A stretch of DNA of 64,000 nucleotides from Ostreococcus lucimarinus (Eukaryota). This document shows positions 1-64,000 of the stretch, in pieces; positions within the stretch are counted from its first letter, which is position 1; each line of letters begins with the position of its first letter. The notes under the pieces are model-generated. The model saw only the letters and a list, made by a program, of their open reading frames with translations, did not search any database and was not told the origin of the DNA. The DNA is taken from NCBI GenBank assembly GCA_000092065.1, contig CP000581.1; one strand, written 5' to 3'. The translations under genes were made by a program, and so were the position numbers.

Positions 1-1862
1 AGGAGGCAGATGACTGGGTACAAAAGAATAAACCGACGTTTCACGGTGAAGTGCTCGGCCCGCTCATCGCCGAGATCGAAGTGACGAATCCCACGCATGC
101 CACGTATATCGAACAGCATCTTGGTCCGGCTGTTTTGGCGACGTATCTCGTCACCGATCGGCGCGATGAGCGTAGTGTGAACGACGCCATGAAGAACTTT
201 CGAATCAACGTGTGGACGCCAAAGAACAACACGCAGCACGTGCCGGGCGTAGTGAGCCAAGAATTACGAGACGCGGGCGTGGTTAACACGCTGGATAATG
301 TGTTCAAAGCTAAATCTATCGTTAAGCGGGCGCTGAGCGAAACGCACCAAATTACCAAAGTGCACGTGGGAGGCAACACGCTCGATTCGGCGACCATCGA
401 ACGCCTATTCAGACAAAAGATATCCAGTCACATTTACTGCCCGAAAGGCGTGTACAGAGCAAACCGGTCTCGATACGACCCCAACGCGTTTTCCATGGGT
501 CAAAACAGTATTCGACAGGGCCAGCTCTTCGGGCGCCAGACTGATGAAAACCTCACAGAGGTGAAGAACAAACTCGCCGAAGTCCAGAGAAAGCTCGTCG
601 CTGTGAACGAAAAAGTGAGCGAACTCCAGAAGTTGCACAACGCCAAACAAGGCCAGCTCACGGAGTTACAAAGAGAGAAGAATAATTTGAATAGACTACA
701 GCAACAACCAGAAACGAGGAAGAGGATGATTCAGACGCAGATTGCGCAACACACCGATTTGATGGCTCAAGACAAAGCGGCGGCAGACATTGCGAACATC
801 GAGCGCAAGACTGCGGCTGAAAAGGCAAGCATATCGAAAGAGCGAGTGATGTGCGCGAGTGAGTTGTGCGACGTCGTCCTCTCCAGTCACGAGGCGTCGA
901 TCTCGCTCACGTTGAAGGTTTTGCAGTCGGTCGAAAAGCAAGTGCAGATGACGAAACTGCAAGAGGCGCTGCAGGGTATTGAAGACAGAGTTATCAACAC
1001 AAAAGCCAAGCGTGACGATCTCAAAGCGCGCTTTCAAGCCGAAACTGAGCGCGCCGCGGCGTTGAAACGAGACGCCCTCGCCGTCACGGGCGACCTCACC
1101 GAGGAAATCAACAAGAAGTTCGAACAATGGCCGATTACTATCGAAGAGCTGGAATTCGACATCTCGCGACTTCAAGAGCAAGCGGATGCGATCTTGTGTC
1201 ACAATCCAGCGGTTTTGGATGAGTTTAATAAGCGTAAAGCCGAAATGGCGACGCTCACCAAGACGCTCGCGAGCGAAAAAGCCGAGCTTGCGGTGGAACA
1301 CGCGGCAATCACCTCGGTGAAGAATGAATGGTTGCCCAAGCTTCGAAAGATTGTGGCGAAAATCAGTGACGACTTCTCGCGGAATTTCGCCAACATCGGG
1401 TGTGCCGGACAGATTTCTCTCGCTGGTGACGGTTCCCGCGAGCACGACGGCTTTGGCGACGATTTTGCGAGCTATGCGCTGGAAATCCGAGTCAAGTTTC
1501 GCCCGAACGAGGACATGCACTTGCTCGACGCACACCGTCAATCAGGCGGTGAACGTTCGGTGACGACGATGCTGTACATGATCGCGTTGCAAGCGTCCAC
1601 GAGCGCCCCTTTCCGAGTCGTTGACGAGATCAATCAAGGTATGGATGCGCGAAACGAGCGCAAAGTGTTCAAGCGCATGGTCGAGGCGGCGAGCGCGCCC
1701 GGAACACCCCAATGTTTCGTCATCACACCCAAACTGCTCACGCAACTGGAGTACAGCGAAGATTGCACTGTGATGTGCATTTTCAACGGTCCGCACGTGC
1801 ACGAGATGGCGAAGAAGTGGCGCGAGATGCAAGCCGCCTTTGACTGCGTTCGAGCGCGATAG
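1..1862 (+). CDS. SMC5: Structural maintenance of chromosomes protein 5 (SMC5), C-terminal half. It is 5'-truncated: the reading frame is open back to nt 1, and the track ORF starts at an internal GTG at 51.
   Basis: ABC signature 'QSGGERSVTTMLYMIALQ' and D-loop 'FRVVDEINQGMDARNERKVF...FVITPKLL' closely match SMC5. Upstream region is coiled-coil and hinge-like. The frame has no stop between nt 3 and 51. Confidence 0.85.
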   Translation, partial: EADDWVQKNKPTFHGEVLGPLIAEIEVTNPTHATYIEQHLGPAVLATYLVTDRRDERSVNDAMKNFRINVWTPKNNTQHVPGVVSQELRDAGVVNTLDNVFKAKSIVKRALSETHQITKVHVGGNTLDSATIERLFRQKISSHIYCPKGVYRANRSRYDPNAFSMGQNSIRQGQLFGRQTDENLTEVKNKLAEVQRKLVAVNEKVSELQKLHNAKQGQLTELQREKNNLNRLQQQPETRKRMIQTQIAQHTDLMAQDKAAADIANIERKTAAEKASISKERVMCASELCDVVLSSHEASISLTLKVLQSVEKQVQMTKLQEALQGIEDRVINTKAKRDDLKARFQAETERAAALKRDALAVTGDLTEEINKKFEQWPITIEELEFDISRLQEQADAILCHNPAVLDEFNKRKAEMATLTKTLASEKAELAVEHAAITSVKNEWLPKLRKIVAKISDDFSRNFANIGCAGQISLAGDGSREHDGFGDDFASYALEIRVKFRPNEDMHLLDAHRQSGGERSVTTMLYMIALQASTSAPFRVVDEINQGMDARNERKVFKRMVEAASAPGTPQCFVITPKLLTQLEYSEDCTVMCIFNGPHVHEMAKKWREMQAAFDCVRAR

Positions 1863-1952
1863 CGATAGCAAAGAAACGCGAATTGTGAATTTATACAACC
1901 GACAGACACTCGCAAGCGCCTCATTCACGCACGACGGTCGTGACGGGCGCCG

Positions 1953-2846
1953 GTGAATCACGCGCGCACACTCGGCGCCATGAGTCGCGAAGGCGATCCG
2001 AACGGCGCCTCGCGCGCGCCCCTGCGCGCGGTTTTCTTCGACTTTGACGACACACTCGCGGAAACCACCCTGGCCGATCGCGTCGCGTATCGCGAATGCG
2101 CGATTCGCATGGAGACCGTATACGGGCTGTCGAAAAAGCGACAAGATGAAGTGATCGCTGCGTACAAGCGGCGGCTCGCGGAGCGTCCCTGGAACGACGA
2201 GTTTGCGCACGTGTGGACGCACCGCGAGCGGCTGTGGGCGGAAGCGTTCGGCGACGACGACAGAGGGCTCGCAATGCGGCACGACGTGAACAGCACATTT
2301 AGGGACTGTCGCTTGGAACAGCTACGTTTAAACAGTTCTGTGTGCGGTGGCATCGAGAAGTTGCGCGCGAAGAATGTGCACGTCGTCATCATCACGAATG
2401 GCCACCACGTCGTGCAGCGAGAGAAGCTCGCCGCGTGCGGGATATACGAAGTAGTGAAGTTGGAAAACATCCTCGTCGGTGGCGAAGAAGTTCTCGCCGG
2501 TCGCGACGAGAAACCAGAGGCGTCCATCTTTCACGAGGCGTGCAAACGCGTCGACGTGGTACCAGACGAAGTTATGCACGTAGGCGACTCGTGGACCGCC
2601 GACATGGTCGGCGCCGAAAACGCTGGTCTGCGTTGGAGAGTGTGGGTGTCCCAACGTCCCGACGACGAGAAGTGCGAGAGCGAACAGGAACTGTCATCGT
2701 CGAAGCGAGCGAAAAAGGTCGACGCCGTTCCGCGCGTAGAAAACATCAAAGAATTTTTCGAGCTCCTGGACGAGTGGTTGGACGAAGACGGCACGCTGCC
2801 CGCATCCAACATTCTCTTGAAGACGCGGAGCCGTAGCGAGCGTTAG
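1953..2846 (+). CDS. HAD-superfamily hydrolase (haloacid dehalogenase-like phosphatase). Likely ATG is near 1980 (MSREGDP...).
   Basis: Motif I 'VFFDFDDTLAE', motif III/IV 'VVIITNGHH...HVGDSWTADMVGAENAGL'. Typical HAD core with cap. Confidence 0.7.
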   Translation: MNHARTLGAMSREGDPNGASRAPLRAVFFDFDDTLAETTLADRVAYRECAIRMETVYGLSKKRQDEVIAAYKRRLAERPWNDEFAHVWTHRERLWAEAFGDDDRGLAMRHDVNSTFRDCRLEQLRLNSSVCGGIEKLRAKNVHVVIITNGHHVVQREKLAACGIYEVVKLENILVGGEEVLAGRDEKPEASIFHEACKRVDVVPDEVMHVGDSWTADMVGAENAGLRWRVWVSQRPDDEKCESEQELSSSKRAKKVDAVPRVENIKEFFELLDEWLDEDGTLPASNILLKTRSRSER

Positions 2847-2993
2847 CGAACGTGTTGAATAGAAGTGTAGAGGTAAATTAGAGCGAAGTGTGTTGTGTCG
2901 TTCTTTCGATTCGATCTGATTCGATTACTACAGCGCTAAAGATTAAGTTTATAGTGTACAGAGCGTATCCTACGTCGGCGACTCAACCGTCGC

Positions 2994-3311
<318 letters not shown>

Positions 3312-3440
3312 TTATGAAATACGACGAGTCGATTTGTGACGACGCGCGCGCGCGTCGAGGCGCACAAACGCGAGTTCGCGTGAGTCGTTTTTCAGATCGC
3401 GGTCGGTCGGATTTCACACTGTTTACGCATATGGAAGTGA

Positions 3441-3554
<114 letters not shown>

Positions 3555-3845
3555 TTTTTCAAACGCTCCGCGGAATCAAACTCAAAATCAAAAAACCAAA
3601 AACAACAAACAATTGGTGTTCATTTCAACACCACCACTCCAAGAAAGATTCTCAACACTAAATCCAAACACTCCACTCGCGCGTCGCTTCGACGACGACC
3701 TCGTCGTCGCTCACTTTCGCGCGTGAATCGCCGTTGCAATTCGCTCGTATGCGTAAGCAGTACGACGCCTAATAATTAGGCGAATTAGGCCCTAATTCGG
3801 GACGTACGCTGACGTGGCAACGCGTACTGGCGTAATCGTTACACG

Positions 3846-4967
3846 GTGACGGCGACGACGGCGACGACGGCGACGATGCCGTGCGGAACGAACGCGAATG
3901 ATTTAACTCGAGATAAATTCTCGAGCGTGCGAAAGAACCAAGAGACGGCGACCAGGTTCGGTGTGTTTTTGTCCACGATCGTCGTGCCGATTCTGCTCTT
4001 GTTGTACTCGGCGCTTTGGTTCACGCAATTTTACGTCGGACTCGGCCCGGATTCGCCGCCGCTGAATAAGGTGATCACCACGGAGCAGTTGCAGTACGGC
4101 CAAAAGATCTTCCCGCTGGCGCTGACGTGTAATCACCGGGATGGATGTTACTTTCGGTTGACGGGGGCGGACGCGTGCGCGTCGGGCACGGTGGCGGGCG
4201 GCGCCGGGCCGAACAATGGATTCTGCTCTGATCCGACCTTACTACCCGTCGCCAGTGGTGGAGCATCTACGCCTGCGTCGTGCGGCGTGGGTAGCCAGTG
4301 TAACACCGCCGCAGCGGCGAACGCGTGCGGCACGGCCAACGGGCCGTGCTGTCGAAAGGCCACCTGCGACACCGAACTCTCCTCCGCGCAAGGCGTGTGC
4401 GCGTTCTCGCCGCCGGGCGCCGATCCCACCGACGCGCTCACCGTAGCGTGGGCGTATAAGTCTGGATGCTCTGGTGCGTGTAATTTCGGCGTCACACTCG
4501 TCACCGATTACATCGATTCCAACGGCGATGTTGCGCAAAAGGAAGTCAAGGTGCATCGAGGCATCGCGTTGATGAATCTCATCGAGCACGACGATCCGAA
4601 AATGTCCTGGTCCAAGAGTCATCCCAATTATGCCGCCAATAAGAAAAAAACCACCATGTACGAGTGGTCGATCACAATGGTGGACGTCGAAGGTACCGTC
4701 GACGCCGTCTCAAACCTCTGCATGAACCAGATGCGCGCCGACAATCTCGTGACGTCGGGGGGAACAGTCTACGCTCGACGCGTAAAGCTCGTTCCGGCTG
4801 CAACGTACACGAAAATGTCAACGGCGTATCCGAGTCCGGGATTGGCGTACTTATCAGCCATCGGGGGTATCTCCAGCACCATCATGGCCGTCCTCGCGTA
4901 CGTCCACGCGTTCCATCTCAAGTTTTTAAATCGCGCGGCGTCGTCCGCGCCTCAAGCAGCGCCTTAA
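3846..4967 (+). CDS. Hypothetical two-pass membrane protein with a large Cys-rich ectodomain. Likely ATG is near 3876 (MPCGTNAND...).
   Basis: N-proximal TM 'FGVFLSTIVVPILLLLYSALWF', C-terminal TM 'LAYLSAIGGISSTIMAVLAYVHAF', and more than 20 Cys in between. No family recognised. Confidence 0.5.
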   Translation: MTATTATTATMPCGTNANDLTRDKFSSVRKNQETATRFGVFLSTIVVPILLLLYSALWFTQFYVGLGPDSPPLNKVITTEQLQYGQKIFPLALTCNHRDGCYFRLTGADACASGTVAGGAGPNNGFCSDPTLLPVASGGASTPASCGVGSQCNTAAAANACGTANGPCCRKATCDTELSSAQGVCAFSPPGADPTDALTVAWAYKSGCSGACNFGVTLVTDYIDSNGDVAQKEVKVHRGIALMNLIEHDDPKMSWSKSHPNYAANKKKTTMYEWSITMVDVEGTVDAVSNLCMNQMRADNLVTSGGTVYARRVKLVPAATYTKMSTAYPSPGLAYLSAIGGISSTIMAVLAYVHAFHLKFLNRAASSAPQAAP

Positions 4968-5276
4968 AGCAGTCACGCGTTGACGTCGTGCATCATCGCG
5001 TTGTTTATAATATATCTGGACGATGTGGCCGCTCGGGTCGTCCAGCATTTACTCGTTTCGTCGCCACCCGACGCGAGCGTTGTTAACTTTCGTCGCGCGC
5101 GACCCATAACATTGCCGCGACGAAACGTTCGAAACGGGGTGCCCGTCCTTAGCCCGACGAAGGACAACGTCATGGTGTTAACGAACCGCGTCAACGAATT
5201 TTTTGCCGCGCGTGCCCGTGCGACCTCGTGACGACGAACTCGCACTCGTTCGTTCGTCGTCGACCGTCGACACACC

Positions 5277-6986
5277 ATGATGACCTCGGTTCGCGACACG
5301 GCGGCGACGACGCGACGGCTCGCGTCGTCTTTTTCGACCACCGACGTCGCGGACGCGATCAAAACGCTCGTCGCGCGCGAGGACGCGGACGAAGAGGAGG
5401 ATTTCGGGTCAATCGCGGATGTCGGTTCATCTCGCTGGCGACGACGACGACTCGCGATACATCGCCTGCGCGCGCGCGCGTTCGAGGATGCGCGCGATGA
5501 GGAGGAGCATGGAAACGGCGATGACTCGATTCGTCGTCCGTCGACGGCGACGGCGTTGGTGCGGTCGAGCGAGCTCATGGAGACGCTCGTGGTGGAGCTC
5601 GCGCGAGCGGAGACGTGGCGGGACGAGTGCGCGCCGAGGATGCGAGCGATGTCAACGCCGAGTTCGATGACGACGACGTCTTATGCGATTTATCTTGTGC
5701 GTTATCACGAATCCGTGGTGTGTAATTTGTTCGAGCTCGTGTTGAGTGGGTGCTCGACTTCGGCGTTGGACGAAGTCGAGGACGACGTCGCGGCGGAGCT
5801 CGCGGATTATTGCTTGAGACGCATCGTTTGGCTATCTGCGCGCGAGGGAGGCGAAAAGAGCGATGATGATGACGATAGTGCCTCGACGACGCCAGATTTT
5901 ACGCTCTCCATGTCCGCGTTGGCCATCGCTCGATGTCTCGCGGCGTCGCCACGGCTATTGGGTCAAACGAGGCGGGACGCGCTTGCCGAGGCGCTGGCGC
6001 CACTTCTCGACTCCAAGCCTTGGATTCAGCGAGAGCGGCACAACTCGAGCATTATCAAAGTCTACGTTGACGGTTCGTGGACGGAGGATATCTCCGAGTG
6101 GGACGCCAACACGCGAGTGCAGAAATGCGAGGCGCAGGTGTGGTTGGCGCTTCGTTCGCTCCTGTGCGACCCCGCGTTTGCGTGGGATGAAACCCGCAAG
6201 TCTTTGGCAGCGCGCGTGCGCAAACACTTGAACGAGTCGACGATTGATCAGATTCCCGTGTTGCGGGATTTAAAGCACGTGCTCGACGAAGTCATGGTGC
6301 GAAATTTGGACGGCGTCCACGTTGCGTCTCGCTTGGCCATCGAAATCGTTCCCAAGTATCGGCGCGCGCTAACGCAAAACGGATCGGCTGAGTACTACGA
6401 AAGCGTCGCGGCCATTATGCTTCGCGAACGATTCGATGCGATTTTCATGGCGTCCATCGCAGAAGACATCTTGTCCACGTGTGAGATGACGACGGACGTT
6501 GCGGCGAAGACGACGTCGGCGGCGCCTTCGTCTTCGAGCGGCGACGAAGCGCCGGTGAAGATTGACATCTTACGCGAACGCAAAACCCTCGACAGCGCTT
6601 CGACGTCGTTCGACACCGTCCACGTATTCGAGTACGACTTCGCCAAAGATCGCGCACCGAACGAAGTACGCGCGAAAACTTCGCACACTCGAGGCTTGCG
6701 CCGCGCGCTCGCCAGCCGCTCGTCAAACGACGGTGCCGAAGTCGAGTTACCGTGCGCATTCGACGGTAAGATCCGCGTCAATTTCGACGCCCGCACGATC
6801 ACCGCCCCCCTCACGCTTCGTCGAAGCGCGACGACTGAAGACAAACCGTCGGTATGGATCACCGTCGGCGCGCTCGCCGTCGACGGCTTCGCCGCGCAGC
6901 TCCGGCTCGATCGCTCTCCTCGCGGCGGCGACGCCTACGTCGTTCGCGACGTCCATCTCACCATCGCCGTCACCGCCGCGTCGTGA
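5277..6986 (+). CDS. Hypothetical protein (569 aa) with acidic stretches. No domain recognised.
   Basis: Long ORF in ATG context with codon-biased GC3 and no antisense alternative of comparable quality. Function unknown. Confidence 0.45.
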   Translation: MMTSVRDTAATTRRLASSFSTTDVADAIKTLVAREDADEEEDFGSIADVGSSRWRRRRLAIHRLRARAFEDARDEEEHGNGDDSIRRPSTATALVRSSELMETLVVELARAETWRDECAPRMRAMSTPSSMTTTSYAIYLVRYHESVVCNLFELVLSGCSTSALDEVEDDVAAELADYCLRRIVWLSAREGGEKSDDDDDSASTTPDFTLSMSALAIARCLAASPRLLGQTRRDALAEALAPLLDSKPWIQRERHNSSIIKVYVDGSWTEDISEWDANTRVQKCEAQVWLALRSLLCDPAFAWDETRKSLAARVRKHLNESTIDQIPVLRDLKHVLDEVMVRNLDGVHVASRLAIEIVPKYRRALTQNGSAEYYESVAAIMLRERFDAIFMASIAEDILSTCEMTTDVAAKTTSAAPSSSSGDEAPVKIDILRERKTLDSASTSFDTVHVFEYDFAKDRAPNEVRAKTSHTRGLRRALASRSSNDGAEVELPCAFDGKIRVNFDARTITAPLTLRRSATTEDKPSVWITVGALAVDGFAAQLRLDRSPRGGDAYVVRDVHLTIAVTAAS

Positions 6987-7169
6987 TCACCGCGCATCGC
7001 GTCCTCATTTATCGATTCTTTTAATCACACGCGCCCCCCGCGCCGCGTCTCGCGTCTTTCCGCGTCATTCGTTCGTCGCGTTCGCGCTCGCGGCTCGCCG
7101 CCGACCCGACGACCCTCCAGCGCGCGCGTCCCTCACACTCCACCTCGCGTTCGAAGCTTCAGCCTCGCG

Positions 7170-7859
7170 ATGCCGTCCAAGCGCGCGAACGCGCGACGCG
7201 CGGTCACCACCATCGCCGCGTCCATCGCCATCGCCGGTCTCGTCGCGTGCGCGGACGCCAAGCCGAGCAAACCGATCGCGCGCGCGGTGAAATCTGACGT
7301 CAAGTTCATCAAGTGTGAAGTGTGCGAACACCTCGCGGACGCCGTGACGCAGGAGTACGCCGCGCTGCGCGAGGAAACGCCGGAGAAGAAACTCACGGAG
7401 ACGATGGTGATCGAAAAGATTGAAAAAATGTGCGACCCGAGCGCGAAGGAGGGCGATTGGATCATCACGAAGGACTTGCAAGAGAAGGGCTCGAGGTTGC
7501 GCGTGGTGGACATGGGTAAAGAAAACTACGGAGAGTGCGGAAAGGAGTGTAAGACGATCGTGAAGGCGTGTGAGGACATTCTTGGACCGCGGGATACGGA
7601 CGTGGGTGAGTTTTTGTACACGTCGAACGCGGGCGACTTGAGAGGGGCGCTGCGCGAGTGGTTGTGCGAGGAGGAGACAAACTCGTGCGGAGGCAAGATA
7701 CCGCCGTTGCCGAGCGATCGGCCGAAGGGAGAGAAGTTCAAGAAGAGAGACAAGAAGGATGTCGAAATGGAGCGATTGATGGCGGGAATGAAGGGTATGC
7801 CGGGCATGGGCGGCGCGCAAATGTTCAGCCGCGATCAGATGATGGGCGGCATGGGCATG

Positions 7860-7890
<31 letters not shown>

Positions 7891-8105
7891 AGTCCCCGTT
7901 CGCTGGTGCGTTCGACAGCGGCGAGTCCAAAGGGGCTGTCGCCAACGTGGCCGAAAAACTGGGCGATTTGAAGGATAAGGCTGCGTCCACGGCGAAGAAC
8001 GCATGGAACAAGGCCAAGGGCTTCTTGTCCCGCTCTTCGCGCGCTGAGGACGAGGATTTCACCGACGATTTCACCGCCGAAGAGCTCGCTCGTGAAGAAC
8101 TTTGA
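7170..8105 (+). CDS. Secreted saposin-like protein of the Canopy/DUF3456 (CNPY/MZB1-like) family, with a Met/Gly-rich and poly-Asp acidic C-terminal tail.
   Basis: Signal peptide 'AVTTIAASIAIAGLVACADA'. CxxC...C...C...C...C pattern: 'KCEVCEHL...MCD...CGKECKTIVKACEDIL...WLCEEETNSCGG'. (GAC)9 encodes D9. Confidence 0.5.
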
Positions 8106-8183
8106 TGACACACGCTTAATATTACATCACGAACTATTTTTTATGCTATTTCGTTTCGTCTCGATGCGCTGCATAATGAGAGA

Positions 8184-10190
8184 TTACGCGTCGGAATCGT
8201 CATCGGAACCACTTTCGTTGTCGGAATCGGCGGCATCCAAATCTTGCTTGTACATGAGCGCTTCGTTCTCTGGGCGCGGCGGTGCCACAGAGAGTTCTTT
8301 CACCTCTTGTGGCTTGGTGCATGAACGCAAGTCACCGTTACCGAGCTGTCCCCAGTCGCCGCGTCCCCACAAGTACAAGCTACTTTCGCCCTTTTCCGCG
8401 CTCTCCACGACGGCTCCGGTGTGGTTGTGACCGGCGGAGACGGTGGTGACTGTCTTCCCACGCAACGCTTCGACGCGAGTGAAGACGTAGGTTGAGGTTT
8501 TGTCGCCGTGTCCGAGCTGACCGTACGAGTTTTCACCCGTCGTAAAGACGCCGCCGCACGAAGTGAGTACGCACGAGTGCGTCGCGCCCGCGGCGGCGAC
8601 GGCGACTCGACATCGTGTACCACACGAGCACTTCTGCACGCGATTTTCCATAATAGAACCATCGGCTCGACGAACAAAGTGGTGAATGTTCACCGCGTCG
8701 GGTGATAATCGATTCGCGCAGACCTTACGCTCTTTCGGATGAGGCCATCCGCCGGTGTACGTGGATCTACCGACACCCAGCGCGCCGTGCTTTCCGCGAC
8801 CGCAAACGTACATGCGGCCGCCAGTGGTGACAAAGATGGAATGCGCGCCGCCGGCGGACATGCTCGCCACGGGTTCATCCATGTCGTTGAGCGATTCAAC
8901 GAGACATGGCCACGGTACGCCGTTGTTCCATCCAGCCGCGGCGGCAAACGTGAGATCGCCCAAACCAAGCTGTCCGTATCTGCAATCACCCCACGACCAA
9001 ACGTTACCGTCGGAAGTGATGCAAATGCTATGCGCACCACCTGCAACTGCGCTTACCACGCGCATCCCGCGTAAGGCTGCGATGCGAGCGAACGGCGCGC
9101 CGTCGCGAAAAGTTCCGAGACCGAGTTGCCCCGAACGTCCACGGCCGCATGCAAACAAACGACCCGCGCGATCGACGGCGAGCGTGTGGTTGAACCCAGT
9201 GGCGATTTGCGTGATCTTGTCTTCAGCGCTACGCACTGTGACAAAACGCGGCACGTTTACCTCGATCGGAGTCGTTCCAACATGCCCGAGCTCGCCCGAG
9301 CTCGCGAGCCCCCACGTGACGATTGTGCCATCTCTGGACAGCACCACGTTGTGCGAGCCGCCGAGAGAGATGGAGTCGACGCCTTTGAAATCGTTCCTCG
9401 AGTCCAAGAAAAAGCCTTCTACCCGACCGATATCCAAGGCTTTATCGTTCAGATTCAATTGCGTTGGCACCGCGCGCGTTTCGAACGAACCGTCGCCAAT
9501 TTGCCCGTGGAAACCGCGCCCGAAGGTTGAAACCACCATCCCGGTGGTGTCGCTCTCGTTCCCGGTCACGCACGCGGTGTGAAACTGCCCCAGCGACACG
9601 TTCCCAGCCGCGCGTTCCGCGCGTTCGCTGAACGTACAGTGATGCCAAGCTTTTAGATACGAATCCCGTTTCGTGAGCATCAACGCCGTCGCGCGCGGCA
9701 CGAACTCCATCCTCGCCCCCGCCACGCGTTCCACGATTCCGCTCGCGTTAAAATACGTGCACGTCGACGCCACGCGCGCCAAGTCCTTCACGTCAAGATT
9801 CAACAGCACGAGCTCCAACACTTCCGTTGGCAATTTTCCCAAATTCCCAATCTCCCACTCCCCCCCCGTCGCCCGTCGTCGCTTCGCGTTTCGTTCCGTC
9901 GAAGCGACGCCCTGAAACCCCTCCCGCGCGCTCGTCATCGAGCTCAACCGTCGTTTCTCGTTCGGCGTCGGCGACATCTGGTACCTCACCGCGCTCATCG
10001 CCGTTGCCGTTTGTTCTGCATCGCGAGCGCGCGTCGTCAGTCGTTCATCGCCTCGCATCGATTCTCGTCTCCCGTCGTCGCGTCTTCGCGTCTTCGCGTC
10101 TTCGCGCACCGTGTCCATCCGTCGCCTTCCGTTCCCCCCCCGCGCCCTGAACGCTCCCTCGGCGACGTCCATCGACGCTCTCGCTTCCAT
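8184..10190 (-). CDS. F-box / RCC1-repeat protein
   Basis: F-box-like 'LPTEVLELVLLNLDVKDLARVASTCTYF', followed by about seven RCC1 repeats ('GQLGLG', 'GGAHS', 'GRGKHGALGVG'). Confidence 0.8.
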   Translation of the reverse strand: MEARASMDVAEGAFRARGGNGRRRMDTVREDAKTRRRDDGRRESMRGDERLTTRARDAEQTATAMSAVRYQMSPTPNEKRRLSSMTSAREGFQGVASTERNAKRRRATGGEWEIGNLGKLPTEVLELVLLNLDVKDLARVASTCTYFNASGIVERVAGARMEFVPRATALMLTKRDSYLKAWHHCTFSERAERAAGNVSLGQFHTACVTGNESDTTGMVVSTFGRGFHGQIGDGSFETRAVPTQLNLNDKALDIGRVEGFFLDSRNDFKGVDSISLGGSHNVVLSRDGTIVTWGLASSGELGHVGTTPIEVNVPRFVTVRSAEDKITQIATGFNHTLAVDRAGRLFACGRGRSGQLGLGTFRDGAPFARIAALRGMRVVSAVAGGAHSICITSDGNVWSWGDCRYGQLGLGDLTFAAAAGWNNGVPWPCLVESLNDMDEPVASMSAGGAHSIFVTTGGRMYVCGRGKHGALGVGRSTYTGGWPHPKERKVCANRLSPDAVNIHHFVRRADGSIMENRVQKCSCGTRCRVAVAAAGATHSCVLTSCGGVFTTGENSYGQLGHGDKTSTYVFTRVEALRGKTVTTVSAGHNHTGAVVESAEKGESSLYLWGRGDWGQLGNGDLRSCTKPQEVKELSVAPPRPENEALMYKQDLDAADSDNESGSDDDSDA

Positions 10191-10630
10191 CGCCTCGATC
10201 GATCGCGCCGTACGCGCACGTCGTCGTCGTCGTCGCGCGCGTTTGTCCCTGCCATCGCGTCGCCGTCGCGCGACGTTCCCCCGCGGCGTCGTCGGGCGCG
10301 AGCGACGCGCGCGCGGAGGACATGCGCGCCGTCGGCGACGGCTACGAACCGCGCGTCGTTCGCTCGACGCGATCGACGCGATCGACGCGCGCGACGCGCG
10401 ACCGACGACGGACGGGCGTCGCGGAATGACGCAACGGTCGCGGGGGGGAACGCGAACGGACCATTTTTAGGGAGAACGAGGAGAAGGAGCGAACGAGGCG
10501 CGCGCGACGCGGGCGACGCGGGACGACGCGGGAGTGGTGGTGCGATCATGTTGAAGCTAAATATGTCTGGGATCGTTAAAGCATCGATGCGCGCGCTCGG
10601 GAAGAGCGCGCGGGAACGAACGCGCGACGA

Positions 10631-12586
10631 CTAGTGACGGAAGTGTCGATGACCGGTGGTGACGAGGGCGACGCCGTACTTGTTGCACACGTCCACGGCG
10701 TCTTGGTCGCGCATGGAACCGCCGGGATGGGCGATGGCTTTGATGCCGGCCTGACACGCGATCTCCACGGAATCGCCCCAAGCGAAAGGGAAGAAGGCGT
10801 CCGAGGCGAGAACGGCGCCCTGCGCCTCTTCGCCCGCCTTTTCGAGGGCGATGCGAACAGAGTTCACGCGGTTGGGCTGGCCGGAGCCCATGCCGAGAAG
10901 TCGACCGGTGGTGGCGACGGTGATGGCGTTGGACTTGACGTGCTTGACCGCGCGCCAGGCAAACTTCAAGGCTTCGAGTTGCTCTGGCGTGGGTTTGACG
11001 TCAGAGACGGCTTCAAACGTAATGTCCTCGGGCACGAGAGAGTCCGAGGCTTGCTCGAGCCAGCCACCGCCGACTTGTCGCAAGCTCTTCGTTGATCCCG
11101 TGCGCGGCTTGGTTTCCAAGATGCGCAGCGTCTTGGACTTACCCTTCAACACCTCCAAACCTTCGGGAGTGTAGGACGGAGCGATGACGATTTCATAAAA
11201 CATGCGCGTCTCGTCGTCGGTGGGAGAGCGGAACTCGCGAATTTCTCGCGCCATGTCCGCATCGACCGTACAGTTGAAGGCGACGATGCCACCGAACGCG
11301 GAGATCGGATCGGCGCGAACCGCCATGCGGTAAGCTTCGAGCAAATCGCCATTGGCGCCGCTCGCGCTCGCGATGCCGCACGGGTTGGTGTGCTTGACGA
11401 TGACGCACGTCGGATCGCTCGTCGGGTAATCGCACGCGCACCCGTACGCGGCGTCGGCATCGAGATAGTTGTTGTAACTCATTTCCTTGCCGTGATGCTG
11501 GATCGATCGCGCCACGCCCTCGCCCGTAGACTCGGCGAGCGAACCATCCGCGTATACCGCGGCGGGTTGGTGCGGGTTCTCCCCGTATCGCAGCGCCGCC
11601 GTGAGCGTCATCGGCACCGAAAGCTCGGGCGCTGGGGCACCCTCGCCGATTTGACTCCACAAGTATTCCGAAACCACGGAGTCGTACGAGGCGCAGTGTT
11701 GGAACGCCTTCCACGCCAACTCGCGCTTGAACTTCAAGTCGTCCGCCGCGCTCGGCGAACTCTTCAAATGTTCAATCAACTTTTCGTAATCGTTCGGATC
11801 GACGACGACGTACACGTGCGGGTGGTTCTTCGCCGCCGCCCGAATCATCGCCGGTCCACCGATATCGATGTTCTCCACGCACTGCGCGAAATCTCCTCCG
11901 CCCGCCACGGTTTCCCGAAACGGGTACAGGTTCACCGCCACGACGTCGATGGTATCGATCCCATGCTTCGCGATCGCCTCCATGTGCGACGCGTCCTCAC
12001 GTTTCGCCAGTATACCTCCGTGCACGCCCGGATGCAGCGTCTTCACGCGTCCATCGAGCATCTCAGGGAATCCCGTCACCGCGTCCACGCTCGTCACCGC
12101 CGTCCCGCTCGCCTCGATCGCCTTCGCGCTCCCGCCCGTGGACACGATTTCGTACCCCAATCCCGCCAGCCCTCTCGCGAGTTCGTTCATCTGGCTCTTA
12201 TCGCTCACGCTCACCAGCGCTCGCTTCGCGCTCGCGCGCGGGGCCACCGCGCGCGCGCGCCGCGTCGCCGTCACCGCCGCCGCGCGCCGTCCCATCGCGC
12301 GCGTTCGCGTCTCGCTCGAGCCCATCGACGCGAACCGCGCGCCGGGCGTCACCGCGAGCGCCACGGTGGTCGTCGTCGCCATCGTCCTCGTCCTCGTCGC
12401 GCCGCGCGTCCGTCGCGCGCCGTCGTCCGCCGTCGCGCGTCGTCGCCGGCGCGCGCGCCGGCGGTTTTCAAACACAATCGGACATCCGGGTATGCGTAGC
12501 AGTGTATACCCTAACGACGCGTTTATTCGCGCGCGATGACGCGCGATCACGTACGATGGGACGCTCGAACGCCATCGATGGCGCAC
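10631..12586 (-). CDS. purH: Bifunctional purine biosynthesis protein PurH/ATIC (AICAR transformylase / IMP cyclohydrolase). The ORF is N-terminally extended by the track. The probable start is the internal Met near 12382 (MATTTTVALAV...), followed by a transit-peptide-like region.
   Basis: 'ALVSVSDKS...GYEIVSTGGSAKAIE...RVKTLHPGVHGGILAKR' is the MGS-like IMPCH domain; the AICARFT domain follows through the C-terminus. Confidence 0.9.
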   Translation of the reverse strand: MRHRWRSSVPSYVIARHRARINASLGYTLLRIPGCPIVFENRRRARRRRRATADDGARRTRGATRTRTMATTTTVALAVTPGARFASMGSSETRTRAMGRRAAAVTATRRARAVAPRASAKRALVSVSDKSQMNELARGLAGLGYEIVSTGGSAKAIEASGTAVTSVDAVTGFPEMLDGRVKTLHPGVHGGILAKREDASHMEAIAKHGIDTIDVVAVNLYPFRETVAGGGDFAQCVENIDIGGPAMIRAAAKNHPHVYVVVDPNDYEKLIEHLKSSPSAADDLKFKRELAWKAFQHCASYDSVVSEYLWSQIGEGAPAPELSVPMTLTAALRYGENPHQPAAVYADGSLAESTGEGVARSIQHHGKEMSYNNYLDADAAYGCACDYPTSDPTCVIVKHTNPCGIASASGANGDLLEAYRMAVRADPISAFGGIVAFNCTVDADMAREIREFRSPTDDETRMFYEIVIAPSYTPEGLEVLKGKSKTLRILETKPRTGSTKSLRQVGGGWLEQASDSLVPEDITFEAVSDVKPTPEQLEALKFAWRAVKHVKSNAITVATTGRLLGMGSGQPNRVNSVRIALEKAGEEAQGAVLASDAFFPFAWGDSVEIACQAGIKAIAHPGGSMRDQDAVDVCNKYGVALVTTGHRHFRH

Positions 12587-13686
12587 CGATCGCGCGTCGC
12601 GCGTCGACCCGTTCGCGATTCGCGCGCGTCGCGCGACGCGCGCCGCGGAACGACGCGCGCGCGATTCGCGAGGCCGGGATCGGAGACGAACGCGAGACGA
12701 TCTCGACGCCGGCGCGCGCGATGACGCGCGCCGATGGACGTCGGCGACGCGCGCGAGGCGGGCGCGCGAGGCGGGCGCGGGCGACGCGCGTCCTGGGAAC
12801 GTGCGCGGTCGCCGCCGCGCGTCTCGCGCGCGCGGTGCCGGGTGCAGTGGCGTTTAGCAATTTGACGGCACTGCAGACGCGGGTGGACGATTGCGCGTCG
12901 ACGGACCCGACGTTCGCGACGTGCGTGGACAACGGCGTCGCAATCGGTTCTTGGGACGTCAGCCTGGTGACCTCAATGAGACAACTGTTCAAGGATAAGC
13001 AGTCGTTCAACGTCGATATCTCGGCGTGGAACGTGGGTCAGGTGACGGATATGTTTAACATGTTTTCGAACGCGATCTCGTTCAATCAAAACATCGGGGG
13101 TTGGGACGTGTCCTCGGTGACGCAGATGTATCAAATGTTTCACAACGCCACAGTATTCAACCAAGACATCAGCGGTTGGACCGTCGCCCAGGTGCAGGAC
13201 ATGGCATACATGTTCTCCGAAGCCAAGGCGTTCGACAAGGACATCACCAGTTGGAGTAATTATACTGGATCCGGTTCCCCCGTTTACGTGCAGATGTTTG
13301 TTGGCGCCACGGCGTGGAACGCGGCGTGGGGTCGACCCGGCGGCTTGCAGAACTTCGACGGACCAGCGAGCGTGTGGGCGGTCGACGGCACGTACACTCC
13401 ACCGCCACCACCACCGAGCCCACCACCGCCGAGTCCGCCGCCACCACCGAGCCCACCGCCGCCGAGCCCGCCGCCGGCGGACGTGCCCACGTACGGCATA
13501 GGCATCATGATGGGCGGCGGTCTGCTGTGCGTATTTTTCGGCTACAAGTACTACCGACGACGTCAAAAAGCGCGCGCGCCCGCCGTGAGCATCAAAGATC
13601 GCATGGATGAGGACGAAGAAGCCATGACTAAGTCGACGGTGGAATTCTTCGACAAGTTGGACAGCGGCCGCATCAAGTCGCCGTAA
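12502..13686 (+). CDS. BspA-type / DUF285 leucine-rich-repeat surface protein. It has a Pro-rich (PPPPSPPPP) stalk, one TM and a short cytoplasmic tail. The likely true start is the internal Met near 12721.
   Basis: Repeats 'FN.DIS.W.V..VT.M..MF..A..FNQ.I..W.VS' x5 (DUF285/mycoplasma-type). TM 'IMMGGGLLCVFFGYKYY'. Confidence 0.7.
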   Translation: MYTLTTRLFARDDARSRTMGRSNAIDGAPIARRASTRSRFARVARRAPRNDARAIREAGIGDERETISTPARAMTRADGRRRRARGGRARRARATRVLGTCAVAAARLARAVPGAVAFSNLTALQTRVDDCASTDPTFATCVDNGVAIGSWDVSLVTSMRQLFKDKQSFNVDISAWNVGQVTDMFNMFSNAISFNQNIGGWDVSSVTQMYQMFHNATVFNQDISGWTVAQVQDMAYMFSEAKAFDKDITSWSNYTGSGSPVYVQMFVGATAWNAAWGRPGGLQNFDGPASVWAVDGTYTPPPPPPSPPPPSPPPPPSPPPPSPPPADVPTYGIGIMMGGGLLCVFFGYKYYRRRQKARAPAVSIKDRMDEDEEAMTKSTVEFFDKLDSGRIKSP

Positions 13687-14450
13687 ACCTCGCCTTCGTC
13701 GCCGTCCTCCGCGACTTGACGTCGCGCGTTCGCTCGTGTAAATTATTGTACCCTTCATTGACACGCGTTCGCACGCGTACCATCGGTGCGCGCGCACAGA
13801 CCGCGCGGCTACGCGTCGCCGCGCCTCCGGCGTCGCCGCGAGACCGACCGACCGACCGCGACGGCGTCGAAAAATATCTTCGAAATCGCAACCAATCGAA
13901 TCGAGCCGCCGCGCGTGCCGCGTCAGCCGATTTTTACCACACATGGGCGAATCTTCGCTCGAATACGACAAAGGCCCCCCCCGACGCGCGTGCGGATAGG
14001 GCGTCGGTCGCGGCGCGCGCGCGGCACTTCGCGCCGACGCTTCGCGGCGTCCGTCGCGGCGCGCATGCTCCCCGCGGGCGCGCTCGCGCGCTCGATCGAA
14101 CGCGCGGATACGGACACGCGTCGATCGGCGAGCGATGCGCGCGGCGTCGACGCGAACGGCGACGGCGACGGCGACGACGCGCGCGAGGCGGTCGCCCGCG
14201 GCGGCGCGCGCGCGCGCGCGAACGGCGCGACGACGCCGCGCGCGATGGACACCGAGGTGCGTCGAGCGCGCGATCCGATGAGTATAATTACGACGCGCGA
14301 ATTTACGCGCCGCACGGGCCGCGACGGCGCGCGAGGCGCGCGAGGCGCGCGCGATTTCGCGTGCGTCTCCGCGACGGACGTTCGGCGGCGCGCCGACGCT
14401 TCGATGCGAGTGGGCGCGCGTCACGCGCGCGGCGATGGAGACGCGCGACG

Positions 14451-15353
14451 ATGGAGGCGCGCGACGATGGAGAAACGTTTCTTCGCGATGCGCGTTCGTG
14501 CGGGGACGCCGCGGCGCGCGAGACGAACGACGGGGGAGGTCGAGCGCGGGTGTGCTTGCCGCGGGTCGTTTCAAGCTTCGGCACTTTCGGGTGTGGGGAG
14601 AGGCGAAGAGGAGAAGAGAAGACGAGGAGACGCGCGAAGGCGCGCGCGAAGGCGACGGCATCGACTGACGTAAAATTATTTAAATCTTCCACGCAGGCGC
14701 TGAAGAGTCTGAATCCCGCGCACCTGAAGGCGCTGCTCGGACAAGAAGTGCTCATGACGCTGAGCGACGGGACGACGAGGCAGGGGACGGTGTACTCTCT
14801 GGATCCGGAGTCGTTCACCATCGTGCTCGCCACGGGAACGGACGGTGTGCGCGCGAATGGCTCGTTGCGAGACGATGCGTGCGTGATCGTGCCCGGGCAC
14901 GCGGTAAAGGCGGTGGAGGTTGTGGGGGGGAACGCGCTCGCGCTGGACGCGCTGAGTAAGACAAAGACAAACGGGAACGGGTGGATGACGAGCGGCGGTG
15001 AACAAGGAGACGCGATGACGAAGGCCATGAAGTCGATGAGTGCCTCGAGAACGAATTCTTGGGGGGCAAATAGCACGTACGCCGGCATGACGGCACTCCT
15101 GAAACCGAGCGCTGGGACGCAGTTGGAGAGAGTCAAGCGGTGCTTACGCGCCAACATGGTGCCTTTCACGGAACGTCCGGCGCCAGATGGGCCGGGTGAC
15201 GTCGAATTGCTCGTTCTTGGCTCGCTCGTCGTGAGTTACCCGTTCACCGCGGATTCCTGCGCGTGCCCGAACGAAATAGTTCTCGCGCGCGTGCGAGAAC
15301 TCATCACCGCCGGGTGCCCGGAAGTCGCCAACGGAGCGCAGAGCGTGGCGTAG
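14451..15353 (+). CDS. LSM12-like protein (Sm-like fold plus anticodon-binding-like domain). The start is uncertain. The N-terminal Arg-rich part of the track ORF (from 13716) is probably not coding.
   Basis: 'LLGQEVLMTLSDGTTRQGTVYSLDPESFTIVLATG' is Sm-like. 'VELLVLGSLVVSYPFTADSCACPNEIVLARVRELI' resembles the LSM12 AD-domain core. Confidence 0.4.
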   Translation: MEARDDGETFLRDARSCGDAAARETNDGGGRARVCLPRVVSSFGTFGCGERRRGEEKTRRRAKARAKATASTDVKLFKSSTQALKSLNPAHLKALLGQEVLMTLSDGTTRQGTVYSLDPESFTIVLATGTDGVRANGSLRDDACVIVPGHAVKAVEVVGGNALALDALSKTKTNGNGWMTSGGEQGDAMTKAMKSMSASRTNSWGANSTYAGMTALLKPSAGTQLERVKRCLRANMVPFTERPAPDGPGDVELLVLGSLVVSYPFTADSCACPNEIVLARVRELITAGCPEVANGAQSVA

Positions 15354-15552
15354 CCGAGACGAGAGGGAGAGACACGCACGCTTAAACACATTCAAACAGT
15401 AAGAGAGGGGAATAGAGCACATACATAGAGGATGGTTGTTTCTAGAGAGGAACAAATTCAACGTTCGATGACGAGTCCTAGCGGCGCGCAAATACATACT
15501 GCAATGCAAAATAGAAAATTTTAGAAACTGCTCTTGTTGATTGAAATAATCC

Positions 15553-16899
15553 CTAGTTGACGCCCGCTGCGACGCTCTCATCTTCGGCTCTCAAAGTATC
15601 GACGCCGCGTGCGAGTGCGGCGCCGAACTCGAGCGTTCGAGGACGTGCAGCCGGCTTTGGCGGCGCCTCTCTGTTCGCCGCGCACGCGAGAGAAAAAGCG
15701 CGATACGCATCGAGTAATCTTTGCGATGGCTTTGCCTGCGGAATGATCGGACGTTTGATCGCTCGGACGTACGTTTTCGCGAGTACCAACTCTAACTGTG
15801 CTTCCATTCTTTGCTTTCGCGCGACGGTTAACTTTCGAAGCGCGAGATCTTCCCTGGACGGCGTCTTTTCCTCCACCGGCGCGATGGCGCGCTTCTTCGT
15901 CGCGGCGGGGGTCTGGAAAGCCTTCACGACCGTCTTGGTGTCTTTTGCCACCGATTGCGCTGGCGGTGTCTTTCTCTTCTTCGCCGCCGGCGCGACCTCT
16001 GTCGGCGTCGCTTCCTTCTTCGCCGCGGCGCCGTTCGAGTCCCTGAGCACTCCGGCTCCGCTTCGCTTGACGCGTGCACCGATCTCGCGCTGCTCGATCG
16101 CTTTCTTTCTAGCGATGGGTTTGTTTTCCTTTTCAGCGACGTCGACGACCTCGATCGCCGTCGTCTGCACGGAGTTCGATCCGCGCGTCGTCCTCGCGCT
16201 CGTCCGCGTCGGTTTCTTCTCCGTCGGCGTCGCCGCGACGTCGTCCAAAGTCTTGGACAAAACGATCGGCGTCACCGCCGCCGCCTTGGAAGAACGTTCT
16301 CGACTTTTCGTCCCCGTCGTTTTCGTCACCGTCGTCGCGCTCGCTCGTTTCGTCTCCTTCTCCCGCGTCGTCTTCTCCCGCGGCTTCGTTCGCGCGTTCG
16401 CCCCCCCCTCGCCCTCTCTCGCGTCGTCCCCCCGCAGCGCCAGCGTGCGATCGAACGTCTTCATCTCAATTTTTTGCCCGCTCCCGATCGCGTTCGCCAC
16501 GCGCGCCGCGACGCCGTCCGCGACGACCTCTGAGAAATCCCGCAGCGCCGACGGCCCCGGCGCGTGTCGCCCCACGAGCGGGTCCCACGCCCACGGCGCC
16601 AGACTCGCCAGTTCCTTCTCCACCCTCGACCGTCGCTTCCCGCGCGTCGTCGACGTCGAGCTCGAATCCATCGTCGCCCGCGTCGTCGTCGTCGCGCGCG
16701 GCGCCGGCGTTCGCGGCTCCGCGTCGCGCGTCCCGCGTCGCGCGTCGCCCGTCGTCGCTCGCCCCTTCGCGTCGCGCGTCGTCGCGAGCGCGGGCGTCAT
16801 CGCGGAGCTCTCCGCCATCGCGCGCGCGAGCTGCTGTCGCTCCGTCAGTCTCGACATTTCACGTTCGTCGTCGTCGTGTGCCGCGTCGTTCGCGCTCAA
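15553..16899 (-). CDS. Hypothetical Lys/Ala/Thr-rich low-complexity (probably nuclear) protein. The first ATG is near 16857.
   Basis: Long ORF with K-rich basic repeats and a helical C-terminal region. No domain recognised. Confidence 0.4.
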   Translation of the reverse strand: MSANDAAHDDDEREMSRLTERQQLARAMAESSAMTPALATTRDAKGRATTGDARRGTRDAEPRTPAPRATTTTRATMDSSSTSTTRGKRRSRVEKELASLAPWAWDPLVGRHAPGPSALRDFSEVVADGVAARVANAIGSGQKIEMKTFDRTLALRGDDAREGEGGANARTKPREKTTREKETKRASATTVTKTTGTKSRERSSKAAAVTPIVLSKTLDDVAATPTEKKPTRTSARTTRGSNSVQTTAIEVVDVAEKENKPIARKKAIEQREIGARVKRSGAGVLRDSNGAAAKKEATPTEVAPAAKKRKTPPAQSVAKDTKTVVKAFQTPAATKKRAIAPVEEKTPSREDLALRKLTVARKQRMEAQLELVLAKTYVRAIKRPIIPQAKPSQRLLDAYRAFSLACAANREAPPKPAARPRTLEFGAALARGVDTLRAEDESVAAGVN

Positions 16900-17088
16900 A
16901 TGCGCGAACGCGTCGTCCGCGTCGTCGCGCGCGTTTGAATTCGAACGCGCGCGACGTCAATCGTCGGACGACCACTGAGGGCGGACCCGAGATGGCGCTA
17001 TGACGGATCCAAATACCACTAAAGCGGACCCAAACTACTTAAAGCGGACCCAAACGAGGTTACATATTTAACATTCTTTTTACAGTAG

Positions 17089-18888
17089 ATGGACAAAAAA
17101 CAGTATTTTTTCTCAATCGTCCGAACGGCCTCGCGCGCGCGAACGGTCGCGTGCTCGAGTCGCGATCGGTCGCGTGAAACACGCGCGTCGTGCACACGCC
17201 ACCAGTCGGGTCGCGACACCACGTCGTGCACACGCCACCAGTCGGGTCGCGACACCACGACCGTCGCGGCGACGCGCGGCGCGCGCGCGCGGCGACGCGC
17301 GACGATGGCGCGCGACGACGACGACGACGACGACGACCGGGCGTCGATCGCGCGCGCGAAGGCGGCGCTCGATGCGCTCGCGCGAGGCGAGCTGCGCGCG
17401 CGCGCGACGGCGACGGCGCGAGGCGCGCGCGCGGTGGCACACTTTGCGAAGACGCGGACGCGCGGCGGCGCGACGACGAGGACGAGGGACGACGGTGCGC
17501 GCGATGGAGGCGAGGGAATCGCGCCGAGGGCGCTGGTGTGCGTGTTCGAACGACCGCGACGCGCGCGGGACGAACGGGACGGGAGCGAGAGCGAGAGCGA
17601 GAGCGAGAGCGAGACGGCGGAGACGACGGCGGGCGCGGCGTACGGGACGCGAGTGGAAATTCGACGGTGGACGCGCGATTCGAACGTCGGGGGTGACGGT
17701 GACGGTGATCGCGACGATGACGCGATGGATGGCGATGGGACGATGGATTCAGACTCCGAGGACGCGTACGGGGGGTACTCGAGCAGTTCGAGCGAGGACG
17801 TCGTCAAGCGGATGAAACGTTTGCGAACTCGACCGCTGGGAACGTGCGAGAGGATCGCGTTGACGGATGACGATAAACCACACGTGGGGAGCATCAGAGC
17901 GTTTCGCGCCAGCGCGGATGGGAAGTGGTTCATCACCGCTGGGGACGATAAGTTGGTCAAACTGTGGAGCGTGGACGGTTGGCGATGCGCGCGCACGATT
18001 TGTGGCTCCAAGAAAATTTCGTCCGCGTGCTTCACGCCAGATTCCAAGCATTTCATATTCGCAGACAAGTTCGGCGAGGTACACGCGTGTGAGATAGGTT
18101 CAGATAAAGAGCCCGTGTTGATGTTGGGACATTGTTCGACAATCATCACCGACGTCGAGTGCGTCGAGGGCGGAGACCGCGGGTACTTGCTCACGGCGGA
18201 TCGAGAACACAAGACGCGCGTCAGCGTGCTTCCAAAGCCTGAAGACCGCACTCGCTTCAGCGGTTCGGCGCCAGAGATTCAATCGTTTTGCTACGGTCAC
18301 AGTGCATACGTGTCTTGCGTTCGACCGATTGTTCAGCCCGCGCGAAAGAAGAAGACTTGGAAGTCGACGAAGGATGTCTTTCTCACCGGCGGCGGCGACG
18401 CCTCGGTGCGCATGTGGGACGCGACGACGGGGAAAGAGACGGACCCACACGGCGCGATCGAGTTCCATCGGGGTGAAATCTGCGATATCGCCACTCGCGC
18501 GGAGGGAACACACGTCGCGGTGGCGATTGAAAACAAAAAGGCGCTCGCCGTCGTGCATCTCACCGAGTTTCGAGGCGTGCCGAAACTTTTCCTCGTCGGA
18601 TTCGGACCGGAGTGGACTGAATCACCGCAATCGATTAAATTTGATAGAAACATGGTTTTGTGGGGTACGGGCGTGCGCGCGAATGAGGATGGCTCTAATA
18701 CCGCCGTAATCATGCGCGAAGGTACCGTCGTCGACGGATTGGAGTTGACGCTGAGCGCGGAGGAGAGCTCGGGGACGACGCGTAACGCGCAGCTACGCAA
18801 GAGAGAGATCACAGATCAGGAGCGACATGAACGCAAGAAGAATCGGAAAGACATGCAGTTAAAGGCGGCGAACGTAGAAAAGAAGTGA
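17089..18888 (+). CDS. WDR4: tRNA (guanine-N7)-methyltransferase non-catalytic subunit WDR4/Trm82 (WD40). The likely ATG is near 17305, preceded by a poly-Asp N-terminal extension.
   Basis: WD repeats 'ITAGDDKLVKLWSV', 'FIFADKFGEVHACEI', 'LLTADREHKTRV', 'FLTGGGDASVRMWD'. The ADKFG(E/D)V motif is characteristic of Trm82/WDR4. Confidence 0.75.
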   Translation: MDKKQYFFSIVRTASRARTVACSSRDRSRETRASCTRHQSGRDTTSCTRHQSGRDTTTVAATRGARARRRATMARDDDDDDDDRASIARAKAALDALARGELRARATATARGARAVAHFAKTRTRGGATTRTRDDGARDGGEGIAPRALVCVFERPRRARDERDGSESESESESETAETTAGAAYGTRVEIRRWTRDSNVGGDGDGDRDDDAMDGDGTMDSDSEDAYGGYSSSSSEDVVKRMKRLRTRPLGTCERIALTDDDKPHVGSIRAFRASADGKWFITAGDDKLVKLWSVDGWRCARTICGSKKISSACFTPDSKHFIFADKFGEVHACEIGSDKEPVLMLGHCSTIITDVECVEGGDRGYLLTADREHKTRVSVLPKPEDRTRFSGSAPEIQSFCYGHSAYVSCVRPIVQPARKKKTWKSTKDVFLTGGGDASVRMWDATTGKETDPHGAIEFHRGEICDIATRAEGTHVAVAIENKKALAVVHLTEFRGVPKLFLVGFGPEWTESPQSIKFDRNMVLWGTGVRANEDGSNTAVIMREGTVVDGLELTLSAEESSGTTRNAQLRKREITDQERHERKKNRKDMQLKAANVEKK

Positions 18889-18925
18889 TGAAATAAAATA
18901 TATAATAACATCGTTTCGCGCATCT

Positions 18926-19939
18926 CTACGGAAATCGTTTAAACTTGGAAAAGTCTGGCTTGCGCCCTTCTAAGAACGCTCGTCGACCTTCGTTACCCTC
19001 TTCTGATTGATAAAATAGCAGCGTTGCGCTTCCACCGAGATCTTGAATGCCCGCTTGCCCGTCCTCGGCCGCATTCAATGCATTTTTACACAGTCGAATT
19101 GCCGTCGGCGAATTGCGCAAAATCTCTCGACACCACACCGCCGTCTCCGTCTCGAGTTCGGCTAAAGGTACCACCGTGTTCACCAATCCCATCTTCAACG
19201 CATCGCTCGCGTTGTATAAACGCGCTAAGAACCACATCTCTCTCGCCTTCTTTTGACCTATCAACCGCGCCATGTGCGTACTTCCGTAACCGGCGTCGAA
19301 CGATCCCACCTTTGGCCCCGTCTGGCCGAACACGGCGTTATCCGCGGCGATGGTCAGATCGCACACCATGTGCAGAATGTGTCCTCCTCCGACCGCGTAC
19401 CCCGCCACGCTCGCGATCACGGGTTTCGGCATCCTTCGTATCTGCATCTGTAAGTCCAACACATTCAATCTCGGCGTCTCCTCCGCTCCTCCCGCCTTGG
19501 CGTCGACGTATCCGCCGTCGCCCCTCGCGCTCTGATCGCCGCCGCTACAAAACGCCAGATCTCCCATCCCGCGCATCACCACGACCCCGATCGTCATATC
19601 ATCTCTCGCGTCGTCCATGCACCATCGCATCTCCTTCACCGTTCGCGGCGTGAACGCGTTTCTACGTTCGGGTCGATTTATGGTCACCCGCGCGATGCCC
19701 TCTGGAGACTTTTCATAAATCACGTCGCGCAATTCGTAATGCGACGCCACCGAGCGTTCATCCGCGCCCGGCGCGCACTTCACCCACGAAACGGGATCAC
19801 GACTGACGTCACCGTGCACGCGCTCGTACGAGCTCACGCGCGCGGCGTCGGCGCGGGCGTAGGTTTGTCGCGAGAAGCCGTCGTCGGCAGCCGTGACGTG
19901 ATTCGCAATTTGCGCCACGCGACGTCTCGCGTCGTCCAT
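18926..19939 (-). CDS. menB: 1,4-dihydroxy-2-naphthoyl-CoA synthase (MenB), phylloquinone pathway
   Basis: Crotonase-fold MenB signature '[13 protein letters not shown]...AFCSGGDQ...[40 protein letters not shown]'. N-terminal '[10 protein letters not shown]' is PTS2-like. Confidence 0.9.
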
Positions 19940-20073
19940 CGCGGTCGCGCGCGCGGCGTGATTTATTATCCTCTCGCGACGCGCGCGACGACTCAGCGCG
20001 CGCGCGGAGCGACGATGAGTGTGGACGGACGCGAGGCGCGAAAGTGGATAAAGCGAGCGCGCTCGCGCGTGCG

Positions 20074-21611
20074 TTACAACGACGGCTCGGGTTCACGATC
20101 CATTCGTGGTACAGGCACGGGACGATTCGTCGCGGACATCGTTTTCACCGATTGCACCGCGAGCTTGAGCATGGGCTCGACGGCGCGCTTGATCGCGGGC
20201 GTGGCGAGTATGGCGCGAGCGACGTCGCGCGTGGACGACGCGCCGACGGCGGGCGACTCCGCGCCGGGAGTTCCGAGTCCTTGACGGATCGATTCCTTGG
20301 CGCGTGCGTAAGATTTGCACGCCATCGGCGCCTCATCGACGATCTCGGCGTCGTCGTCGATGATTTTCGTCAACAGATCTTGCGCCAAGGCGTCCAGCTT
20401 CGTCTGAGCCTCGTCGATGGATTGTTTGGGAACTTCCTTCGGGAACAACGCGGCGGCGTATTTCCCGACCGCGTCCGTCACGGCCGCGCGCAAGGTAGCG
20501 TGGTAAAGAGCTATTTCCTTTGTCGCCTCTGCGCTCGGCGTCGGGCTCGGTTCTGGTTTCGCCGTGGCGACGGCTGCCGGAGGCAATTTCGGTTTTGGTC
20601 GTACCTCCACCGTCTCCATCGCCGAGCTCAAATCGCGCGTCGCCGCTTCGCGTCGCGACGCTTTCGACTGCGTCTTGATCGGTTTCCCCACGAACGCGTC
20701 CGCAGGCGGGGTCGTGTCCACGAATACGGACAGTAACATTTTGAGTAATCTGTAACCGTCGATGCGAATCACCGCCTTGGTCGCGTCCGCGCCGTCGACG
20801 TCGCTCCGCGTCGCCCAACTCGCCGTCGCATCTGCGCTGAACGCATCTTCAATCATCGCACACACAGTAGCGTATAAAAACGACGCGTCTCGCCTCTCCC
20901 CTTCGCTCGTGACGCCATAGAAAATCGAACGCACCACCGTCGTCGCTTGTTTGGCGTCCAACGACACGTCGCACGCGTGCACGCCCGCGTCGATGTGATT
21001 CGCGCGCCCTTTCTCCGCTCTCGCGCGTCCTAAATCGTCCGTTCGCATCACCCGCTCCCCTCGTCTCGCCATCAACGCGCACTCGTACTTCAACCACCTT
21101 CGACAATACAAAAAAAAGAGCAGCGCCTCGTCGTCGTACGCCCGCCGCACGAACGCGCAAAACAACTCCGCGCACTCACTCGTCTTGCTCTTCCTCGCCG
21201 CCTCCGCGTTGCACATCACTTCCCACGCGTGTTTTTCCACGAGCGATTTCACCCCTAACGTCCGCGCCCAGCGTCCGTACGCGAAATCCCCAAACGTCGT
21301 CGTCGTCTCGTCCTCCTCGTTCGCGTTCGCGTTCGCGTCCCTCCTTCCCGCCGCCCCCCCGTCCTCGCGCGTCGTCCCTCGCCGCGCCCGCGCGTCGTTC
21401 TCGTATTTCGCGTCGTACACGCGCTCGCACTCGCGCTCGAGCCACTCGATCGGGCGCTCGCGCGCGTCCCGCGCGTGTCCGTCGTCGAGGCGCTCGACGA
21501 ACGTCGTCGCGTACCGCGCGCGCATCGCCGCGCGCAGCGCCAGCGGCGGCGGCGGCGGCGTCACCGCCGCGCGCGGCGACCATTTTTCCGCGCGCGCGCT
21601 TCCCGCCAGCG

Positions 21612-21643
<32 letters not shown>

Positions 21644-21779
21644 CGCATCGTTCGTCGTCGCGCGTTTGAATGTCGCCGCGCGGCACTGCGCGGCGCGCGG
21701 AACGCGTCGAGGGATGCGCGCGACGCGCGCGATGGCGCGCGCGACGAGCGCGCGAGCGGCACCGCGCGGCGCGGGACGG

Positions 21780-21817
<38 letters not shown>

Positions 21818-21831
21818 GACGATAACGACAT
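20074..21831 (-). CDS. Hypothetical protein (585 aa) with poly-Thr and poly-Asp N-terminal low complexity
   Basis: Long ORF with coding-like composition in its central and C-terminal parts. No domain recognised. Confidence 0.45.
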
Positions 21832-22646
21832 CGGCGCGGTGGACGGGACGCGCGCGGGCCGTCGCGCGCGCGGTCCCGCGAGACGCGCTCGCGGGACGAT
21901 CGTTCGAGAGCGAACTCGCGCCGCTGCGCGCGGCGGGGATCGAGGTCCATCGGCTGGGCGCGCGCGCGCTGTCGCAGGGAGACTGCGCGCCCGAGGTGTG
22001 CGCGCTGCAGGCGATGCTGGCGAGCGAGCGACTGCTGGCGCTGCCGAACGGAGGATTGCCCACGGGATTCTTCGGCCCGAGCACGACGGAGGCGGTGAAG
22101 AAGTGGCAAAAAGTGCGAGGGATCGAACCGACGGGGGTGTTCGGGGACGCCTCGCGCGAGGCGTACCTGGCGCAGAAGAAGACGGCGCTCTTCGCGAGCG
22201 TCTTCGGGCCGCAACCGCCCTCGCGAGCGTGGCTCACCGCGGAAAAGTTTGGGAAACCGATCGCGCGCGCTGCGCGCACTGGAACGTGGACGAAGGAGGC
22301 GTATTTATCCGCCAACGACGTCTTCGCGGCGTCGTTCCTGTCGGGAGTGCTGTTTACGGTGGCGATTTTGTTTCAACACAAGGCGCGGAATCGATGGAAG
22401 GAGCTCGAGGCGGAGAATCGACGGGCCGGCGTCGCGCGCACGCGCGGCGAGCTCGTCTCGGCGATCGTGCGCGAGTGTTTGGACGACGCGTCTTCGTACT
22501 TTCGTGGGATTTTCGATCGCGCGCGCGGGAAACTCGCCACCGGCGCGGCGCTCCGAGCGCGCTCGCCGACGCCGGCGCGACGTCGATTCTTCCTCGGTGG
22601 GTTCGCGCTGCGTCTCGGGAATTGGCGCGTCGGTTCTTGGGATTAG
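21666..22646 (+). CDS. Peptidoglycan-binding (PG_binding_1-like) domain protein with one TM helix
   Basis: 'CALQAMLASERLLALPNGGLPTGFFGPSTTEAVKKWQKVRGIEPTGVFGDASREAYL' matches the putative peptidoglycan-binding domain consensus. TM 'VFAASFLSGVLFTVAILF'. A Ser10 run sits in the N-terminal region. Confidence 0.55.
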
Positions 22647-22850
22647 ACTTTCGCGAGCACGACGTGTAATGTAATTATTTATCGCGACACCGGCGACGCG
22701 GTGCGCCGAACGTTCGACGTTCGACGCCGACTGACTCACTGACTCGGCGCCTCCGCGCCGCGGCGGGACATCACCGCCTCACTCGGCGTCGCGAACGCGC
22801 GGCGAACGCGCGGGCGTCGCGCGATCGCCGCGTCGTTCGCACAACGTCCG

Positions 22851-24503
22851 ATGTCGCTCTCGGCGTCGTGCGCGCGCGCCATGCGCGAGAAAACCGCTGA
22901 AGATGCGCTGGATACCGTTATAAGCTGCGTCGCGTGCGAGTGCGCGTACGACGGGGACGAACGTGCCGTGGCGCGCAGACTCGGAACGTTGGAGCGAGCC
23001 ATCGTGTTGCGCGCGCTCGACGCTTCGCGAGCGCCTCTGGCGGTTCTGCGCGATCGAATCTTGAGACGAAGCGCGAGGAGATGGTTCGTCGGCGTCGAGG
23101 CGAGCGCAAAGGGCGCGGCGAATCGAGCGGTGGTTTTGGAAACCTGCGACGCGTATTACTACGCGTTCGGGGGAACGCAGACGACGAGAGATTTGATATC
23201 CGATGCGAATTATTGGATGAGCTCGGTGGAGGACGAGGCGAAGGCGCATCGAGGATTTCTCGCGCGCGCCGAAACCGTCGCCGCAGACGTGATGTTCGCT
23301 CGCGCGCGAGCGAGAGGAAAACGATTGGTGATGTGCGGACACTCCTTAGGTGGGGCCACCGCGGCGTTGGCGACGGTCATACTGTTGTTGAGGAGACCCG
23401 AGGCGGCGGGGCGCGTGCGATGTGTCACCTTCGCCATGCCGCCCGTGGGCGACGAGAGCTTGAGTCGACTCGTCGTAGATCGGCGATGGACGTCGACGTT
23501 TACGCACATTTGCGCGCCCGAAGACCGAATATCGAGACTGCTTCTGTCGCGACCGGGATACGTACACTTTGTGCGTCCAAAATATTTGCTCGAAGATGGC
23601 CGAATCGTGATGAAGGAGTTGGACGTGGACGACGACGACGCGCTACAGCGCGTGCATCGAGACTCGGCTGGCTTTATGCGAGCACCGCGCAGCGTGGTGT
23701 ACGTGCACGCAATGAAGACTTATCGCGACCGGTTAATGCTGACGTTGCGTAGTGCGCTGTCATCTTTCGATGCCGATGCCTTCGTCGCCGAAACTCCGCG
23801 CGCGGTGCCGATGCGCTCGCACCTAGGCCCGGAGCCGACTCTCAAGAGCGCCGTTGGCGTCCTCGCGCGAGACGGTGGTGGTATTGTCGTGCTAGTACGC
23901 GGGACAAGCATCGACACGCGGACGTGTTCGCGCACGCGAGCGGAAGCAAAAGGTTGGTTGTGCTCGACGACGGCCACAGTGCTCGGGAGCGATTCTCTAA
24001 TCGTGGCCGTGTCGCCGCCCGCGTTGCACGGCGCGCCGTTGCCGAGCGACGCGGTCTGCTCGCCCGGGAATCATGCTTCCTGGATGCCGCTCGTTGTAGG
24101 AGTTGGTGGCGATTTTTCGCTCGCTTTCGTGAATGTTCGCATCATTCCTCGTGTCGTGATTTTCGTTCGAAGCGACGCGAGCGACGCGTCGTGGATTGCG
24201 CTTCAAAAGTCGTCTCTGCAGACGAAGCAAACGGGATGGATCGTAAAAGAAGTGGGACCGTTGAAACGCAAAGCCATCGACGGTTTTGTGGAATCTTCGC
24301 CCGGTTGCGTGTGCGTCATGCGCGCTGTGTCGGATGGACTCGTAGTACGAGAAGGTGGCCGCGACAAGGACGCGATAGGAATGAGCGTTCCCGCAGACGA
24401 CGTCCGAGCTGTAGAAAAGTCCATTCGCGCGGCGCTGCAATCGACGGAGATGGATGCGTTAGAACACGCGCCGCACACAGCGCTCGCGAGAGCGAAACTT
24501 TAG
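22851..24503 (+). CDS. Class-3 (fungal-type) lipase domain protein
   Basis: 'YYYAFGGTQTTRDLISDANYW' and nucleophile elbow 'LVMCGHSLGGATAALAT'. Confidence 0.8.
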   Translation: MSLSASCARAMREKTAEDALDTVISCVACECAYDGDERAVARRLGTLERAIVLRALDASRAPLAVLRDRILRRSARRWFVGVEASAKGAANRAVVLETCDAYYYAFGGTQTTRDLISDANYWMSSVEDEAKAHRGFLARAETVAADVMFARARARGKRLVMCGHSLGGATAALATVILLLRRPEAAGRVRCVTFAMPPVGDESLSRLVVDRRWTSTFTHICAPEDRISRLLLSRPGYVHFVRPKYLLEDGRIVMKELDVDDDDALQRVHRDSAGFMRAPRSVVYVHAMKTYRDRLMLTLRSALSSFDADAFVAETPRAVPMRSHLGPEPTLKSAVGVLARDGGGIVVLVRGTSIDTRTCSRTRAEAKGWLCSTTATVLGSDSLIVAVSPPALHGAPLPSDAVCSPGNHASWMPLVVGVGGDFSLAFVNVRIIPRVVIFVRSDASDASWIALQKSSLQTKQTGWIVKEVGPLKRKAIDGFVESSPGCVCVMRAVSDGLVVREGGRDKDAIGMSVPADDVRAVEKSIRAALQSTEMDALEHAPHTALARAKL

Positions 24504-24572
24504 CGCTATAGTGACTTAGATGAATATTTGATAGAAGAATCATAGATATGCCTCGCTCGCTCGCTTGATCGA

Positions 24573-25361
24573 TCACATCCCAAGCGCCTCCAACAACACC
24601 GGCGAGGCGAAATCGTCGACGCACATGCAGCATCCGACGCGCGCCAACGTCTCCTCGCTTTGGGACGATAGGATCCCGACCGTCGGAATATTCGCCGCTA
24701 CCGCCGCCCGCGCGCCCGCCGGAGAGTCTTCAAACGCCACGCACGCCTCGGGCGCGTCGCTCACGCCACACCGCCGTAACCCTTCGAGATACGGATCTGG
24801 ATTTGGTTTCGACCGCGCGCACTCCGTCCCGATGACGAGTCGTTCGTCCCCAAAGTACTCCCTCAGCCCCAACTGCGTGAGCATCGCCTCCGCGTTCGCC
24901 CTCGGCGCATTCGTCACGACTACAGTCTTCACGCCGCGCGCATCGCACGCGTCCAACAGCGCTCGCAACCCTTTCGCCGGCTGCAACGCTTCTCGCGCCA
25001 ACGCTTCGCGAAAGCTCGCCTCTTTCGCCTCCGCCATCGCTTCGTGCTCCTCGGCGCTTTTATCCGGATACAGCCTCGCGAATATATCCGCGTTCGACCC
25101 TCCCGCGATGTTTTCTTTGAAGTATTCGTGCGTCAGCGGCGCCCGCAGCACGCCCGTGCGTCGCAAGAGTTCATCAAACACGACAAAGTGCATCGGGTCG
25201 CTGTCCGCCATCGTACCGTCTAAATCGAACAGCGCCGCGCGCAATCGCGGCGCGGGGCGTATCACCGGCGCGCTCCGCGTCGTCGGCGCCGCGCGCGCGT
25301 CGTCCGCCTCGCGCATCGCCGTCGTCCGAATCGAAACGCGCGCCGTCAGAAGGCGTCGCAT
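24573..25361 (-). CDS. HAD-family hydrolase, beta-phosphoglucomutase-like subfamily. The track ORF extends to 25964, but the probable start is the Met at about 25361 (MRRLLTARVS...), followed by a transit-peptide-like region.
   Basis: 'ALFDLDGTMADSDPMH' (motif I), 'VVTNAPRANAE', 'SKPNPDPYLEGL', 'AFEDSPAGARAA'. Confidence 0.75.
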   Translation of the reverse strand: MRRLLTARVSIRTTAMREADDARAAPTTRSAPVIRPAPRLRAALFDLDGTMADSDPMHFVVFDELLRRTGVLRAPLTHEYFKENIAGGSNADIFARLYPDKSAEEHEAMAEAKEASFREALAREALQPAKGLRALLDACDARGVKTVVVTNAPRANAEAMLTQLGLREYFGDERLVIGTECARSKPNPDPYLEGLRRCGVSDAPEACVAFEDSPAGARAAVAANIPTVGILSSQSEETLARVGCCMCVDDFASPVLLEALGM

Positions 25362-25362
25362 A

Positions 25363-26226
25363 ATGCCGCCGCCGCGAAACGTTCGCCGGAAGAGAGCGTG
25401 CGATTCGGACGGCGACGACGCGCGCGACGACGACGCGCGCGACGACGACGACGACGACGCGCGCGACGACGACGGCGGCGCCCTGCGCGCGCTGCGCGAG
25501 GCGCGCGAGCGACAGCAGCGCCGGAATCGAGCGAAAGGTTTGGACGTCGGGACGCTCATCACGGGACGACGCGAGCGCGCGGTGGGAAAACGCGCGGACG
25601 ACGGCGGTGACGGTGCCGCAGACGCGCGCGCGCGCGATGGAGGTCTCGGCGTCGCGCACGGAGAGACGCGGATGCTGGGGACGAATTCGGCGTTCGCGAG
25701 CGCGGGGGTGGTGCTCGCGGGACGGGAATTGGTTCGGGACGGGGACGACGGCGATCGAGGATACGGCTTGCGAACGGCGGAAGAGGCGCGAGCGAGGGCG
25801 TACGTAGAGGAAGAGCTGAAACGACGGCGCGGGGAGGTGGTCGAGGACGACGCCGAGGCGAGCGGGGCGGCGGCCGCGGGGGGCGACGATAATCGAGGCG
25901 CAGAGTCTTGGCTCACGGCGATCGAAGAGGTCGACGTCTCGGTCGAACGAAGGATGCAAAACATAGAGGAGACGGAGCGGGCGAAGCGGGCGATGTTAGA
26001 CGGCGCGCGTCCGGGCGAACTCGGTGCGTTCGATGCGCTAAAACCGAGTCACATGGAATTGAAGGAGGCGAAGAAGCGACCGCCGCCGAGCGAAACCGCC
26101 CTCGCGCGGCGTCAATTCGTCACTGGATTCGGCGCTAAGCGTGAGCGTCAAGAGGCGAGCGAGGAGTCGAGGCGCGAGAAGGAGCGCAGGAAGAATTTCT
26201 TCAAGAAGAAGCGAAATAAGAGATGA
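25363..26226 (+). CDS. Hypothetical highly charged (D/R/E/K-rich) protein with a basic C-terminus, possibly nuclear. Its start is 1 nt away from the divergent HAD start.
   Basis: In-frame ATG (CATAATG context). C-terminal '...RREKERRKNFFKKKRNKR'. Low complexity, and only the 3' half looks convincingly coding. Confidence 0.35.
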   Translation: MPPPRNVRRKRACDSDGDDARDDDARDDDDDDARDDDGGALRALREARERQQRRNRAKGLDVGTLITGRRERAVGKRADDGGDGAADARARDGGLGVAHGETRMLGTNSAFASAGVVLAGRELVRDGDDGDRGYGLRTAEEARARAYVEEELKRRRGEVVEDDAEASGAAAAGGDDNRGAESWLTAIEEVDVSVERRMQNIEETERAKRAMLDGARPGELGAFDALKPSHMELKEAKKRPPPSETALARRQFVTGFGAKRERQEASEESRREKERRKNFFKKKRNKR

Positions 26227-26478
26227 GTTGTAGTAAATAGAAGAGCGCCGTCTTCGCCTCTCCTGCCTCACACAGCGACGTTCGAGCCGCGCCACGCCCG
26301 CTCCTCGACGAACGCGAACGTCCGCGCGCCCGCAACCATTCGTCACGCATTCGCCCTTCGCGGCGTCGCACGCGCCGCGTTCGCCAAGCCGCCGTCGACG
26401 GATTACTTTCGACAGTCGACGTCGACACTTTTCGCGACTTCGTCGTCGATTTGCCACGGCGCACGCGCGTTCGGAGAC

Positions 26479-28188
26479 TTGACGAGCGCGCGAGTCGTGC
26501 GAACGCTTTCGACGACGAGCGAAAGCGACGCGATGGCGACTTCATCGCCTCGTACGCGGGTGATTGTTTGGTTTCGGAACGACTTGAGGTTGTTGGACAA
26601 CGCCGTCGTCGCTCGAGCGGCGGCTCTGCGCGGACAATCGGACGCCGCTGAGGTCGTCCCGGTGTACGTGTTCGATGAGACGTTTTTTAAGACATCCAAG
26701 CGCGGTCTCGCGCGCTTCGGTGCAGGGCGTGGGAAGTTTACGATTGAGTGCGTGGACGACTTGAAGCGCGCGCTTCGCGGCGTCGGCAGCGACTTGTTGG
26801 TGCGTTGCGGCAAGACGGAGGATGTCATCACCGAGCTCACGCTCACGGGTGCGAACGACAAAACGATCGTGCTCACGCAAACAGAGGTGACGAGCGAGGA
26901 GACTGATATGGATAGGGCGGTAGAGAGGGCGTCGAAGGAGCGAGCTCGAAGCGGCGGCGCGTCGGCGTCGATGGAGCGTCTGTGGGGGTCGACACTTTAC
27001 CACGCCGACGACCTCCCGTACGACTTCGCCGGAGGTCTACACGATTTACCAGATGTGTTCACGCCATTTCGGAACAAGGTAGAGTCAAAGTGCTCAGTGC
27101 GAGCGGTAGTGCCCGCGCCGACGGCGAACGCTCTGGGAAGCGTACCGGCGTCCGTGGCGGGGTTGGATTGGATGCCTGAACCGAAGGATTTGCCTTTCGC
27201 GTCGGCCGAAATCGCCCCGGCGTGCGAAAAATGGCTCAAAGATGGCGCAGACGAGCGCTCTGTGCTCGAATTCAAGGGTGGCGAATCCCAAGCCTTGGCT
27301 CGCGTCAAGTATTATTTGTGGGATAGCGATTTGCTCGCGACGTACTTTGAAACTCGCAACGGGATGCTGGGCGGCGACTACAGCACCAAGCTCGCACCGT
27401 GGCTCGCCTTAGGATGTGTGTCGCCGCGCTACGTCGTGAGCGAGATTCGACGCTACGAGAGCGCGCGCGTTGAGAACAAGAGCACGTATTGGGTAATATT
27501 TGAGTTGATATGGAGAGACTTCTTCAAGTTCTTCGCGCTGAAACACGGGAACAAAATCTTCCATCTCGACGGTACGGCTAACAGGACGGCATCTTGGAAG
27601 AGTGATGAGAAGATCTTGAAGGCATGGAAGACAGGCACGACCGGATACCCACTCATCGACGCCAACATGCGCGAACTCGCGGCGACTGGTTTCATGTCGA
27701 ATCGAGGGCGACAAAACGTCGCCTCGTGGCTCGCCCTCGACGCCGGCGTCGACTGGAGACACGGTGCCGATTGGTTCGAGCACCACTTATTGGATTACGA
27801 CACCGCTTCTAACTGGGGGAACTGGTGCGCCGCCGCCGGTATGACGGGCGGTCGCATCAACCGCTTCAACATCGCCAAGCAAACCAAGGACTACGATCCC
27901 TCTGGCGACTACGTCAAGCGTTGGATCCCGGAACTCCGCGAGATCCCCGCGGCGTACATCACCGAGCCCAACCAAGCCCCTCGCGAGCTTCGCGATCGAA
28001 TCAGTCTCGATTACCCGAACAAGCTCAATCTCCCGAGGCGTGACTTCACGGAAATGGGGTCTCCGCCCGGGCCGAAGCGCGGCGGCGGTCGCGCCGCCGG
28101 CGGCGGTCGAGGCGGTCGAGGCGGGCGTTCGAAATCTCGCGGCCCCAAGGCCCACGCCGTGAGCGTGTACGACCACGTGTACGGTTAA
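26479..28188 (+). CDS. CRY-DASH: Cryptochrome DASH (photolyase/cryptochrome family). The ATG is near 26533 (MATSSPRTRVIVWFRNDLRLLDN...). C-terminal Gly/Arg-rich tail.
   Basis: N-terminal photolyase alpha/beta 'VIVWFRNDLRLLDN'. FAD-binding 'WREFF', 'FMSNRGRQNVASWL', 'DWRHGADWFEHHLLDYDTASNWGNWCAAAG'. The sequence, ending '...RINRFNIAKQTKDYDPSGDYVKRWIPEL', is typical of CRY-DASH. Confidence 0.9.
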   Translation: MTSARVVRTLSTTSESDAMATSSPRTRVIVWFRNDLRLLDNAVVARAAALRGQSDAAEVVPVYVFDETFFKTSKRGLARFGAGRGKFTIECVDDLKRALRGVGSDLLVRCGKTEDVITELTLTGANDKTIVLTQTEVTSEETDMDRAVERASKERARSGGASASMERLWGSTLYHADDLPYDFAGGLHDLPDVFTPFRNKVESKCSVRAVVPAPTANALGSVPASVAGLDWMPEPKDLPFASAEIAPACEKWLKDGADERSVLEFKGGESQALARVKYYLWDSDLLATYFETRNGMLGGDYSTKLAPWLALGCVSPRYVVSEIRRYESARVENKSTYWVIFELIWRDFFKFFALKHGNKIFHLDGTANRTASWKSDEKILKAWKTGTTGYPLIDANMRELAATGFMSNRGRQNVASWLALDAGVDWRHGADWFEHHLLDYDTASNWGNWCAAAGMTGGRINRFNIAKQTKDYDPSGDYVKRWIPELREIPAAYITEPNQAPRELRDRISLDYPNKLNLPRRDFTEMGSPPGPKRGGGRAAGGGRGGRGGRSKSRGPKAHAVSVYDHVYG

Positions 28189-29074
28189 TGTCGCGTTCGA
28201 GTCGAGTCTCGCGATCGCGTTAGTCTGTTATTCGTTCCACTCCATTCAACCTCCACCCCGAGCTCCAGCCTGTTGCCTCGTTCGACCGGGATAGACCCAG
28301 CGCCCAGAGGTTTGCGACGATCGATCTGTGATCGATCGCGACCGTTCGTGACCCGTCTGCGACCCCCCCCGTCGTTTGGACGTCTCGGGTGTGCGCGCGC
28401 CGTCCCGCACACGCCGCCGCGATCGCATCGCGCGCGAGCTCGAGATCCGTTTGCTTGATACACTCGCGGTGCGTCCTCGTCGCGGTCTCCTCGTCGTCCG
28501 CGCGCGCGCGCCGCGCGGCGTCGCGCCAGGGCCGTCGGTCGGCGGTCGGCGGAATCGTGCGCGGAATCTTTCTCTCGCGCGCGTGACGGGCGTCGAAGAC
28601 GGTCTTAGACGCGTTAAAGTCGCGCGTGTTGACGGTTACTTCCCTCGCGCGGGCTTCGACGCGCACGAACGAGCGTCGAGCGCGCGCGAGGGAAGGAATT
28701 CTCTCGAGCGGGGACGCCTCGCGCGGGAACGAGGGTCGACGCGCCCGAGCGAGCGTTCGTTCGTCGTGGTGGCGGTTTGAGACGCGCGTAAACGCGCACT
28801 GACGACGGACGTTTTGATACTTTCGCTTTCACAGGTTTCGATAGTCGTCGACGGAGTTTTCGTCGCTCGATAACGAACCGTTCGTTTAACACGAACGTTG
28901 CTCGCGCCTGTGCGAGCGCGTTCACTCCGACTTTGAACGGCGTTTACCGTTCTTATTCCGGGACAGAGGCGGCCGCCTGTCCCGATTTCGAGGTGTTGTG
29001 CGCGTGACCAATCAGTGGTGCGCGACAAGTTTTATAAATAACGGTGTTGAAGTGATCTCACGCCGCCAAAGAAT

Positions 29075-31294
29075 ATGTTTGCCAACTCGTTGGCGCTTCG
29101 GGCGTCGAGCGCGCCTCGCGCACTCCGACAACCACAGCATGGTGCGTCGAGAAATTCTCCTCGCCATAACAGAGTTGTTCGTGTCGTTCGCGCGCAAGCC
29201 AGCGATGCATCCCGCGCCAATGTGAACGCGACGGGTACGATGCGAAGAGAAAGCCTTCGTGTGACGCGACTTCGCGATTTGGTTGAAATTTCCCCGCACG
29301 TGTGGGAAGAATATTCCGATCATTCCCCAGGTTCGGTCTCCGAACTCGGCTCCAAGCAAGGTCAAGTTTTCAAGGAGCTATTGCTCGAGTCCCCGCACTT
29401 CCGCGTGTACTCTTACAACGTCTTACCGTCGGGAGAACATTCCGTCAAGTTTTTGATGGGTTCGCCTCGCATGGACAGCCTCGACGACGTGTCACGAGTC
29501 ACCACCGTGGTCGCGAACGCTGACGAAGGATTAATCAACCTTGTCCCTGAGACGAACGGCAGCGGCTTCGTCGCCGAGATTCGATTCCCTCTGCCAGAGT
29601 TGGAGACACGAACGAAGAAGAATGAGGGCATGTCATCCACGCAAATTCGCGAGAGGCGCCTCAACGGCCTCGTTCGCGCCTTGGAGGAACAAATCATCGA
29701 CGAAAGTCTCATCTGTCTCATGGAAAAGGGCAGTGACGATCGATCAGTCTTCACCGGTGAGGCACGCTTGAACAAGTACTTCACCGGCATGCGCGCTCGC
29801 CCCAGCGAATTGCTTCATCGAGGCACGTGCACGTCGTCTTCTCCCACCGCCGGCGCGCTCCAAGCGTCTCGGGACATGCTTCTCAGACTTTGGGATCTCG
29901 AAGAAAACGCCGACGAGGCACTCTGCGAAGAAGTTCGCGAACGCGTCGAGGCGTTATTCTGCGACGGCAACGGTCGAATGGTTATCCATCCGTCTGGCAC
30001 CGACGCGGAGATGGTTCCGCTCCTTCAAGCAATCCTCGCCTCTCGCGCTCTCAAGCGCCAAGCTGGTTTGACAGACATCAAAGGTGACGTAGTCAACATC
30101 GTGTGCTGCGCCGGTGAAGTCGGAAGCGGCACCACTCAAGCAGCAGAAGGGAAATTCTTCTCGAGCACTGTCCCGTTGGGCGGTTACGGCGTCGTCAACG
30201 GCGAGGAGTTGCCAGCAATTCACAAGCTGTGCAACATGAAATCCATCGAGCTAGTTGCACGATCGTCCGTCAACGGGGATCTACTCGATGAATACGACGA
30301 TATGGTTGAAAGTACGACGCGCAAAGCTCTCGTGGAGAATCCGCACAGAGTCGTCGTCGTGCACTCAGTTGCCGGAAGTAAGACGGGTCTATGCGTCCCG
30401 TCACCAGTCGTCGCCGAGAAACTCAAATCAGAGTTTGGTGACCGCATCATCTCTGTTCTCGATGCGTGTCAAATGCGCAGTGGTCCGTCGCTGATTCCTC
30501 GCTGGCTCAATGAAATGGGTCCTGTTCTCATGACGAGCTCCAAGTTCTACGGCGGTCCGTCCTTTGGAAGTGGCGTCTTTGTGCCCCACGCGTGCTTGGC
30601 GAAGATGAACGAAGAATTGGAAGCGGAACCCGCGAGTGCGGTCGTTGACATCGCCGAGGCGTGCGCATCCTATCTCACGTCTTATGATATCGGTCCTCTC
30701 ATGCCGCGCCTTCACGACGCCATGCCGCCTGGTTTCTGTAACACGGGCTTGCTCCTTCGTTGGGCCGCCGGCTTGTACGAGATGGAATCGCTCAACGACG
30801 CCACCACCAACGCCGGTGGCACGGCAGTCGCTGAAGAAAAACTCCGTTCGTGGGTCTTTGCGATGCGCGAAGAGGCACAACGGCATGCTCCCGAGATCGA
30901 ATTCGTTCAACCGATTGACTACGAGAACGAGTGGCAGTACGGTGGCGTGAACACGATTATCTCTGTTCGCTTGCGCAATCCTGCTGGAGAATATTACTCG
31001 ACGCCCGAGTTGAAGAAAATATATGGTTTGATGCACTCTGATATCTCGGAGCATCTCGCCGACGGTAGCACCGACGAAGAACGTCGCGTTGCTTCGAAGA
31101 GATGTCTCACTGGGCAACCGGTGGACATTCCCGAAGGTCCCGTGTTGCGTGTTGTTCTGGGCGCCGCACAGCTCACCGATTTGGTTAGCGGTGCCCAAAC
31201 CTTGGAAGAGATGATGAAAGAAGATCGTGATCTCTTCAAGAAACTCGTTTTGATCAGCCGACAGTTTTTGCACCTGACGAGCTATGAGTTGTAG
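29075..31294 (+). CDS. Divergent PLP-dependent enzyme of the class-V aminotransferase / cysteine-desulfurase fold, with a plastid-type transit peptide. Function unknown.
   Basis: Transit-like 'MFANSLALRASSAPRALRQP...VVRVVRAQAS'. 'HPSGTDAE' resembles the class-V 'TSGGTE'. 'VLDACQ' plus 'MTSSKFYGGPSFG' resembles the '[DA]AAQ...SxHK.YGP' PLP-Lys region. Confidence 0.55.
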   Translation: MFANSLALRASSAPRALRQPQHGASRNSPRHNRVVRVVRAQASDASRANVNATGTMRRESLRVTRLRDLVEISPHVWEEYSDHSPGSVSELGSKQGQVFKELLLESPHFRVYSYNVLPSGEHSVKFLMGSPRMDSLDDVSRVTTVVANADEGLINLVPETNGSGFVAEIRFPLPELETRTKKNEGMSSTQIRERRLNGLVRALEEQIIDESLICLMEKGSDDRSVFTGEARLNKYFTGMRARPSELLHRGTCTSSSPTAGALQASRDMLLRLWDLEENADEALCEEVRERVEALFCDGNGRMVIHPSGTDAEMVPLLQAILASRALKRQAGLTDIKGDVVNIVCCAGEVGSGTTQAAEGKFFSSTVPLGGYGVVNGEELPAIHKLCNMKSIELVARSSVNGDLLDEYDDMVESTTRKALVENPHRVVVVHSVAGSKTGLCVPSPVVAEKLKSEFGDRIISVLDACQMRSGPSLIPRWLNEMGPVLMTSSKFYGGPSFGSGVFVPHACLAKMNEELEAEPASAVVDIAEACASYLTSYDIGPLMPRLHDAMPPGFCNTGLLLRWAAGLYEMESLNDATTNAGGTAVAEEKLRSWVFAMREEAQRHAPEIEFVQPIDYENEWQYGGVNTIISVRLRNPAGEYYSTPELKKIYGLMHSDISEHLADGSTDEERRVASKRCLTGQPVDIPEGPVLRVVLGAAQLTDLVSGAQTLEEMMKEDRDLFKKLVLISRQFLHLTSYEL

Positions 31295-31513
31295 CGTCGC
31301 TTCCAGCGAGAAGCCGCTCCTCCCAAAGTAGTTCGCGACTGTCCCTGGGTTGTCGTATTTTTCGAATTGCAACGTTAAAAATGAACGATTGAGCATCTCT
31401 CGAGATGACTTTATGACTTGTGTGAATTAATGGTGAATTAGTTAGAGTGTTGTAGAATTATGACCACGAATGTTCTAGTTGCCTCTGCCGTCAAATTACA
31501 AACTCGAAGTACT

Positions 31514-32584
31514 TCAAGCGATCCCGTCCTTGCTGATCAAATTTTCCTTTTCGCCGCTCTTGGCGTCATCGCTAACTATGGTGATTTCCTTCTTACTCCC
31601 CTTCCGCGCCGCCTTCAAGAACGCGTTGTAATAAAGTGCCCCGAAAACCATGCAAGTTCCGCCCCACTGAGGCAGCGTGAGTGGATGCATGAAGATGATG
31701 CAGCTCAACAGAATACTAATGAACTGACGCGTCGTCATGATGGTGGCGAAAAGAAGCGCACCAAACTCTCGAATGGTGTACAAAATGCAAAGCTGCCCGA
31801 GCATGGCCGCGGTGGAGAGGATGATGACGTCGCCCATGACCCCGGGATGTCGTCCGATGAAGTTGAACGCCTCGGTGAGAGAACTATCACTCAGGAGCCA
31901 GAACAACGAAATCGCCGCGCTGCACAAGTTGACCCAAACCATTTGATTGTATGTTTCCATATGGTATCCCTTGAAGAGCTTGTCTTGAAAAGTCGACGTG
32001 AATCCATCGAATCCGAGATATCCCAACATCAACACGCCGCCGTACCAAGACGTATCGCCACCAGATGACACGTGTTTGTTCGTGACGTCGCCGTAAAGCG
32101 CGAAAATCGTACAACCGGCGGTGATGAACGCGGCGACAAGCATGTCTGCCGCGTCGTATCGCCTTTGGTTGATGGCGAACCCCCAAATCATCACCGGTAT
32201 CATCTTCGCGCACTTCCCAAGCGTCTGCACTGGAAACGAGACGTACTTTAACGCCTCGTACTGACACGTCGTCGCCACCACGTTCGACGCGCTCACCGTG
32301 GCATACGAGTAAATCGGAGCCACCGGTCTCACCGCACCCTTGATCGCGACCAATATGCACGCGGCCGCGCACACAGCTAACAATCTATTGTTCAACACCA
32401 AGAAGACGCTAAACTTGAAGAATTCTTCCTCCCCGTCGTCGCCATACGGTCTCGTCATGATGCGTTCTTGGAGAATCCCGTACACAACGAGCGATCCGAC
32501 GACACCGACGACGCACCCGATGATTTTCAGCGCTTTGGGCGTGCACAAAACGCCCAAAACGCCGTTTTCGCCTCGCGAAGTCAT
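31514..32584 (-). CDS. Nucleotide-sugar / PAPS transporter of the UAA (SLC35B) family
   Basis: Ten predicted TM helices. 'GYLGFDGFTSTFQDKLFKGY' is the characteristic SLC35B motif. Confidence 0.8.
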   Translation of the reverse strand: MTSRGENGVLGVLCTPKALKIIGCVVGVVGSLVVYGILQERIMTRPYGDDGEEEFFKFSVFLVLNNRLLAVCAAACILVAIKGAVRPVAPIYSYATVSASNVVATTCQYEALKYVSFPVQTLGKCAKMIPVMIWGFAINQRRYDAADMLVAAFITAGCTIFALYGDVTNKHVSSGGDTSWYGGVLMLGYLGFDGFTSTFQDKLFKGYHMETYNQMVWVNLCSAAISLFWLLSDSSLTEAFNFIGRHPGVMGDVIILSTAAMLGQLCILYTIREFGALLFATIMTTRQFISILLSCIIFMHPLTLPQWGGTCMVFGALYYNAFLKAARKGSKKEITIVSDDAKSGEKENLISKDGIA

Positions 32585-32870
32585 CTTTCGCGCTCAACAC
32601 CCTGACGGACGTCAGGGACGGGACGGAGCGTCGACGTAACGTGCGCGCGCGCGCGCGTTCTATAGACGCGTTTACGTGAGGCTGATCGAACGATCGCCGG
32701 CTCGAGCGACGACGCGCGATGGAGTGGCGTGCGATCTGGTCTTGGCTTGGATTTGAGGCGCGAGCGCGTCGTTTGCGAGCTCGGCAGTTTCGCTTCGCTT
32801 TAGAAATTAAAACGCTCTCTCGCGCGCATTACGATTCGGTCGACGCTAATGCTATCTCCCTACTGTTTGA

Positions 32871-33875
32871 CTACGCTTTCTTGGCCTTCTTCGCCGGCTT
32901 TGCGTCTCCGGCTTTGACGGCGCCTCGCGCGAAGACGAAATTGAACTCGGACGACGCGGCGGCGTCAAACTTCCAGCACCCGTCCGTGCCCCGAAAGGTT
33001 TTCAGATCTTCGGGCGAAGCCACTCGAGCGTCGACGCAGTGTCGAACCATGGCTCCTCGAGCTTGTTTGGCGTACACTGCGGGTCCGGGAAACGTCATCG
33101 TGTACACGTCTACGCCTCGCTTTGTCAACGCCTCTCGCTTGACCGATTTCCAGTACTCTTGCGACGCGCAGTTCACGACGAACGGCCTCGCGCTCGATTC
33201 ACCACTCGTCGCCGCTTGTTCGTCCAAATCGTCCGCGATGGCGAGCGCGATGTCTTCCCCCCAATACGCGTATAAATCCTTGCCGGACGGCGCCCACTTC
33301 GTTCCCATCTCGAGTCGGTACGGCGCGATGGCGTCGTACGGCCGCAGGCAACCGTACAACCCGCTTAAAATCCTCAAATGTTTCTGTAAATACGCCTTCT
33401 CCTCTTCCGTCTTCAACGTCGACGCCTTCAAGTGCCTGAATGCCGGCCCATCGAACGCCAAAGCGCACGCCTTCGTCGCCGCTTTCTCAAAGTTTCCGAA
33501 TCGCTCGACGTTGAGCTTCGCGATGGCGTCCGACACCCCCATGAGCGTCTTCAGGTCGCCCGCCTTGAGTTCGCGCGCCTCGCGCGCGATCGCGTTCGCT
33601 CGTTCCGCGAATCTCGGTCGCGTCGCGCGCGTCGCATCGCTCGCGTTCATCGCCGCCTCGTCCAACGCCTTGGCCGGGCTCAGGACGACGACGAACGGCG
33701 TCGCGCTCGCGCTCGCGCTCGCGCTCGCGTCTTCGCGCGTCGTCGTCGCCTTCATCGTCAGGCTGCGTCGCGCGCGTCGCGTCGACGTCGTCGTCGAGGT
33801 CGTCGTCGTCGAGGTCGTCGTCGAGGTCGTCCCCGTCCTCGTCCTCGTCGCGCACAGACGCGCACACGCGCGCAT
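32871..33875 (-). CDS. yaaA: UPF0246 / YaaA (DUF328) peroxide-stress family protein with an S/T-rich N-terminal presequence
   Basis: 'VVLSPAKALD' and the rest align with the YaaA consensus (LSPAKTLD...). Poly-Thr/Ser N-terminus. Confidence 0.8.
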   Translation of the reverse strand: MRACARLCATRTRTGTTSTTTSTTTTSTTTSTRRARRSLTMKATTTREDASASASASATPFVVVLSPAKALDEAAMNASDATRATRPRFAERANAIAREARELKAGDLKTLMGVSDAIAKLNVERFGNFEKAATKACALAFDGPAFRHLKASTLKTEEEKAYLQKHLRILSGLYGCLRPYDAIAPYRLEMGTKWAPSGKDLYAYWGEDIALAIADDLDEQAATSGESSARPFVVNCASQEYWKSVKREALTKRGVDVYTMTFPGPAVYAKQARGAMVRHCVDARVASPEDLKTFRGTDGCWKFDAAASSEFNFVFARGAVKAGDAKPAKKAKKA

Positions 33876-34001
33876 GACTGACGATCGAACCGTCGAATCG
33901 CGCCGACGTCGGCGCGGCGCCGCGTCTTCGCGCGTGCGTTACTCGGATGGCGTTACCGATGACTGGTGACTGATGACCCGGCGTCAGTGTGAGACACGAC
34001 G

Positions 34002-35000
34002 ATGGACGCGCGAACGCTCAGGGTGATTGAATTAATCGACGCGCTGGAGGAACAGTACCCGGACGCCCCGTCGGCGCCGCGCGAGGCGTTCGTGCACTGG
34101 TCGGAGGACGACGTGCGCGCGTGGTACCACACGCGAGGCGAGGCGAAGCCGCGACGGGACGAGGAGGGCGATGACAAGACGTGGTTCCCAGGACTCGAGC
34201 GAAGCGGAACGAGATGTGTCTTGGGCAAGACGCCCAAGTTGAGAATTTTGTGCTTCCCGAACGCGGGGAACATGGAAGACATGTATACGCACGAAGGCAC
34301 GGGGGCGAGACGCGCGACGTCGCCGTTGCTGGAGTTCGCCAAGACGCATGAGGCAGAGGTATTGGCGGTGCAGTACCCGGGGCGAGGAAATCGTTCGAAA
34401 GAGTCGTGTGCATTTGAGATCGATGAAATCATCCATCCTCTGTTGCCCGTGGTAGCGGGGAAGTTGTCAGAGTGCCCATACGTCGTTGTCGGGCATTCCG
34501 TCGGCTCGTGGATCGCTTACGAGTTCTTGCAACTGCTACGCGCTCGGGGCGTTCGCATGCCCGAGCACGTCTTCCTTTCGGCATTTCCGTACCCAGATAT
34601 TCCTCACGACGTCCGGCCGTGGCGCATAAACGTGCTGTTGGACGAAGAGGGATTCAAAGATGAGTGTCGCCGATGGGACGTCAACGAGCTTGTTTTTGGC
34701 GATATTTGGAAAATTTACCAACCGCTGATGCGCGCAGATTTTCACTTGTTTGACAAATACGATCACGTACACGATGGGAAGGAGAACTTTACATGGCCTC
34801 TGACCGTGTTTCACGGCGAGAGCGATCGGATGATCACGCGCGAGATGTGTCAAGGCTGGGAAACGCACACGACGGGCGAGTTCGAGCTGCTCGCGATCCC
34901 CGGTCATCACTTGTTCCCGCTTCAAAAAGATCAAAAGGCGATGTGGCTTCGAAAAATCGCCGAAAGACTTCAGAACGTCGTCGCGCGCACCGCGGCGTAA
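34002..35000 (+). CDS. Type-II thioesterase (alpha/beta hydrolase, OLAH/SAST-like)
   Basis: 'LRILCFPNAGN' resembles 'FCFPYAGGS'. Nucleophile elbow 'VVGHSVGSWIAYE'. C-terminal 'IPGHHLF' His. Confidence 0.75.
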   Translation: MDARTLRVIELIDALEEQYPDAPSAPREAFVHWSEDDVRAWYHTRGEAKPRRDEEGDDKTWFPGLERSGTRCVLGKTPKLRILCFPNAGNMEDMYTHEGTGARRATSPLLEFAKTHEAEVLAVQYPGRGNRSKESCAFEIDEIIHPLLPVVAGKLSECPYVVVGHSVGSWIAYEFLQLLRARGVRMPEHVFLSAFPYPDIPHDVRPWRINVLLDEEGFKDECRRWDVNELVFGDIWKIYQPLMRADFHLFDKYDHVHDGKENFTWPLTVFHGESDRMITREMCQGWETHTTGEFELLAIPGHHLFPLQKDQKAMWLRKIAERLQNVVARTAA

Positions 35001-35083
35001 TCACTCGGGTGCATTCGAGTCGCGAACGGTTGTCATTGATGATGTTTTGTGTTCACATCGCTATTCTCTATCGATTCTACCGA

Positions 35084-36106
35084 CTACGCGCCTCCCGCAG
35101 CTTTGCGTTTCCGCTCGAGATACCTCGCTCGCGCGTCGCTCACGTCGGCTTCTGTGTTCCTCCTCGCATTCGAGTCAACTTTTACCGGTGGCGGCGTCTC
35201 GACGGCGATGGCTCCCGCTGCTTTCGTTGGCCTCTCCACCAGCGTCACGTCGGACGGGATCGGAGGTATCGCCGGCGTCTCCGCCGCCCGCGCGATGAGT
35301 TCACGATCGCGATCGGCCGCGCTCGTGAGCTTAGGCGCCGTCGTCGCGTTTGATGGCTTCGTTGCATCGGGTTCGGGCGCGGCTCGCCGCGTGTCTCTCG
35401 CTGCATCGCCGCCCATGGCTGAATTCCTATGCATGAGGTTGGAGTAAAACGAAGTCATCGCACCGGCGCCACGCTTTGTGACATCTTCCTCTTCCTCCAC
35501 TGCATCGCGCGCCTTGTCTTCCGCCAACCACTTCGCGTCTTCCTGTAGCTTGGCTCTATACGCCGCCGTCACAAACTTGTCCTTATCCGCATACAAGTGA
35601 TCCTCCTTCAATCTTTCCTTCAACAGTCGTCTCTCGTACGACGCGTCGTCCTCCTTCTTCCTCGCCTCCGCCTTGGCTATCAAATCTCCTATATACCTCG
35701 ACTGTCGCTCCACGCGTTCGCTCGCCAGCTCCTTCGCCTTCGCACCTCGTGACTTTGCGATATCATCGAACACCGCGTCGTACTCAAACGCGTTCGCGTC
35801 TTCCTTCAACGCCTCGCTCGTCGTCGTCGCCGCTCTCGCCGCGTCTCGTCTCGCCTTGAGCGCCATCGCCTCTTGTTGTCGCTTCACCTCCGCGTTCGCC
35901 CGCTCCCGCGCCTTGACGGGATCGTCATCATCACCTTCATCGCTGTCGGAATCGCACGCGAACGCCGCCAACGCCGGTCTCGGCGCGGGTTTCCCGCCCG
36001 ACGTCCCTCGCGGTTTCTTCTTTGGAAGATTTAACCCGTACGCCAGCGTCGCGTGCGACGACGCGTCGTCGCGCGCGTTCGACATCGAGATCTTCCTTCC
36101 TTCCAC
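35084..36106 (-). CDS. NSRP1: Nuclear speckle splicing regulatory protein 1 homolog (NSRP1/CCDC55, DUF2040). The ATG is near 36085 (MSNARDD...).
   Basis: Collinear matches to human NSRP1: 'YGLNLPKKKP', 'FACDSDSDEGDDD', 'FEYDAVFDDIAK', 'RYIGDLIAKAEARKKE', 'DKDKFVTAAYRAKLQE', 'MTSFYSNLM'. Confidence 0.8.
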   Translation of the reverse strand: MEGRKISMSNARDDASSHATLAYGLNLPKKKPRGTSGGKPAPRPALAAFACDSDSDEGDDDDPVKARERANAEVKRQQEAMALKARRDAARAATTTSEALKEDANAFEYDAVFDDIAKSRGAKAKELASERVERQSRYIGDLIAKAEARKKEDDASYERRLLKERLKEDHLYADKDKFVTAAYRAKLQEDAKWLAEDKARDAVEEEEDVTKRGAGAMTSFYSNLMHRNSAMGGDAARDTRRAAPEPDATKPSNATTAPKLTSAADRDRELIARAAETPAIPPIPSDVTLVERPTKAAGAIAVETPPPVKVDSNARRNTEADVSDARARYLERKRKAAGGA

Positions 36107-36855
36107 CTTCCGCGTCGTCGTCGCCGTCGCCTCGCGATCGTCGCCGTCGCCGTCGTCGCCTCGCGGTCGTCTATGTCGCCGCCGTCGTGGTGTGCGGGAC
36201 GTCGGACCCGGGTCGGCGATGGCGTCGTCGCGCGAGGACGACGACGGACGAGCGACGCGATGGGAGACGCGACGGGAGACGATTTTCTTCGGACTTCGGG
36301 CTTCGGACTTCGCCGTCGGCGTCGACTGCGCGCGCGCGCGTCGCGCGTCTCGCGAACGACGATCGCGTCTTCAACGACTCGAAACGTCATTCGTTCGTTC
36401 GTTCGTTCGTTCGTTCGTTCGTTCGTTCGCGCGCGCGTTTCCGCGACGTCGCGGACGCGCGCGATCGGCGACGTCGCGGACGCGCGCCATCGTCGTCGAT
36501 CGCGGTCGGTCGCGGATGCGCGTCGACGTCGTCGCCCGTCGACGACGGACGGATGGATGGACGAGGTGCAGCACCTAGGGTTGTGCGCCCGGTACCGGGC
36601 GCGACGCCCCGCGGCGCCCCGCGGCGTTTCGCGTGGAGGTCGGGAGGTCAGTCGACGACGCGCGGTGGCGGCGCGACGGTGGACTCGAGACGAATCGAAC
36701 GTCGAACGAACGACGCGCATCGAATCGACCCGACGCGACGTCGCGCGCGACGAGGCGAGACGCGGCCGACGCCGCCGACGCCGCCGACGACGAATCGCAT
36801 TCGCGGAGATTGTGAATCGCGGAGATTGTGAATCGCGTGGCGCGAGACGAACGAT

Positions 36856-38223
36856 ATGGGTGCGTGTGCGTCGATGCTGAGCGGTGCACCGGCGGAGGGA
36901 GGAGAAGTGTCGCGATTGGCGGATACACTCGTGCGTCTGGGGGCGGAGCGGAGGACGGTGAACGATGCGCTGCGGTTATTCTGGCGCGCTGATAAAGACG
37001 GGAGCGGGACGCTCGGGTTGAAGGAATTCGCGGAGACGTTTGCGTTGCGCACGCGGAACGCGTTTTTACCGCGTATGATGTCGCTTTTCGACGTCGGAGG
37101 CGACGGGGACATCGGGGCGTTGGAGTTTGTCATGTGCATGGCGCAGTTTCACGAAAGAAGCGCGTCGGCGCACATATATTTCGCTTGGCGACTGTTCGAC
37201 CAAGACGACTCGGGTTCGATGACGATGGAGGAGTTTGAAACCATCATAAACAACTCGATGAGCTACACGGGATCGAATAAAGGTTTCAGCGGTGGATCAC
37301 ATGATCAAATGGGGGACCGCGTCGTTAGAGCTGGCCGCAACGGGGCACGAGTGCGGGTGAAAGGCATGAGACAAATCATCAAACAAGCCGACTTGGACGA
37401 CAACGGCGTGATCACAATCGACGAGTTTAAGGTTCTTTGCGCGAATAGCTCGCATATCGCCGCGCCGGCTTTCGAGCTGTGGAGTGCAGTCGGGGCACAA
37501 TCGAAACCTTGTTGGAAACTGAAGGAAGAGCTCAAGGCGAAAGGCAAGCTTGAAGCAGTACTAGAGATGCTCAGCCCAGCGGCGAGAAAAGCGTTGGGAG
37601 TGAAACGCAAAACGGACGTGGATCGCAAAGATAGGCGTCACGGTGCAGCACGCCGGACGATGGGGAACAACAGAAGAAAGCCAGAACGAAAGATACCCGG
37701 TGACCTCGCGTTCATGGACTCCGTGAAAATAAAAAATGAAGACGACGCTGCGCGCGGTGAGCGGCAGTCGGGCGAGCGGCGCGCGGGCGCGCGAGAACAT
37801 CGAGATCACCGCGAACGCAGTCATCGACATCACCATAGGCATAGAGACGATCGCGAGCACCGTGGGCCTCGCGATGATCGCGCTCGCGATAATCCTCGTG
37901 GTCACCGCGATCATCACTCGGAGCGTCGCAAACATCGACCGGATGATGGATATTACGGACAACCGCCGCCGAACGCGTTCGCGCCGAACCAAGGTCTCGG
38001 CGGTGGTTACGGCGGTAACGACGTGCGGTACGGGGGAAACCAAATGTCACCGTCGCATCAATACGAACAGCAGCGACCACCGATGAGTAATGGTGGTGGC
38101 GGCGGTTACGGCCAACCGCGCGGCGGTCAGCCTCCTCGCCCGGGCGCTCGCGCCCCGTTCGCGGGCGACGGCGACCAAGACGAGCTATTGGCTCAGCTCG
38201 AGCGCGATTTGTACGGCAGGTGA
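36856..38223 (+). CDS. N-myristoylated EF-hand Ca2+-sensor (calcineurin-B/NCS-like) with a long RD/H-rich and G/Q/Y-rich low-complexity tail
   Basis: 'MGACAS' myristoylation consensus. EF loops 'DKDGSGTLGLKEF', 'DVGGDGDIGALEF', 'DQDDSGSMTMEEF', 'DLDDNGVITIDEF'. Tail 'RDHRERSHRHHHRHRDDREHRG...GGGYGGNDVRYGGNQ'. Confidence 0.75.
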   Translation: MGACASMLSGAPAEGGEVSRLADTLVRLGAERRTVNDALRLFWRADKDGSGTLGLKEFAETFALRTRNAFLPRMMSLFDVGGDGDIGALEFVMCMAQFHERSASAHIYFAWRLFDQDDSGSMTMEEFETIINNSMSYTGSNKGFSGGSHDQMGDRVVRAGRNGARVRVKGMRQIIKQADLDDNGVITIDEFKVLCANSSHIAAPAFELWSAVGAQSKPCWKLKEELKAKGKLEAVLEMLSPAARKALGVKRKTDVDRKDRRHGAARRTMGNNRRKPERKIPGDLAFMDSVKIKNEDDAARGERQSGERRAGAREHRDHRERSHRHHHRHRDDREHRGPRDDRARDNPRGHRDHHSERRKHRPDDGYYGQPPPNAFAPNQGLGGGYGGNDVRYGGNQMSPSHQYEQQRPPMSNGGGGGYGQPRGGQPPRPGARAPFAGDGDQDELLAQLERDLYGR

Positions 38224-38370
38224 CGCACGGTATATATAATTTTCCTCGGTCGCGCATCTTTTGTATCATCAGTGTCACAAATATTCACCACATCGCTCCT
38301 CTCGCTCTTCGCGGTCGCCAGAGAAAAGTCGTTTGAAATCAAATTTCCCGCTCAAAATGCTTGAAACACG

Positions 38371-38730
38371 ATGGCGCGCGCGCGAACTCCGCACTCGTCG
38401 TCGCGCCCGTCGATGCTCACCGCGCTGCGCATTGACGCGCGCGCGACAGACATTCATTCGAGCGCGATGACCATTCACACTTACGCCTCACCGTCGGCGA
38501 AACCGCGCGAAGGGGACGACGGCGGCGACGACAGCGGCGCTCGACGTCAATGCGCCAAGTTTACGATTTGGAATGACTTTGGCGATAAGGAAAACGTCGA
38601 CCCGGTGACGGCGACGGCGGCGACGACGCGGCGACGATCGAAAGATTGCACGCCTTCGCGACCGCCGTTGGCAGATATCACGCGTCGCTTCACTCCACCG
38701 GTAAGGCGCGCGAGAAGACCGACACGATGA
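38371..38730 (+). CDS. Small basic unstructured ORF (119 aa) containing a KEN box and an RxxL motif. Candidate APC/C-substrate-like protein; speculative.
   Basis: 'FGDKENVDP' (KEN) and 'RPPLADITR' (RxxL). Intergenic position with ATG. Confidence 0.25.
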   Translation: MARARTPHSSSRPSMLTALRIDARATDIHSSAMTIHTYASPSAKPREGDDGGDDSGARRQCAKFTIWNDFGDKENVDPVTATAATTRRRSKDCTPSRPPLADITRRFTPPVRRARRPTR

Positions 38731-39364
38731 CGCGCGGGAAGTTTAAACACTCGATTTACGCGCCAAATTTTTGAAAAAAATTTCAGATTTGAGCACGAGA
38801 AGAGGAAGGCAAATTTGACATACTGACGACGACCGTGCGATGGAAACAGAACAATAAACTCACGCCTGGAAGGTACACGTTGAAACACGGAGCGAAGGGG
38901 ATGGGGATTCAAAAGGTGCGAGAACGCCGCCGCCACCGCCGTGCGAAACGCGCTCGCGAGGCGGATATCGTGAGCAAAGACACTAACCGGCGTTTCGCGT
39001 GACAGAGTTCTGTGCGTGCTAGTAGATTATTTCACGCGGAAAACGTGAGTGGCAATGAACGACAAGTGGGTGAAGTGGCGAAGAAGGCGGATTCCCGCGC
39101 GGGGACGCGCCCGTCGATTAAGCGCGTTCGGTGAGCGCGTTAGATTTCTCGCGTCGCGTGTTCTCGCGAGACGCCAACATTTGGTGCACGCACATTATCA
39201 CGAAACGGCGGTAAAACGTTTGAAACACTCGCTCCATCGCAACATAGCAATGCGGAGCGAACGATCGGCATATTGCACATTAGCAATCAGATTTAGAACA
39301 GCTGCAAATACTATTACACAAACGCTAGACGTAAAATCAATCCGCCGTCCCGTCGTCCCGCCTT

Positions 39365-39967
39365 TTAATTACAGTAATATCCGAAGATCAGCGACTGGAT
39401 GCAGAAGTCACCCAAAGTGTCGTCCGTGCCGTATAGTATCGGAAGCAAGATGGCGGCGCCGATGTTTCCGAGCGAAAAGAATGAAAGCAAAAACGCGCAG
39501 AATACGACGACGCCTTTGATTTGTGCTGGGTCGGTGAAGAAGTTGGAATACGTCCCAATGTACAAATCAGGATCTTCGCGATCGCCCACGCGATCGCCCT
39601 CTTGCGGCATGCGCCCTTTCACTCGCATATTTTCATCGTCATCGCCGTACGCGCGCGCGACGACGACGGACGTGCGCGAGTAGACATTCTTCTTGACTGC
39701 CACCGTCGCGCGCGATCGCGCCGTCGTCCTGGTCGATGTCGACGATGATGAGCGCGCACGCATCGCACACACCGACCGCTCGATCGTCATCGCCGATGTC
39801 GTCGCCATCGCGATCGCCAACGCGCGCGCGTCGTGATGTCGGGTGGTGGAGACTTTTTGCACCGCACGGAGAGTCGACGAGTCAGCGCAAGGTGGATCGC
39901 TAGAGAGAACTAAGATGATATACAATGATATACAACGACAAGCGAACTCGGCGGCGTCCAAACTCAA
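39365..39967 (-). CDS. Possible small membrane protein. Only the C-terminal ~85 aa look coding ('...DLYIGTYSNFFTDPAQIKGVVVFCAFLLSFFSLGNIGAAILLPILYG...').
   Basis: Two hydrophobic helices at the C-terminus. The upstream part is R/S-rich and probably spurious. Confidence 0.3.
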   Translation of the reverse strand: MSLDAAEFACRCISLYIILVLSSDPPCADSSTLRAVQKVSTTRHHDARALAIAMATTSAMTIERSVCAMRARSSSSTSTRTTARSRATVAVKKNVYSRTSVVVARAYGDDDENMRVKGRMPQEGDRVGDREDPDLYIGTYSNFFTDPAQIKGVVVFCAFLLSFFSLGNIGAAILLPILYGTDDTLGDFCIQSLIFGYYCN

Positions 39968-39969
39968 AG

Positions 39970-40716
39970 CTACGGCGCGCCACCGAACGTAGGTGCGGTG
40001 GCCGCGGGAGCGGACGGCGCGGCTCCATCCACTCCTAGCGGCGCCGCGGCGACGCGCGCGCGCTCAGCGCTCTGTTCGCGAATCTGCGACTCGAGCGTAT
40101 TGATTTCGCGAGCTAGCGCTGCACCTCGGGCGAATACCATATCCCGCTCGATCGCCGCCGCCCGAGCATTCTGCTGCGCGCGATGTAAGAGTAAGGATTC
40201 CACGAACGCGCGTTCGTTTGCGTCCAGCGGCGCCCCGTCGGCCGAAGCCGCAAGTCGTTCTTCGACTTTCGGCAGCATCGCGCGCACGTCGCCAACGAAT
40301 GTGGACGCTTCCTCGGCGAACACTTCCAAGTCTCGCGTCCACGCCTCTTCTCGAGCGAGTTTCAACACGCCCTCTATTTCGTTGCCTCCGTTTGCGGGCT
40401 TCGGATTCCACCTCGGGTCCCACCCAACGTCTTCCGGTCCCGCGTACGCGTGAAACGCGAGCAATCTATCGCGGGCGTCTTCCACGGATGTAAACGCATC
40501 TTTCCCGCCCTGTCGAGTCAAGCACGCGATGGCCTCCGCGCCGTCTTCTCTCGCGCGCACGCTCGCAGTCTGCGTCAAGCGCGAGACCTCACCGGGGGCG
40601 GGGACGCGCACGTCTACGTCTGAGGACGCCGCGTTCGTCGTCGCGTTCGTCGTCGCGTGCGTCGCCGCGTTCGTCGTCGCGTCTTCGTCGTCGTCTCCCG
40701 ACCGCGACGCCGCCAT
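39970..40716 (-). CDS. Hypothetical protein (248 aa), acidic N-terminus
   Basis: ORF with ATG and coding-like composition. No domain recognised. Confidence 0.4.
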   Translation of the reverse strand: MAASRSGDDDEDATTNAATHATTNATTNAASSDVDVRVPAPGEVSRLTQTASVRAREDGAEAIACLTRQGGKDAFTSVEDARDRLLAFHAYAGPEDVGWDPRWNPKPANGGNEIEGVLKLAREEAWTRDLEVFAEEASTFVGDVRAMLPKVEERLAASADGAPLDANERAFVESLLLHRAQQNARAAAIERDMVFARGAALAREINTLESQIREQSAERARVAAAPLGVDGAAPSAPAATAPTFGGAP

Positions 40717-40739
40717 CTCGACGTCGAAGCGGACGCAAA

Positions 40740-41792
40740 GTGCGGACGCGGCGCGCGGACGGACGCCACTGGACGGCGCCTTTCATGACAAAGTTTGAGT
40801 CGTGCGCGAAGGGCGCCGACCGCAGGGGCGCGGTCGTGGCCGAGGACGTGCTCCTCGGCGACGCGTACGACGTTCCCGACGATGGCGTCGAAGTGGACGC
40901 GAAAACCGGGGAATTGCGCGCGCACCGCGACGACGACGAAACGACGGATGCCGAGCGTGTTGCGTTGGCTAAAGCGCGCGCGACGACGACGGGGGCGGCG
41001 TCGGCGCACAGGGTGTTCGTAGACGTCGTAAAAACCGATGCCTCCGACGCTTGCGAACCGACGGCGACGGTCGTGATGGAGTTTCACGCCCACGACGAAG
41101 ACTCGACGACAAACGCGGCGCGCGCGTTGGAGTGGTTTGACAACGCGTTCGAGACGCGAACGAGTGGGCAATCGTACGTGGGAGCGGGCGTGCGCGTGAT
41201 TGAGAACGGGAAGATACTACAGATAGAAGCACCCATCGCGTACGAGGCGACGAAGAAGACGAAGAGGGCGACGACGATCCGCGAGGTGACGCCGAGGGAC
41301 GCGTGGTTGGACGAAGGCGAGGTGCGCGTTTTCCTTGGCGCGAGCGCGGCGAGTTCGGCGGCGCTTAAGATTCCGGAGAGGGCGACGTACTTGGGTAAAG
41401 CGAGTGAGAGCTCATTCATCAACTTGGTCGACGCTATTTCGCGCTCGATGGATATCTTCATACGCGATGGTGCCGCGCGCGTCGGCGTGTGCGGGGCGCT
41501 TTTGGACGAACGCGGCGGCACGCGGGAAAACACGCTCGTGGACTTGAACCGTAAAAGAGTGGAACTCGAAACTGCGAAGCTCCATGAGCGAAACGAAACC
41601 GTGGACGCCACGAAGAAACGGCTCGCGCAAGAATCTGAGGCTTTGAGCGATCGCGTACGCGATGCTGTCCTGTACGCCTCTCGAGCGAAAAAGGCGAAGG
41701 AGCGCGTCGGCGGCGGCAAGCCGACCTGGGACATCCTCGCGGACGAAAGCGATAGCGATAGCGATAACGATAGGGACGTTGAGCATGGATAG
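40740..41792 (+). CDS. Hypothetical protein with a globular N-terminal domain, a coiled-coil, and an acidic Ser/Asp C-terminal tail
   Basis: 'RKRVELETAKLHERNETVDATKKRLAQESEALSDRVRDA' is coiled-coil. C-terminal 'DESDSDSDNDRD'. Confidence 0.4.
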   Translation: MRTRRADGRHWTAPFMTKFESCAKGADRRGAVVAEDVLLGDAYDVPDDGVEVDAKTGELRAHRDDDETTDAERVALAKARATTTGAASAHRVFVDVVKTDASDACEPTATVVMEFHAHDEDSTTNAARALEWFDNAFETRTSGQSYVGAGVRVIENGKILQIEAPIAYEATKKTKRATTIREVTPRDAWLDEGEVRVFLGASAASSAALKIPERATYLGKASESSFINLVDAISRSMDIFIRDGAARVGVCGALLDERGGTRENTLVDLNRKRVELETAKLHERNETVDATKKRLAQESEALSDRVRDAVLYASRAKKAKERVGGGKPTWDILADESDSDSDNDRDVEHG

Positions 41793-41951
41793 CGCGGTAG
41801 CGATTGTTTTAATTGGGAATCATGTCAAATTCAAAGTTCTAATGTGGAAACGCGAACGTTTCGCTAAAAAGCGTGCTCTTGGAAGGATTGACGTCGCTCG
41901 TCGTCGAAGACGACGAAGTTGTAAATAAACCTCCCTTATCCCGCGTTTTTT

Positions 41952-42361
41952 TTACTTCCACCATGGAGGATTCTGGCCGGTCCGGAAGTCAGCTTCAGTC
42001 CACGGCGTAAACGTCACCACGTCGGAGTCCGTCACGACGACGTGGGCGAGGGCCAAGGAAAGTGGAGCCGGACCGCGAATCACCTTCCCGTCGGCGTTGT
42101 ACTGGGAGCCGTGGCACGGGCACTTGAACTTGTTCTCGGCCTTGTTCCACGGGACGACGCAGCCCAAGTGCGTGCACACAGCGTTCAACCCGAAGTCCGT
42201 GAGGGAACCATCTTGCTTGACGATCAAGTACGTGGCGTCACCCTTCAAGCCTTGCGTGAGCGAGTAGTCGCCCGGCAAGTGCGTCTTGAGCCATTCTCCC
42301 TTCTTGATGTCGTTACCATTCGCGTCCTTAGCCGGTTGACCGGCGCCGCCGCCGCCGGCGC
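41952..42361 (-). CDS. petC: Cytochrome b6-f complex Rieske iron-sulfur subunit (PetC), exon 2 (Gly hinge plus Rieske [2Fe-2S] domain)
   Basis: '[20 protein letters not shown]' hinge, '[46 protein letters not shown]' and the PetC-specific C-terminus '[11 protein letters not shown]'. The acceptor is 'cacag' preceded by a CTGAC branch-like site. Confidence 0.85.
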
Positions 42362-42736
42362 TGTGCGTTCAAAACAGTTTTATCCGTCAGTCTCCTCGCG
42401 TTGCGCGCACTATTGTTCAATCCAATCCCAAGAACGGCGTCGCGACCGTTTCGAATCGCTCCCTCAGCCCGATCGCCCGCCGCGAGGCGTCGTGGTAGAG
42501 TTTGAACTCTACGCCTGCGTCGACCGTGGCGAGATCGAGTGCCGTAGTATCGCGTGTGCTTCCCCTCCGCGCCACCGCTCTCTCGCGGTGGCGACGGCGC
42601 GGTCAGCGCAATCCATGGCGCCGCGTCCGGGTGTGGATAGATATCCCTGACCCTAGCCTAACGTTGTGCCGTCTCGCGCGATCGGATAGCGATCGCGCTC
42701 GTGGCGATCGCGACGCGCGCGCGTCGCTGTGCGCAC

Positions 42737-42978
42737 CTCGGGGGCACGAAGAAGTAGGCATAGCCGCCGATCAACGACGTCGCCGGCAAACCGATCGCAC
42801 CGACGAGCAGAAGGTTCATAACGCTTCGCTTCGTCATATCCGGCACGTCCGCGGATGCGCTCGCCGCGCGGGGCACGACCGTGCGCGCGCTGCGCGCGGC
42901 GTTGCGCTTGACGGGCGCGCGCTGCGCGCGCACGCGGGTGCACCCGAGTTTTTGGGTCGTCGAGAGAGAGAACGCCAT
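42737..42978 (-). CDS. petC: PetC exon 1 (transit peptide plus membrane anchor). A GT donor follows '...[10 protein letters not shown]'. The intron is about 375 nt (about 42362..42736).
   Basis: '[80 protein letters not shown]' matches the PetC presequence and the 'DVPDMxKR..MN.LL.GA' anchor. Confidence 0.8.
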
Positions 42979-43444
42979 GGTGTGTGCGACGATCACGCGC
43001 GCGAGTGACGCGCGCGACGTCGACGGACGTCCGCGGATGCACGCGGATGGCCCCGTCGCGGACGTCGATCGTCGATCGTCGATCGTTTTTGACCCGTGTG
43101 CGAAATCAATCACGTACATCACGGCATTCGAACGCCATGACGCTCGCGATCACGCGCGCGCGATAAAATCAATCCCGCCGCGACGCGCGTCCGACAGTCC
43201 GAGCGCCCGGTCGTCGCGCGCGGGGACGGACGTCGCTCGACGTCGCCCGGCAGACGACGGACGTCCGCGCGGACATGGCGGGGCGATGGACGATCGAGGC
43301 GCGAACGTGACGAGGAGAGCGAAACAAAGCCGAAGCCGGGCGACGACCCGGTGCGGCGCGGTCCGAGGGGCTGCCAATCGCGGCGACGGCTCGGGCGACC
43401 GAGCGCCCGCCATTGCGGGAGCGGATTGAAACAAACAATCCCGA

Positions 43445-43474
43445 CGCGTCTTGACGCGTCTTGACGCGTCTTGA
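43445..43474. promoter_or_regulatory. Three tandem copies of the 10-bp unit ACGCGTCTTG (MCB/MluI-box-like ACGCGT core), immediately upstream of the ARL GTPase start
   Basis: 'acgcgtcttg acgcgtcttg acgcgtcttg acgcgcgcga' is seen directly. Its function is an inference. Confidence 0.3.
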
Positions 43475-44094
43475 CGCGCGCGAACGCCCGAATGGAAGCG
43501 GTGTATGAGATGATGGGCTATCCCAAGCCCAAACGCGTGGTCGTGCTCGGAATTCAGGGCGCCGGGAAGACGAGCGCGCTCGAACGCGTCAAGGACGCGT
43601 ACGACGCAAACGCCAGAGGTTTGCGCCCCGATCAAATCATATCCACTGTAGGGATGAACATAGCCAAGATCTCCAATGCCGAACTCAACGTGGAGCTCAC
43701 GTTCTGGGATCTCGGCGGCGCGTTCGGGCTGCGTGGGATTTGGGAGAGCTATTTCCAGGACGCCGACGCGTGCTTGTACGTCGTCGACGGCGCCGAAGAG
43801 CGAGCGCTGGAGGAGTCCATGGTCGAGCTTGAGCGCGCCATGCGCAACAAACGATTCTCAAAATCGATGCCAATCCTCATCATCAGCGCGAAGAGCGATT
43901 TGAGCGGTCCCGAAGGGTTGGAAATGGTTCGCGCGTCGTGCGAAGACGTCTTCGCGCGCGTCGACGGCGGCGGCTCTCGGCGTCAGACCCGCGTGTTCCC
44001 GGTCGATTGTCGCACGGGACTAGGGGTAAAACCCGCGATCGAATGGCTCGCTCGCGCCCTCGCGCCGTCTTCGTCGCTGTTTAGTTTGTCATAG
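43471..44094 (+). CDS. Atypical ARF-like small GTPase. The likely ATG is near 43492 (MEAVYEMMGY...).
   Basis: G1 'GIQGAGKTS'. G3 'WDLGGA' has Ala where the catalytic Gln is expected. G4 'ISAKSD' is Ala-Lys-Ser-Asp where NKxD is expected. Confidence 0.7.
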   Translation: MTRANARMEAVYEMMGYPKPKRVVVLGIQGAGKTSALERVKDAYDANARGLRPDQIISTVGMNIAKISNAELNVELTFWDLGGAFGLRGIWESYFQDADACLYVVDGAEERALEESMVELERAMRNKRFSKSMPILIISAKSDLSGPEGLEMVRASCEDVFARVDGGGSRRQTRVFPVDCRTGLGVKPAIEWLARALAPSSSLFSLS

Positions 44095-44309
44095 CGCGTC
44101 CCTGGCGCGGTGTAAAATTTCTCGTCTCAGTCTCTCGGTCGCTTCGACGTCCGTGTTTAGCTCCCTGATGTGGATAGCGTTCCGTTGGATTTTCGCGGTT
44201 CAGGAACGGCGAGACGGACCGCGACTCGTGTTGACGCCATTTGTTCGCGCGCGCGGCGCCGCGTCGCTCGCGTCGTCGTCGTGAATTGCGACCTTGATCG
44301 TTTGATCGA

Positions 44310-45482
44310 GTGCGCCGCGTAGCCATGGTGTCTGTCGCCGTCGCTCGTCCGCGCGTCGCGCACGCGTCAACACACGCGCGCGAGCGGCGTCAACGCGCGA
44401 GCGGCGCGAGACGCTCGAACGCGCCGCGCGCGTTTTTGGCGTCGTCGACGGCGGTGCACGCGAACGATGCGTCGTCGTGCGCGATGCTGAAACGCGCGAG
44501 TTGGAGAGGTAAATATGCGCTGAATGTGCGCGCGTCGTCGACGTCGAGCGCGTCCGAAGTGGCCGATCGCAACGGCGCCGACGGTGGCGGTGAAGCCAAC
44601 GGGTCGGCGACCACCGGCGCGGGAACCTCCTTCACCGCGCTTGACGATTCGTTTCGCGGATTAGAGGGCACAGAATGGTTTTCGCGTGATTTCTCCGAGA
44701 GTGGCAGACGATTCAGTGAGGTTTTTCCCGTGAGATTCGCCGAAGTGGGTTCCAACGGCGAGGCGACCATGGTGACGATAGCCGACTTGATTCAAGAGTG
44801 CGCCTGCAATCACGCGCAAGGTATCTGGGGTGTCGGTCAATCTATGCCGGCGGAGATGGCGCGAGCAAACTTGGCGTGGGTGTGTACCAGACTTCACTTG
44901 CGCGTGCGCAAGTACCCGAAATGGGGGGAGAAGGTTGCGGTGAGCACTTGGTTCGAACCTCAAGGGAAGATAGCGGCTAGGCGCGACTACGCCATCACGG
45001 ACGCGCAAACTGGAGAATGCATGGGCGAAGCGACGTCGCAATGGGTTGTGTTTAATCTCGGGAGTCGAAGAATGGCGCGCATCCCGAACTCGGTGTTGGA
45101 AGATTTCAAATTCCAATCCTTGCAGCAACAGGTGATGGAGGAAGGATACGCCGCGGATAAGCTCCCAGACGTGTCTGAAGTCGGGGGAGCGTGCGCGGCT
45201 CCCATCACGCATAACGTGCGCCGTAACGACATGGATATGAACGGACACGTAAACAATGTCGTGTACGTTCAATGGCTACTCGAGAGCGTGCCCCCGGAAA
45301 CGTGGGAAAAGCACGTGTTGAGTGAAATTATCTTGGAGTATCGATCCGAGTGCAACTTTGGCGACAGCGTCACGGCGACGTGCTGCGAGATTGAAGAGGC
45401 AAACGATACCTACGTGCTCCTACATAAATTAGCGCGAGGCGAGGGTGAAATAGTTCGAGCAAAGACGGTCTGGAGGAAGTAA
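44310..45482 (+). CDS. FAT: Acyl-[acyl-carrier-protein] thioesterase (FatA/FatB type) with a plastid transit peptide
   Basis: Double hot-dog acyl-ACP TE: 'IADLIQECACNHAQ...ANLAWVCTRLHLRVRKYPKWGEKV' and 'RRNDMDMNGHVNNVVYVQWLLESVP'. Confidence 0.85.
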   Translation: MRRVAMVSVAVARPRVAHASTHARERRQRASGARRSNAPRAFLASSTAVHANDASSCAMLKRASWRGKYALNVRASSTSSASEVADRNGADGGGEANGSATTGAGTSFTALDDSFRGLEGTEWFSRDFSESGRRFSEVFPVRFAEVGSNGEATMVTIADLIQECACNHAQGIWGVGQSMPAEMARANLAWVCTRLHLRVRKYPKWGEKVAVSTWFEPQGKIAARRDYAITDAQTGECMGEATSQWVVFNLGSRRMARIPNSVLEDFKFQSLQQQVMEEGYAADKLPDVSEVGGACAAPITHNVRRNDMDMNGHVNNVVYVQWLLESVPPETWEKHVLSEIILEYRSECNFGDSVTATCCEIEEANDTYVLLHKLARGEGEIVRAKTVWRK

Positions 45483-45611
45483 AGACAAAGTAGCGCGAGC
45501 GATAATATCTCGGCGGTGGCGAAGCATCGAACGACGTGTAAATGAAAATAGCAAACGACGCGACTGCGCATTCCTTCGCCACACATCACCACTTCGCTAC
45601 GCGCGGCGACC

Positions 45612-47444
45612 ATGTACCCACGCGTGGATGCCTCAATAGCCCTGTCGTGCGTCTGCGTGTTCTCATTGTCGGTACTCGCGCTCGCTGTCGAGTGTGTTGG
45701 AGACTTTGTGAACGACGTCGAACGACTCGCACAGTGTGAGTCCGTTGCTGGTGGCAACCTAACTTTCTCCAGTGTCGACGAAGTCATCGGACCTCGATTG
45801 CGTTACATCACCAATGGATCGATCATCATCACAAACGTGTCTAATTCATCCATTCTATTTCCACGCCTGTTGAGCGTTCACGGTGGCTCCGTGCGTGTTC
45901 ACGACTACGGCGGTCGGTTGAAGCGTCTCGAAGGATTTCATGCGCTTGAATTGATTGAGGGAGATCTTGAGATTTCTGAGGCCCCAAACTTGACTGGCTG
46001 GGATGCGTTCACGTCGCTGTCGCGGGTCACTGGAAGTGTGACGCTGAAAACGCTCGCAATTGCGACGGTGGGGCTTCCATCTCTCATGGATGTGGGCATA
46101 TTCACAGCTCGCGGTTTGCCTGCGCTCAACTCGCTCAAAGGACTCGAAAATCTTCGTTCGGTGAGAAAACTAGAACTGGACTCCGAATACGAATCATGGT
46201 CGTTCGGTGAGTGTGGATCGATAAACGTTACCGCCACGCCGCCAGTGCGAAACGTGTGCAACGACTCGCACATGACGTGCGTGGATAATCGATGCGTTGA
46301 AACGCTCTTGTCGACGCTCGCAAACGCGATAGAAGTTCGAACATTTACGTCGCTCGTTCTTCACGATGAACTCTATAGTCGGCGATTTCAGACTATATCG
46401 GGACACGCGATGACGACCGTGTTCGCGCCGAAAGACATAGCCTGGTACCATCGAAACTTGACGACTCCCGCTCGCGCGACCGCAGCAGAGCGCTCCGATA
46501 TCATCGCGGCGCACGTGGTAATGAGCTCTTCCAATCATGCGCTTCGACATGGTCAGCGCCTAATCACCGATTTGGGCGTCAAAGAGGTAATGGTGAGTGC
46601 GTCTTCTGACACTGTTGCACACTCGCTTGTCGCAATCGAAACGGGACGTCGTCGGATCGTGCTCGGCGGATTTCCGGTGAAAGAGACGCGTTGTAGAGTG
46701 TACGGTACCGCAACGTTTTTTTGGAAAGAGTGTCTACCATCCATGTACACGGAAATAATCGTAAAATCGTCGGATGCCCGACTAGGCGTGGAGAGCAAAT
46801 TTTCGCGCGCTGAGCAATCGATAGGACCTATATTTGCCTCACTCGAGAGCCGCGCTGATGGAGACGACGCGTTCTCGGAGGAAGACTTGGATTTCGAAGA
46901 AGAGTACGTGCGCGCGCTACTGTTTGACGAAATCATAGCGCCGTCGTCGTCATCGTCGTCATCGTCGTCCGCATTCGCGTCGAACTCGAACGTGCACGGC
47001 GCTATCGTGGATTCTGCTAGAAGATCATCCAACGGAATCGTACTCATCGTGGATGGAACCTTGTTTCCGAGAAGACTTGACAGAGTGCCTGCGCCGCAGG
47101 CAAACGGTTCGAGCTCGCCGATTCCATCGCGTCCACCGCCGACGCCGACGCCACAATTTTTGTCTCCACCGTCACCACCAGCTCAAAGACCACCGCCACC
47201 AATCCTTGGTTCATTCAATCCAATATATTGGCAAACACGCCCGCCGCCTCCGTCCGCAACTGCTGGAAGTGCGCGCGAGCCGCCGCCGTCACCACCTCCT
47301 TCAAAAGGCTCGTGCCTCGCGGTGCTTCCAAATATTTGCGGGCTGTGTGATTTCACGGACGACGCCGCACCGTGCTGCTGTGACAGTGAGTGCGCGCAAA
47401 CTGGAGATTGTTGTTCGGACTATGCCGTGGTCTGCCTGTCGTAG
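45612..47444 (+). CDS. Secreted multidomain protein: signal peptide, receptor-L-like (LRR beta-helix) domain, fasciclin (FAS1) domain, Ser/Pro-rich linker, and a C-terminal somatomedin-B-like Cys knot
   Basis: Signal peptide 'ALSCVCVFSLSVLALAVEC'. 'GNLTFSSVDEV...ITNGSIIITNVSNSS...LELIEGDLEISEAPNLTG' is receptor-L-like. 'TVFAPKDIAWYHRNL' is FAS1. 'CGLCDFTDDAAPCCCDSECAQTGDCCSDYAVVC' is SMB-like. Confidence 0.6.
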   Translation: MYPRVDASIALSCVCVFSLSVLALAVECVGDFVNDVERLAQCESVAGGNLTFSSVDEVIGPRLRYITNGSIIITNVSNSSILFPRLLSVHGGSVRVHDYGGRLKRLEGFHALELIEGDLEISEAPNLTGWDAFTSLSRVTGSVTLKTLAIATVGLPSLMDVGIFTARGLPALNSLKGLENLRSVRKLELDSEYESWSFGECGSINVTATPPVRNVCNDSHMTCVDNRCVETLLSTLANAIEVRTFTSLVLHDELYSRRFQTISGHAMTTVFAPKDIAWYHRNLTTPARATAAERSDIIAAHVVMSSSNHALRHGQRLITDLGVKEVMVSASSDTVAHSLVAIETGRRRIVLGGFPVKETRCRVYGTATFFWKECLPSMYTEIIVKSSDARLGVESKFSRAEQSIGPIFASLESRADGDDAFSEEDLDFEEEYVRALLFDEIIAPSSSSSSSSSAFASNSNVHGAIVDSARRSSNGIVLIVDGTLFPRRLDRVPAPQANGSSSPIPSRPPPTPTPQFLSPPSPPAQRPPPPILGSFNPIYWQTRPPPPSATAGSAREPPPSPPPSKGSCLAVLPNICGLCDFTDDAAPCCCDSECAQTGDCCSDYAVVCLS

Positions 47445-47708
47445 TACAGTAGAAGAGATCTGAATTAGAGCAAAGTCAGTCGCGTGCGGTTGAGCGGATC
47501 GCTTGCTTTCGGAAAATGCGTTTTGTCGTCTCATGCGTCCTTTCGAGGACGGAATATGCTGATTTCATCGATCGCACAGCCTAATTACCAGCGCACAACC
47601 GTCATCTAGCGATACTGATCATCAGTGGGTCATCATTAACGTCGCGTTTGCTCGAGTTGTCGTCCCCTCGCTTCCCGCACCTTGGATTTAAAATATTTGA
47701 ACCGACCG

Positions 47709-50030
47709 CTACTTTTTATACTCGTATTCGATGCGCAAACGCCGCTCCGTTCCCTCACCGACGGCGCTATGACTTAGCATGTACGTGTCCACCAACGCCT
47801 GTTGCATTTCGATGATGCGTCCCGATCGAGGCAATAGCTCGACAGGCTCGCGATGGGGAATGACGAGCTGCTCGACGGCCATGCGCACCTCTTCCAGGGC
47901 ATCCGTTTCATCCGCGCTCGACGTAGTCGCTCGCTGTCTATTTTCTTGAGCACCACTTCCTCCGTTAAATCCATCACTTGCACCCGTTATGCCTAACATG
48001 GCTTGCAAAGCGCGAACGAGCTGCGCCGAGTTATCTGCCCGCACGGCGTAAATCGGCATACCTCGCGCTCTAGCCGCGTGTCGTAGCCACGTGGACGTCT
48101 TCACTTGCGATTTTGGCGCAATGACCACGCTCGCGTCTTCAAGAAGGTCAACCAAGCACACTCGATCACCCAAGTCCATGCTCTCCATGACGCGCTCCAG
48201 AGCGTCGCGACTAACTTTGAACGGAAACACTCGAAGAGCGTGCGGAGGGCACGTGTTGTCGTCTTCGTCGTCTTCGACGTCGTTCACGATGACGTCTTCG
48301 CCGCCGAGTTCGAAACGCGTGTTATCCACAAACTGTTGCGTCGTCGACGATGATCGACGTCGCGATGCGCTTGCGATTTCTAAAGCCGCGAGCTCAGAGC
48401 TCGATCGAGGCTGGACTTTTTGCGCCGTCGGTCGAGGCGCCGTCGCGTCGTACGCTAGGATTTCTCCAAGAACGCTCGCCTTTCGGCGACTTGTGTACTC
48501 TGCCTCCGTCGTCACCGTTCCATCTTCGTTCAGAACGCGTAGTTCGGTCATCGGCGACTGCCCCGCGAGTAAAGCGTCGACAGAAGCCGCGACGTCGGTG
48601 TGAACTCTCCAAGTGCCGATGTCGAGCATTTCCACGGCGATGGTAAACGTTGGTGGACCCGCCCTTTCGAGCACACTCTTCTGGACCCCTCGTCTACGTG
48701 CTTCGTCGTCGCCAAGAGTGACGCTCACAACACCACCTATCAAATCACATAACGCCGGGTTCTTCAAAACGTTCTCCAGCGTGTGTCCGTGCGCCGTACC
48801 AATCATCTGCACGCCTCGCTCGCTGATGGTTTGCGCTGCGTCCGCCTCTTGCTGCGTGCCGATTTCATCAACCACCACCGTCTGGGGCGTGTGATTTTCC
48901 ACGGCTTCGATGAGCACGAGATGCTGTTCGCTCGCGTTCGGGACTTGCATTCGACGGGCACCACCTATACCGCGATGGGGAACGTCGCCGTCGCCCCCGA
49001 TTTCATTTGACGTATCAACGATGACGACACGGCGAGAATGCTCATCCGACAGAATGCGAGAAATCTCTCGAATAGCCGTCGTTTTTCCTACACCAGGCCG
49101 TCCGAGAAGTAGTATCGAATTATTAAACGTCGTCACCGACGTTTCGGCGTCCAAAACGTCCCTGATAAGTTCGGCAGAACCCGAGATCGCGCGTCCGACT
49201 CGACACGTCGCGCCGATGACTTTGCCGTAACGATTCTTAATCGCGCTTATTCTGTGCAAAGTCCCGTTGATACCCGCGCGATTATCTCGTCCGACGTCTC
49301 CAACCTTTGTCATCATTCTATTCAAATCTTCGTACGTCACGAGCTCGTCCCCGATTGTGGCATCGCCGTCCGGAAACCGCGCCTTTGGTAGTCTTCCCAA
49401 GTCGAGCACGACTTCGGTGAGCTCGAGCCTTCGCGCGTCTTCCGCCAACGCCCGTCGCACGCGCTCGGGCGCCGCGTCGAGCAATAGCGCAATTTCTTTT
49501 TCGCTCGTCACCGCCGCCAGCGTCGCTCGCTTTCGAGCGGCGAGCACGTCCTCCTTCGTCAACGCCAACGCGCCCGCGCTCGAGGACGTCGACGTCGCGT
49601 CGTCGGCGTCGTCGACGGCGTCGCGCCGCGTCGCGCGCCGAGGGCTGGCGCGGCGCCATCGCGCGCTTCGTCGTCCCTTAGTCCACCCGTCGCACCGCGC
49701 GGACGCGGACGCGGACGTCGACGTCGTCGTCGGCGCCCCCCGCATCGCGCGTCGCCGTGTGTCGCGGCGTCCCGCGCGCGCTCGGACCGCCGGACCGCGG
49801 GCACGAGGCACGACTGACTCGCGCGCGTCACAACGCGCGCGCGCGACGAAGGCGACGCACCGACGCCTCGATCGCGTCGTCGGCGTCGTCGTCGAAGTCG
49901 CCGTCGCCATGGGCTCGCCCGGCGGACGCAGCGCCGTCGTCATCGCGTGCTGGTACACCGCCAACGTCGGCGTGCTGCTGCTGAACAAGTACATCTTATC
50001 CGTGTATGGGTTCCGATTCCCGGTGTTCAT
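47709..50030 (-). CDS. Ycf45-like / SpoIIIAA-family R3H-domain P-loop (AAA) ATPase with an S/T-rich plastid-type presequence. The start is probably the internal Met near 49910 or further downstream.
   Basis: 'LLLGRPGVGKTTAIREISRIL' Walker A, 'VVVDEIGT' Walker B, 'QMIGTAHGHTLENVLKNPAL', and R3H-like 'VTYEDLNRMMTKVGD'. Confidence 0.75.
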   Translation of the reverse strand: MNTGNRNPYTDKMYLFSSSTPTLAVYQHAMTTALRPPGEPMATATSTTTPTTRSRRRCVAFVARARCDARESVVPRARGPAVRARAGRRDTRRRAMRGAPTTTSTSASASARCDGWTKGRRSARWRRASPRRATRRDAVDDADDATSTSSSAGALALTKEDVLAARKRATLAAVTSEKEIALLLDAAPERVRRALAEDARRLELTEVVLDLGRLPKARFPDGDATIGDELVTYEDLNRMMTKVGDVGRDNRAGINGTLHRISAIKNRYGKVIGATCRVGRAISGSAELIRDVLDAETSVTTFNNSILLLGRPGVGKTTAIREISRILSDEHSRRVVIVDTSNEIGGDGDVPHRGIGGARRMQVPNASEQHLVLIEAVENHTPQTVVVDEIGTQQEADAAQTISERGVQMIGTAHGHTLENVLKNPALCDLIGGVVSVTLGDDEARRRGVQKSVLERAGPPTFTIAVEMLDIGTWRVHTDVAASVDALLAGQSPMTELRVLNEDGTVTTEAEYTSRRKASVLGEILAYDATAPRPTAQKVQPRSSSELAALEIASASRRRSSSTTQQFVDNTRFELGGEDVIVNDVEDDEDDNTCPPHALRVFPFKVSRDALERVMESMDLGDRVCLVDLLEDASVVIAPKSQVKTSTWLRHAARARGMPIYAVRADNSAQLVRALQAMLGITGASDGFNGGSGAQENRQRATTSSADETDALEEVRMAVEQLVIPHREPVELLPRSGRIIEMQQALVDTYMLSHSAVGEGTERRLRIEYEYKK

Positions 50031-50907
50031 GACGCTGTGTCACATGTGCATGTGTTCGGTGTTATCCGCGGCGGCGAGAGAGTTTAAGATCGTGCCGAAA
50101 CAGTTCATACGGACGAGGCGACACTACGCCAAGGTGGCGGTGCTGGCGGTGACGTTTGCGCTGTCGGTGCTGGGAGGAAACGTGTCTCTGAGGTACATTC
50201 CAGTGAGCTTCAATCAAGCGTTGGGAGCGACGACACCATTCTTTACGGCTATTTTTGCGTATCTCATGCTGCGTAAGAAGGAAACGACGGCGACGTACAT
50301 GACGCTCATCCCCGTCGTCGGGGGCATAGCCGTGGCGACGTGGGGCGAGCCGAGTTTCAATTTTATTGGGTTCTGCGCGTGCCTCGTCGGGGTGTGCTGT
50401 CGAGCGTTAAAATCGGTGTTACAAGGATGGCTACTGACTCCAGCGGGGGAAAAGGAGGCGGAGAAAATGTCCAACTCGAACGAGAACAAGCTCGACAGTA
50501 TGTCGCTTCTGTACTACATGTCGCCGGTGGCCATCGTGACGCTCGGAATTTGCACTTTCATCATGGAACCAGACGCAATATCGGCATTTTATGACGCGGC
50601 TGAGATGAATCCGCCATTCATTGCCATTCTCTTAGGAAACTGTTTCGTGGCGTATCTCGTCAACCTGACGAATTTTCTCGTCACGGCGCACGTCGGCGCG
50701 CTTTCGCTTCAAGTTCTCGGCAACGCGAAGGGCGTCGTGTGCACTATCGTTAGCATCATGCTCTTCCGTAACCCGGTGACGTTTCGCAGCGTAGCTGGAT
50801 ACACGATTACTATGGTCGGTGTTTGGCTTTACTCGTCGAGCAAGCGGCGTAGCGCCCGTTTGCAGGTCATCGAGAACGCCAACAAAAACTTAGCCTCAAA
50901 GGTGTAG
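49909..50907 (+). CDS. Triose-phosphate-translocator/DMT-family sugar-phosphate or nucleotide-sugar transporter. The track ORF 49267..50907 is N-terminally over-extended and the real start is the Met at about 49909.
   Basis: 10-TM DMT topology. 'GNVSLRYIPVSFNQALGATTPFFTAIFAYLML' is the TPT/KT signature. Confidence 0.75.
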   Translation: MGSPGGRSAVVIACWYTANVGVLLLNKYILSVYGFRFPVFMTLCHMCMCSVLSAAAREFKIVPKQFIRTRRHYAKVAVLAVTFALSVLGGNVSLRYIPVSFNQALGATTPFFTAIFAYLMLRKKETTATYMTLIPVVGGIAVATWGEPSFNFIGFCACLVGVCCRALKSVLQGWLLTPAGEKEAEKMSNSNENKLDSMSLLYYMSPVAIVTLGICTFIMEPDAISAFYDAAEMNPPFIAILLGNCFVAYLVNLTNFLVTAHVGALSLQVLGNAKGVVCTIVSIMLFRNPVTFRSVAGYTITMVGVWLYSSSKRRSARLQVIENANKNLASKV

Positions 50908-50992
50908 CGCGATGATTCTCTTCCTGTTACTCGTTCTTTGCGTGTCGTTTCACTTGTATTTCGGTCTTCTAAAGGCGCGAGTCTAAATACTC

Positions 50993-51262
50993 GATTCTAA
51001 AGGCGCGAGTAATCTAAGCTTTCGTCGTCTGAAGACGCTTCGAACTCGCGTTCGTACGCGCGTGAGCCGTTTCCGTAAGCGCGCGGCGCTTCGTCGGACT
51101 CCTCATCGCTCGAGCCATGCCGCGACGATCCAGCCGATGTCGCCATCTTCATACGCGCTGTAGCGCTTTCCACTCGCGACCGCTGACTATGCACTCGCGC
51201 AACACACGACCTCGCGTCGGCGTCGGCGTCGAGCTCGTCGCGCGAATCATCTCGAGGGTGCC
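50993..51262. repeat. Inverted, near-identical (about 270 bp, one indel seen) copy of the extreme 3' coding end of the voltage-gated channel gene (63723..64000+). It lies in the convergent 3' intergenic spacer between the TPT-like and 2OG/Nudix genes.
   Basis: The reverse complement of 50993..51262 matches 63727..64000 block by block. The track ORFs 50997..51194(-) and 51117..51302(+) duplicate the channel C-terminus and its antisense 63688..63888(-). Confidence 0.8.
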
Positions 51263-51281
51263 ATCATCGTCTTCTACACGC

Positions 51282-53426
51282 TTACACGCTTCTACCTTCT
51301 AGACGTTCTAGACGTGCGAGAACGCGCGCGGTGGACGAACGATTGAATGAGCTGTGTCGAAACTCGACTTCGTGTACGGCATGGTCGGTGAGCTCGCCTT
51401 CGTCGCCTGAGAAATCGAAATGCCCAATGACGAGCGATTCGTCGACACCGTCGTGTTTCGAAAAGCGTCCCAACACGATGGGATACCATATCGCGTCGTC
51501 CTCAGGCATATCTGCATACGGTATTTCTTGTTGTTGAAACCACGTCGGAATGATGTCAGCTGACGCGCGCGCGTGAGTTGGAAACAACTTCGCGACGCTC
51601 GTGCCGTCGCGAAACGCGCACACAAATTCGTGCTCGACGGCGAGACCACCATCTGGCATCCAACCGCGAAATACGAAGCGCGCGGCTTCAAAAAGATCTT
51701 TCGGATCGTTCAAAGCATCGCACGCCAAGGGGTTGAGACCTGCTTCCTCTAGTGCGACGGACCGAGCGACGTCCAGTGGGACTAAATCCTTCTCGCTGTC
51801 GACTTCGGCGATGAAGCCGGTGTAGCGGCCGGCGAATTCGCCGCGCGTGTGCTTCCCCAGCAGGATGCGACCGTTGGCGACGTCCAAAACGAGAAGCTGA
51901 GCAAAACGCTTTGGCGGTCTCGTAAGCTCTGATTTCGGGTACACCTGCTTGTCGATCATATCGGCGAGGTTGTCGCTGGCGCGAGTGACGTTTTGTCCGA
52001 CGTGATCGCCTTGTGTCCGCGGTTCGTACGCTGCATTCAACGGACGATGCGGAGTGACAAACTGTGGAAGTGGCGCAATGACGGCGTCGTCGTTGAGACC
52101 GTTGAATCTCACGAGCGATAATCGATCTCGTCCATCGCGAGATGGTCGAACGCGATGCGGCGTCGCGCGTACGACTCCGTTTGTAAAAATCTCGAAAGCG
52201 TCCGACAGAATGCACGTAAAAATGGCCTCATTCTCGTACGCCGGCGCCGAGCGCCACGCACCATCTCGCCCTTGGAGCTCTAATCCTTCGCACGTCTGAT
52301 GAAGAAGTGTGAAGAATTCAAAGTCTGTGTGCTCCGAGATACCAACTATTTCCACTTTCGACGCGGCGATTCGTTCGCTGCGTCGCGTAGTCGAGTCCTC
52401 CTCGTTCGCTTCGTCATCCACTTTCATCGATGGATATCGCATTGCGCGCATGCTGCAGTGTGACGTATTGCCAAATTTCTTTACCCAGACGTCTTCGTCG
52501 TCGACGTGAAGCGCCTTCGCAAAGCATCGATACAGCGTCCTCGCCGCGCCATCGCACGCGCTGTAAAAACTGCAAAACGCACTTTGCATCGCGGGCACCT
52601 CCACCGGCCAATCCATAGGTCCAAGTCCTCGTGCCGCGTCGTCACCTCGTTCGTCTCGCACTTGCTCAATCTCACATGAGCTCAACTCTCGAACGACATC
52701 AAACGACTCGACGAGCGCGGCTGTTTTCTTTTGGTAAGAGTACTCTTCCAGCAGGGGCACGAAACCACCGCTCTCGTTCGCGTATTGCGAGTGTACGTAC
52801 AGCGCCTTCACGTCTTCTGGCAGCGAGAAGAACGTTCGGGCGATGTCGTACGTGCGCGCGACGTCGAACGGCGCGACGCGCGACGTTGACGCCTCGCCGA
52901 CGTCTCGAGCGTCGAGCTCGAAGTAACCGACACGCTCGCTCGACGTCAGCGCTTCACCCAGACGCGCGATTTCGACGTCGTCGCCGTCCGCGAGCTTGAT
53001 GAGAGATACTCGCGGCACGCTGTCGCTCGCGTGCATGACGCGACGAGCGATCGAACGAGGAGAGTCGTCGCTCACGTCGTCGTGTGACGCGCCGATGCAC
53101 GAAAAACTCCTCACACGACGACGTGGGCGACGACGAATCGAACGACGACGAATCGCGAGCAAGATGACGAACGCGACGAGCGAGCGAGTTATTGGCGTCG
53201 CCCACGACGTGCTGCCACAACGAGCGAAGAAGAAACCGCGACGAGACACAGCGATGACGGAGAGGACGGCTTCGACTTCTTCGGCGGCTGAGGCCGACCC
53301 GACGCCGCTGACGACGGACGATGAGGACGTTCGACGGGGATTCGAAAGCACGGACGCGCGCGTCGTGCGATACGCGCCAGAACACGATGACTTTCGAGCG
53401 CGCGAGGACGAAGACGAAGACGACAT
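51282..53426 (-). CDS. Fusion protein: N-terminal 2-oxoglutarate/Fe(II)-dependent oxygenase (DIOX_N plus 2OG-FeII_Oxy) and C-terminal NUDIX hydrolase domain. The likely true start is near 53066 (MHASDSVPRVSLIKL...).
   Basis: 'HTDFEFFTLLHQ...RATPHRV' (HxD...H facial triad, RxS). Nudix box 'GKHTRGEFAGRYTGFIAEVDSEKDLVPLDVARSVALEEAGL' (Gx5Ex7REVxEExG). Confidence 0.7.
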   Translation of the reverse strand: MSSSSSSSRARKSSCSGAYRTTRASVLSNPRRTSSSSVVSGVGSASAAEEVEAVLSVIAVSRRGFFFARCGSTSWATPITRSLVAFVILLAIRRRSIRRRPRRRVRSFSCIGASHDDVSDDSPRSIARRVMHASDSVPRVSLIKLADGDDVEIARLGEALTSSERVGYFELDARDVGEASTSRVAPFDVARTYDIARTFFSLPEDVKALYVHSQYANESGGFVPLLEEYSYQKKTAALVESFDVVRELSSCEIEQVRDERGDDAARGLGPMDWPVEVPAMQSAFCSFYSACDGAARTLYRCFAKALHVDDEDVWVKKFGNTSHCSMRAMRYPSMKVDDEANEEDSTTRRSERIAASKVEIVGISEHTDFEFFTLLHQTCEGLELQGRDGAWRSAPAYENEAIFTCILSDAFEIFTNGVVRATPHRVRPSRDGRDRLSLVRFNGLNDDAVIAPLPQFVTPHRPLNAAYEPRTQGDHVGQNVTRASDNLADMIDKQVYPKSELTRPPKRFAQLLVLDVANGRILLGKHTRGEFAGRYTGFIAEVDSEKDLVPLDVARSVALEEAGLNPLACDALNDPKDLFEAARFVFRGWMPDGGLAVEHEFVCAFRDGTSVAKLFPTHARASADIIPTWFQQQEIPYADMPEDDAIWYPIVLGRFSKHDGVDESLVIGHFDFSGDEGELTDHAVHEVEFRHSSFNRSSTARVLARLERLEGRSV

Positions 53427-53904
53427 GCGAGCGCGAAGAGGAGTGCAATACGCTTATAAAGACCACACGGCTGACATTCAGATACACGCCTGGGGATGCG
53501 ATCTCGCTGAAGCCTACGCCTGGGCCGCGCTGGCGATGTTTGATTACATGACCCCGCTGGAGGACTGCGCTCGAGTGCGGACGACGCGATTCAAGGAAAT
53601 ACGCGCGAGCGGGCATGATTTAGACACCTTGCTCTTCGCATTTCTCGACGAGCTTTTGTTCACGTTTCACACAGAGATGCTCATATGCACGGCGGTGCAA
53701 GTTTGCGAGTTCAATCGAGACGAATGGAGTATTCGAGCAGTTGTGGGCGGGACGACGTTCGTCGACGGTGAGACGCGTCAAGGCACGGAGATTAAAGCCA
53801 TCACATACAGCGCGATGAAAATCATAGAACGAGGCGAGATTAGCAAAGACGATGAAAGCACCGGAGTACATCGCGCAGAGTTGTTCGTCATCGTTGACAT
53901 TTAG
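53425..53904 (+). CDS. Archease (RtcB tRNA-ligase cofactor). The track ORF starts at 52996, but the protein almost certainly starts at the Met near 53425 (MRARRGVQYAYKDHTAD...).
   Basis: 'YAYKDHTADIQIHAWG', 'LLFAFLDELLFTF', and the C-terminal 'GTEIKAITYSAMKI...ELFVIVDI' match the archease family end-to-end. Confidence 0.85.
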   Translation: MRARRGVQYAYKDHTADIQIHAWGCDLAEAYAWAALAMFDYMTPLEDCARVRTTRFKEIRASGHDLDTLLFAFLDELLFTFHTEMLICTAVQVCEFNRDEWSIRAVVGGTTFVDGETRQGTEIKAITYSAMKIIERGEISKDDESTGVHRAELFVIVDI

Positions 53905-53947
53905 AACGCACACACGTCGTAGTTTAGCAGCATCTATAATACAATTC

Positions 53948-55426
53948 TCAACCGAGCCACTCTTCGATGGTCGCCTTCGGTTCGCTGAAGACTAAATCAT
54001 CTTTAGTCAGCGGTAAAGACTCTTCCACGAGCTGCACAAGCTGTCTTCGCAGAGCCATCGTTAGCGCTGGCTGCCGAATCGAAGCGTTGAGCTCGACAAA
54101 CTGCCCGAGCGAACGTTGCTTCAAGTTGCAGCTCCCCAACATCCCGAAATCCGCCACGGATTCGTCCTCGCTCTCCGCGTACAACACCTTGGCGTGCAGC
54201 ATGTCGTCTATGAGAAATATTTTCAAGTTGTTCGAGTCACCGCTTCGCCGCGACGCGTTCACGTCGACCAGTCGTTTGAGCGCCTTGCGATTTGCGTCGT
54301 GATACACGTTCGGCGTTCGAGGGACGATGAGCGTGAGTGACGCGTCGCGTCGCCTCAACATTTCGGCGAGCATATCCGCTCCCATGGAATCAATGTAGGC
54401 CATCGCGACGGAATATTTCGAGTACCTGGTGTCTCGAAGTAACTGCTTCATCGCTTGCTTCACCTCGAAACGCCCGGGAAAGGTCATATATCTAGGGAAA
54501 GTCCAGGCGATTGGAGACCAGCCCGTCGGTAGATTACTCGCAAAAACGATATCTGCGTCGTCGTTCGACGTAATTGTGCGCTCGAAGCTTCCCAATGCAT
54601 ACCGCATGGCGTCCACAGCCGCTCGACCATCCGCTCTAATGGCGAAATCGCGCCAATTTGTAAATCTATCGCCGACGTTGACGCCGCCGAATATAACCGA
54701 CGGCAATCCGGTGCCGTGTTTTCGCTCGACAATCATGAACTTTGCGTGCGTCGCTTGCGAAACCGGTGTGAACGAAAAATGCTCCGCCCCGAGTTCTTCT
54801 TGTAGCGCTTCTAACTCTGCCGTTAACGTCGTCGTCCCTTCGCACCATCGCGTGAACTTGCTCACAACGGAACCGTCCACAGAGCACTTCACGCGCACGC
54901 CTCGCTTGACCGCTCTCTTCATCGCCGCGACGACTTTGTCGCTCGATTTCCCGCGCTCGAACACGTACACGCTGAACTCTACGCTATCGCCCTTACTCGT
55001 CGTTCCAAGTTCACGACACAACGCCTCGACGACGTCGACATACGACGTGAGTAACCGCAGCGGTCTCGCCTTGACCACGCGGGCGCCTTCGTCGAACGAC
55101 CCCGACGACGAGACGTCGTCGTCGAACGAGCGCGATGCCGATCGCGAGCCTGCAAACGAACGACTTCCGACGCGATGGTTTTCTACCGTCGGCGGCGCGC
55201 GGCCGCGCTGCGACGTCTCCGCCGCGTGCGCTCGCACACGATGCCGCGTTGCCGCGTCGCCCCGTCTTCGCGACGCGCGCGTCGACGCGCGCGACCTCGG
55301 ACGTGCGCGAGGCACGATACTCGCGGCGATGCGCGCCGACATCGACGACGCGCACCGCTCGCGCCTCGCGCCTCGCTCTCGGCGGCACGAACGACGCGAC
55401 GCGTTTTGGCGTAACCAACCAACCAA
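53948..55426 (-). CDS. Phospholipase-D-superfamily enzyme with two HKD motifs (cardiolipin/phosphatidylglycerophosphate-synthase-like). Arg-rich presequence.
   Basis: HKD-1 'HAKFMIVERKHG...GGVNVGDRF'. HKD-2 'HAKVLYAESEDESVADFGMLGSCNLKQRS'. Confidence 0.8.
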   Translation of the reverse strand: MVGWLRQNASRRSCRRERGARRERCASSMSARIAASIVPRARPRSRASTRASRRRGDAATRHRVRAHAAETSQRGRAPPTVENHRVGSRSFAGSRSASRSFDDDVSSSGSFDEGARVVKARPLRLLTSYVDVVEALCRELGTTSKGDSVEFSVYVFERGKSSDKVVAAMKRAVKRGVRVKCSVDGSVVSKFTRWCEGTTTLTAELEALQEELGAEHFSFTPVSQATHAKFMIVERKHGTGLPSVIFGGVNVGDRFTNWRDFAIRADGRAAVDAMRYALGSFERTITSNDDADIVFASNLPTGWSPIAWTFPRYMTFPGRFEVKQAMKQLLRDTRYSKYSVAMAYIDSMGADMLAEMLRRRDASLTLIVPRTPNVYHDANRKALKRLVDVNASRRSGDSNNLKIFLIDDMLHAKVLYAESEDESVADFGMLGSCNLKQRSLGQFVELNASIRQPALTMALRRQLVQLVEESLPLTKDDLVFSEPKATIEEWLG

Positions 55427-55597
55427 AGATACGCTCGCGCGCGCGGGAATTTCAGCGCTTTATTTTGTTGCAGAGGTGAGGTTGGGCGGTGCGGATATCA
55501 TATCGTACGGCGGTGACGATATCGTGCGATAAGAAATGCGAGATGACATCTACGTCTCATAGAATACAAAGAAAGAATCATGCGCTGCTAAAATCGA

Positions 55598-56230
55598 CTA
55601 CGCCGCCGTGCCGTCGGCCAAACTCTGGCGGAGGTTTCGTAAGATCCTCCGCGACGCTCCGGCGAGCTCGCCCGGGATTTCGTTTTCGGCGTCCTCTTTC
55701 GCAACGCCCGCGTTCGCGAGTGCATTCCTTCCCTTTAACTGTAAAACTCCACCCTCCCTATCGTTTTCACCGAGACTTAGGCTCGTGAGATTGTACGCCT
55801 CGTCGAACGCCTTGGCCTCGGCGGCGCCTCCTTCGTGTTTCGTCAGCGCGGTCCGGAGACCGATCACGGACGCGCGCAAAAGGCGGTTCTCCACCTCGAG
55901 CGCGGCGTTGGATTCGCTCAAATCTATGATCACCTTATCCCGCACCTCCTCCGTCCTCGTCGCACCGCGCGCACCGATTTCACCTTTTATTCCCTGTCCA
56001 TCGCGGCCACCGTTCGCGCGCTGATTCCTTCGCGTCTTGGCGGGCGTGAAGTCGTTCGCGGTGAGCAAGAGAAAGAAAAACACGAAGAACATGATGTACC
56101 CACGCTGCGCGTTCGCCGCACGCGGGTCCGTCATCACCGTCATAGCGACGGAACGCGAGCAGCTCCACTCAATGTCGATCGACTGGCACTCTTCGCCCCT
56201 TCTCACTCGCCCACGCGGGCGACGACGCAT
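55598..56230 (-). CDS. Possible type-II membrane protein with a coiled-coil. The real start is probably an internal Met (MTVMTDPRAANAQRGYIMFFVFFFLLLTAN...).
   Basis: Hydrophobic anchor 'IMFFVFFFLLLTA' followed by heptad-like 'AALEVENRLLRASVIGLRTAL'. Weak. Confidence 0.3.
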   Translation of the reverse strand: MRRRPRGRVRRGEECQSIDIEWSCSRSVAMTVMTDPRAANAQRGYIMFFVFFFLLLTANDFTPAKTRRNQRANGGRDGQGIKGEIGARGATRTEEVRDKVIIDLSESNAALEVENRLLRASVIGLRTALTKHEGGAAEAKAFDEAYNLTSLSLGENDREGGVLQLKGRNALANAGVAKEDAENEIPGELAGASRRILRNLRQSLADGTAA

Positions 56231-56310
56231 TCGCGCTTTCTGACTCAGTAAGCCACACGCTGCATGTTGTCGTTGCGTGCGTTTAATAATACTACAGGAC
56301 TAAGGTATAT

Positions 56311-58518
56311 CTATGGCGCCGCGTCTCGTTTCGTCGCTCTCGCCTGTATGTTTTTCGTCAACTCGGCTTGAATCTCGATCAATTCGGCGTTCATGCGCGC
56401 AATGTGCTGTCTTCGCAGTTCTTCCGTTTCAAACGACCCCTTCATAGCCTTGCGGACGCTTTCAGGAGTGTTGTCTCGCACCAAAGGTACGATTGAATCT
56501 CCAATGGCGTCCTCTAAAGCTTCGTACGTCGGCTTCCAAGGCGCCGGCACGGCGTCGTCGAGGCGACTCTTGAACCGTCGGAGCTTGGGCATGAGCGGCG
56601 GCGCCGCCTCCTCGATATTCATCTTGATGGTCTCGAGTCGCTTTTTGAGTTGTTTCATTCGCTCCACTTCGTCAAGCGTCGCTTCAACGCGCATAATTTC
56701 CTGCTGAATCTTAGAGAGTCGGCTCGCTTTGTCCTCCTCGGTAGTCAAGAGCGCGACGTCGTCGGGCTTGCGTCGCACGAGAAGGCGCACGATGCGCTCT
56801 CGAACGCTCTTTCTCCCAGACTTGAGGTCGTTCTGCCTCGCCACATACCTGCGAACCGCACGTCGACGTTTCTGAGTACCTCCGCGCGCGCTCTGTAGCG
56901 CTCTCGTCAGTTCTTCCTCCTCCTGGCGCTTCTTCGCTAACGTTTGGATGTCCATCGGTCCGTCTGTGAGAATGGTGAATCGCCCCTTTGGAATCTCCTT
57001 GAAGTTCTTGTTTACCACGCGCTTTTCACGGTCCAACGCAGCGTACGCAGCGGCATCCAAAGTGCCTGAGTTGGAGATGGACGCACTCGCTCGCGCTGAC
57101 GCCCATTTCCGCTTCTCGTACGATACAACTCGCGTCGTCGGACCGGGCAAGCCGCTCTGTCGGCGGAGCGTGTTGCGCACTTGGCGACTCAGATTCCCCA
57201 CGGCCGGTCCGCCGCAAAAGTAAACCCATGGAATCCACGTGGGGATTCCAAGGATATCTGGATGAGAGTACGAATACAGATGACCGTAGTTGATCAACAC
57301 GATTTCCGCCACGGGCCCGCACACCGCGGTTAAACTAGCCATGAACAGTCCCTGCGCGCTGTTGTCGAAGAAATACCACGTCGTCACCGCCCATACGCAC
57401 AAAAATATATCAATCAAATGGTACGGCAGGAAACCATCCACGAAGGGCGATTGCGGCGACGCCAAAATTCCAGAGACGAGGTATTGAAACGCAAAGACGC
57501 TGATGCACAGATTGACGCTCACCCAGCTCGGCTGCCAACCCAAAGCGGGCTTGCCTTTTGCATTTTCAATCAACTCTGACGTCCTACTCACGATTTGTTC
57601 GGTGCCTTGGAGACCTTTTCGTATCTCAATCTCTCTCGCGCGCTTCACCGACGAGCGAATGCGAAATTCATCGAGACTTGTGTGCCCGAGACCGATGACG
57701 ATTGCCGCGGCGCCAAACAGCGGTGGCACCCACCACCCAGTCTCTAAAACACCATTTTCGTTCACAAACATGATTCGAAACAGGTCCTTCACCGGTTCGG
57801 GGGCTATGAAATTCATGATTGGACCGAACGGCGAGTTCCACAACGGTGCGAATAGGGCATCAAAATGAATTTGCAACGGCGTCGCGTAGTGCAACACGTC
57901 GAATCGCGAGTGTTGGTGGTCGAGTAAAGGCCCCAATATTGCCCCCGCCACGAACATCAACGCCACTTCGTTCGCGAACGCGACGCGCTCGCGCTCGACT
58001 TCTTCTTCCACGATCTCTGGCGTCATCGCCGGAGCGCGTCCCGTGACACCGGCCAACGCATTTCTCTTTCCGTCGTCGCCGTCGCCGCCGTTCGTCGACG
58101 TCGCCGTCCCGCTCGCCGGAGCACCTCCCGTCTTCACGACGCGCGACACCACGCGCGCGGCGTCTTGTCGACGCGATAACGCTTCCATCTCTTCCTCTCG
58201 CTTCGCGCGTTCTCTCGCGCGTCGCTCGCTCTTCGCATTCGTCGTCGACGACGCCGGCGTCGGCTCGGATGTCGCGCGCGCGACGACGCGCGCGCGGGCG
58301 TCGTCGCGCGCGCGACGTCGCGCGCGCGCGTCGGCCGGCGCCGAGACCGCGCGCGCGACGACGCCCGCGCGCATATTCGCTCGAACCCTCGCTCGCGGCG
58401 CGTCGCGTCGCGCACTCGCGTCGCGCGGCGCGCGCGCACCGACCAACGGCTGCGGACGCCCGCTCGGGGCGCGGAACGTTCGTCTCCGAAAGGGCGCATT
58501 GACGATGGCGAACGCCAC
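56311..58518 (-). CDS. INSIG-domain membrane protein with a plastid-type transit peptide and a long C-terminal coiled-coil / basic extension
   Basis: Transit-like 'MAFAIVNAPFRRRTFRAPSGRPQPLVGARAPRD'. INSIG-like 'TGWWVPPLFGAAAIVIGL' and 'YSYSHPDILGIPTWIPWVYFCGGPAVGNLSRQV' (compare human INSIG1 'SAWWVPPCCG', 'YQYTSPDF...IFFAGGITMGNIGRQL'). C-terminal 250 aa are helical and K/R/E-rich. Confidence 0.7.
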   Translation of the reverse strand: MAFAIVNAPFRRRTFRAPSGRPQPLVGARAPRDASARRDAPRARVRANMRAGVVARAVSAPADARARRRARDDARARVVARATSEPTPASSTTNAKSERRARERAKREEEMEALSRRQDAARVVSRVVKTGGAPASGTATSTNGGDGDDGKRNALAGVTGRAPAMTPEIVEEEVERERVAFANEVALMFVAGAILGPLLDHQHSRFDVLHYATPLQIHFDALFAPLWNSPFGPIMNFIAPEPVKDLFRIMFVNENGVLETGWWVPPLFGAAAIVIGLGHTSLDEFRIRSSVKRAREIEIRKGLQGTEQIVSRTSELIENAKGKPALGWQPSWVSVNLCISVFAFQYLVSGILASPQSPFVDGFLPYHLIDIFLCVWAVTTWYFFDNSAQGLFMASLTAVCGPVAEIVLINYGHLYSYSHPDILGIPTWIPWVYFCGGPAVGNLSRQVRNTLRRQSGLPGPTTRVVSYEKRKWASARASASISNSGTLDAAAYAALDREKRVVNKNFKEIPKGRFTILTDGPMDIQTLAKKRQEEEELTRALQSARGGTQKRRRAVRRYVARQNDLKSGRKSVRERIVRLLVRRKPDDVALLTTEEDKASRLSKIQQEIMRVEATLDEVERMKQLKKRLETIKMNIEEAAPPLMPKLRRFKSRLDDAVPAPWKPTYEALEDAIGDSIVPLVRDNTPESVRKAMKGSFETEELRRQHIARMNAELIEIQAELTKNIQARATKRDAAP

Positions 58519-58590
58519 GTCACGTCGCGCGCAACTTCACTCGCGCAGGTCAGGTGACACCGTCCGCGGCGCGTCCGCGGCGCGCGATCG

Positions 58591-58594
58591 ATGG

Positions 58595-58632
<38 letters not shown>

Positions 58633-61600
58633 TCGCCGCACGCGTTCTCCCCGCACGCCGCGGGCGGGGGGCTTTCGGAGGGCGATGGCGACGGCGCGAG
58701 GAAAAGTGGCGCGGCGTCGCGCGGGACCGCGCGAAAAGCGTACGAAGGCGCGAAACAGAGCGTGAAGAAGGCGTACGCGCGCGTGTACGACGACGAGCGG
58801 AGCTTGTTGTGCTTTAGCGACGCGTCCAGGGTGCGACAAATGTGCGCGAAAATCGCGCGAGCCACGAGCTTTCAGGTGTTCGTTTTCGCCGTAGTGGCGC
58901 TTAACGCCGCTGTGTTGGCGATGGAACTTCCCGAGCGCGCCTACGTCGCTCGAGGAGGCTCCGTACCGCTGACCGCGGACGGGTCGTGGGCGTTGCAAGT
59001 GGTTTTTGTCGTCGTCTTCGCGTTCGAAGCACTGGTGAAAGTTATAGCGAGTGGCTTCGCCATCGGATCGAAGGCGTACTTGACGGAGCGAAGCAATATT
59101 TTCGATTTCGTCGTGGTTGTGGTTGGGATCGTAGACTTGAGTAGCTCAGGCTCGAGCGGAGTCGGGACGCTGCGACTGTTGCGCACGATTCAGCCCCTTC
59201 GAGCGCTGAACAAATTCAAATCTGGAAGAATGGTTCTAGAGACGATTCGGAAATCGATTCCGCTCTTGCTCGACGTCGTGGTATTCATGTCGTGGTTCGT
59301 GATCGTTTGCACCGTAGTCGGTATGATGTCGTTCGGTGGTCGCTTGAACTCGCGAGAGTATTCGGGCGCCGGGTCGTCAAACGTCGCGGCGACGGCGATT
59401 TGTAGCACCCTCGTCGCCGACTACCCGACGTCGGCCGCGGCGAGCGCGGAAAGCCCAAATTATCCTTCAGATGAGCTGCTATGCCTGAATCGTAGAAAGA
59501 ATACGCTCGTCTCGAACGATACGTATTGCTGCGATTCCGGCGTGTCACCCGTCGACGGCTTCGTCAACTTTGACGATTTTGCCAAGGGTGCGTTTGTCGT
59601 TTTACAAATTATGACGGTCGATGGATGGAATGAGATCGCATGGCCTACCGCGCGGGCCGCTGGGACGGCGCCTGCGTTGATATTTTACTTCGTTGTCGTT
59701 CTCATCGGAGGTTTCTTTGTGCTTCAACTGTTCACGTCGGTCATTTGCGCGACGTTGAGTGACATCGAAGATGAAAGCGCCTCGATGGATTGCGAGACGC
59801 TCGGTGATGGCGCGACGGGCCTTTCACAAATGTTCGAATCAACGCGACCCTCGGTTTACTCGAAGTCATTCTTGAGCGGCGTTGGATCAACACTCTCGTC
59901 GTTCAGGTTGCCAGGTCAGGATGAAATTGATGGTTCCGAGGGCATGCAGAAGTGGCGACTCAAGGCACTCGCTCTCGTCGCTGACGTTCGATTCGAGTCT
60001 TTCGTGAACATCACCATTATACTGAACACATTTACGATGATGTCAGTGACTGCAGAACCGAATCCGTCGCTGGAGCTATTTAGAGAAAACGCCGAGTACT
60101 TCTTTTTCGCGGTGTTTTGCTCCGAGTTTGCGCTGAAACATTTTGCTGTCGGACCCGTAGCGTACTGGAAGACGACGTGGAATCGACTGGATGGCTTGGT
60201 CGTTCTCTCCGGTATAATTGATATGACACTATCAGCTATAAGCTCTGGATCTGGCGTGAACCTGTCCTTCCTTCGCATACTGCGCGTGTTGAGAGTTTTG
60301 CGCATTGCGCGCGTCTTTCGTAGGAGTACGAGCTTTCAGAAAATATTGCGTGCGGTCGTACTAGGAGCGCAGCGTATTTGGGTGTTTTTATTGGTATGGG
60401 CAATCTTCATGATTATGTTTGCGATCCTCGGTACGCAGCTCTTTTCTGCGAAAGGTGATTTGGACGATGAGAGATTGAATTTCAGAGACTTTTTTTCGTC
60501 CATCGTGACGCTCTTTGTGGTGAGCACGGGCGAGAACACGTTTGAAGTCGCTTGGGGCACTATGAAAGCTGACGGTGACGCGGCGGGACTTTACATGGTC
60601 GTTTGGTGCTTGATCACGACATCGATTTTGGCGCTCGTACTTGGAATTCTTATCGATTGTGTCACCGAAGAAGGTAAAGTTGCATCGATTATCACCATGA
60701 AAGTTCCGCGACGAGAGCGCTTTGCGCGGGAAATGGCTAAATCCATGGGGTTTGACGAAGACGACTTCCCTGAATGGGTTCATCTCAAAGCAAACGAGGC
60801 GTGGACAAAGCGCAATCAAGAGCGCTCGAGGGCGAAGAGCGCAACGGAAGCAGGTTTAGGTCTCGATGAAGACGAAGAGAAGACAGACAGCGACAGCGAC
60901 AGCGACGACGACGAAGTCGAAGGTGATGAAGTAGCGCTACATGTGTTTGGCGATCCGTTCGAGGCGAGGCGCTTGCGCAAAGAACGAATCGCTCAAATGC
61001 GACGCGTCCACGAAGTTGCGGTCGTGCGACATTGGCTCGTGACGCTAGGTTATGAGCATCACTCTGCGAAATCGCTCGAAGTCGCGAAGACGATGCGGCG
61101 GCGATCCGTGATAAAGGCTCGCGAGCGACTGGCCAAGTCGCACAAGGCGAACGAGTTGAAGCGTCGAGCAATTGTTGACAGCATCAGCGCCAAACTTTTG
61201 GATCGTGATGACGTCGATGCGAGTCGCTTAGTTCCACTCAGCGTCCGCTGCATCATGAAAAAGGACGAGGACTTACACGCAGACCTCAACTTGATCGACA
61301 TCAACGGCGACTTTATTCCGCATCATGCCCTCTTTCCCGACAACGACCCCGTAGCTGAGGCGGAATCGTTGGTGCATTACGTGCGAAATGATAACTTTCG
61401 TATAGCGATGTCATTTTACGGCATTGATGAATCCGACGAAAGAGACCAACTAAGACTCAAGGCGCTTCGCTTCGTGAAGCATCCTTGGTTTGACGTTGTC
61501 GTATTGCTCTTGATTGGTGCGAGTTCAGTATTGCTCGCCACGGAAACGAACTCGTTTCCAGCGGCTGACTCGAATATGGAACGGGTATACTTGATTCTCG

Positions 61601-64000
61601 ATATTTGTTTCAACACATGCTTCACCATCGAAATGTGTTTGAAACTGTTTGGGCTTGGGGCGTGGAGGTTTCACGGGTCGTACTTCAAGTCGAAGTTCAA
61701 CATCATGGATGCCGTTGTGGTCGTCACTTCGTGGTTGATTGTCTTGCTTGGCGACGCTCTGCCAATACGATCGTTACGCGTTGTGAGGGTTCTACGTCCT
61801 TTACGATCGGTTAAACGAATTAAGGGGTTGCGAGTCGTAGTCGAAGCCATCATGTCTTCACTGCCGGCGATTTCATCCGTGTGCGTGGTCGGCCTCGCGA
61901 TGCTCACGATGTTGTCAGTGCTGGGTATGGAGTTGTTTCTGGGCAAGATGCATCGTTGCACGAACACCGCGGTGACTGTTGCGAATAAAACGCAGTGCTT
62001 AGCGGCGGGGGGAGTTTGGCGAAAGGCAAAGTTTAACTTTGATTCCTTTCCGGAGGCTTTCCTCAGCGTGTTCATCATCGCTACCGGCGACAATTGGCAA
62101 GACCTCATGTACGAAGCGATGGATGTCGTCGGCGTAGATCAAGAACCTATCCGAGATAACGCCAAGTGGGCGTGCGTTTACTTTTTCGTATCGATTCTCT
62201 TTGGCTTCTTGCTCTGGGCAAATCTCTTTGTGTCGGCGCTCATCGACAATTTCAATCGTATCGCACACGACGAGAACGACGGCAAGCTGCTTGTCACCGA
62301 TGAGCAACGCGTGTGGCAGCAAGCAATGTTACTCGCCACGGTGCACGCTGACAACTCTTGGCGTAGATCATCACCGGAAACGCCCTGGAAAGCCGTCGTG
62401 CATGGCGTAGTGTCTAAGTATACCTTTGACGCGTTTTCCGTCTTTATGATCGTACTCAACATGGTCACGATGATGGCAATACGCGCGAACCCGTCGAAAT
62501 CTGAGGACGACTATCAAGTTTGGATGGGAAACACGTTAGCGATCTGGTACATGCTTGAGGCTTATCTTTTGATCGTCGCCATGAAGTGGAAAAATTACTG
62601 GCAGAGCGGTTGGAATAAGATCGATTTCATCGTGGCAGTTAGCGGTGTCGTCGGTCTACTCATCCCGGATGTTTACGAGAGTGGCGTTGGTGGAGCTTTC
62701 CGTATGCTGAGATTTTTGCGATTGTTTAAAATTGTTCAGGTGAGCAAAGGTCTGCGAACACTTTTCGCGACATTCTTGTCGGCGATTCCTGGAGTCGTCA
62801 ATGTCGCGCTTTTATCTCTGCTGTTCATGTACATCTATGCTTGCCTCGGTGTCGCACTCTTTGGCGACATGTCTTCAGATTACCTCGGCGCTGCACTTTC
62901 GGAGTACTCAAACTTTGTGACGTTCCCAAAAGCGATGGTGAGTCTTTTTGTGAGTTACACTGGAAATTGGCAAGGATACTTCACCGACATTTACGTCGAC
63001 GATCGCTGTTACGAAAACACATCGCTACCGGCTAATGTGACGTGCTCTCCCCGCTACGTGAGCATATTTTATTTCGTCACGTACGTCATCACGAGCGTCT
63101 TTTTCCTTGGGAACTTGTTCATCGCCATTATCCTTGAGCGATTTAGCTTTTGTGCCTCAGAAGAAGAAGGTGTGGGTGGCAGTGGCGAGAGCAACTTTCT
63201 TTACGCCACGATGACGTTGAAGCGTGTGGCGCGTCAAATTTCTCGTAGCGTACGCGAGGCGACCAAGCTCGCGCCGAGCGAACGGCAAGATGCATATGTT
63301 GAGAAGCGTCGGGCGCGTTCGAAGGCAGGCAGCGGCACTGCGACGCCGAGCACGCCGCATTTGAGCAAGAACAATAGCATTCAGCGCGCGAGCACGGCGA
63401 GCACTACGCCGGCGTCTGCATCGCCGCATGGCGATTTCGATCCGTTCGATGATCCAACCGATGAAGTCATCGATACTGTGCGATCCAACCTTGAAGAAAT
63501 TCGCGCTAAAACGCAGTCTCCGATCGCAGTCGAAGACGATCTCGACTTTGAAGACGTCAAGTCTGCGCTGAGAGACGCGTTGCCAACCCAAGACGCGGCG
63601 TCTCTTTTGGCGGCGGCGAACGCCGTTGATCGACTCGTGCGTTCGCGCAGTCGCTCTCGAAGCGTTAGTCGGGGACGCACAAGGGTATCATCTGCAGGTG
63701 ATATGGCTTTTGAAGATGTGAACCGAAGCGACGACGATGATGGCACCCTCGAGATGATTCGCGCGACGAGCTCGACGCCGACGCCGACGCGAGGTCGTAG
63801 TGTTGCGCGAGTGCATAGTCAGCGGTCGCGAGTGGAAAGCGCTACAGCGCGTATGAAGATGGCGACATCGGCTGGATCGTCGCGGCATGGCTCGAGCGAT
63901 GAGGAGTCCGACGAAGCGCCGCGCGCTTACGGAAACGGCTCACGCGCGTACGAACGCGAGTTCGAAGCGTCTTCAGACGACGAAAGCTTAGATTACTCGC
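58591..64000 (+). CDS. Four-domain voltage-gated cation channel (Cav/Nav superfamily). It is 3'-partial: a single uninterrupted reading frame runs from the ATG near 58591 to the window edge. It is not listed in the ORF track because it has no stop in the window.
   Basis: Four 6-TM repeats with Arg-periodic S4s ('LRLLRTIQPLRAL', 'FLRILRVLRVLRIARVFRR', 'LRVVRVLRPLRSVKRIKGLR', 'FRMLRFLRLFKIVQVSKGLR'). Pore loops 'TVDGW', 'TGENT', 'TGDNW', 'YTGNW'. N-terminal (PS)n. Long II-III linker and C-terminal tail. Confidence 0.9.

Follow-up and report, generated by a model that had tools for sequence, protein, structure and literature searches.

An inverted copy of a channel-gene end in Ostreococcus lucimarinus as the probable inner tip of a larger inverted duplication near a chromosome end

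A frameshifted copy of a channel-gene end in a convergent spacer

The window that we analysed is a 64,000-nt stretch of DNA from Ostreococcus lucimarinus (GCA_000092065.1, CP000581.1), a plastid-bearing, intron-poor eukaryote with ~59% GC and TTTAGGG telomeres. Its right-hand end is occupied by an ORF encoding a four-domain voltage-gated cation channel (Pfam Ion_trans), the nearest named relatives of which are oomycete channels (27% identity). The window stops just short of the end of this ORF, the intact stop codon being predicted at 64006-64008. A preliminary description of the window had expected the channel to end in DYSRL* about 8 nt beyond position 64000, and this agreed both with near-identical full-length proteins (P0001, P0032 and P0045; P0001 is 100% identical over the query, and it and its cluster members end in ...DYSRL) and with contigs from ten samples (L001-L010).

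A TPT-family transporter gene and a 2OG-Fe(II) oxygenase gene (2OG) converge on a 374-nt 3' spacer, and it is within this spacer, as first described, that an inverted copy of the channel's C-terminal coding end is found (Table 1). The oxygenase gene had also been credited with a Nudix domain, for which we obtained no match at E <= 0.01. Gapped local alignment paired 51005-51271 with 64000-63733 at 267 of 268 positions with one 1-nt gap, in keeping with the near-complete identity and single indel noted at the outset; the positions originally assigned to the two copies (50993-51262 and 63727-64000) were about 10 nt off, while the repeat itself is real. A repeat search resolved the same match into arms of 201 nt (51005-51205 and 63800-64000, 100% identity) and 69 nt (51206-51274 and 63730-63798, 99%). 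Since its BLAST E-value is ~1e-139, the inverted repeat is not a product of chance. As the window breaks off the right arm at 64000, it contains no partner for anything to the left of 51005.

The copy beside 2OG, designated R-psi, is a truncated, dead version of the last ~91 channel codons. It retains a copy of the stop codon at 50997-50999 and has neither a start codon nor upstream coding sequence, and the alignment gap (T at 63799 is unpaired, the corresponding base being missing after 51205) puts it out of frame. The 65-aa ORF at 50997-51194(-) had been reported to reproduce the channel C-terminus, and its translation does contain "...SSDDESLDYSRL"; it is a frameshift-shortened remnant and not a gene. 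The spacer also holds a 16-nt direct repeat, TTCTAAAGGCGCGAGT, the second unit of which includes the last channel codons and the stop (...SRL*); because this direct repeat is also present 3' of the intact channel in other contigs, it must be older than the duplication.

Between the two copies of the channel tail lies a block containing 2OG, archease-like, PLD-like and INSIG-like genes, a 210-aa ORF and the channel body, and the repeat search found no second copy of this block in the window. Leftward of R-psi, the stretch that we discuss below as an arm carries TPT, the Spore_III_AA/PTPase-like gene, a 610-aa ORF and genes for an acyl-ACP thioesterase, Arf, PetC and others.

Two other observations concern the window at large. 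The histone H4 gene at 2991-3305 (-) has an inverted 103-nt copy (96% identity) of its last ~34 codons and stop at 3452-3554 (+), 358 nt away, making this a second truncated inverted 3' coding end in the window. ARAGORN called a tRNA-Ala(cgc) at 28055-28148 (+) and a tRNA-Ser(cga) at 52852-52939 (-), the latter within the coding sequence of 2OG; since the window has no Rfam tRNA match at the gathering threshold, the two calls are probably spurious.

Table 1. Positions of features at the locus (window coordinates unless a contig is named)
Feature	Position	Strand	Remarks
Rest of documented arm	36409-50907	.	Followed in contig L042, from the window's own strain; second copy predicted
Spore_III_AA/PTPase-like gene	47709-49811	-	In left arm
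TPT-family transporter gene	49909-50907	+	Stop 50905-50907
Native convergent TPT/channel 3' spacer and copied stop codon	50908-50999	.	Read as part of the duplicated arm, not as an insertion
16-nt direct repeat TTCTAAAGGCGCGAGT	50968-50983 and 50996-51011	.	Inside TPT-channel spacer
R-psi, truncated dead copy of channel tail	51000-51271	-	From alignment and ORF; pairable part 51005-51271
H2 junction microhomology, GTC on + (GAC on gene strand)	51269-51271	.	Common to native 2OG 3' flank and channel tail
Single-copy spacer, 12,461 bp	51272-63732	.	Once per contig holding it; inverted relative to H1
2OG-Fe(II) oxygenase gene	51282-53036	-	Stop 51282-51284
INSIG-like gene	56311-58374	-	In single-copy spacer
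Channel body	from ~58.6 kb	+	In single-copy spacer
Original channel tail	63733-64000	+	In frame with channel body; start of the predicted second arm, leaves window
Sister-species repeat copies	L026 606-677 and 10846-10921; L027 2245-2340 and 5045-5140	.	Derived from channel 3' UTR

Three arrangements of one chromosome end

Searches started from the 2OG and INSIG-like genes and the channel tail, followed by a census of junctions, recovered three arrangements (H1, H2 and H3) in one species-level population with 99.3-100% nucleotide identity. H1 has the order Spore_III_AA-like(-), TPT(+), channel(-), INSIG-like(+), PLD-like, archease-like(-), 2OG(+), a flank that we call Y, and the chromosome end. 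It has a single copy of the channel tail, with TPT convergent with the channel, and no copy beside 2OG, the flank of which (GTAGAAGAC|CTAGCTTGTATTGCC...) is the unique sequence Y, up to ~155 nt long. This arrangement is complete on six contigs (L030 and L033-L037, in records of 32-108 kb), of which L033-L037 are k141 MEGAHIT or JGI contigs and L030 is a 32-kb long-read-style contig ("contig_30346").

The chromosome end beside 2OG is hypervariable among H1 strains. In L037 a (TTTAGGG)n telomere directly follows Y, ~155 nt past the 2OG stop; in L020, which covers the 2OG end only, the telomere lies ~190 nt further out, ~400 nt past the stop. L033, L035 and L036 pass into a subtelomeric family at a TTTAGGG-like motif, and L034 does so after only ~56 nt of Y; at the point used in L033, L035 and L036, contigs L011 and L030 instead carry part of a HAT/Syf1-like gene. 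The chromosome-end positions on these contigs are 11769-12165 (L020), ~17220-17384 (L037), 11088-12195 (L011) and ~17660-18620 (L030). In L011, a 99-kb long-read-style contig, identity to the window is only 92.7% in the channel-to-archease block (1-8939), where gaps are numerous and genes fragmented, against 99.5% over 2OG (8917-11087); this could reflect sequencing error or a divergent or introgressed block.

H2 is the arrangement of the window. Its junction, ...GTAGAAGAC|GATGATGGCACC..., leads from the 2OG flank into the inverted channel tail and on into inverted TPT, and Y, the telomere-side flank, is absent. Besides the window, 13 independent samples have this junction, two of them Tara Oceans assemblies, and on three contigs (L029, L032 and L038) it occurs together with the intact channel. 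The 1-nt deletion in the copy is polymorphic among H2 contigs; the copy is frameshifted in the window, L013, L016, L017, L038 and L042 and intact in the others. H3, represented by L031 (the same contig as L023), has the junction GTAGAAGAC CTAGCGTGTATTGCCGGTCGACGCAGCG|TCTTCAGACGACGAAAGC..., where 2OG is followed by 28 nt of Y, an AGCG microhomology, the last 38 nt of the channel coding sequence and TPT. Because it keeps Y sequence that H2 lacks, H3 is an independent event with the same architecture, and we rejected the idea that it is a deletion derivative of H2. Y, which is common to all H1 variants and partly kept in H3, was taken as ancestral on the reasoning that a truncated coding fragment can derive only from an intact gene.

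Both derived junctions show short microhomology. For H2 the parental sequences are ...GTAGAAGAC|CTAGCTTG in the H1 flank and ...AGCGACGAC|GATGATGGC in the channel, with ...GTAGAAGAC|GATGATGGC at the junction, and the 3 nt common to both parents place the breakpoint within or next to 51269-51271. For H3 the shared sequence is the 4-nt AGCG. Among random inverted junctions in the window sequence, microhomology of at least 3 nt arose with a frequency of 0.069 and of at least 4 nt with a frequency of 0.025. With a single tail in H1, neither event could have drawn on an inverted repeat that was already there. Less than 230 nt separates the H2 pairing site from that of H3, both being 12.5 kb in from the end, a closeness that random microhomology does not account for.

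Sequence outward of the two copies and competing explanations

The preliminary description treated the copy as an isolated fragment of ~270 bp lying in the spacer 12.7 kb upstream of the channel end, which did not hold up: the identity runs beyond ~270 nt, and the repeat is missing in other strains. In L001-L010 the channel stop is followed by ~90 nt, then by TPT on the opposite strand and by the Spore_III_AA-like gene and its neighbours, all of it the reverse complement of the window from 51271 down to 41021 (99.5-99.9% identity). Since these contigs match there, the sequence to the left of 51005, spacer and TPT included, is native channel downstream DNA. The stretch 50908-50999 likewise follows the intact channel in L022 and L033-L037, and contigs L022-L025 and L029 continue past the channel stop as the reverse complement of window positions 51004 and below. 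Contigs of the same strain and of more than 20 metagenomes extend the identity outward through the spacer, TPT and beyond. Contig Ga0206682_10000344 (50.8 kb; L019, L022, L028 and L029) covers the window from 47173 to 64008; past that point it matches the opposite strand of the window, from 51004 leftward to 41000 and farther. Its channel-attached arm (L022) is read directly over at least 10.3 kb, and the extent of the contig implies ~34 kb; over 4,100 nt the arms of this contig show 100% identity (L029), although in a metagenome the assembly may have passed twice through a single collapsed edge.

For the window's own strain we used two read sets, SRR1179203 and SRR23274481, whose k=31 contigs are 100.000% identical to the window and which we assumed to be clonal. 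Contigs L039 (SRR1179203) and L040 (SRR23274481) both cross the 2OG|repeat junction from the spacer side and end exactly 30 nt (k-1) into the repeat, and L042 (SRR23274481, k=31) begins exactly at the inner boundary, 51271, with the same 1-nt deletion as the window. L042 then proceeds unbranched for 14,863 nt to ~36409, being 100.000% identical to window 51271-37709 in the part that was compared, and ends at a (TTCG)10 microsatellite (36390-36428). As the k=31 graph branches at the inner boundary, both junctions are present in this strain; as it is unbranched at the 2OG|Y position, the strain has no H1 end; and as there is no branch over the next 14.9 kb, nothing but arm follows either copy. 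Arm lengths of 14.9-34 kb mean that no branch was seen, and not that two copies were read directly, because short-read graphs collapse identical arms.

Taken together, the 268-nt copy is probably the inner tip, or junction, of a larger inverted duplication that surrounds 51272-63732 and has arms no shorter than 14.9 kb. The second arm would lie outside the window, where other assemblies of the same strain and species point to it. The outer end of the duplication and a capping telomere were not found among the contigs examined. Contig ends do cluster at ~36.4 kb, at (TTCG)10, and at ~17.0-17.6 kb, in (GAC)n low-complexity sequence, and we considered these clusters as the outer boundary and rejected them as generic assembly breaks, H1 contigs also breaking near 17 kb. 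One scaffold ends near 30.65 kb, where no obvious repeat is seen. Recurrent contig ends in both haplotypes coincide with (TTCG)10 and with the (GAC)n/(GCC GTC)n coding runs at 17286-17352 and 58581-58657. Two further sites, at 47147-47201 and 53386-53442, have polymorphic indels or duplications by which the alignments of several contigs are broken or offset: near 47.17-47.20 kb L014 and L018 are longer by ~100-140 nt, 47173 is where the Ga0206682 contig begins, and L023-L025 have a ~57-nt overlap or duplication at 53386-53442.

The main rival is a simple inversion of the terminal 12.46-kb block, in which ~0.3-0.5 kb was duplicated by filled-in staggered breaks at the two breakpoints; unique sequence or a telomere would then lie just past the right copy, and the second arm in metagenomes would be owed to co-assembly with H1 genomes. 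In its favour, 51272-63732 does have the opposite orientation in H1, and in a sister species (~90% nucleotide identity) contig L026 has the window's gene order with a (TTTAGGG)n telomere ~490 nt past the channel stop. It may be added that L023-L025 end only 87-227 nt past the repeat, and that short-read assemblers can mis-path through repeats. However, L042 runs outward from the inner boundary unbranched for 14.86 kb in the very graph that breaks exactly at that boundary. Moreover, each of the 14 contigs that extend past the intact channel stop leads into inverted TPT, four of them having the H2 or H3 junction as well, and no contig of the junction census joins the channel tail to unique sequence; the junction of Y with the tail that an inversion predicts was never seen. 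A duplication left by staggered breaks should be confined to the breakpoints with unique sequence outside, whereas here identity extends outward of both copies. We therefore regard a simple inversion as unlikely.

Far less probable still is that the copy is a retained functional element, either a shared terminator or polyadenylation module for 2OG or TPT (the preliminary description had listed a shared 3' element), or a trans-antisense regulator of the channel, in which a TPT read-through transcript would be complementary to the 3' end of channel mRNA. Its position is suggestive, as the transcripts of both neighbours must end in this convergent spacer, and the sister species has diverged (84-88%) copies of the channel 3' UTR in its 2OG-TPT and 2OG-archease spacers. 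The copy is nevertheless absent in H1, reduced to 38 nt in H3 and frameshifted in the window, its indel is polymorphic, and TPT already faces the same sequence in H1, so that H2 brings nothing new for TPT. DNA folding revealed no excess of secondary structure in the spacer (z = +2.1 versus shuffles), and an Rfam scan of the window gave 0 matches.

We give hardly any credence to an assembly artefact, that is, a mis-join or hairpin contig in the source such that one tail copy is not in the genome. Inverted repeats and palindromes are a classic source of chimeric contigs, and the right copy does stop at the window edge, but the 51271/51272 and 63732/63733 junctions are reproduced in 13 independent samples, different assemblers agree on them (MEGAHIT k127 and k141, JGI, SPIRE scaffolds and Logan k=31), the contigs of the two read sets are identical to the window across the 2OG|repeat junction, and the copies differ by an indel within the window itself. 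Since the parents share only 3 nt, the junction cannot arise from k-mer overlap. The artefact that had been listed among the initial explanations was accordingly dropped.

Two further candidates were rejected: recombination between pre-existing inverted repeats, given the H1 arrangement with one tail copy and none beside 2OG, and a transposon or retrocopy, no target-site duplication, terminal repeats, poly(A) tail or mobile-element gene being visible. The edges of the copy consist of the 3-nt microhomology with the 2OG flank on one side and continuity with native channel downstream DNA on the other.

Origin of the arrangement and comparison with known systems

We consider it likely that the arrangement arose by erosion of a chromosome end followed by repair through an inverted duplication, formed either by fold-back or by sister-chromatid fusion. 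At this locus we find inverted copies, a single-copy spacer, loss of distal sequence relative to H1, and short microhomology without a long pre-existing repeat; as to whether the arms are twofold, there is no branch over 14.86 kb in the k=31 graph, where identical arms collapse, and an arm of at least 10.3 kb in L022. Other outcomes are seen at the same chromosome end, namely telomere addition or subtelomere capture at different points of Y (L020, L033-L037 and L011/L030). The recent segmental duplication offered in the preliminary description was right in kind, the duplication being a long inverted one that is polymorphic among strains. Gene conversion, also offered there, may help to keep the arms identical and does not explain their origin.

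If repair took this course, the ancestral end would have been that of H1, running from the interior through TPT(+), channel(-), INSIG-like, PLD-like, archease-like and 2OG(+) to ~155 nt of Y and (TTTAGGG)n. In the H2 lineage the end would have been lost to a point 13 nt past the 2OG stop (Y+0), and in the H3 lineage eroded to Y+28. The exposed 3' end in H2 would then have paired through GAC with a site 12.46 kb inward, in the last exon-like part of the channel gene; for H2 and H3 together, pairing 12.2-12.5 kb inward could have been with the same strand (fold-back) or with a more deeply eroded sister chromatid. Synthesis or ligation from the pairing site would have added an inverted second copy of the channel tail, TPT, the Spore_III_AA-like gene and onward, to give a product consisting of arm, truncated tail copy, 12,461-bp single-copy spacer, intact tail and inverted arm. 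The tail attached to the channel body (63733 onward) would be the original, and the 2OG-side copy (51000-51271) new, functionless and decaying. Fold-back copying toward the centromere would be expected to leave an unstable dicentric. Against this stands the wide geographic range of H2, for which some later resolution must be assumed; no dicentric intermediate or breakage-fusion-bridge product was observed here. What the sequences display directly is the pair of junctions, the alternative haplotypes, the H1 telomere, the microhomologies and an arm continuous over at least 14.9 kb, whereas the order of these events, the choice between fold-back and sister fusion, and how and where the new arm ends are inferred. 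The direction from H1 to H2 is not polarised by the outgroup alone, because the sister species has 2OG beside TPT.

The sister species carries related scars. Its contigs L026 and L027 differ in that the archease-to-channel block is inverted, with a 76-nt inverted repeat (88%) of channel 3' UTR origin on either side of it, and the 2OG-TPT spacer of L027 holds yet another copy of this UTR, the third, which has diverged to 84.5% identity. Judged by their sequences, L026 and L027 look like inversion isomers generated through the inverted repeat, unlike H1 and H2. A more speculative reading, which we think improbable, is that the channel 3' end at the TPT boundary is a recurrent re-priming site, so that cycles of erosion, fold-back and healing flip or re-copy a terminal cassette of ~12 kb. 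It is hinted at by the closeness of the two independent junctions (H2 and H3) and by the sister species' two diverged 3' UTR copies at other junctions and its pair of inversion isomers. Were it true, subtelomeric variation in structure and expression would be generated from a hotspot, possibly under selection, in a wild picoeukaryote.

In the window's strain, TPT and its neighbours are probably present twice. The gene order here is not trustworthy without long reads, because assemblies collapse, break or mis-orient the 12.5-kb block. More broadly, one chromosome end of an abundant marine picoeukaryote offers a natural allelic series in public metagenomes: telomeres added at several points, capture of subtelomeric sequence, and inverted duplications formed through microhomology on at least two independent occasions. 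Work on such events usually relies on yeast mutants, tumours and patients; here they can be traced in wild populations from existing data. The arrangement is a new natural example of a known rearrangement class and not a new kind of element, nor is the mechanism new.

Large genomic palindromes, such as those of the primate Y chromosome and of Tetrahymena rDNA, are kept identical by arm-to-arm gene conversion, and the Tetrahymena palindrome forms at a new chromosome end by way of a short inverted repeat. The present arrangement resembles them in having near-identical arms around a unique spacer and differs in that nothing here points to programmed formation, to amplification or to conversion still in progress; a recent origin may be all that lies behind the identity of the arms. 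In Drosophila inversions, staggered breaks leave inverted duplicates of breakpoint sequence at each end of the inverted block. That model needs unique sequence outside both copies, whereas in the present case no branch interrupts the identity over at least 14.9 kb outward.

According to two studies of yeast foldback-inversion rearrangements (Li et al. 2020, PMC7467729; Putnam et al. 2014, PMC3974649), these arise when a hairpin in a single-stranded end primes an inverted copy, and a broken end may alternatively be healed by de novo telomere addition, the two pathways being in competition. As in those accounts of S. cerevisiae, inverted-copy and telomere-addition outcomes are both seen at one chromosome end here; unlike the events they describe, which are selected in mutant backgrounds and use short-loop hairpins, the loop here would be 12.5 kb. 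With a loop of that length, unequal sister-chromatid fusion fits at least as well as fold-back.

The closest architecture is that of human fold-back inverted duplications, 21 of which have been sequenced, with spacers of 766-70,466 bp and 2-8 bp of microhomology at 13 junctions (Hermetz et al. 2014, PMC3907307). Like these constitutional "inv dup del" rearrangements, which adjoin terminal deletions (PMC3907307), the present one has inverted arms around a normal-copy spacer (12,461 bp), short inverted microhomology where the spacer meets the inverted arm (3 and 4 nt), and loss of the sequence distal to the spacer (Y and the telomere). Unlike the human cases, which are de novo and pathogenic, it is a natural and geographically widespread polymorphism of a unicellular marine eukaryote.

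Follow-up and report, generated by a model that had tools for sequence, protein, structure and literature searches.

The window, a 64,000-nucleotide stretch of Ostreococcus lucimarinus contig CP000581.1, contains a single-exon gene on the minus strand (51282..53036), which encodes a protein of 584 residues followed by a stop codon. An archease gene lies head-to-head with it and is included here as context only. The features of this divergent pair are as follows:

51282..53036, minus strand: two-domain coding sequence (continuous ORF, public 584-residue models, collinear alignment, and dN/dS)
53037..53426, minus strand: 130 upstream codons that are not protein (127-bp divergent intergenic region, then archease antisense)
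53164..53904, plus strand: neighboring archease gene (Pfam Archease, E=1e-35)

A preliminary description of this locus had given the ORF a longer extent (51282–53426, 714 residues). We place the start at the ATG at 53036, where the orthologs and the public 584-residue models begin. A 100%-identical public protein cluster includes 584-residue members with the same length and start, and an alignment with 21 homologs is collinear along the 584-residue protein. The 714-residue start was rejected because the 130-codon extension, which is of low complexity and rich in Ser and Arg, runs antisense to the conserved archease coding sequence and has no counterpart in the orthologs. The archease start is fixed by its N-terminus MTNATSERVIGVAHDVLPQRAKKKPRR, which is kept in two relatives (L010 and L011), and the same divergent pairing of archease and fusion gene is present in both. 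The ORF lists of the GC-rich window DNA hold many spurious long ORFs, the 130-codon extension among them. A tRNA-Ser called by ARAGORN inside the coding sequence (52852–52939) had no Rfam support and was rejected.

The presence of an oxygenase and a Nudix-fold domain in one polypeptide, as first described, is borne out by a single uninterrupted minus-strand ORF ending at 51282. An ORF check found no stop and no change of frame across the domain junction, no stop, frameshift, or intron separates the two halves, and both halves are under purifying selection, with dN/dS values against a close relative of 0.21 for the whole gene, 0.19 for the N-terminal domain, and 0.23 for the C-terminal domain. 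The two domains are collinear in ~40 homologous protein clusters of 560–770 residues. Relatives keep the oxygenase fusion as well, among them O. tauri (XP_003074709.1; UniProt Q01FD5), the 580-residue ortholog of which shares 54–56% identity, both domains, and the same invariant residues with the window protein. Unlike in the two-domain reading given here, the O. tauri protein is named only “Oxoglutarate/iron-dependent dioxygenase”, and Pfam detects only 2OG-FeII_Oxy and DIOX_N in it. A literature search on the O. tauri accession found no publication mentioning XP_003074709.1, and a search on Nudix-2OG fusions found nothing relevant. Adjacent genes, an unseen intron, or an assembly join could mimic a fusion in a eukaryotic window in which spurious long ORFs are frequent in the GC-rich DNA. 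However, the collinear two-domain protein recurs in many independent assemblies, the junction is free of stops and frame changes, and purifying selection extends over both halves and the linker; since both domains are under such selection, chance, frameshift, and assembly artefact are ruled out. The artefact explanation is effectively refuted already, and its remaining probability is negligible.

The N-terminal part of the protein and its junction with the C-terminal domain comprise the following features:

52017..53036, minus strand: IPNS-type Fe(II)/2-oxoglutarate oxygenase (DIOX_N-like plus DSBH), residues 1–340 (Pfam, PDB matches, and AF2 model)
52116..52331, minus strand: catalytic core, the H236-x-D238 ... 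H294 triad plus R305-x-S307 (alignment; 9ovh and 6jyv)
51936..52016, minus strand: oxygenase C-terminal helix (TQGDHVG..VTRASDNL) and a very short linker, residues 341–367 (alignment and AF2 model)

The N-terminal domain is apparently a complete and working IPNS-type oxygenase. The HTD...H triad and RxS motif recognized at the outset are present as H236, D238, H294, R305, and S307 (584-residue numbering). Across 22 sequences, H236, D238, H294, and R305 do not vary, and the alignment pairs them with the matching residues of 9ovh and 6jyv; position 307 is Ser in the window protein and Ser or Ala across the family. The RxS motif binds the C5 carboxylate of 2-oxoglutarate. As for the completeness of the domain and its DIOX_N-like start, Pfam 2OG-FeII_Oxy (PF03171) scores above its threshold (41.6 bits versus a cut-off of 23; E=1.6e-10), but DIOX_N is sub-threshold in the window protein (21.1 bits versus a cut-off of 27.3) and passes, with 28.1 bits, in the O. 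tauri ortholog. Sequence searches against the PDB matched 9ovh (E=4.7e-16) and 6jyv, and the AF2 model of the domain (pLDDT 84) was matched by Foldseek to 6jyv, 3oox, 9ovh, and T7H with TM scores of 0.74–0.85, the match being to IPNS-like structures as a whole. The IPNS/DOXC oxygenases concerned (6jyv from P. aeruginosa, 3oox from C. crescentus, the ancestral EFE 9ovh, and the N. crassa thymine-7-hydroxylase 5c3p) have the DSBH region, a DIOX_N-like region, the HxD...H triad, and the RxS motif in common with the window protein, and the likeness is one of fold and catalytic motifs, at 19–25% identity within this TM range. All 4 are single-domain proteins of about 300–340 residues, whereas the window protein bears a 215-residue MTH1-like C-terminal extension and, as a further feature of its own, a disordered, variable acidic/basic insert (residues 207–225). 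Enzymes of the IPNS/DOXC class oxidize small molecules; the class includes ethylene-forming enzyme and thymine-7-hydroxylase (T7H), which acts on a free nucleobase.

The oxygenase is connected to the C-terminal domain through a segment in which T341, Q342, G343, H345, V350, A353, and L357 are invariant in the family alignment and residues 342–362 form a helix in the AF2 model. The predicted pTM of the full-length protein (0.86) and the short conserved linker indicate that the 2 domains are packed against each other. Tight packing of this kind would also suit a C-terminal domain that acts as a structural or oligomerization appendage, or as a lid of the oxygenase, and that has no small-molecule ligand; in IPNS-type oxygenases, the active site is often covered by a C-terminal segment. 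We consider such a role unlikely, because the invariant residues of the C-terminal domain cluster at the positions of the MTH1 base pocket and not across a surface, and because standalone proteins, which lack an oxygenase, keep the pocket signature too (both described below).

The C-terminal domain comprises the following features:

51357..51935, minus strand: MTH1/NUDT1-like Nudix-fold domain of the “MPxDD” clade, residues 368–560 (phmmer, AF2, Foldseek, and dN/dS)
51735..51818, minus strand: degenerate Nudix-box remnant GFIAEVDSEKDLVPLDVARSVALEEAGL, residues 407–434 (alignment to human MTH1; regex)
51624..51638, minus strand: VEHEF strand, with E468, H469, E470, and F471 invariant in the fusion family
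51480..51509, minus strand: MPEDDAIWYP motif, invariant in the fusion family

In sequence and predicted fold (the alpha/beta/alpha fold of Nudix proteins), this domain is clearly MTH1/NUDT1-like despite being missed by Pfam. All 26 matches of a phmmer search against the PDB were MTH1 chains (E ~1e-9), and the best 50 Foldseek matches of its AF2 model (pLDDT 89) in the PDB were all MTH1, with a TM score of 0.85 and 26–27% identity. Pfam NUDIX (PF00293) gave no match at E<=10 with either the full protein or the isolated domain, and NCBIfam gave no match for the ORF or the isolated domain. Of the C-terminal Nudix domain in the preliminary description, the fold and the kinship therefore stand, as MTH1-like, but the Pfam assignment does not; taken literally, the domain search fails for NUDIX and confirms 2OG-FeII_Oxy, while structure comparison with MTH1 still recovers the fold.

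The Nudix box itself is absent. The stretch previously cited as an intact box (RSVALEEAGL) has Ser and Val where the motif requires Arg-Glu, and the residues of the window protein at the Nudix-box motif positions are A, K/L, S, V, A, E, E, G, and L. A regex search of the ORF and of 40 family members matched neither the full motif GX5EX7REUXEEXGU nor its core REUXEE. The catalytic, metal-binding, and phosphate-binding set of MTH1 consists of Lys23, Gly36, Lys38, Glu52, Glu56, and Glu100, among which Glu52 is the catalytic base, Gly36 is a metal ligand, and Lys23 and Lys38 bind phosphate (PMC12305053). Comparison of human MTH1 with the window protein revealed that (i) K23 is replaced by His, G36 by I409, G37 by A410, K38 by E411, the conserved R51 by S426, and E52 by V427; (ii) E55/E56 correspond to E430/E431, a pair that reads TN, EN, LG, RR, or EM in the orthologs; and (iii) E100 corresponds to an Asp that is not conserved among the orthologs. 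As judged from this alignment, all 6 positions of the set (K23, G36, K38, E52, E56, and E100) are replaced or unconserved.

These replacements bear directly on the suggestion that the protein couples oxidation to pyrophosphate hydrolysis, which presupposed an intact Nudix box and is unsupported because that box is missing. A bifunctional enzyme of this type, the Nudix domain of which would cleave the pyrophosphate of a nucleotide-linked substrate oxidized by the oxygenase, is in our view very unlikely given the changes of Glu52 to Val, Arg51 to Ser, Gly36 to Ile, Lys23 to His, and Lys38 to Glu, the variation of the Glu55, Glu56, and Glu100 equivalents among orthologs, the failure of both Pfam NUDIX and the Nudix-box regex, and the lack of Glu at position 52 throughout the 89 clusters of the wider clade (described below), even though the domain has the fold and ancestry of a nucleotide pyrophosphohydrolase and the fusion of 2 enzymes of one pathway is common. 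The window protein does keep the Nudix glutamates E430 and E431, and some residual hydrolysis may persist in this species, which would count against a purely binding role.

The base pocket, by contrast, appears from the aligned residues to be kept and remodelled. Base recognition in MTH1 involves Asn33, Asp119, and Asp120 (PMC12305053). The 2 aspartates are invariant in the fusion family as D513 and D514, and so are the equivalents of W123 (W517), F72, and F139. An invariant Thr406 takes the place of Asn33 beside the kept Asp pair, and P511 that of W117. On the VEHEF strand, E468 and E470 stand in place of V83 and V85, hydrophobic pocket residues of MTH1. In MTH1-inhibitor structures, the positions of these acidic residues (E468, E470, D513, and D514) line the base pocket. 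The invariant new residues of the fusion family are Q380, T406, E468, and P511, so that the predicted pocket would combine the Asp-Asp pair and the stacking Phe and Trp with a new Gln, Thr, Glu, and Pro.

The domain is part of a large sister clade of MTH1 (the MPxDD clade) that comprises at least 89 representative clusters, from bacteria-like and eukaryotic contigs. Among the profile matches, Glu is found at position 52 in none of the 89 MPxDD representatives versus all 24 canonical MTH1s; the latter retain every catalytic residue, and the MPxDD and catalytic signatures never co-occur. P117, D119, D120, and W123 (MTH1 numbering) are present in 89/89 representatives, Glu at position 83 in 84/89, and Glu or Gln at position 85 in 70/89. 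Most members of the clade are standalone proteins, many of them of 150–220 residues, and a few are fused to other partners (ArsC-like, DUF7831, and deaminase-like domains, all but DUF7831 at or below Pfam thresholds). The standalone relatives pass Pfam NUDIX only marginally (21–34 bits), and members that just pass it are named “ADP-ribose pyrophosphatase” though they have no catalytic residues; this naming calls for caution in annotation. A word-indexed homolog search with the clade profile returned 6 proteins. In the genomic context of 6 standalone members (among loci L001–L009), there was no adjacent 2OG oxygenase and no recurring neighbor, so that the context offers neither Rosetta-stone support nor a hint of the substrate. 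One bacteria-like standalone set adjoins a cluster of aminotransferase, aldehyde dehydrogenase, and APH-kinase genes on the opposite strand.

The conservation of acidic residues across the clade admits a second reading, which runs counter to a binding role. In it, the acidic cluster of E468, E470, D513, and D514 would be a catalytic or metal site of a non-canonical kind. Its target might be, for instance, a guanidino or amine compound, or else the base or sugar moiety of a nucleoside, and the protein would then be bifunctional in another way than first proposed. The frequencies at positions 83, 85, 119, and 120 given above would agree with such a site, as would the many small standalone members on bacteria-like and eukaryotic contigs, a distribution usual for enzymes. 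Standalone members are common, so the module evidently works alone, and this fits an enzyme as well as a binder. However, no Nudix-fold enzyme is known in which catalysis takes place at these positions, no conserved genomic partner points to a reaction, and positions that line the MTH1 base pocket fit binding at least as well. We therefore regard new catalytic chemistry as unlikely.

In the reading that we consider best, with a probability of roughly 0.55, the protein is an oxygenase carrying a non-hydrolytic, putative ligand-recognition module. It would be a single cytosolic protein of 584 residues, the 2 halves of which have different jobs. The N-terminal two-thirds would be competent for catalysis and work as an Fe(II)/2-oxoglutarate oxygenase of the isopenicillin-N-synthase/DOXC type. 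The C-terminal third, probably the descendant of a Nudix hydrolase of the MTH1 (NUDT1) type that lost its metal- and phosphate-binding machinery, would not hydrolyze pyrophosphate and is instead a candidate ligand-recognition module, for which a polar or cationic nucleobase-like compound would be the likeliest class of ligand. The module may capture the substrate for the oxygenase or may gate the activity of the oxygenase. Its dN/dS of 0.23, which is near the 0.19 of the oxygenase, argues that the C-terminal domain is being maintained. The recurrence of the module with ArsC-like, DUF7831, and deaminase-like partners fits an accessory role, and the fold matches of the intact oxygenase include the free-nucleobase enzyme T7H.

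A broader proposal, which we put forward tentatively and think more doubtful than probable, is that the MPxDD proteins form an unrecognized, widespread sister family of MTH1 in which pyrophosphatase chemistry gave way to recognizing a modified nucleobase or nucleotide of polar or cationic character, or to acting on it by a new chemistry, and that in Mamiellophyceae the module hands this compound to the 2OG oxygenase. If so, oxidation instead of hydrolysis would repair or catabolize free bases or nucleotides that are damaged or methylated, and marine picoalgae would have a new way of sanitizing the nucleotide pool or salvaging nucleobases. If the domain is a sensor or substrate-capture module, it would provide a handle on the oxygenase substrate in Ostreococcus and its relatives, which are ecologically dominant picoalgae, and the few known Nudix pseudoenzymes would gain an MTH1-derived member. 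Both folds are already known, and the gene stands in databases as a plain dioxygenase. The fused MTH1-derived domain, unseen by Pfam, appears to be unrecorded, and so does a clade of at least 89 clusters in which the whole Nudix catalytic set is replaced and the base pocket kept.

Human MTH1/NUDT1, a pyrophosphohydrolase of 8-oxo-dGTP and 2-oxo-dATP, resembles the window C-terminal domain in fold and sequence. Both have the Asp-Asp pair of base recognition, W123, F72, and F139, as well as the C-terminal motif WF..IP..M..DD..W.P. The window domain differs from MTH1 in that (i) it is without the Nudix box, K23, G36, K38, R51, E52, and a conserved E56 and E100; (ii) N33 is changed to Thr, and L9, V83, and W117, which are hydrophobic residues of the pocket, are changed to Gln, Glu, and Pro; and (iii) unlike MTH1, it is fused to another enzyme.

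Non-catalytic Nudix folds are known from other systems. The C-terminal MutT-like domain of MutY and the Nudix domain of NrtR are recognition domains of this kind. The NUDT9-H domain of TRPM2 is an inactive Nudix-fold ligand binder (PMC4974056, PMC6461439) and CFIm25 (NUDT21) an inactive Nudix-fold binder (PMC2425470), so that a non-hydrolytic binding module has precedent. In all 4 cases, the Nudix box has mutated, whereas the fold was kept for the recognition of a ligand or nucleic acid and is partnered with another unit, and the window domain resembles them in its retained fold, lost motif, and purifying selection; the likeness is an analogy and not membership of one family. The partners of these known folds are a channel, an RNA-processing complex, a glycosylase, and a DNA-binding domain, none of them a 2OG oxygenase. 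They come from other Nudix branches (NUDT9/ADPRase, NUDT21, and MutT), whereas the window domain appears to be derived from MTH1.

The minus-strand ORF at 51282..53426, taken in the preliminary description as the coding unit, is present and has no internal stop, but its first 130 codons are spurious. They are Ser/Arg-rich, have a counterpart in none of the orthologues, and run antisense to an archease CDS; the window is gene-dense (G+C 53–67%) and contains long spurious antisense ORFs. Because the ATG at 53036 (MHASDS...) is the start in the orthologues and in 584-aa public-cluster members of identical sequence, and the codons upstream are antisense to archease, the CDS is 51282..53036 (584 aa). 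The archease CDS starts at 53164, based on N-terminus conservation in two related loci, and the 127-bp gap between the two CDSs is a divergent promoter region. The neighbouring genes are as follows:

53164–53904, plus strand: archease gene, head-to-head with the fusion gene
neighbour of the fusion gene: PLD-like gene
neighbour of the fusion gene: TPT-family sugar-phosphate transporter gene
neighbour of the fusion gene: Spore_III_AA/PTPase (Ycf45-like) ATPase gene

The divergent pairing is kept in two related Ostreococcus-type loci (L010, 1–744; L011, 724–1467). The archease has an N-terminal extension of ~90 aa that includes a basic stretch, KKKPRR, kept among relatives. A Ycf45-like ORF of 773 aa (47709–50030, minus strand), which combines PTPase-like and Spore_III_AA-type AAA ATPase domains, overlaps an opposite-strand ORF of 546 aa (49267–50907, plus strand) over the 5' part of the latter. 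The TPT transporter domain of this second ORF begins only at residue ~223, and this is a mechanical ORF over-extended upstream into its neighbour, like the fusion ORF. ARAGORN reported a tRNA-Ser(cga) at 52852–52939 (minus strand) and a 94-nt tRNA-Ala(cgc) at 28055–28148 (plus strand), while Rfam at the gathering threshold found no tRNA and no other RNA family in the whole window. The former, which lies within the oxygenase CDS and has no Rfam support, is almost certainly false; the latter may be a eukaryotic tRNA with an intron, or spurious as well.

The proposed two-domain polypeptide is borne out by the uninterrupted ORF and by ~40 clusters (560–770 aa) that hold both domains collinearly, including Ostreococcus tauri (XP_003074709.1/Q01FD5, 54–56% identical); that the fusion is an artefact is hardly credible. 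The protein is 100% identical to a cluster found on hundreds of marine metagenome contigs; with the O. tauri match, this places the window in the nuclear genome of an Ostreococcus-type prasinophyte (Mamiellophyceae). For others of the fusion clusters, amino-acid composition suggests Micromonas- and Bathycoccus-like genomes. Insertions in the family lie in loops, and the domain junction, in which P-P-K-R-F-A-Q comes after a conserved C-terminal helix, is short and conserved. The full-length AlphaFold2 (AF2) model (pLDDT 84, pTM 0.86) suggests a fixed domain arrangement.

The Pfam search placed 2OG-FeII_Oxy well over threshold but left NUDIX unmatched in the C-terminal half. As described previously, the oxygenase domain is complete: both the H236-T-D238...H294 triad and R305-x-S307 have aligned counterparts in IPNS-type enzymes of known structure. 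Across 22 homologues, H236, D238, H294 and R305 do not vary, whereas either Ser or Ala occupies position 307. The nearest relatives of known structure are the uncharacterised bacterial IPNS-like proteins 6jyv and 3oox, thymine-7-hydroxylase from a fungus and 9ovh, an ancestral ethylene-forming enzyme; the domain sits in the superfamily's small-molecule branch rather than in the AlkB/TET nucleic-acid branch. A disordered charged insert (residues 207–225; 52362–52418, minus strand) separates the MRYP strand from the HxD strand, and its length differs widely, from absent in the homologue P0002 to >80 residues in Micromonas-like sequences.

The C-terminal half had no Pfam or NCBIfam match even at E≤10. 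Compared with the PDB by phmmer, residues 366–584 matched MTH1/NUDT1 chains only (26 distinct sequences, E 6e-10 to 3e-8), and the best 50 Foldseek matches of the C-domain AF2 model (pLDDT 89, pTM 0.87) were all MTH1 (TM 0.85, normalised to MTH1; identity 26–27%). These matches confirm a Nudix fold of specifically MTH1 ancestry.

The Nudix box, previously read as intact, is lost. In a gap-free helix alignment from "AR" to "EExGL", MTH1 R50-R51-E52-L53-Q54-E55-E56-S57-G58-L59 corresponds to R425-S426-V427-A428-L429-E430-E431-A432-G433-L434; therefore, Arg51 is Ser and Glu52 is Val. Upstream of the helix, Gly36 is Ile, Gly37 is Ala, Lys38 is Glu and Lys23 is His. Residue roles were taken from work on MTH1 by neutron and time-resolved crystallography, which assigned Gly36, Glu52 and Glu56 as metal ligands, Lys23 and Lys38 as phosphate binders, Glu52 as the residue deprotonating the nucleophilic water, Glu100 as required for catalysis, and Arg51 as perfectly conserved in the motif (PMC12305053). 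Regular expressions for the Nudix box and for its REUXEE core match human MTH1 but have no match in the window ORF or in the 40 family members scanned. The E430/E431 glutamates are a peculiarity of this species, the orthologues having TN, EN, LG, RR, EM or gaps. Coupled oxidation and pyrophosphate hydrolysis, as proposed initially, is disfavoured and improbable, given the replacement of Lys23, Gly36, Lys38, Arg51 and Glu52.

The C-domain residues invariant in the fusion family are Q380, H396, G399, F401, T406, G407, I409, P420, A424, E450, F456, G458, W459, E468-H469-E470-F471, P506, M510, P511, D513, D514, W517, Y518, G538, F540 and F542. Several map to MTH1 pocket positions:

D513, D514: MTH1 D119, D120, the base-reading pair (PMC12305053)
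F456: MTH1 F72, base pocket
W517: MTH1 W123, pocket
F540: MTH1 F139, pocket
T406: replaces MTH1 N33, base recognition
Q380: replaces MTH1 L9, pocket
E468, E470: replace MTH1 V83, V85, pocket
P511: replaces MTH1 W117, pocket

By this mapping, the base pocket is retained, but its hydrophobic character has given way to a polar and acidic one. It is unlikely, though conceivable, that the acidic pocket carries new chemistry. The MTH1-like domain is maintained under purifying selection, not decaying: dN/dS (Nei–Gojobori, against the L010 relative, 89% amino-acid identity) is 0.23, and 0.19 for the oxygenase. A purely structural lid or scaffold is a similarly doubtful reading.

A C-domain profile search of 1.84 billion representative proteins gave 687 matches at E≤1e-3; the fusion family accounts for the 12 with E<1e-30, and many proteins of 150–330 aa come next. 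Signatures were scored on 135 domains among the matches listed.

Signature classes among the 135 domains
MPxDD clade, 89: MPxDDxxW(Y/F); Glu at position 52 or 56 in none
canonical MTH1, 24: strict Nudix box; all catalytic residues in 24/24
other, 22: neither signature; 16 with MTH1 catalytic residues and a non-strict box (e.g. P0268, P0300), 5–6 with clade-type residues (T33, I36, E83)

All 89 MPxDD domains have P117, D119, D120 and W123 (MTH1 numbering), with Glu83 in 84, Thr33 in 77 and Gln9 in 75; the MPxDD signature and a strict box co-occur in none of the 135. On this split, the C-domain falls in a coherent clade, sister to MTH1, in which the whole catalytic set is replaced. Most members are standalone, on bacteria-like and eukaryote-like contigs; pipelines give the name "ADP-ribose pyrophosphatase" to some that only just clear the Pfam NUDIX cut-off. 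Fused partners, carried by a few members, are (i) DUF7831 (P0238, a clear match and the sole partner with firm Pfam support); (ii) an ArsC/glutaredoxin-like domain (at threshold in P0258 and sub-threshold in P0280); and (iii) a degenerate dCMP-deaminase-like domain (P0182, sub-threshold). Further ArsC-like (P0271, P0256, P0219) and deaminase-like (P0241) partners have borderline Pfam support, and P0206, P0221 and P0225 carry an unassigned C-terminal domain (...GWxxxAPPxAxKxDLIRxL...YQxWRDxW). The standalone protein P0176 occurs on at least 24 contigs. On the marine metagenome contigs L002–L005 (e.g. L003, 1648–2142) its locus is bacteria-like, flanked by two class-III aminotransferases and adjoined by aldehyde dehydrogenase, APH-type kinase and acyl-CoA dehydrogenase, with the module gene on the opposite strand to its nearest neighbours. 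P0268 (460 aa) is a eukaryotic MTH1 duplication-fusion: its two canonical MTH1 domains stand in tandem, and both have an intact box.

The fusion gene is already known, annotated as a dioxygenase. No record of the MTH1-like domain, its pseudoenzyme character or the MPxDD clade turned up in the searchable literature. Sequence and models together indicate an apparently dead hydrolytic site, an intact oxygenase and a rigid-looking fusion. We favour, at a probability of about 55%, an oxygenase joined to a ligand-recognising, non-hydrolytic MTH1-derived module. The C-domain would bind a nucleobase-like ligand, polar or cationic, and would either present it to the oxygenase or gate the oxygenase allosterically; both the oxygenase's substrate and the module's function can now be tested directly. 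The C-domain's proposed mode of operation resembles that of CFIm25, of MutY's MutT-like recognition domain and of the NUDT9-H domain, itself inactive, in vertebrate TRPM2, although the C-domain belongs to none of these families.

What the first reader, a model, noticed from the sequence alone, without database searches (positions are those of the whole stretch)
56311..58518. INSIG-domain protein fused to a plastid-type transit peptide and a long coiled-coil tail
The membrane core matches the INSIG family ('WWVPP...G', 'Y.Y..PD...W.P...F.GG...GN..RQ'). INSIG is known as an ER sterol-sensing retention factor in animals and fungi. Here it carries a classic Arg/Ala/Ser/Pro-rich presequence and about 250 residues of charged coiled-coil after the last TM. 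An INSIG homologue apparently targeted to the plastid of a photosynthetic cell would be unusual. Class-3 lipase, two thioesterases and a PLD-like gene are also in this window.
Basis: partly seen in the sequence, partly recalled or inferred. Interest (0 to 1): 0.5.

Follow-up and report, generated by a model that had tools for sequence, protein, structure and literature searches.

The report
Plastid-type INSIG-like membrane protein of algae
This Ostreococcus gene encodes a genuine relative of the animal and fungal sterol regulator INSIG, and it belongs to a little-noticed family found across algae whose targeting signals point to the chloroplast rather than the ER, where no function for such a protein is known.

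Summary
The ORF at 56311-58518 (-) is real. It is an Ostreococcus lucimarinus gene (XP_001416041/A4RSA0, "predicted protein"). Translation most likely starts at the first ATG (58374), giving 687 aa; the listed GTG is only a mechanical ORF start.

INSIG homology is confirmed. Pfam PF07281 scores 48 bits (cutoff 28), human INSIG-2 matches at E 1.5e-12, and the AlphaFold2 core's only significant PDB match is INSIG-2 in the Scap/Insig complex (TM-score 0.74).

The gene belongs to an algal family with a distinctive TM1 motif, GPLLDxxHS..VLHY. I found it in chlorophytes, streptophyte algae, euglenids, chlorarachniophytes, haptophytes, brown algae and diatoms. I found no embryophyte member of this subfamily.

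Plastid targeting is supported only indirectly:
- Mamiellophyceae orthologues share fast-evolving Arg/Ala/Ser-rich N-termini that end in a V-x-A-like site.
- 31 relatives, probably from complex-plastid algae, carry signal peptides. In 16 of them Phe follows a candidate cleavage site, against 6.0 ± 2.0 in shuffles.

No targeting predictor or experiment was available.

The "250-residue coiled coil" is overstated. The 281-aa tail is charged and mostly helical, but only about 40 residues show a significant heptad pattern.

Function is unknown. My best guess is a plastid-membrane lipid-binding adaptor. I rate it a new variant of a known kind, of moderate interest.

The parts
56311..58374 (-). Most likely CDS (687 aa plus stop) of the INSIG-like protein, starting at the first in-frame ATG
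   Evidence: The translation is identical to database protein P0069 and differs at 2 residues from P0001. Orthologues P0004 and P0008 have no Met at the position of the RefSeq start.
58375..58518 (-). Upstream part of the mechanical ORF (GTG start); probably 5' leader, not coding
   Evidence: There is no ATG in frame before 58374 and an in-frame stop at 58538-58540. The divergent neighbour's ATG is at 58591, only 217 bp from 58374.
58186..58188 (-). Alternative start codon used by the RefSeq model XP_001416041.1 (625 aa); probably too far downstream
   Evidence: P0068 begins MEALSRRQD. The aligned residue is Arg in P0004 and Ala in P0008, and the sequence upstream of it is conserved.
58273..58374 (-). 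Putative organelle-targeting presequence (residues 1-34, MRAGVVARAVSAPADARARRRARDDARARVVARA)
   Evidence: Net charge is +7 and AlphaFold2 pLDDT is 31-35. It is 25-37% identical to close orthologues, against 68-75% for the core. Its VVARA|TS end resembles the ALNVRA|SS end of the acyl-ACP thioesterase N-terminus encoded in the same window.
58141..58239 (-). Conserved charged N-terminal helix (residues 46-78)
   Evidence: AlphaFold2 predicts helix H46-78, with 10-residue block mean pLDDT from 57 up to 89. It is conserved in the Ostreococcus-clade orthologues (RRRDAARVVSRVVK).
57157..58020 (-). Six-helix INSIG-fold membrane core (residues 119-406)
   Evidence: The Pfam INSIG match covers window 57181-57966. 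10-residue block mean pLDDT is mostly above 85, falling to 70-74 in the TM1-TM2 loop. Foldseek hits 7etw_A with E 1e-4 and target TM-score 0.74. Hydropathy segments are listed.
57886..57933 (-). Family-specific TM1-end motif GPLLDHQHSRFDVLHY
   Evidence: It is invariant or nearly invariant in 51 aligned family members. Variants occur in all algal groups sampled. It is absent from human INSIG-2, and the mycobacterial homologue has only a weak counterpart, GDHSH.
57751..57885 (-). Mamiellophyceae-specific 45-residue insertion in the TM1-TM2 loop (the side opposite both termini)
   Evidence: It appears as an alignment gap in all non-Mamiellophyceae members. AlphaFold2 predicts short strands and helices with pLDDT 70-87.
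57526..57669 (-). Basic TM2-TM3 loop (net charge +4), lengthened relative to other INSIGs
   Evidence: Charge count; alignments.
56950..57156 (-). Low-confidence linker after TM6 (residues 407-475), containing the conserved IPKGRFTIL block
   Evidence: pLDDT is below 50 for residues 419-475. The P(R/K)GKxTV block is conserved across Mamiellophyceae.
56314..56949 (-). Charged, mostly helical C-terminal tail (residues 476-687)
   Evidence: 39% of residues are K/R/D/E and net charge is +14. AlphaFold2 predicts helices H476-684 with pLDDT 50-87. It is 44-67% identical in the Ostreococcus clade and 21-27% identical in Bathycoccus and Micromonas-like relatives.
56635..56754 (-). The only segment with a statistically supported heptad (coiled-coil) pattern (residues 541-580)
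   Evidence: It scores 18.1 against a 95th percentile of 15.6 for shuffled tails. It lies within AlphaFold2 helix H546-589. The LKxLKxRLE block is conserved.
56584..56607 (-). Conserved Pro-rich break AAPPLMPK after the coiled-coil segment
   Evidence: The DAAPPxLPK block is conserved in Ostreococcus, Bathycoccus and some Micromonas-like orthologues.
56323..56424 (-). C-terminal long helix (residues 651-684); possible second coiled-coil segment, below threshold
   Evidence: AlphaFold2 predicts helix H651-684 with pLDDT 81-87. Its heptad score of 13.6 is below the shuffle threshold.

Best explanation
The gene encodes a nuclear-encoded, six-transmembrane protein with the INSIG fold. It belongs to a pan-algal subfamily that is distinct from the ER INSIGs of animals and fungi.

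Its short, fast-evolving Arg/Ala-rich N-terminal presequence most likely directs it into the plastid. There it would sit in an inner-envelope or thylakoid membrane with both termini, the basic TM2-TM3 loop and the tail on the stromal ('positive-inside') side.

By analogy with INSIG and its mycobacterial homologue, the core probably binds a membrane lipid and/or contacts a partner membrane protein through the TM3/TM4 face. That face keeps the Phe and the juxtamembrane Asp that matter in INSIG-2. The Mamiellophyceae-specific charged helical tail, which contains one clear coiled-coil segment, would oligomerise the protein or recruit soluble partners.

Shown: the homology, the fold, the family distribution and the nature of the N-terminal signals.
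Inferred: plastid location, topology, lipid or partner binding, and the role of the tail.
For: Homology and fold:
- Pfam INSIG scores 48.4 bits against a cutoff of 28.
- Human INSIG-2 matches at E 1.5e-12 with the single protein and E 2e-20 with the algal profile.
- The only significant Foldseek PDB hit is 7etw_A (Scap/Insig complex), with target TM-score 0.74.
- INSIG-2 F115 aligns with an invariant Phe, and INSIG-2 D149 aligns with a nearly invariant Asp.

Family:
- 677 representative proteins match at E <= 1e-3.
- Named members come from Ostreococcus, Bathycoccus, Cymbomonas, Pyramimonas, Chlorella, Haematococcus, Tetradesmus, Bryopsis, Klebsormidium, Chlorokybus, Mesostigma, Spirogloea, Mesotaenium, Euglena, Amorphochlora, Phaeocystis, Undaria, Laminaria, Cladosiphon and the diatom Mayamaea.

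Targeting:
- Mamiellophyceae N-termini are basic and acid-poor.
- They are poorly conserved relative to the core.
- They end in RRVVxxA-like sites.
- 31 non-redundant relatives have signal-peptide-like N-termini. In 16 of 31, Phe follows a (-3,-1) cleavage site, against 6.0 ± 2.0 in shuffles (maximum 13 in 1000). In 30 of 31, Phe/Trp/Tyr/Leu follows, against 20.1 ± 2.4. This matches the ASAFAP criterion for complex plastids (PMC4329603).

Topology: loop charges follow an N-in/C-in pattern.

Tail: it is conserved within the Ostreococcus clade at 44-67% identity.

Start codon: orthologues lack a Met at the RefSeq start.
Against: - No targeting predictor (TargetP, PredAlgo, ASAFind) and no localisation data were available.
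- Green-algal plastid and mitochondrial presequences are hard to tell apart, and this one contains three Asp.
- My signal-peptide and cleavage test is crude and home-made. Most of the 31 sequences tested are unnamed metagenomic proteins, so assigning them to complex-plastid algae is itself an inference.
- A signal peptide alone would also be compatible with an ER location.
- No cyanobacterial homologue was found, so an endosymbiont origin is not supported.
- No plastid partner or ligand is known. The lipid-adaptor mechanism is pure analogy.
- INSIG-2 T136 is not conserved.
- TM1 does not align with human INSIG-2.
Confidence: 0.55

Rival explanations
1. It is an ER-resident (or nuclear-envelope) INSIG orthologue that does the canonical job of sterol or isoprenoid feedback control. 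On this view the N-terminal extension is just a disordered cytosolic region, as in yeast Nsg1 and Nsg2, and the tail is a cytosolic scaffold.
For: - Among solved structures, sequence similarity is much higher to eukaryotic INSIG-2 (E 2e-20) than to the bacterial homologue (E 4e-3).
- The Asp needed for Scap and HMG-CoA reductase binding is conserved.
- No cyanobacterial relative was found.
- The signal peptides of the secondary-algal relatives first direct proteins to the ER.
Against: - Canonical INSIGs have no cleavable signal peptide. The relatives carry a signal peptide plus a 40-100 residue extension, with Phe enriched at +1, which is the plastid pattern and not the ER pattern (PMC4329603).
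- The N-terminal region behaves like a targeting peptide: it evolves fast and keeps a constant composition.
- From established knowledge, not tested here: chlorophytes lack the cytosolic mevalonate pathway and therefore lack HMG-CoA reductase, the classical client.
- All named members of the family come from plastid-bearing eukaryotes, apart from a few prokaryotes.
Confidence: 0.12
2. The presequence is mitochondrial, and the protein sits in the mitochondrial inner membrane of Mamiellophyceae.
For: The N-terminus is Arg/Ala-rich with few Ser or Thr, which also fits mitochondrial presequences. Green-algal plastid and mitochondrial presequences overlap in their properties.
Against: - Homologues in diatoms, brown algae, haptophytes, chlorarachniophytes and Euglena begin with hydrophobic signal peptides rather than mitochondrial presequences.
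- The V-x-A|S/T end resembles the N-terminus of the plastid acyl-ACP thioesterase encoded in the same window.
Confidence: 0.1
3. Wherever it resides, the core is not a passive adaptor. It is an enzyme or transporter that acts on a membrane lipid, using the cluster of conserved polar residues at the membrane face opposite the termini: D152, H155, S156, H162, Y163, E206, E211, T212, Y367, Y369 and D373.
For: - These residues are invariant or nearly invariant in 51 sequences.
- By topology, all of them lie in the TM1 end, the TM1-TM2 loop or the TM5-TM6 loop.
- A D-x-x-H motif also occurs in the mycobacterial diacylglycerol-binding homologue.
- In Chloroflexi the homologue sits in a conserved AhpC/TSA - INSIG-like - Cys/Met PLP-enzyme gene string.
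Against: - No catalytic activity is known for any INSIG-family protein.
- The YxYxxPD and WWVP motifs are shared with human INSIG-2, where they are structural.
Confidence: 0.18
4. The apparent presequence is an annotation artefact. Translation starts at Met-111 of the ORF, as in RefSeq (625 aa), so the protein has no targeting peptide.
For: The RefSeq model XP_001416041.1 starts there. Only 217 bp separate the upstream ATG from the divergent neighbour's ATG. GC3 periodicity does not settle the question.
Against: - Close orthologues have Arg or Ala instead of Met at that position, and they conserve the sequence upstream of it.
- Every full-length family member has an N-terminal extension before TM1.
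- Other gene calls and database entries use the 687-aa form.
Confidence: 0.08

Closest known systems
Human INSIG-1 and INSIG-2 (PDB 6m49, 7etw)
   Same: Both have a six-helix membrane fold (Foldseek target TM-score 0.74). Shared motifs are WWVPP at the start of TM2, W..FD.S in TM4 (INSIG-2 D149), Y.Y..PD in the TM5-TM6 loop and F.GG..GN..RQ at the end of TM6. INSIG-2 F115 is conserved.
   Different: - TM1 does not align and carries the algal motif GPLLDxxHS..VLHY.
- There is an N-terminal presequence plus a charged helix.
- The TM1-TM2 and TM2-TM3 loops are lengthened.
- There is a 281-aa tail.
- INSIG-2 T136 is not conserved.
- The predicted location is the plastid, not the ER.
- The classical clients Scap and HMG-CoA reductase are not expected in chlorophytes (established knowledge, not tested here).
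Mycobacterial INSIG homologue MvINS (PDB 4xu4) / NCBIfam NF047899 diacylglycerol-binding protein
   Same: Both are six-TM INSIG-like proteins. There is a D-x-x-H-type motif at the end of TM1 (GDHSH against LDHQHS) and a conserved GP..E in TM5.
   Different: Similarity is very weak: E 0.31 with the single sequence, E 4e-3 with the profile, and 32.5 bits against the NCBIfam cutoff of 280. MvINS has no extensions.
Short algal INSIG-like proteins (for example Klebsormidium KFL_000130110, Chlorokybus, Spirogloea, Haematococcus; 200-340 aa)
   Same: They belong to the same subfamily, with 44-50% identity over the core. They share the TM1 motif and have N-terminal extensions before TM1.
   Different: They lack the C-terminal tail and the long TM1-TM2 insertion. 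A coiled-coil-like tail occurs only in Mamiellophyceae and in Pyramimonas and Cymbomonas. Diatoms instead carry a Cys-rich zinc-ribbon-like C-terminal domain.
Fungal INSIGs (yeast Nsg1 and Nsg2, fission-yeast Ins1)
   Same: They are INSIG cores with lineage-specific N-terminal extensions, and they act as membrane chaperones or regulators of a client enzyme. This comes from my own knowledge and was not tested here.
   Different: They are ER proteins acting on HMG-CoA reductase, and they have no C-terminal coiled-coil tail. No sequence comparison was run here.

Membership tests
INSIG (Pfam PF07281) | Significant match to the family profile, above the curated gathering score | tested here: met
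   48.4 bits against a cutoff of 28, E 1.1e-12, covering profile positions 3-209 of 211.
INSIG (Pfam PF07281) | Six-transmembrane-helix fold superposable on a solved INSIG structure | tested here: met
INSIG (Pfam PF07281) | Juxtamembrane Asp in TM4 (INSIG-1 D205, INSIG-2 D149), required for binding Scap and HMG-CoA reductase | tested here: met
   INSIG-2 WWTFD149RS aligns with TWYFFDNS. The Asp is present in at least 90% of 51 family members. Only presence in the sequence was tested, not function.
INSIG (Pfam PF07281) | Oxysterol-pocket residues of INSIG-2 (F115, T136) | tested here: inconclusive
   F115 aligns with an invariant Phe (F294 in the 687-aa numbering). T136 aligns with Phe and is not conserved.
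INSIG (Pfam PF07281) | ER residence and sterol-dependent binding of clients that carry a sterol-sensing domain | not testable with these tools
   There are no localisation or interaction data. The N-terminal signals in the family point to plastids instead.
Bacterial diacylglycerol-binding INSIG homologue (NCBIfam NF047899, MvINS) | Score above the equivalog cutoff | tested here: not met
   32.5 bits against a cutoff of 280. 4xu4 matches at E 0.31.
Plastid-targeted nuclear-encoded proteins (green-lineage transit peptide) | An N-terminal extension before the first conserved element that is basic, acid-poor, poorly conserved in sequence but conserved in character, and ends in a V-x-A-like processing site | tested here: met
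   Residues 1-34 have net charge +7. Identity to close orthologues is 25-37%, against 68-75% for the core. Orthologue N-termini have 0-2 acidic and 4-10 basic residues in their first 30. RRVVxxA|S/T ends are seen. These features also fit mitochondrial presequences.
Plastid-targeted nuclear-encoded proteins (green-lineage transit peptide) | A positive call by a trained predictor (TargetP, ChloroP, PredAlgo) | not testable with these tools
Complex-plastid bipartite targeting signal (ASAFAP type) in secondary-algal homologues | A signal peptide followed by an aromatic residue or Leu (typically Phe) at +1 of the cleavage site, then a transit-peptide-like region | tested here: met
   16 of 31 have Phe (shuffles 6.0 ± 2.0, maximum 13). 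30 of 31 have Phe/Trp/Tyr/Leu (shuffles 20.1 ± 2.4, maximum 28). Examples are P0380 EVSA|FLPT, P0389 TASA|FVDQ, P0308 VES|FAPP and P0387 SGA|FAPP. The criterion is from PMC4329603. The test is a home-made (-3,-1) rule, not SignalP or ASAFind.
Coiled-coil proteins | A sustained heptad repeat over the claimed ~250 residues | tested here: not met
   Only residues 541-580 exceed the 95th percentile of shuffled controls. AlphaFold2 breaks the tail into at least 9 helices, with Pro-rich interruptions.

The most novel reading that the evidence does not exclude
Algae possess an ancient plastid counterpart of the ER INSIG system. This would be a lipid-sensing membrane adaptor in plastid membranes that controls the stability, assembly or retention of a plastid membrane enzyme, for example in isoprenoid/carotenoid or galactolipid synthesis.

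Lineage-specific C-terminal effector modules would be attached to the same core: a coiled coil in prasinophytes and a Cys-rich zinc-ribbon module in diatoms. The main subfamily would have been lost on the way to land plants, which keep only a divergent paralogue. A close relative in an Asgard archaeon would then bear on where the eukaryotic INSIG fold came from.
Probability: 0.2. Interest if true: 0.8.

Novelty: new variant of a known kind. Interest (0 to 1): 0.55.

Why it matters
INSIG is a textbook ER sterol-feedback component of animals and fungi. Plant and algal literature treats it as absent or irrelevant.

If a conserved INSIG-fold protein works inside plastids of green algae, diatoms, brown algae, haptophytes, euglenids and chlorarachniophytes, two things follow:
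- The fold has a second, older or independently recruited role in organelle membrane homeostasis.
- Ecologically dominant phytoplankton carry an uncharacterised plastid membrane regulator.

The idea can be tested directly in Ostreococcus tauri and Phaeodactylum, both of which can be transformed. It could also reveal how plastids sense or organise their own lipids.

At the practical level, the work suggests that the RefSeq model of this gene is N-terminally truncated.

Tried and rejected
- **GC3 periodicity.** I used it to try to decide between the two start codons. It was uninformative, because the whole region is GC-rich.
- **Literature.** Nine full-text searches combined INSIG or "insulin-induced" with chloroplast, plastid, algae, diatom, Arabidopsis, thylakoid, envelope, Ostreococcus and plastid proteome. 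I also read nine candidate papers. None describes a plant or algal INSIG-like protein. Matches were reference-list items, "insig." abbreviations or broken words. Supplementary tables of the Bigelowiella and ochrophyte plastid-proteome papers are not held.
- **AlphaFold database.** Foldseek against it, to find named plant homologues, was not possible because the library was unavailable.
- **Cyanobacterial origin.** The GTDB scan found only 9 distant prokaryotic loci: Chloroflexota, Binatia, Myxococcales and Planctomycetota. It found no cyanobacteria. The scan is pattern-limited.
- **Functional meaning of the neighbouring lipid genes.** I rejected this. The INSIG-like / PLD-like / Archease neighbourhood is shared by Ostreococcus clades and a Micromonas-like genome but not by Bathycoccus. 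That is the general collinearity expected among Mamiellales nuclear genomes.
- **Diatom C-terminal Cys-rich domain.** It has only sub-threshold similarity to GRXCR1/2_C (23.3 bits against a cutoff of 26), to the DnaJ Cys-rich domain (E 0.13) and to BSD2 (E 2.6). I therefore do not assign it to a family.
- **The tail.** It has no significant Pfam or NCBIfam match.
Full report
**What is in the sequence**

A 735-codon open frame occupies window 56311..58518 on the minus strand. The window is GC-rich (about 60%) and densely packed with genes.

The frame as listed starts at a GTG. That is an artefact of mechanical ORF listing. The first in-frame ATG is at 58374 and gives a 687-aa protein. This protein is identical to a database entry (P0069) and differs at two residues from a Tara Oceans metagenome gene call (P0001).

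The same cluster contains XP_001416041.1 / UniProt A4RSA0, a "predicted protein" of Ostreococcus lucimarinus CCE9901. That is a 625-aa model starting at a later Met, at window 58188, and it lies on a 1.15-Mb contig. The window is therefore nuclear DNA of O. lucimarinus or a near-identical strain.

**Which start codon**

Two close orthologues, at 66% and 61% identity, have Arg and Ala where the RefSeq model has its initiator Met. They also conserve the sequence just upstream of it. Every full-length family member has an N-terminal extension before TM1.

I therefore favour the ATG at 58374. It lies only 217 bp from the ATG of a divergently transcribed 1803-aa neighbour. GC3 periodicity did not help.

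**INSIG homology**

The homology is solid on four counts:
- Pfam PF07281 gives E 1.1e-12 and 48.4 bits against a cutoff of 28, covering almost the whole profile.
- Human INSIG-2 (6m49/7etw) is hit at E 1.5e-12 by the single sequence and at E 2e-20 by a profile of algal relatives, over TM2-TM6.
- An AlphaFold2 model built on 51 homologues has mean pLDDT 70.7 overall. In the membrane core, 10-residue block means are mostly above 85, with a dip to 70-74 in the TM1-TM2 loop.
- The model's only significant Foldseek match in the PDB is the INSIG chain of the Scap/Insig complex, with E 1e-4, probability 1.0 and target TM-score 0.74.

The alignment places INSIG-2 F115 on an invariant Phe. It places the juxtamembrane INSIG-2 D149 on a nearly invariant Asp. 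INSIG-2 T136 is not conserved.

The mycobacterial diacylglycerol-binding homologue is far more distant: E 0.31 to 4e-3, and NCBIfam 32.5 bits against a cutoff of 280.

**Anatomy (687-aa numbering)**

| Residues | Feature | Evidence |
|---|---|---|
| 1-34 | Arg/Ala-rich, net charge +7, disordered | |
| 46-78 | Conserved charged helix | |
| 79-118 | Gly/Ser/Thr/Asp-rich low-confidence stretch | |
| 119-406 | Six-helix core | |
| 407-475 | Low-confidence linker | |
| 476-687 | Helical tail, 39% charged | |

The core contains a 45-residue insertion in the TM1-TM2 loop that is specific to Mamiellophyceae. It also has a lengthened basic TM2-TM3 loop.

Loop charges follow an N-in/C-in pattern as in INSIG. 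Both termini and the tail therefore lie on the positive side of the membrane.

In a simple heptad score with shuffle controls, only residues 541-580 are significant. The last helix (651-684) falls short, and conserved Pro-rich breaks interrupt the tail. The "250-residue coiled coil" is thus an overstatement.

**A pan-algal family**

An exhaustive HMMER search with the core against 1.84 billion representative proteins found 677 proteins at E <= 1e-3 and 269 at E <= 1e-10. Word-indexed searches and cluster look-ups supplied organism names:
- Prasinophytes and other chlorophytes: Bathycoccus, Cymbomonas, Pyramimonas, Tetraselmis, Chlorella, Myrmecia, Haematococcus, Tetradesmus, Chlamydomonas leiostraca, Bryopsis and a pedinophyte.
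- Streptophyte algae: Mesostigma, Chlorokybus, Klebsormidium, Mesotaenium and Spirogloea.
- Algae with secondary plastids: Euglena gracilis, the chlorarachniophyte Amorphochlora, the haptophyte Phaeocystis, the brown algae Undaria, Laminaria and Cladosiphon, and diatoms such as Mayamaea.

All share a motif at the end of TM1, GP(L/x)xDxxHSxxxVLxY, which human INSIG-2 lacks.

Most members are 200-340 aa. C-terminal additions differ by lineage:
- Mamiellophyceae, Pyramimonas and Cymbomonas have a charged helical tail.
- Diatoms have a Cys-rich CxxC...CxxCxGxG domain, which has only sub-threshold matches to known zinc-ribbon families.
- The other lineages have nothing.

A search seeded with the Spirogloea protein, from the lineage sister to land plants, returned 117 hits. 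None was an embryophyte member of this subfamily. One land-plant protein did appear: Colocasia MQM08531.1, from an intron-containing gene flanked by plant genes. Together with a second Pyramimonas protein it forms a divergent paralogous subfamily, 40% identical to each other and 25% to the window core.

A crude neighbour-joining tree without bootstrap separates all algal sequences from human INSIG-2.

**Is it plastid-targeted?**

Direct predictors were not available, so I used comparative evidence.

1. In Mamiellophyceae the first ~30 residues are basic and acid-poor, with 0-2 Asp/Glu and 4-10 Lys/Arg. They diverge much faster than the rest: 25-37% identity where the core is 68-75%. They end in a recurring RRVVxxA-(S/T/A) pattern followed by a polar or acidic region. 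The acyl-ACP thioesterase encoded in the same window belongs to an enzyme family that is plastid-located by established knowledge. Its N-terminus is similar and ends in ...ALNVRA|SSTSS.
2. 31 non-redundant relatives begin with a signal-peptide-like hydrophobic segment followed by a 40-100-residue extension before TM1. In 16 of the 31, Phe follows a (-3,-1)-rule cleavage site. Shuffles of the same region give 6.0 ± 2.0, with a maximum of 13 in 1000. In 30 of the 31, Phe/Trp/Tyr/Leu follows, against 20.1 ± 2.4 in shuffles. Several are textbook cases: EVSA|FLPT, TASA|FVDQ, VES|FAPP and SGA|FAPP.

The second pattern is the ASAFAP-type bipartite signal used to recognise plastid proteins in algae with complex plastids (PMC4329603). 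Canonical INSIGs have no signal peptide.

These observations make a plastid location the best reading. They do not prove it for Ostreococcus, where a mitochondrial presequence cannot be excluded from sequence alone.

**How it may work (inference)**

INSIG and its bacterial homologue are lipid-binding membrane proteins. INSIG acts by intramembrane contact with client proteins. The algal proteins keep the TM3/TM4 Phe and Asp.

I propose a plastid-membrane lipid-binding adaptor or scaffold. Its stromal tail would oligomerise the protein or recruit partners. The replacement of the tail by a different soluble module in diatoms fits a design of constant membrane core plus variable effector.

An alternative is an enzymatic or transport role. 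That role would use the invariant polar residues D152, H155, S156, H162, Y163, E206, E211, T212, Y367, Y369 and D373, which lie on the opposite membrane face.

No ligand, partner or phenotype is known.

**Origin**

A pattern-limited scan of one genome per prokaryotic species found nine distant homologues, 26-39% identical over the best aligned segment. They occur in Chloroflexota, Binatia, Myxococcales and Planctomycetota, and none in cyanobacteria. An endosymbiont origin is therefore not supported.

A Helarchaeota (Asgard) protein scores far better, at E 3e-47 with the algal profile. It lies on gene-dense, prokaryote-like contigs in two assemblies.

**Neighbourhood**

The PLD-like gene, an acyl-ACP thioesterase and a second thioesterase are present in the window. 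INSIG-like / PLD-like / Archease adjacency recurs in other Ostreococcus clades and in a Micromonas-like genome, but not in Bathycoccus. In a eukaryotic nuclear genome with extensive collinearity this says nothing about function.

**Novelty and verdict**

The Pfam assignment is already attached to these database entries, so the homology itself is not new. I found no paper in the held library that describes INSIG-like proteins of algae or plastids.

I rate this a new variant of a known kind.

Noticed in passing
L017 6001-7346 (Colocasia esculenta contig NMUH01004143.1); proteins P0416 and P0432: Land plants lack the window's subfamily but seem to keep a divergent paralogue. Colocasia MQM08531.1 (270 aa) comes from an intron-containing gene between Glyco_hydro_1 and NifU genes. 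It is 40% identical to a second Pyramimonas parkeae protein and 25% identical to the window core. It retains the TM1 motif LGPLLDGIHSRVGLLHY and a transit-peptide-like N-terminus, but not WWVP.
   Followed up: partly
L018 and L019, 6001-6678 (Candidatus Helarchaeota MAG, GCA_013375455.1): An Asgard archaeon encodes a 225-aa INSIG-like protein that is closer to the algal family (E 3e-47 with the algal profile; 35% identity to the window core) than the bacterial homologues are. It sits among typical prokaryotic genes (methylmalonyl-CoA mutase, B12-binding, SDR, URO-D) in two independent assemblies. It could be horizontal transfer or an ancestral form.
   Followed up: partly
L002 2465-4801, L004 2299-4657, L006 2453-4772 (Chloroflexota MAGs): In three Chloroflexota genomes the INSIG-like gene (~190-200 aa) lies in the same overlapping gene string: AhpC/TSA thiol peroxidase, then INSIG-like, then a Cys/Met-metabolism PLP enzyme. 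A divergent zinc alcohol dehydrogenase lies upstream. The genomes may be closely related, so the conservation may not be independent.
   Followed up: partly
proteins P0379, P0376, P0380, P0382 (diatoms): Diatom family members carry a C-terminal Cys-rich domain (CxxC...CPxCxGxG...CxxCxGxG..CxxC, ending ...IRELMSRMPD). It has only sub-threshold similarity to GRXCR1/2_C and to DnaJ-type zinc fingers. It replaces the coiled-coil tail of prasinophytes.
   Followed up: partly
window 58186-58374 (-): The RefSeq model XP_001416041.1 (625 aa) appears to be N-terminally truncated by 62 residues relative to the orthologue-supported start.
   Followed up: yes
window 58591 onward (+), running off the window end: A divergently transcribed large gene starts 217 bp from the INSIG-like ATG. 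It begins MAPSPSPSPSPSPSS, is 1803 aa in the matching metagenome contig, and has PKD/Ion_trans-channel relatives next to the orthologues. Together the two genes imply a very short bidirectional promoter. A (GCGACG)n hexamer repeat at about 58600-58650 encodes the SP repeat.
   Followed up: no
window 55598-56230 (-): A 210-aa ORF lies immediately downstream of the INSIG-like gene. It is called as a gene in the metagenome contig but has no Pfam match. In another Ostreococcus-like clade an acyl-ACP thioesterase occupies this position instead.
   Followed up: no
window 44310-45482 (+), 34002-35000 (+), 53948-55426 (-), 51282-53426 (-), 47709-50030 (-), 36856-38223 (+): Pfam assignments of neighbouring ORFs are: acyl-ACP thioesterase; thioesterase/alpha-beta hydrolase; PLD-like (PLDc_2); 2OG-Fe(II) oxygenase; AAA (Spore_III_AA-like) plus PTPase; and an EF-hand protein.
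   Followed up: partly

Follow-up and report, generated by a model that had tools for sequence, protein, structure and literature searches.

A four-domain Ostreococcus channel with a predicted three-carboxylate selectivity filter belongs to a prasinophyte and marine-metagenome clade with a remodeled pore

Ostreococcus is the smallest free-living eukaryote. The selectivity filters of known four-domain channels read EEEE in Cav1/2, EEDD in Cav3, DEKA in Nav1, and EEKE/EKEE (or NEEE) in NALCN and fungal Cch1. Filters of the DEEA, DEES, DEEG, and DEET types are listed among calcium- or non-selective pores (PMC6259924), and a prasinophyte clade with R/Q filters is of the RSDD/RADD type (Verret 2010, as cited in PMC6259924). 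The latter clade corresponds to WSC XXIX of PMC5824947, which also cautions that filter letters are an unreliable guide to selectivity. Cav/Nav channels as a rule occur where flagella do, and Ostreococcus is named explicitly as departing from this rule (PMC4685582). The tables of Pozdnyakov et al. 2018 (PMC5824947) include related prasinophyte four-domain channels and the probable O. tauri ortholog of the channel described below.

The window, meaning the whole 64,000-nucleotide stretch of DNA analyzed, contains at positions 58591 to 64000 of the plus strand, on which all features given here lie, the coding sequence of a four-domain channel. It is a single open frame of 1,803 codons without a stop, starting at the ATG at 58591 and preceded by an in-frame stop 12 codons upstream. 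The orthologs P0001 and P0002 end in ...DESLDYSRL*, so that the window lacks only the stop and some 2 codons before it (R-L). A (CGCCGT)x6.3 tandem repeat (58595 to 58632) encodes an N-terminal SPSPSP... tract, which has a 7-residue indel relative to an 87%-identical ortholog. The dN/dS of 0.23 for the channel overall indicates purifying selection; domains III-IV have the lowest value (0.12), and the least constrained parts are the II-III linker (0.50) and the short N terminus (0.51). An orthologous MMETSP transcript (P0136) is colinear with the genomic ORF P0132 at 99.5% identity, which shows that an ortholog is expressed. Judged from these sequence data, the gene is intact and maintained by selection, and it apparently lacks introns. 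The long intron-less ORF proposed in the first-pass annotation is thus upheld by the open codons and by the colinearity of the orthologous transcript with its own genomic ORF, and we saw no sign of the introns or pseudogenization that the annotation had named as grounds for doubt.

Four tandem 6TM Ion_trans stretches are found in the one polypeptide (Pfam PF00520, E=1.6e-177), in agreement with the 4x6TM voltage-gated-type channel originally proposed, and the phmmer alignment is colinear with Cav3.2 and Nav1.7 across all domains. Segments S1-S6 occupy 58870 to 59769 in domain I (residues 94-393), 59992 to 60672 in domain II (residues 468-694), 61489 to 62265 in domain III (residues 967-1225), and 62425 to 63156 in domain IV (residues 1279-1522). 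The turret cysteines are asymmetric, with a 4-0-2-2 pattern across domains I to IV: C271, C298, C313, and C314 in domain I, none between S5 and the P-loop of domain II (residues 600-672 lack cysteine, and C673 follows the P-loop), C1123 and C1136 in domain III, and C1473 and C1485 in domain IV. A long, acidic, low-complexity cytoplasmic linker (60673 to 61488; residues 695-966) joins domains II and III. The cytoplasmic C-terminal tail (63157 to 64000; residue 1523 to the end of the window) is Ser/Arg/Asp-rich, and Pfam detected no IQ, GPHH, or Na_trans domain in it. The S4 helices are GTLRLLRTIQPLRALNKFK in domain I (59164 to 59220), where a Gln that is conserved in subgroup A occupies the third gating-charge position, SFLRILRVLRVLRIARVFRR in domain II (60265 to 60324), with six Arg, RSLRVVRVLRPLRSVKRIK in domain III (61768 to 61824), and AFRMLRFLRLFKIVQVSK in domain IV (62695 to 62748). 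All four are Arg/Lys-rich and keep 4-6 R/K each, which suggests that the channel would gate with voltage.

The four P-loop strings quoted in the first-pass annotation are all present: TVDGW in domain I (59614 to 59628; residues 342-346), TGENTF in domain II (60526 to 60543; residues 646-651), TGDNW in domain III (62083 to 62097; residues 1165-1169), and YTGNW in domain IV (62956 to 62970; residues 1456-1460). The D/E/D part of its proposed D/E/D/(N) ring is retained, since phmmer against Cav3.2 and Nav1.7, MAFFT, and profile HMMs built from 140-143 canonical channels all place D344 (59620-59622), E648 (60532-60534), and D1167 (62089-62091) on the filter column. The "probable N" in domain IV is not. 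That loop is one residue short of the canonical length by all three kinds of alignment, as had been noted, and the profile from 140 canonical domain IV pores puts the deletion exactly on the filter ("e") column, between G1458 (62962-62964) and N1459 (62965-62967). MAFFT likewise deletes the filter column and leaves N1459 at filter+1; pairwise phmmer aligns G1458 with the Ala of Nav, under which the ring would read D/E/D/G. Because the domain IV profile puts the deletion on the filter column, we read the ring as D/E/D/deletion, and it has only three acidic residues because the fourth filter position is deleted. As aligned, the high-field-strength ring is made up of the three carboxylates of D344, E648, and D1167, with zero charge from domain IV. 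The profile alignment shows neither E/E/E/E nor D/E/K/A at the filter positions, which agrees with the original view, as does the absence of the usual Trp from the domain II P-loop, where MAFFT and the profile HMM place T650 (60538-60540) in that column. The canonical T-x-[filter]-x-W P-loop is present in domains I and III and absent from domains II (Thr650 for Trp) and IV (short); this is a deviation inside the superfamily and no ground for exclusion from it. The two changes that define the clade described below fall on the diagonally opposed domains II and IV, with I and III canonical.

Among solved structures, Cav3.2 (7e-122) and then Nav1.7 (2e-112) are the closest by sequence, and NALCN is far weaker (5e-31). 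By fold, Foldseek ranks Nav1.7 first for the model of domains III-IV (TMq 0.83), with Cav3.2 at 0.76. The AF2 model of this half-channel has a canonical P1 helix, GDN turn, and P2 helix in domain III, and the domain IV P-loop is modeled as one continuous helix (residues 1445-1468) without a resolved turn.

Of 13,997 matches, the best 150 representatives (at 50% identity) include only 10 with this pore pattern. Domain IV is covered in 93 family sequences, and every one of them has in common with the query the derived combination of D/E/D, no domain II Trp, and a one-residue domain IV deletion; none of the 93 has a canonical domain IV loop. T[VI]DGW in domain I and GD[ND]W in domain III are invariant, and neither D344, E648, and D1167 nor the other P-loop residues vary as the family diverges to ~33% identity. 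Conservation in every family member available means that the remodeled filter is not due to error or chance. NJ bootstrapping recovers the family as monophyletic in 200/200 replicates, and it divides into three subgroups. The NJ tree is crude and does not resolve the deep branches. On this sequence evidence, the channel is a member of a prasinophyte/marine-metagenome clade that is defined by the remodeled pore. A literature search found no functional or electrophysiological data for any member of the clade. A neighboring gene is 70% identical to that of O. tauri and 53% identical to that of Micromonas commoda, which places the window in an Ostreococcus-like alga, a marine mamiellophyte picoalga. 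The channel and this same neighbor are syntenic in a 1.9-Mb contig with a GC content of 0.65, a Micromonas-like composition.

The III-IV linker (62254 to 62424; residues 1222-1278) has 57 residues. PMC6259924 describes short linkers of 53-57 aa and asymmetric 4-0-2-2 turret cysteines, and the channel has both. The first-pass annotation saw no IFM-like motif in it, a statement that we reverse: LLVT (62287 to 62298; residues 1233-1236) aligns residue for residue with the IFMT of Nav1.7, and the DEQRVWQQAM that follows aligns with EEQKKYYNAM. Throughout the family, the position is kept as three hydrophobic residues followed by T/S, and Table S3 of PMC5824947 gives "PLMT" for the probable O. tauri ortholog. 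NALCN has an IFM-like motif and yet no fast inactivation (PMC5824947), and by analogy the motif would be no guarantee of fast inactivation in this channel.

On balance, and with moderate confidence, we favor a functional, intron-less four-domain channel with a three-carboxylate ring that is voltage gated, inactivating, Ca2+ permeable, and weakly selective. Domains I and III keep the canonical T-x-D-x-W, domain II keeps its Glu with the P2 Trp lost, and the acidic residue of domain IV has been lost through a 3-nt deletion that turned TG[D/E]NW into TG-NW. LLVT-DEQ in the Nav-like linker is a candidate fast-inactivation particle. By analogy with Nav2 DEEA/DEEG pores and with Cav pores minus one Glu, the net -3 ring would be expected to conduct cations, to be permeable to Ca2+, and to discriminate weakly between Ca2+ and Na+. 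Such a channel would produce a transient, depolarizing, Ca2+-admitting current in seawater, which in a non-flagellate cell may serve environmental or stress Ca2+ signaling instead of flagellar control. The unusual ion selectivity anticipated for the ring is plausible from its residues, and it is less exotic than had been implied because the charge pattern is that of the Nav2-type DEEA/DEEG filters (PMC6259924). However, the shortened loop and the lost domain II Trp may alter the geometry of the pore beyond the DEEA analogy.

Sodium preference without a Lys, with a Nav-like, fast-inactivating current in seawater of 470 mM Na+, is the first alternative to this weakly selective channel. With two Asp and one Glu, the ring has a reduced number of carboxylates on shorter side chains, and this, in an asymmetric and possibly wider pore, would lower its Ca2+ affinity. 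The III-IV linker is Nav-like, since neither Cav3 nor Cav1 has its LLVT-DEQRVWQQAM motif, the domain I filter residue is Asp, which Nav shares, filter+1 in domain II is Asn649 and not the "calcium beacon" Asp (a concept from PMC6259924), and Nav1.7 is ranked first by Foldseek. Nevertheless, neither domain II nor domain III has the Lys that is the hallmark of sodium-selective four-domain pores, and the DEEA type of pore, whose charge pattern this channel shares, is listed as calcium- or non-selective (PMC6259924). We consider a sodium preference unlikely.

We give a similarly low probability to the idea that the missing domain II Trp and the deleted domain IV filter residue together create a two-fold pseudo-symmetric filter whose geometry is unlike that of solved Cav, Nav, or NALCN channels and whose selectivity could not be predicted from EEEE or DEKA. 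If true, the consequences could include Lys-independent Na+ selectivity or the passage of a different cation, and with them a not-yet-described form of excitability in non-flagellate picoalgae.

Retention of the carboxylates would be unexpected if the pore were dead, and the invariance of D344, E648, D1167, and the other P-loop residues down to ~33% identity, together with the dN/dS minimum of 0.12 in domains III-IV, makes it very improbable that conduction was lost and that the channel survives as a voltage sensor or scaffold. In such a case, the two changes would collapse or occlude the filter; both do strike structurally important P-loop positions, and AF2 gives no canonical domain IV turn. 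The last alternative, that the odd filter is an artifact (a sequencing, assembly, or alignment error, a pseudogene, or a true alignment of EEEE or DEKA), has a negligible probability: the position of the domain IV gap does depend on which of the three alignment methods is used, but any placement leaves only G or N there and never an acid, Lys, or Ala. The reading is refuted by this, by a loop length that is identical in 93 sequences from independent assemblies in ENA, JGI, Logan, Tara, and MMETSP, by the dN/dS of 0.23, and by 1,803 stop-free codons.

That these cells retain a strongly conserved voltage-gated-type channel, in which the voltage sensor is intact, a putative inactivation motif is present, and the filter has three carboxylates and an altered length, suggests a role other than motility control. 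The clade also offers a natural experiment on the number of carboxylates and the loop length that a four-domain pore requires.

Among described channels, the nearest is O. tauri XP_003074718.1 ("Ostret4" in Table S2 of PMC5824947), for which the comparison covers the four S4 strings and the IFM-position motif given in the tables of that paper. The S4 strings match by eye at 53/68 positions, and the motif is of the same type (PLMT versus LLVT here), which suggests that the two are orthologous. O. tauri is of the same genus as the host or a closely related one but represents a different species or clade of Ostreococcus, the neighboring gene being only 70% identical. The S4 strings tabulated there for O. 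lucimarinus XP_001422214.1 ("Ostrel3") are carried by the paralogous subgroup B. The channel adds a member to a clade that was already known, though uncharacterized. In practice it offers limited novelty, since the sequence of the probable O. tauri ortholog was publicly available and part of a survey by 2018 at the latest.

Metazoan T-type Cav3 provides the top sequence match among solved structures (Cav3.2) and also has Asp at the domain III filter; its domain IV STGDNWNG minus the Asp gives exactly the YTG-NWQG of this channel. Unlike Cav3, the channel has Asp and not Glu in domain I, an acid-free domain IV, a Trp-less domain II, and a Nav-like motif in the III-IV linker, and its family lies outside the Cav3 clade in the NJ tree. 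The four acidic filter residues of Cav channels are reduced to D/E/D plus a deletion, and the Cav accessory domains GPHH (PF16905) and Ca_chan_IQ (PF08763), both found in the Cav1 matches, are absent at a Pfam E of <=0.01. Nav2 (DSC1/BSC1; DEEA, DEEG, DEES, and DEET) has the same charge pattern of D, E, acid, and small neutral residue and an IFM-like motif in a short III-IV linker. However, the channel has Asp and not Glu in domain III, a domain IV loop that is shortened and not substituted, and no domain II Trp, and in the crude tree its family groups with protist sequences, outside the holozoan Nav clade, and not with the P0080/P0085-like representatives of Nav2.

Nav1 shares D in domain I, E in domain II, and a well-aligned IFMT-EEQ region, LLVT supplying by alignment the hydrophobic triplet plus Thr of the IFM type, and it is the best fold match (Nav1.7, TMq 0.83). 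In contrast, D1167 aligns with the Lys of Nav1.7 and domain IV lacks Ala, so that the ring is not DEKA; Na_trans_assoc (PF06512) and Na_trans_cytopl (PF11933), present in the vertebrate Nav matches, are absent from the Pfam result for the channel. The channel is set apart from NALCN/Cch1 by the weak NALCN match (5e-31 versus 7e-122 for Cav3.2), the lack of a filter Lys, and S4 helices that are charge-rich and not charge-poor. The nearest NJ outgroup is the prasinophyte R/Q-filter clade (P0313, P0317, P0319, P0351, P0382, and P0433), which is presumably from the same algal lineage. At the filter of its members, domain I contributes Q/R/E, domain II a non-acidic residue, and domain IV D, and they keep the domain II Trp that the channel has lost.

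The channel ORF at the end of the window (58591-64000, +) translates as 1,803 stop-free codons; its ATG (58591) is preceded by an in-frame stop 12 codons earlier. Two metagenomic orthologs, P0001 (87% identical) and P0002 (99% identical), likewise begin MAPSP... and both end ...DESLDYSRL followed by a stop codon, which indicates that the ORF is short of only its last two codons and its stop. By Pfam, the four-domain core (1,465 residues) contains four Ion_trans stretches (E=1.6e-177), and the only other match is a weak PKD_channel overlap; neither Cav IQ/GPHH domains nor Nav cytoplasmic domains were detected. Comparison with the ortholog at locus L001 (Nei-Gojobori) gives a dN/dS of 0.23 overall and 0.12 across domains III and IV, and only the II-III linker and the N-terminus reach ~0.5. 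Furthermore, the MMETSP transcript P0136 aligns colinearly and with no internal gaps to the genomic ORF P0132 (99.5% identity), evidence that an ortholog is expressed and lacks introns. The first-pass annotation of an intron-less ORF is thus upheld. A perfect (CGCCGT)x6.3 repeat (58595-58632) encodes an N-terminal SPSPSPSPSPSP tract, which is 7 residues shorter in the 87%-identical ortholog and is therefore length-polymorphic.

All four P-loop motifs that had been quoted are present (TVDGW, 342-346; TGENTF, 646-651; TGDNW, 1165-1169; YTGNW, 1456-1460), and the filter positions within them were fixed by three kinds of alignment: pairwise phmmer, MAFFT, and profile HMMs. Pairwise phmmer alignment to solved structures pairs D344 with the Cav3.2 Glu and the Nav1.7 Asp, E648 with the Glu of domain II, and D1167 with the Nav1.7 Lys. 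For domain IV, phmmer opens a gap of one residue upstream, within the P1 helix, which places G1458 on the Nav Ala. Both MAFFT runs, one with 20 family members (sequences with D/E/D, no domain II Trp, and a one-residue-short domain IV loop) plus 13 reference channels and a second with 150 representatives, set the gap on the filter column itself (YTG-NW versus STGDNW, ATGEAW, and TTSAGW). When the family was aligned to profile HMMs built for each domain from 140-143 canonical, nonfamily pore regions, the domain I Asp fell on the profile E, the domain II Glu fell on E with Thr in the Trp column, and the domain III Asp fell on E. In domain IV, the delete state coincides exactly with the “e” of the filter in “sTgesW,” and the flanking residues align as T1457 to T, G1458 to g, N1459 to s, and W1460 to W. 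Given the channel’s own repeats, TGEN in domain II and TGDN in domain III, the simplest account of TG-N in domain IV is a loop of this kind that has lost its acid. As read from these alignments, the filter ring is D/E/D/deletion, a ring other than those that define Cav, Nav1, and NALCN channels, and domain IV supplies only Gly or Asn whichever gap placement is used. The Asn earlier proposed for the domain IV filter is the filter+1 residue, its filter column being deleted in the profile HMM and MAFFT alignments; the reported lack of a domain II Trp is borne out by the Thr at that profile column.

The short domain IV loop is found in 93 family sequences covering domain IV (YTGNW in 72, YTGGW in 17, LSGNW in 3, and MSGNW in 1), and the family protein P0006 has FTGNW. 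Among all gathered family sequences that cover domain IV, none has a loop of canonical length, and T[VI]DGWN in domain I and GD[ND]WQ in domain III are invariant. The sequences were drawn from assemblies made independently (ENA, JGI, Logan, Tara, and MMETSP). A phmmer search with domains III and IV against 1.84 billion 50%-identity representatives yielded 13,997 matches (E<=0.001). Ten of the best 150 of these share D/E/D, the missing domain II Trp, and the domain IV deletion (P0012, P0017, P0308-P0312, P0322, P0331, which ends before domain IV, and P0342); nearly all of the remainder have loops of the canonical types (E/E/E/E-like, EEDD, or DEKA). In a neighbor-joining tree (919 well-aligned columns), the family forms a clade in 200/200 bootstraps, as does each of its three subgroups: A, which includes the query (STGENTF / TGDNW / YTG-NW), B (ATGEDSF / AGDDW / YTG-GW), and C (CTGENTF / [LM]SG-NW). 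Weakly attached neighbors (P0313, P0317, P0319, P0351, P0382, and P0433) have Q/R/E-type domain I filters and look like the RSDD/RADD-type prasinophyte channels of the literature. One of them, P0313 (filters Q/N/D, domain II Trp kept), has a domain IV loop that is seemingly one residue short (AFT-LTW), either by independent shortening or as an alignment artifact. Nearly all family members (P0001-P0020) terminate with x-[R/Q/x]-L (SRL, SQL, GQL, AQL, EQL, DVL, DRL, or FRL), of which SRL also resembles a PTS1 signal. The conserved C-terminal Leu recalls the PDZ-binding tails described in 4x6TM channels (PMC6259924).

Each of the four S4 helices keeps 4-6 basic residues. In the domain I S4 (59164-59220; LRLLRTIQPLR), the third gating-charge position is occupied by a Gln that all of subgroup A conserves and for which subgroup B has H/Y. 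The turret cysteines (4-0-2-2) and a III-IV linker of 57 residues are hallmarks of eukaryotic 4x6TM channels (PMC6259924). Within this linker, L1233-L-V-T1236 followed by DEQRVWQQAM aligns position for position with IFMT-EEQKKYYNAM of Nav1.7. The motif is conserved in the family, with LFIT, SLVT, ALMT, MLVT, ALIT, TLVS, and TFVT as variants, so that the initial statement that no IFM-like motif is evident does not stand. Where the 2018 survey scores the IFM site, the probable O. tauri ortholog has “PLMT” (PMC5824947). An AF2 model of residues 950-1540 (the domain III-IV half; 27-sequence alignment) has a pLDDT of 78 and a pTM of 0.73 and is closer to Nav1.7 than to Cav3.2 by Foldseek (TMq, 0.83 versus 0.76). 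Its domain III is canonical, with a P1 helix to T1165, a GDN turn, and a P2 helix from W1169. In a four-domain channel, domain IV neighbors domain I; in this model of domains III and IV, domain IV forms a single DSSP helix (1445-1468) running through YTGNW. Such a predicted continuous helix is consistent with an overly short turn and is compatible with either G or N at the pore.

This four-domain channel gene is intact and conserved, and an ortholog of it is expressed; its product has charged S4s, a motif of the IFM type, and a ring of three carboxylates. The channel is probably voltage gated, and the LLVT particle may confer fast inactivation. In classic Cav1.2 Glu-substitution work, removal of the domain IV carboxylate reportedly weakened Ca2+ binding without abolishing it. 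DEEA, DEEG, and DEES pores are among the calcium- or nonselective pores (PMC6259924), and because of this analogy the query would be expected to conduct cations, with Ca2+ permeability and weak Ca2+/Na+ discrimination. A pore that prefers Na+ independently of a Lys, with D1167 at the Nav1.7 Lys position, seems unlikely to us, and it is similarly doubtful that a two-fold pseudo-symmetric filter has a selectivity beyond prediction from the current framework. That the charged S4s serve a voltage sensor without conduction is improbable. An odd filter arising as an artifact is barely credible: the dN/dS and the 93-sequence domain IV census reject a pseudogene, and the colinear MMETSP transcript and the short loop across independent assemblies reject an intron or a sequencing error. 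Cav/Nav channels are linked to the presence of flagella, a pattern to which Ostreococcus is a recognized exception (PMC4685582), and this makes the strong constraint on this gene mildly intriguing.

Neighboring ORFs are eukaryotic (INSIG, F-box/RCC1, EF-hand, lipase, and 2OG-oxygenase). Divergent from the channel, a minus-strand ORF (56311-58518) codes for a protein with similarity to INSIG (PF07281, E=1e-12), an annotation that to our knowledge is unusual in a green alga. The ~72 bp between it and the channel ATG suggest a very short divergent promoter region. An imperfect tandem array rich in CG dinucleotides (58271-58372; period 2/14/18/32) lies upstream of the channel start and overlaps the upstream end of this mechanically called ORF. 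A Spore_III_AA/PTPase (ycf45-like AAA+) gene (47709-50030, -) lies within ~9 kb of the channel; its best named relative is in Ostreococcus tauri (70% identity), followed by Micromonas commoda (53%). On a 1.9-Mb lagoon-metagenome contig (GC 0.65), its counterpart (locus L003, 1-294) likewise adjoins the channel ortholog P0014, indicating a linkage conserved across Mamiellales-like genomes and kept across ~47% channel protein divergence. Encoded 20 kb away from the channel gene, a 455-aa protein with several EF-hand Pfam matches (36856-38223, +) could be a Ca2+ sensor, its tie to the channel being one of proximity. ARAGORN calls a 94-nt tRNA-Ala(CGC) (28055-28148, +) and an 88-nt tRNA-Ser(CGA) (52852-52939, -), which overlap the long mechanical ORFs 26479-28188 and 51282-53426, respectively; either the tRNA or the ORF annotation is thus probably spurious.

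A database search with the domain III-IV fragment for named Ostreococcus, Micromonas, and Bathycoccus homologs returned only two weak matches. The S4 segments of the O. tauri protein Ostret4 (XP_003074718.1) are given as GTLRILRALQPFRALS / SFLRIMRILRLFRVARVFR / RSLRTVRILRPLRSVNR / MFRMLRFLRLFKVVQV by Pozdnyakov et al. 2018 (Table S2; PMC5824947), and these printed strings match the query S4 helices at 53/68 positions (counted by eye). The subgroup B protein P0020 contains verbatim the S4-II and S4-III strings printed for O. lucimarinus XP_001422214.1. These matches indicate that RefSeq and a published survey already include the clade; literature searches, which took in Mamiellophyceae channel work, turned up no functional study of it. 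On this sequence evidence, the query is probably a new ortholog in a catalogued, functionally uncharacterized prasinophyte clade. An affiliation with NALCN/Cch1, which the first-pass annotation had proposed as a comparison, was rejected on E-values and S4 charge, and the query falls outside the Cav, Nav1, and NALCN clades. Its nearest P-loops are those of T-type channels, domain IV being the Cav3 STGDNW minus Asp, whereas Cav3 and Cav1 lack the family’s IFM-like linker motif. The III-IV linker is Nav-like and the ring charge is Nav2-like, so that the channel behaves like a mosaic of T-type P-loops, a Nav-like linker, and a Nav2-like ring charge.
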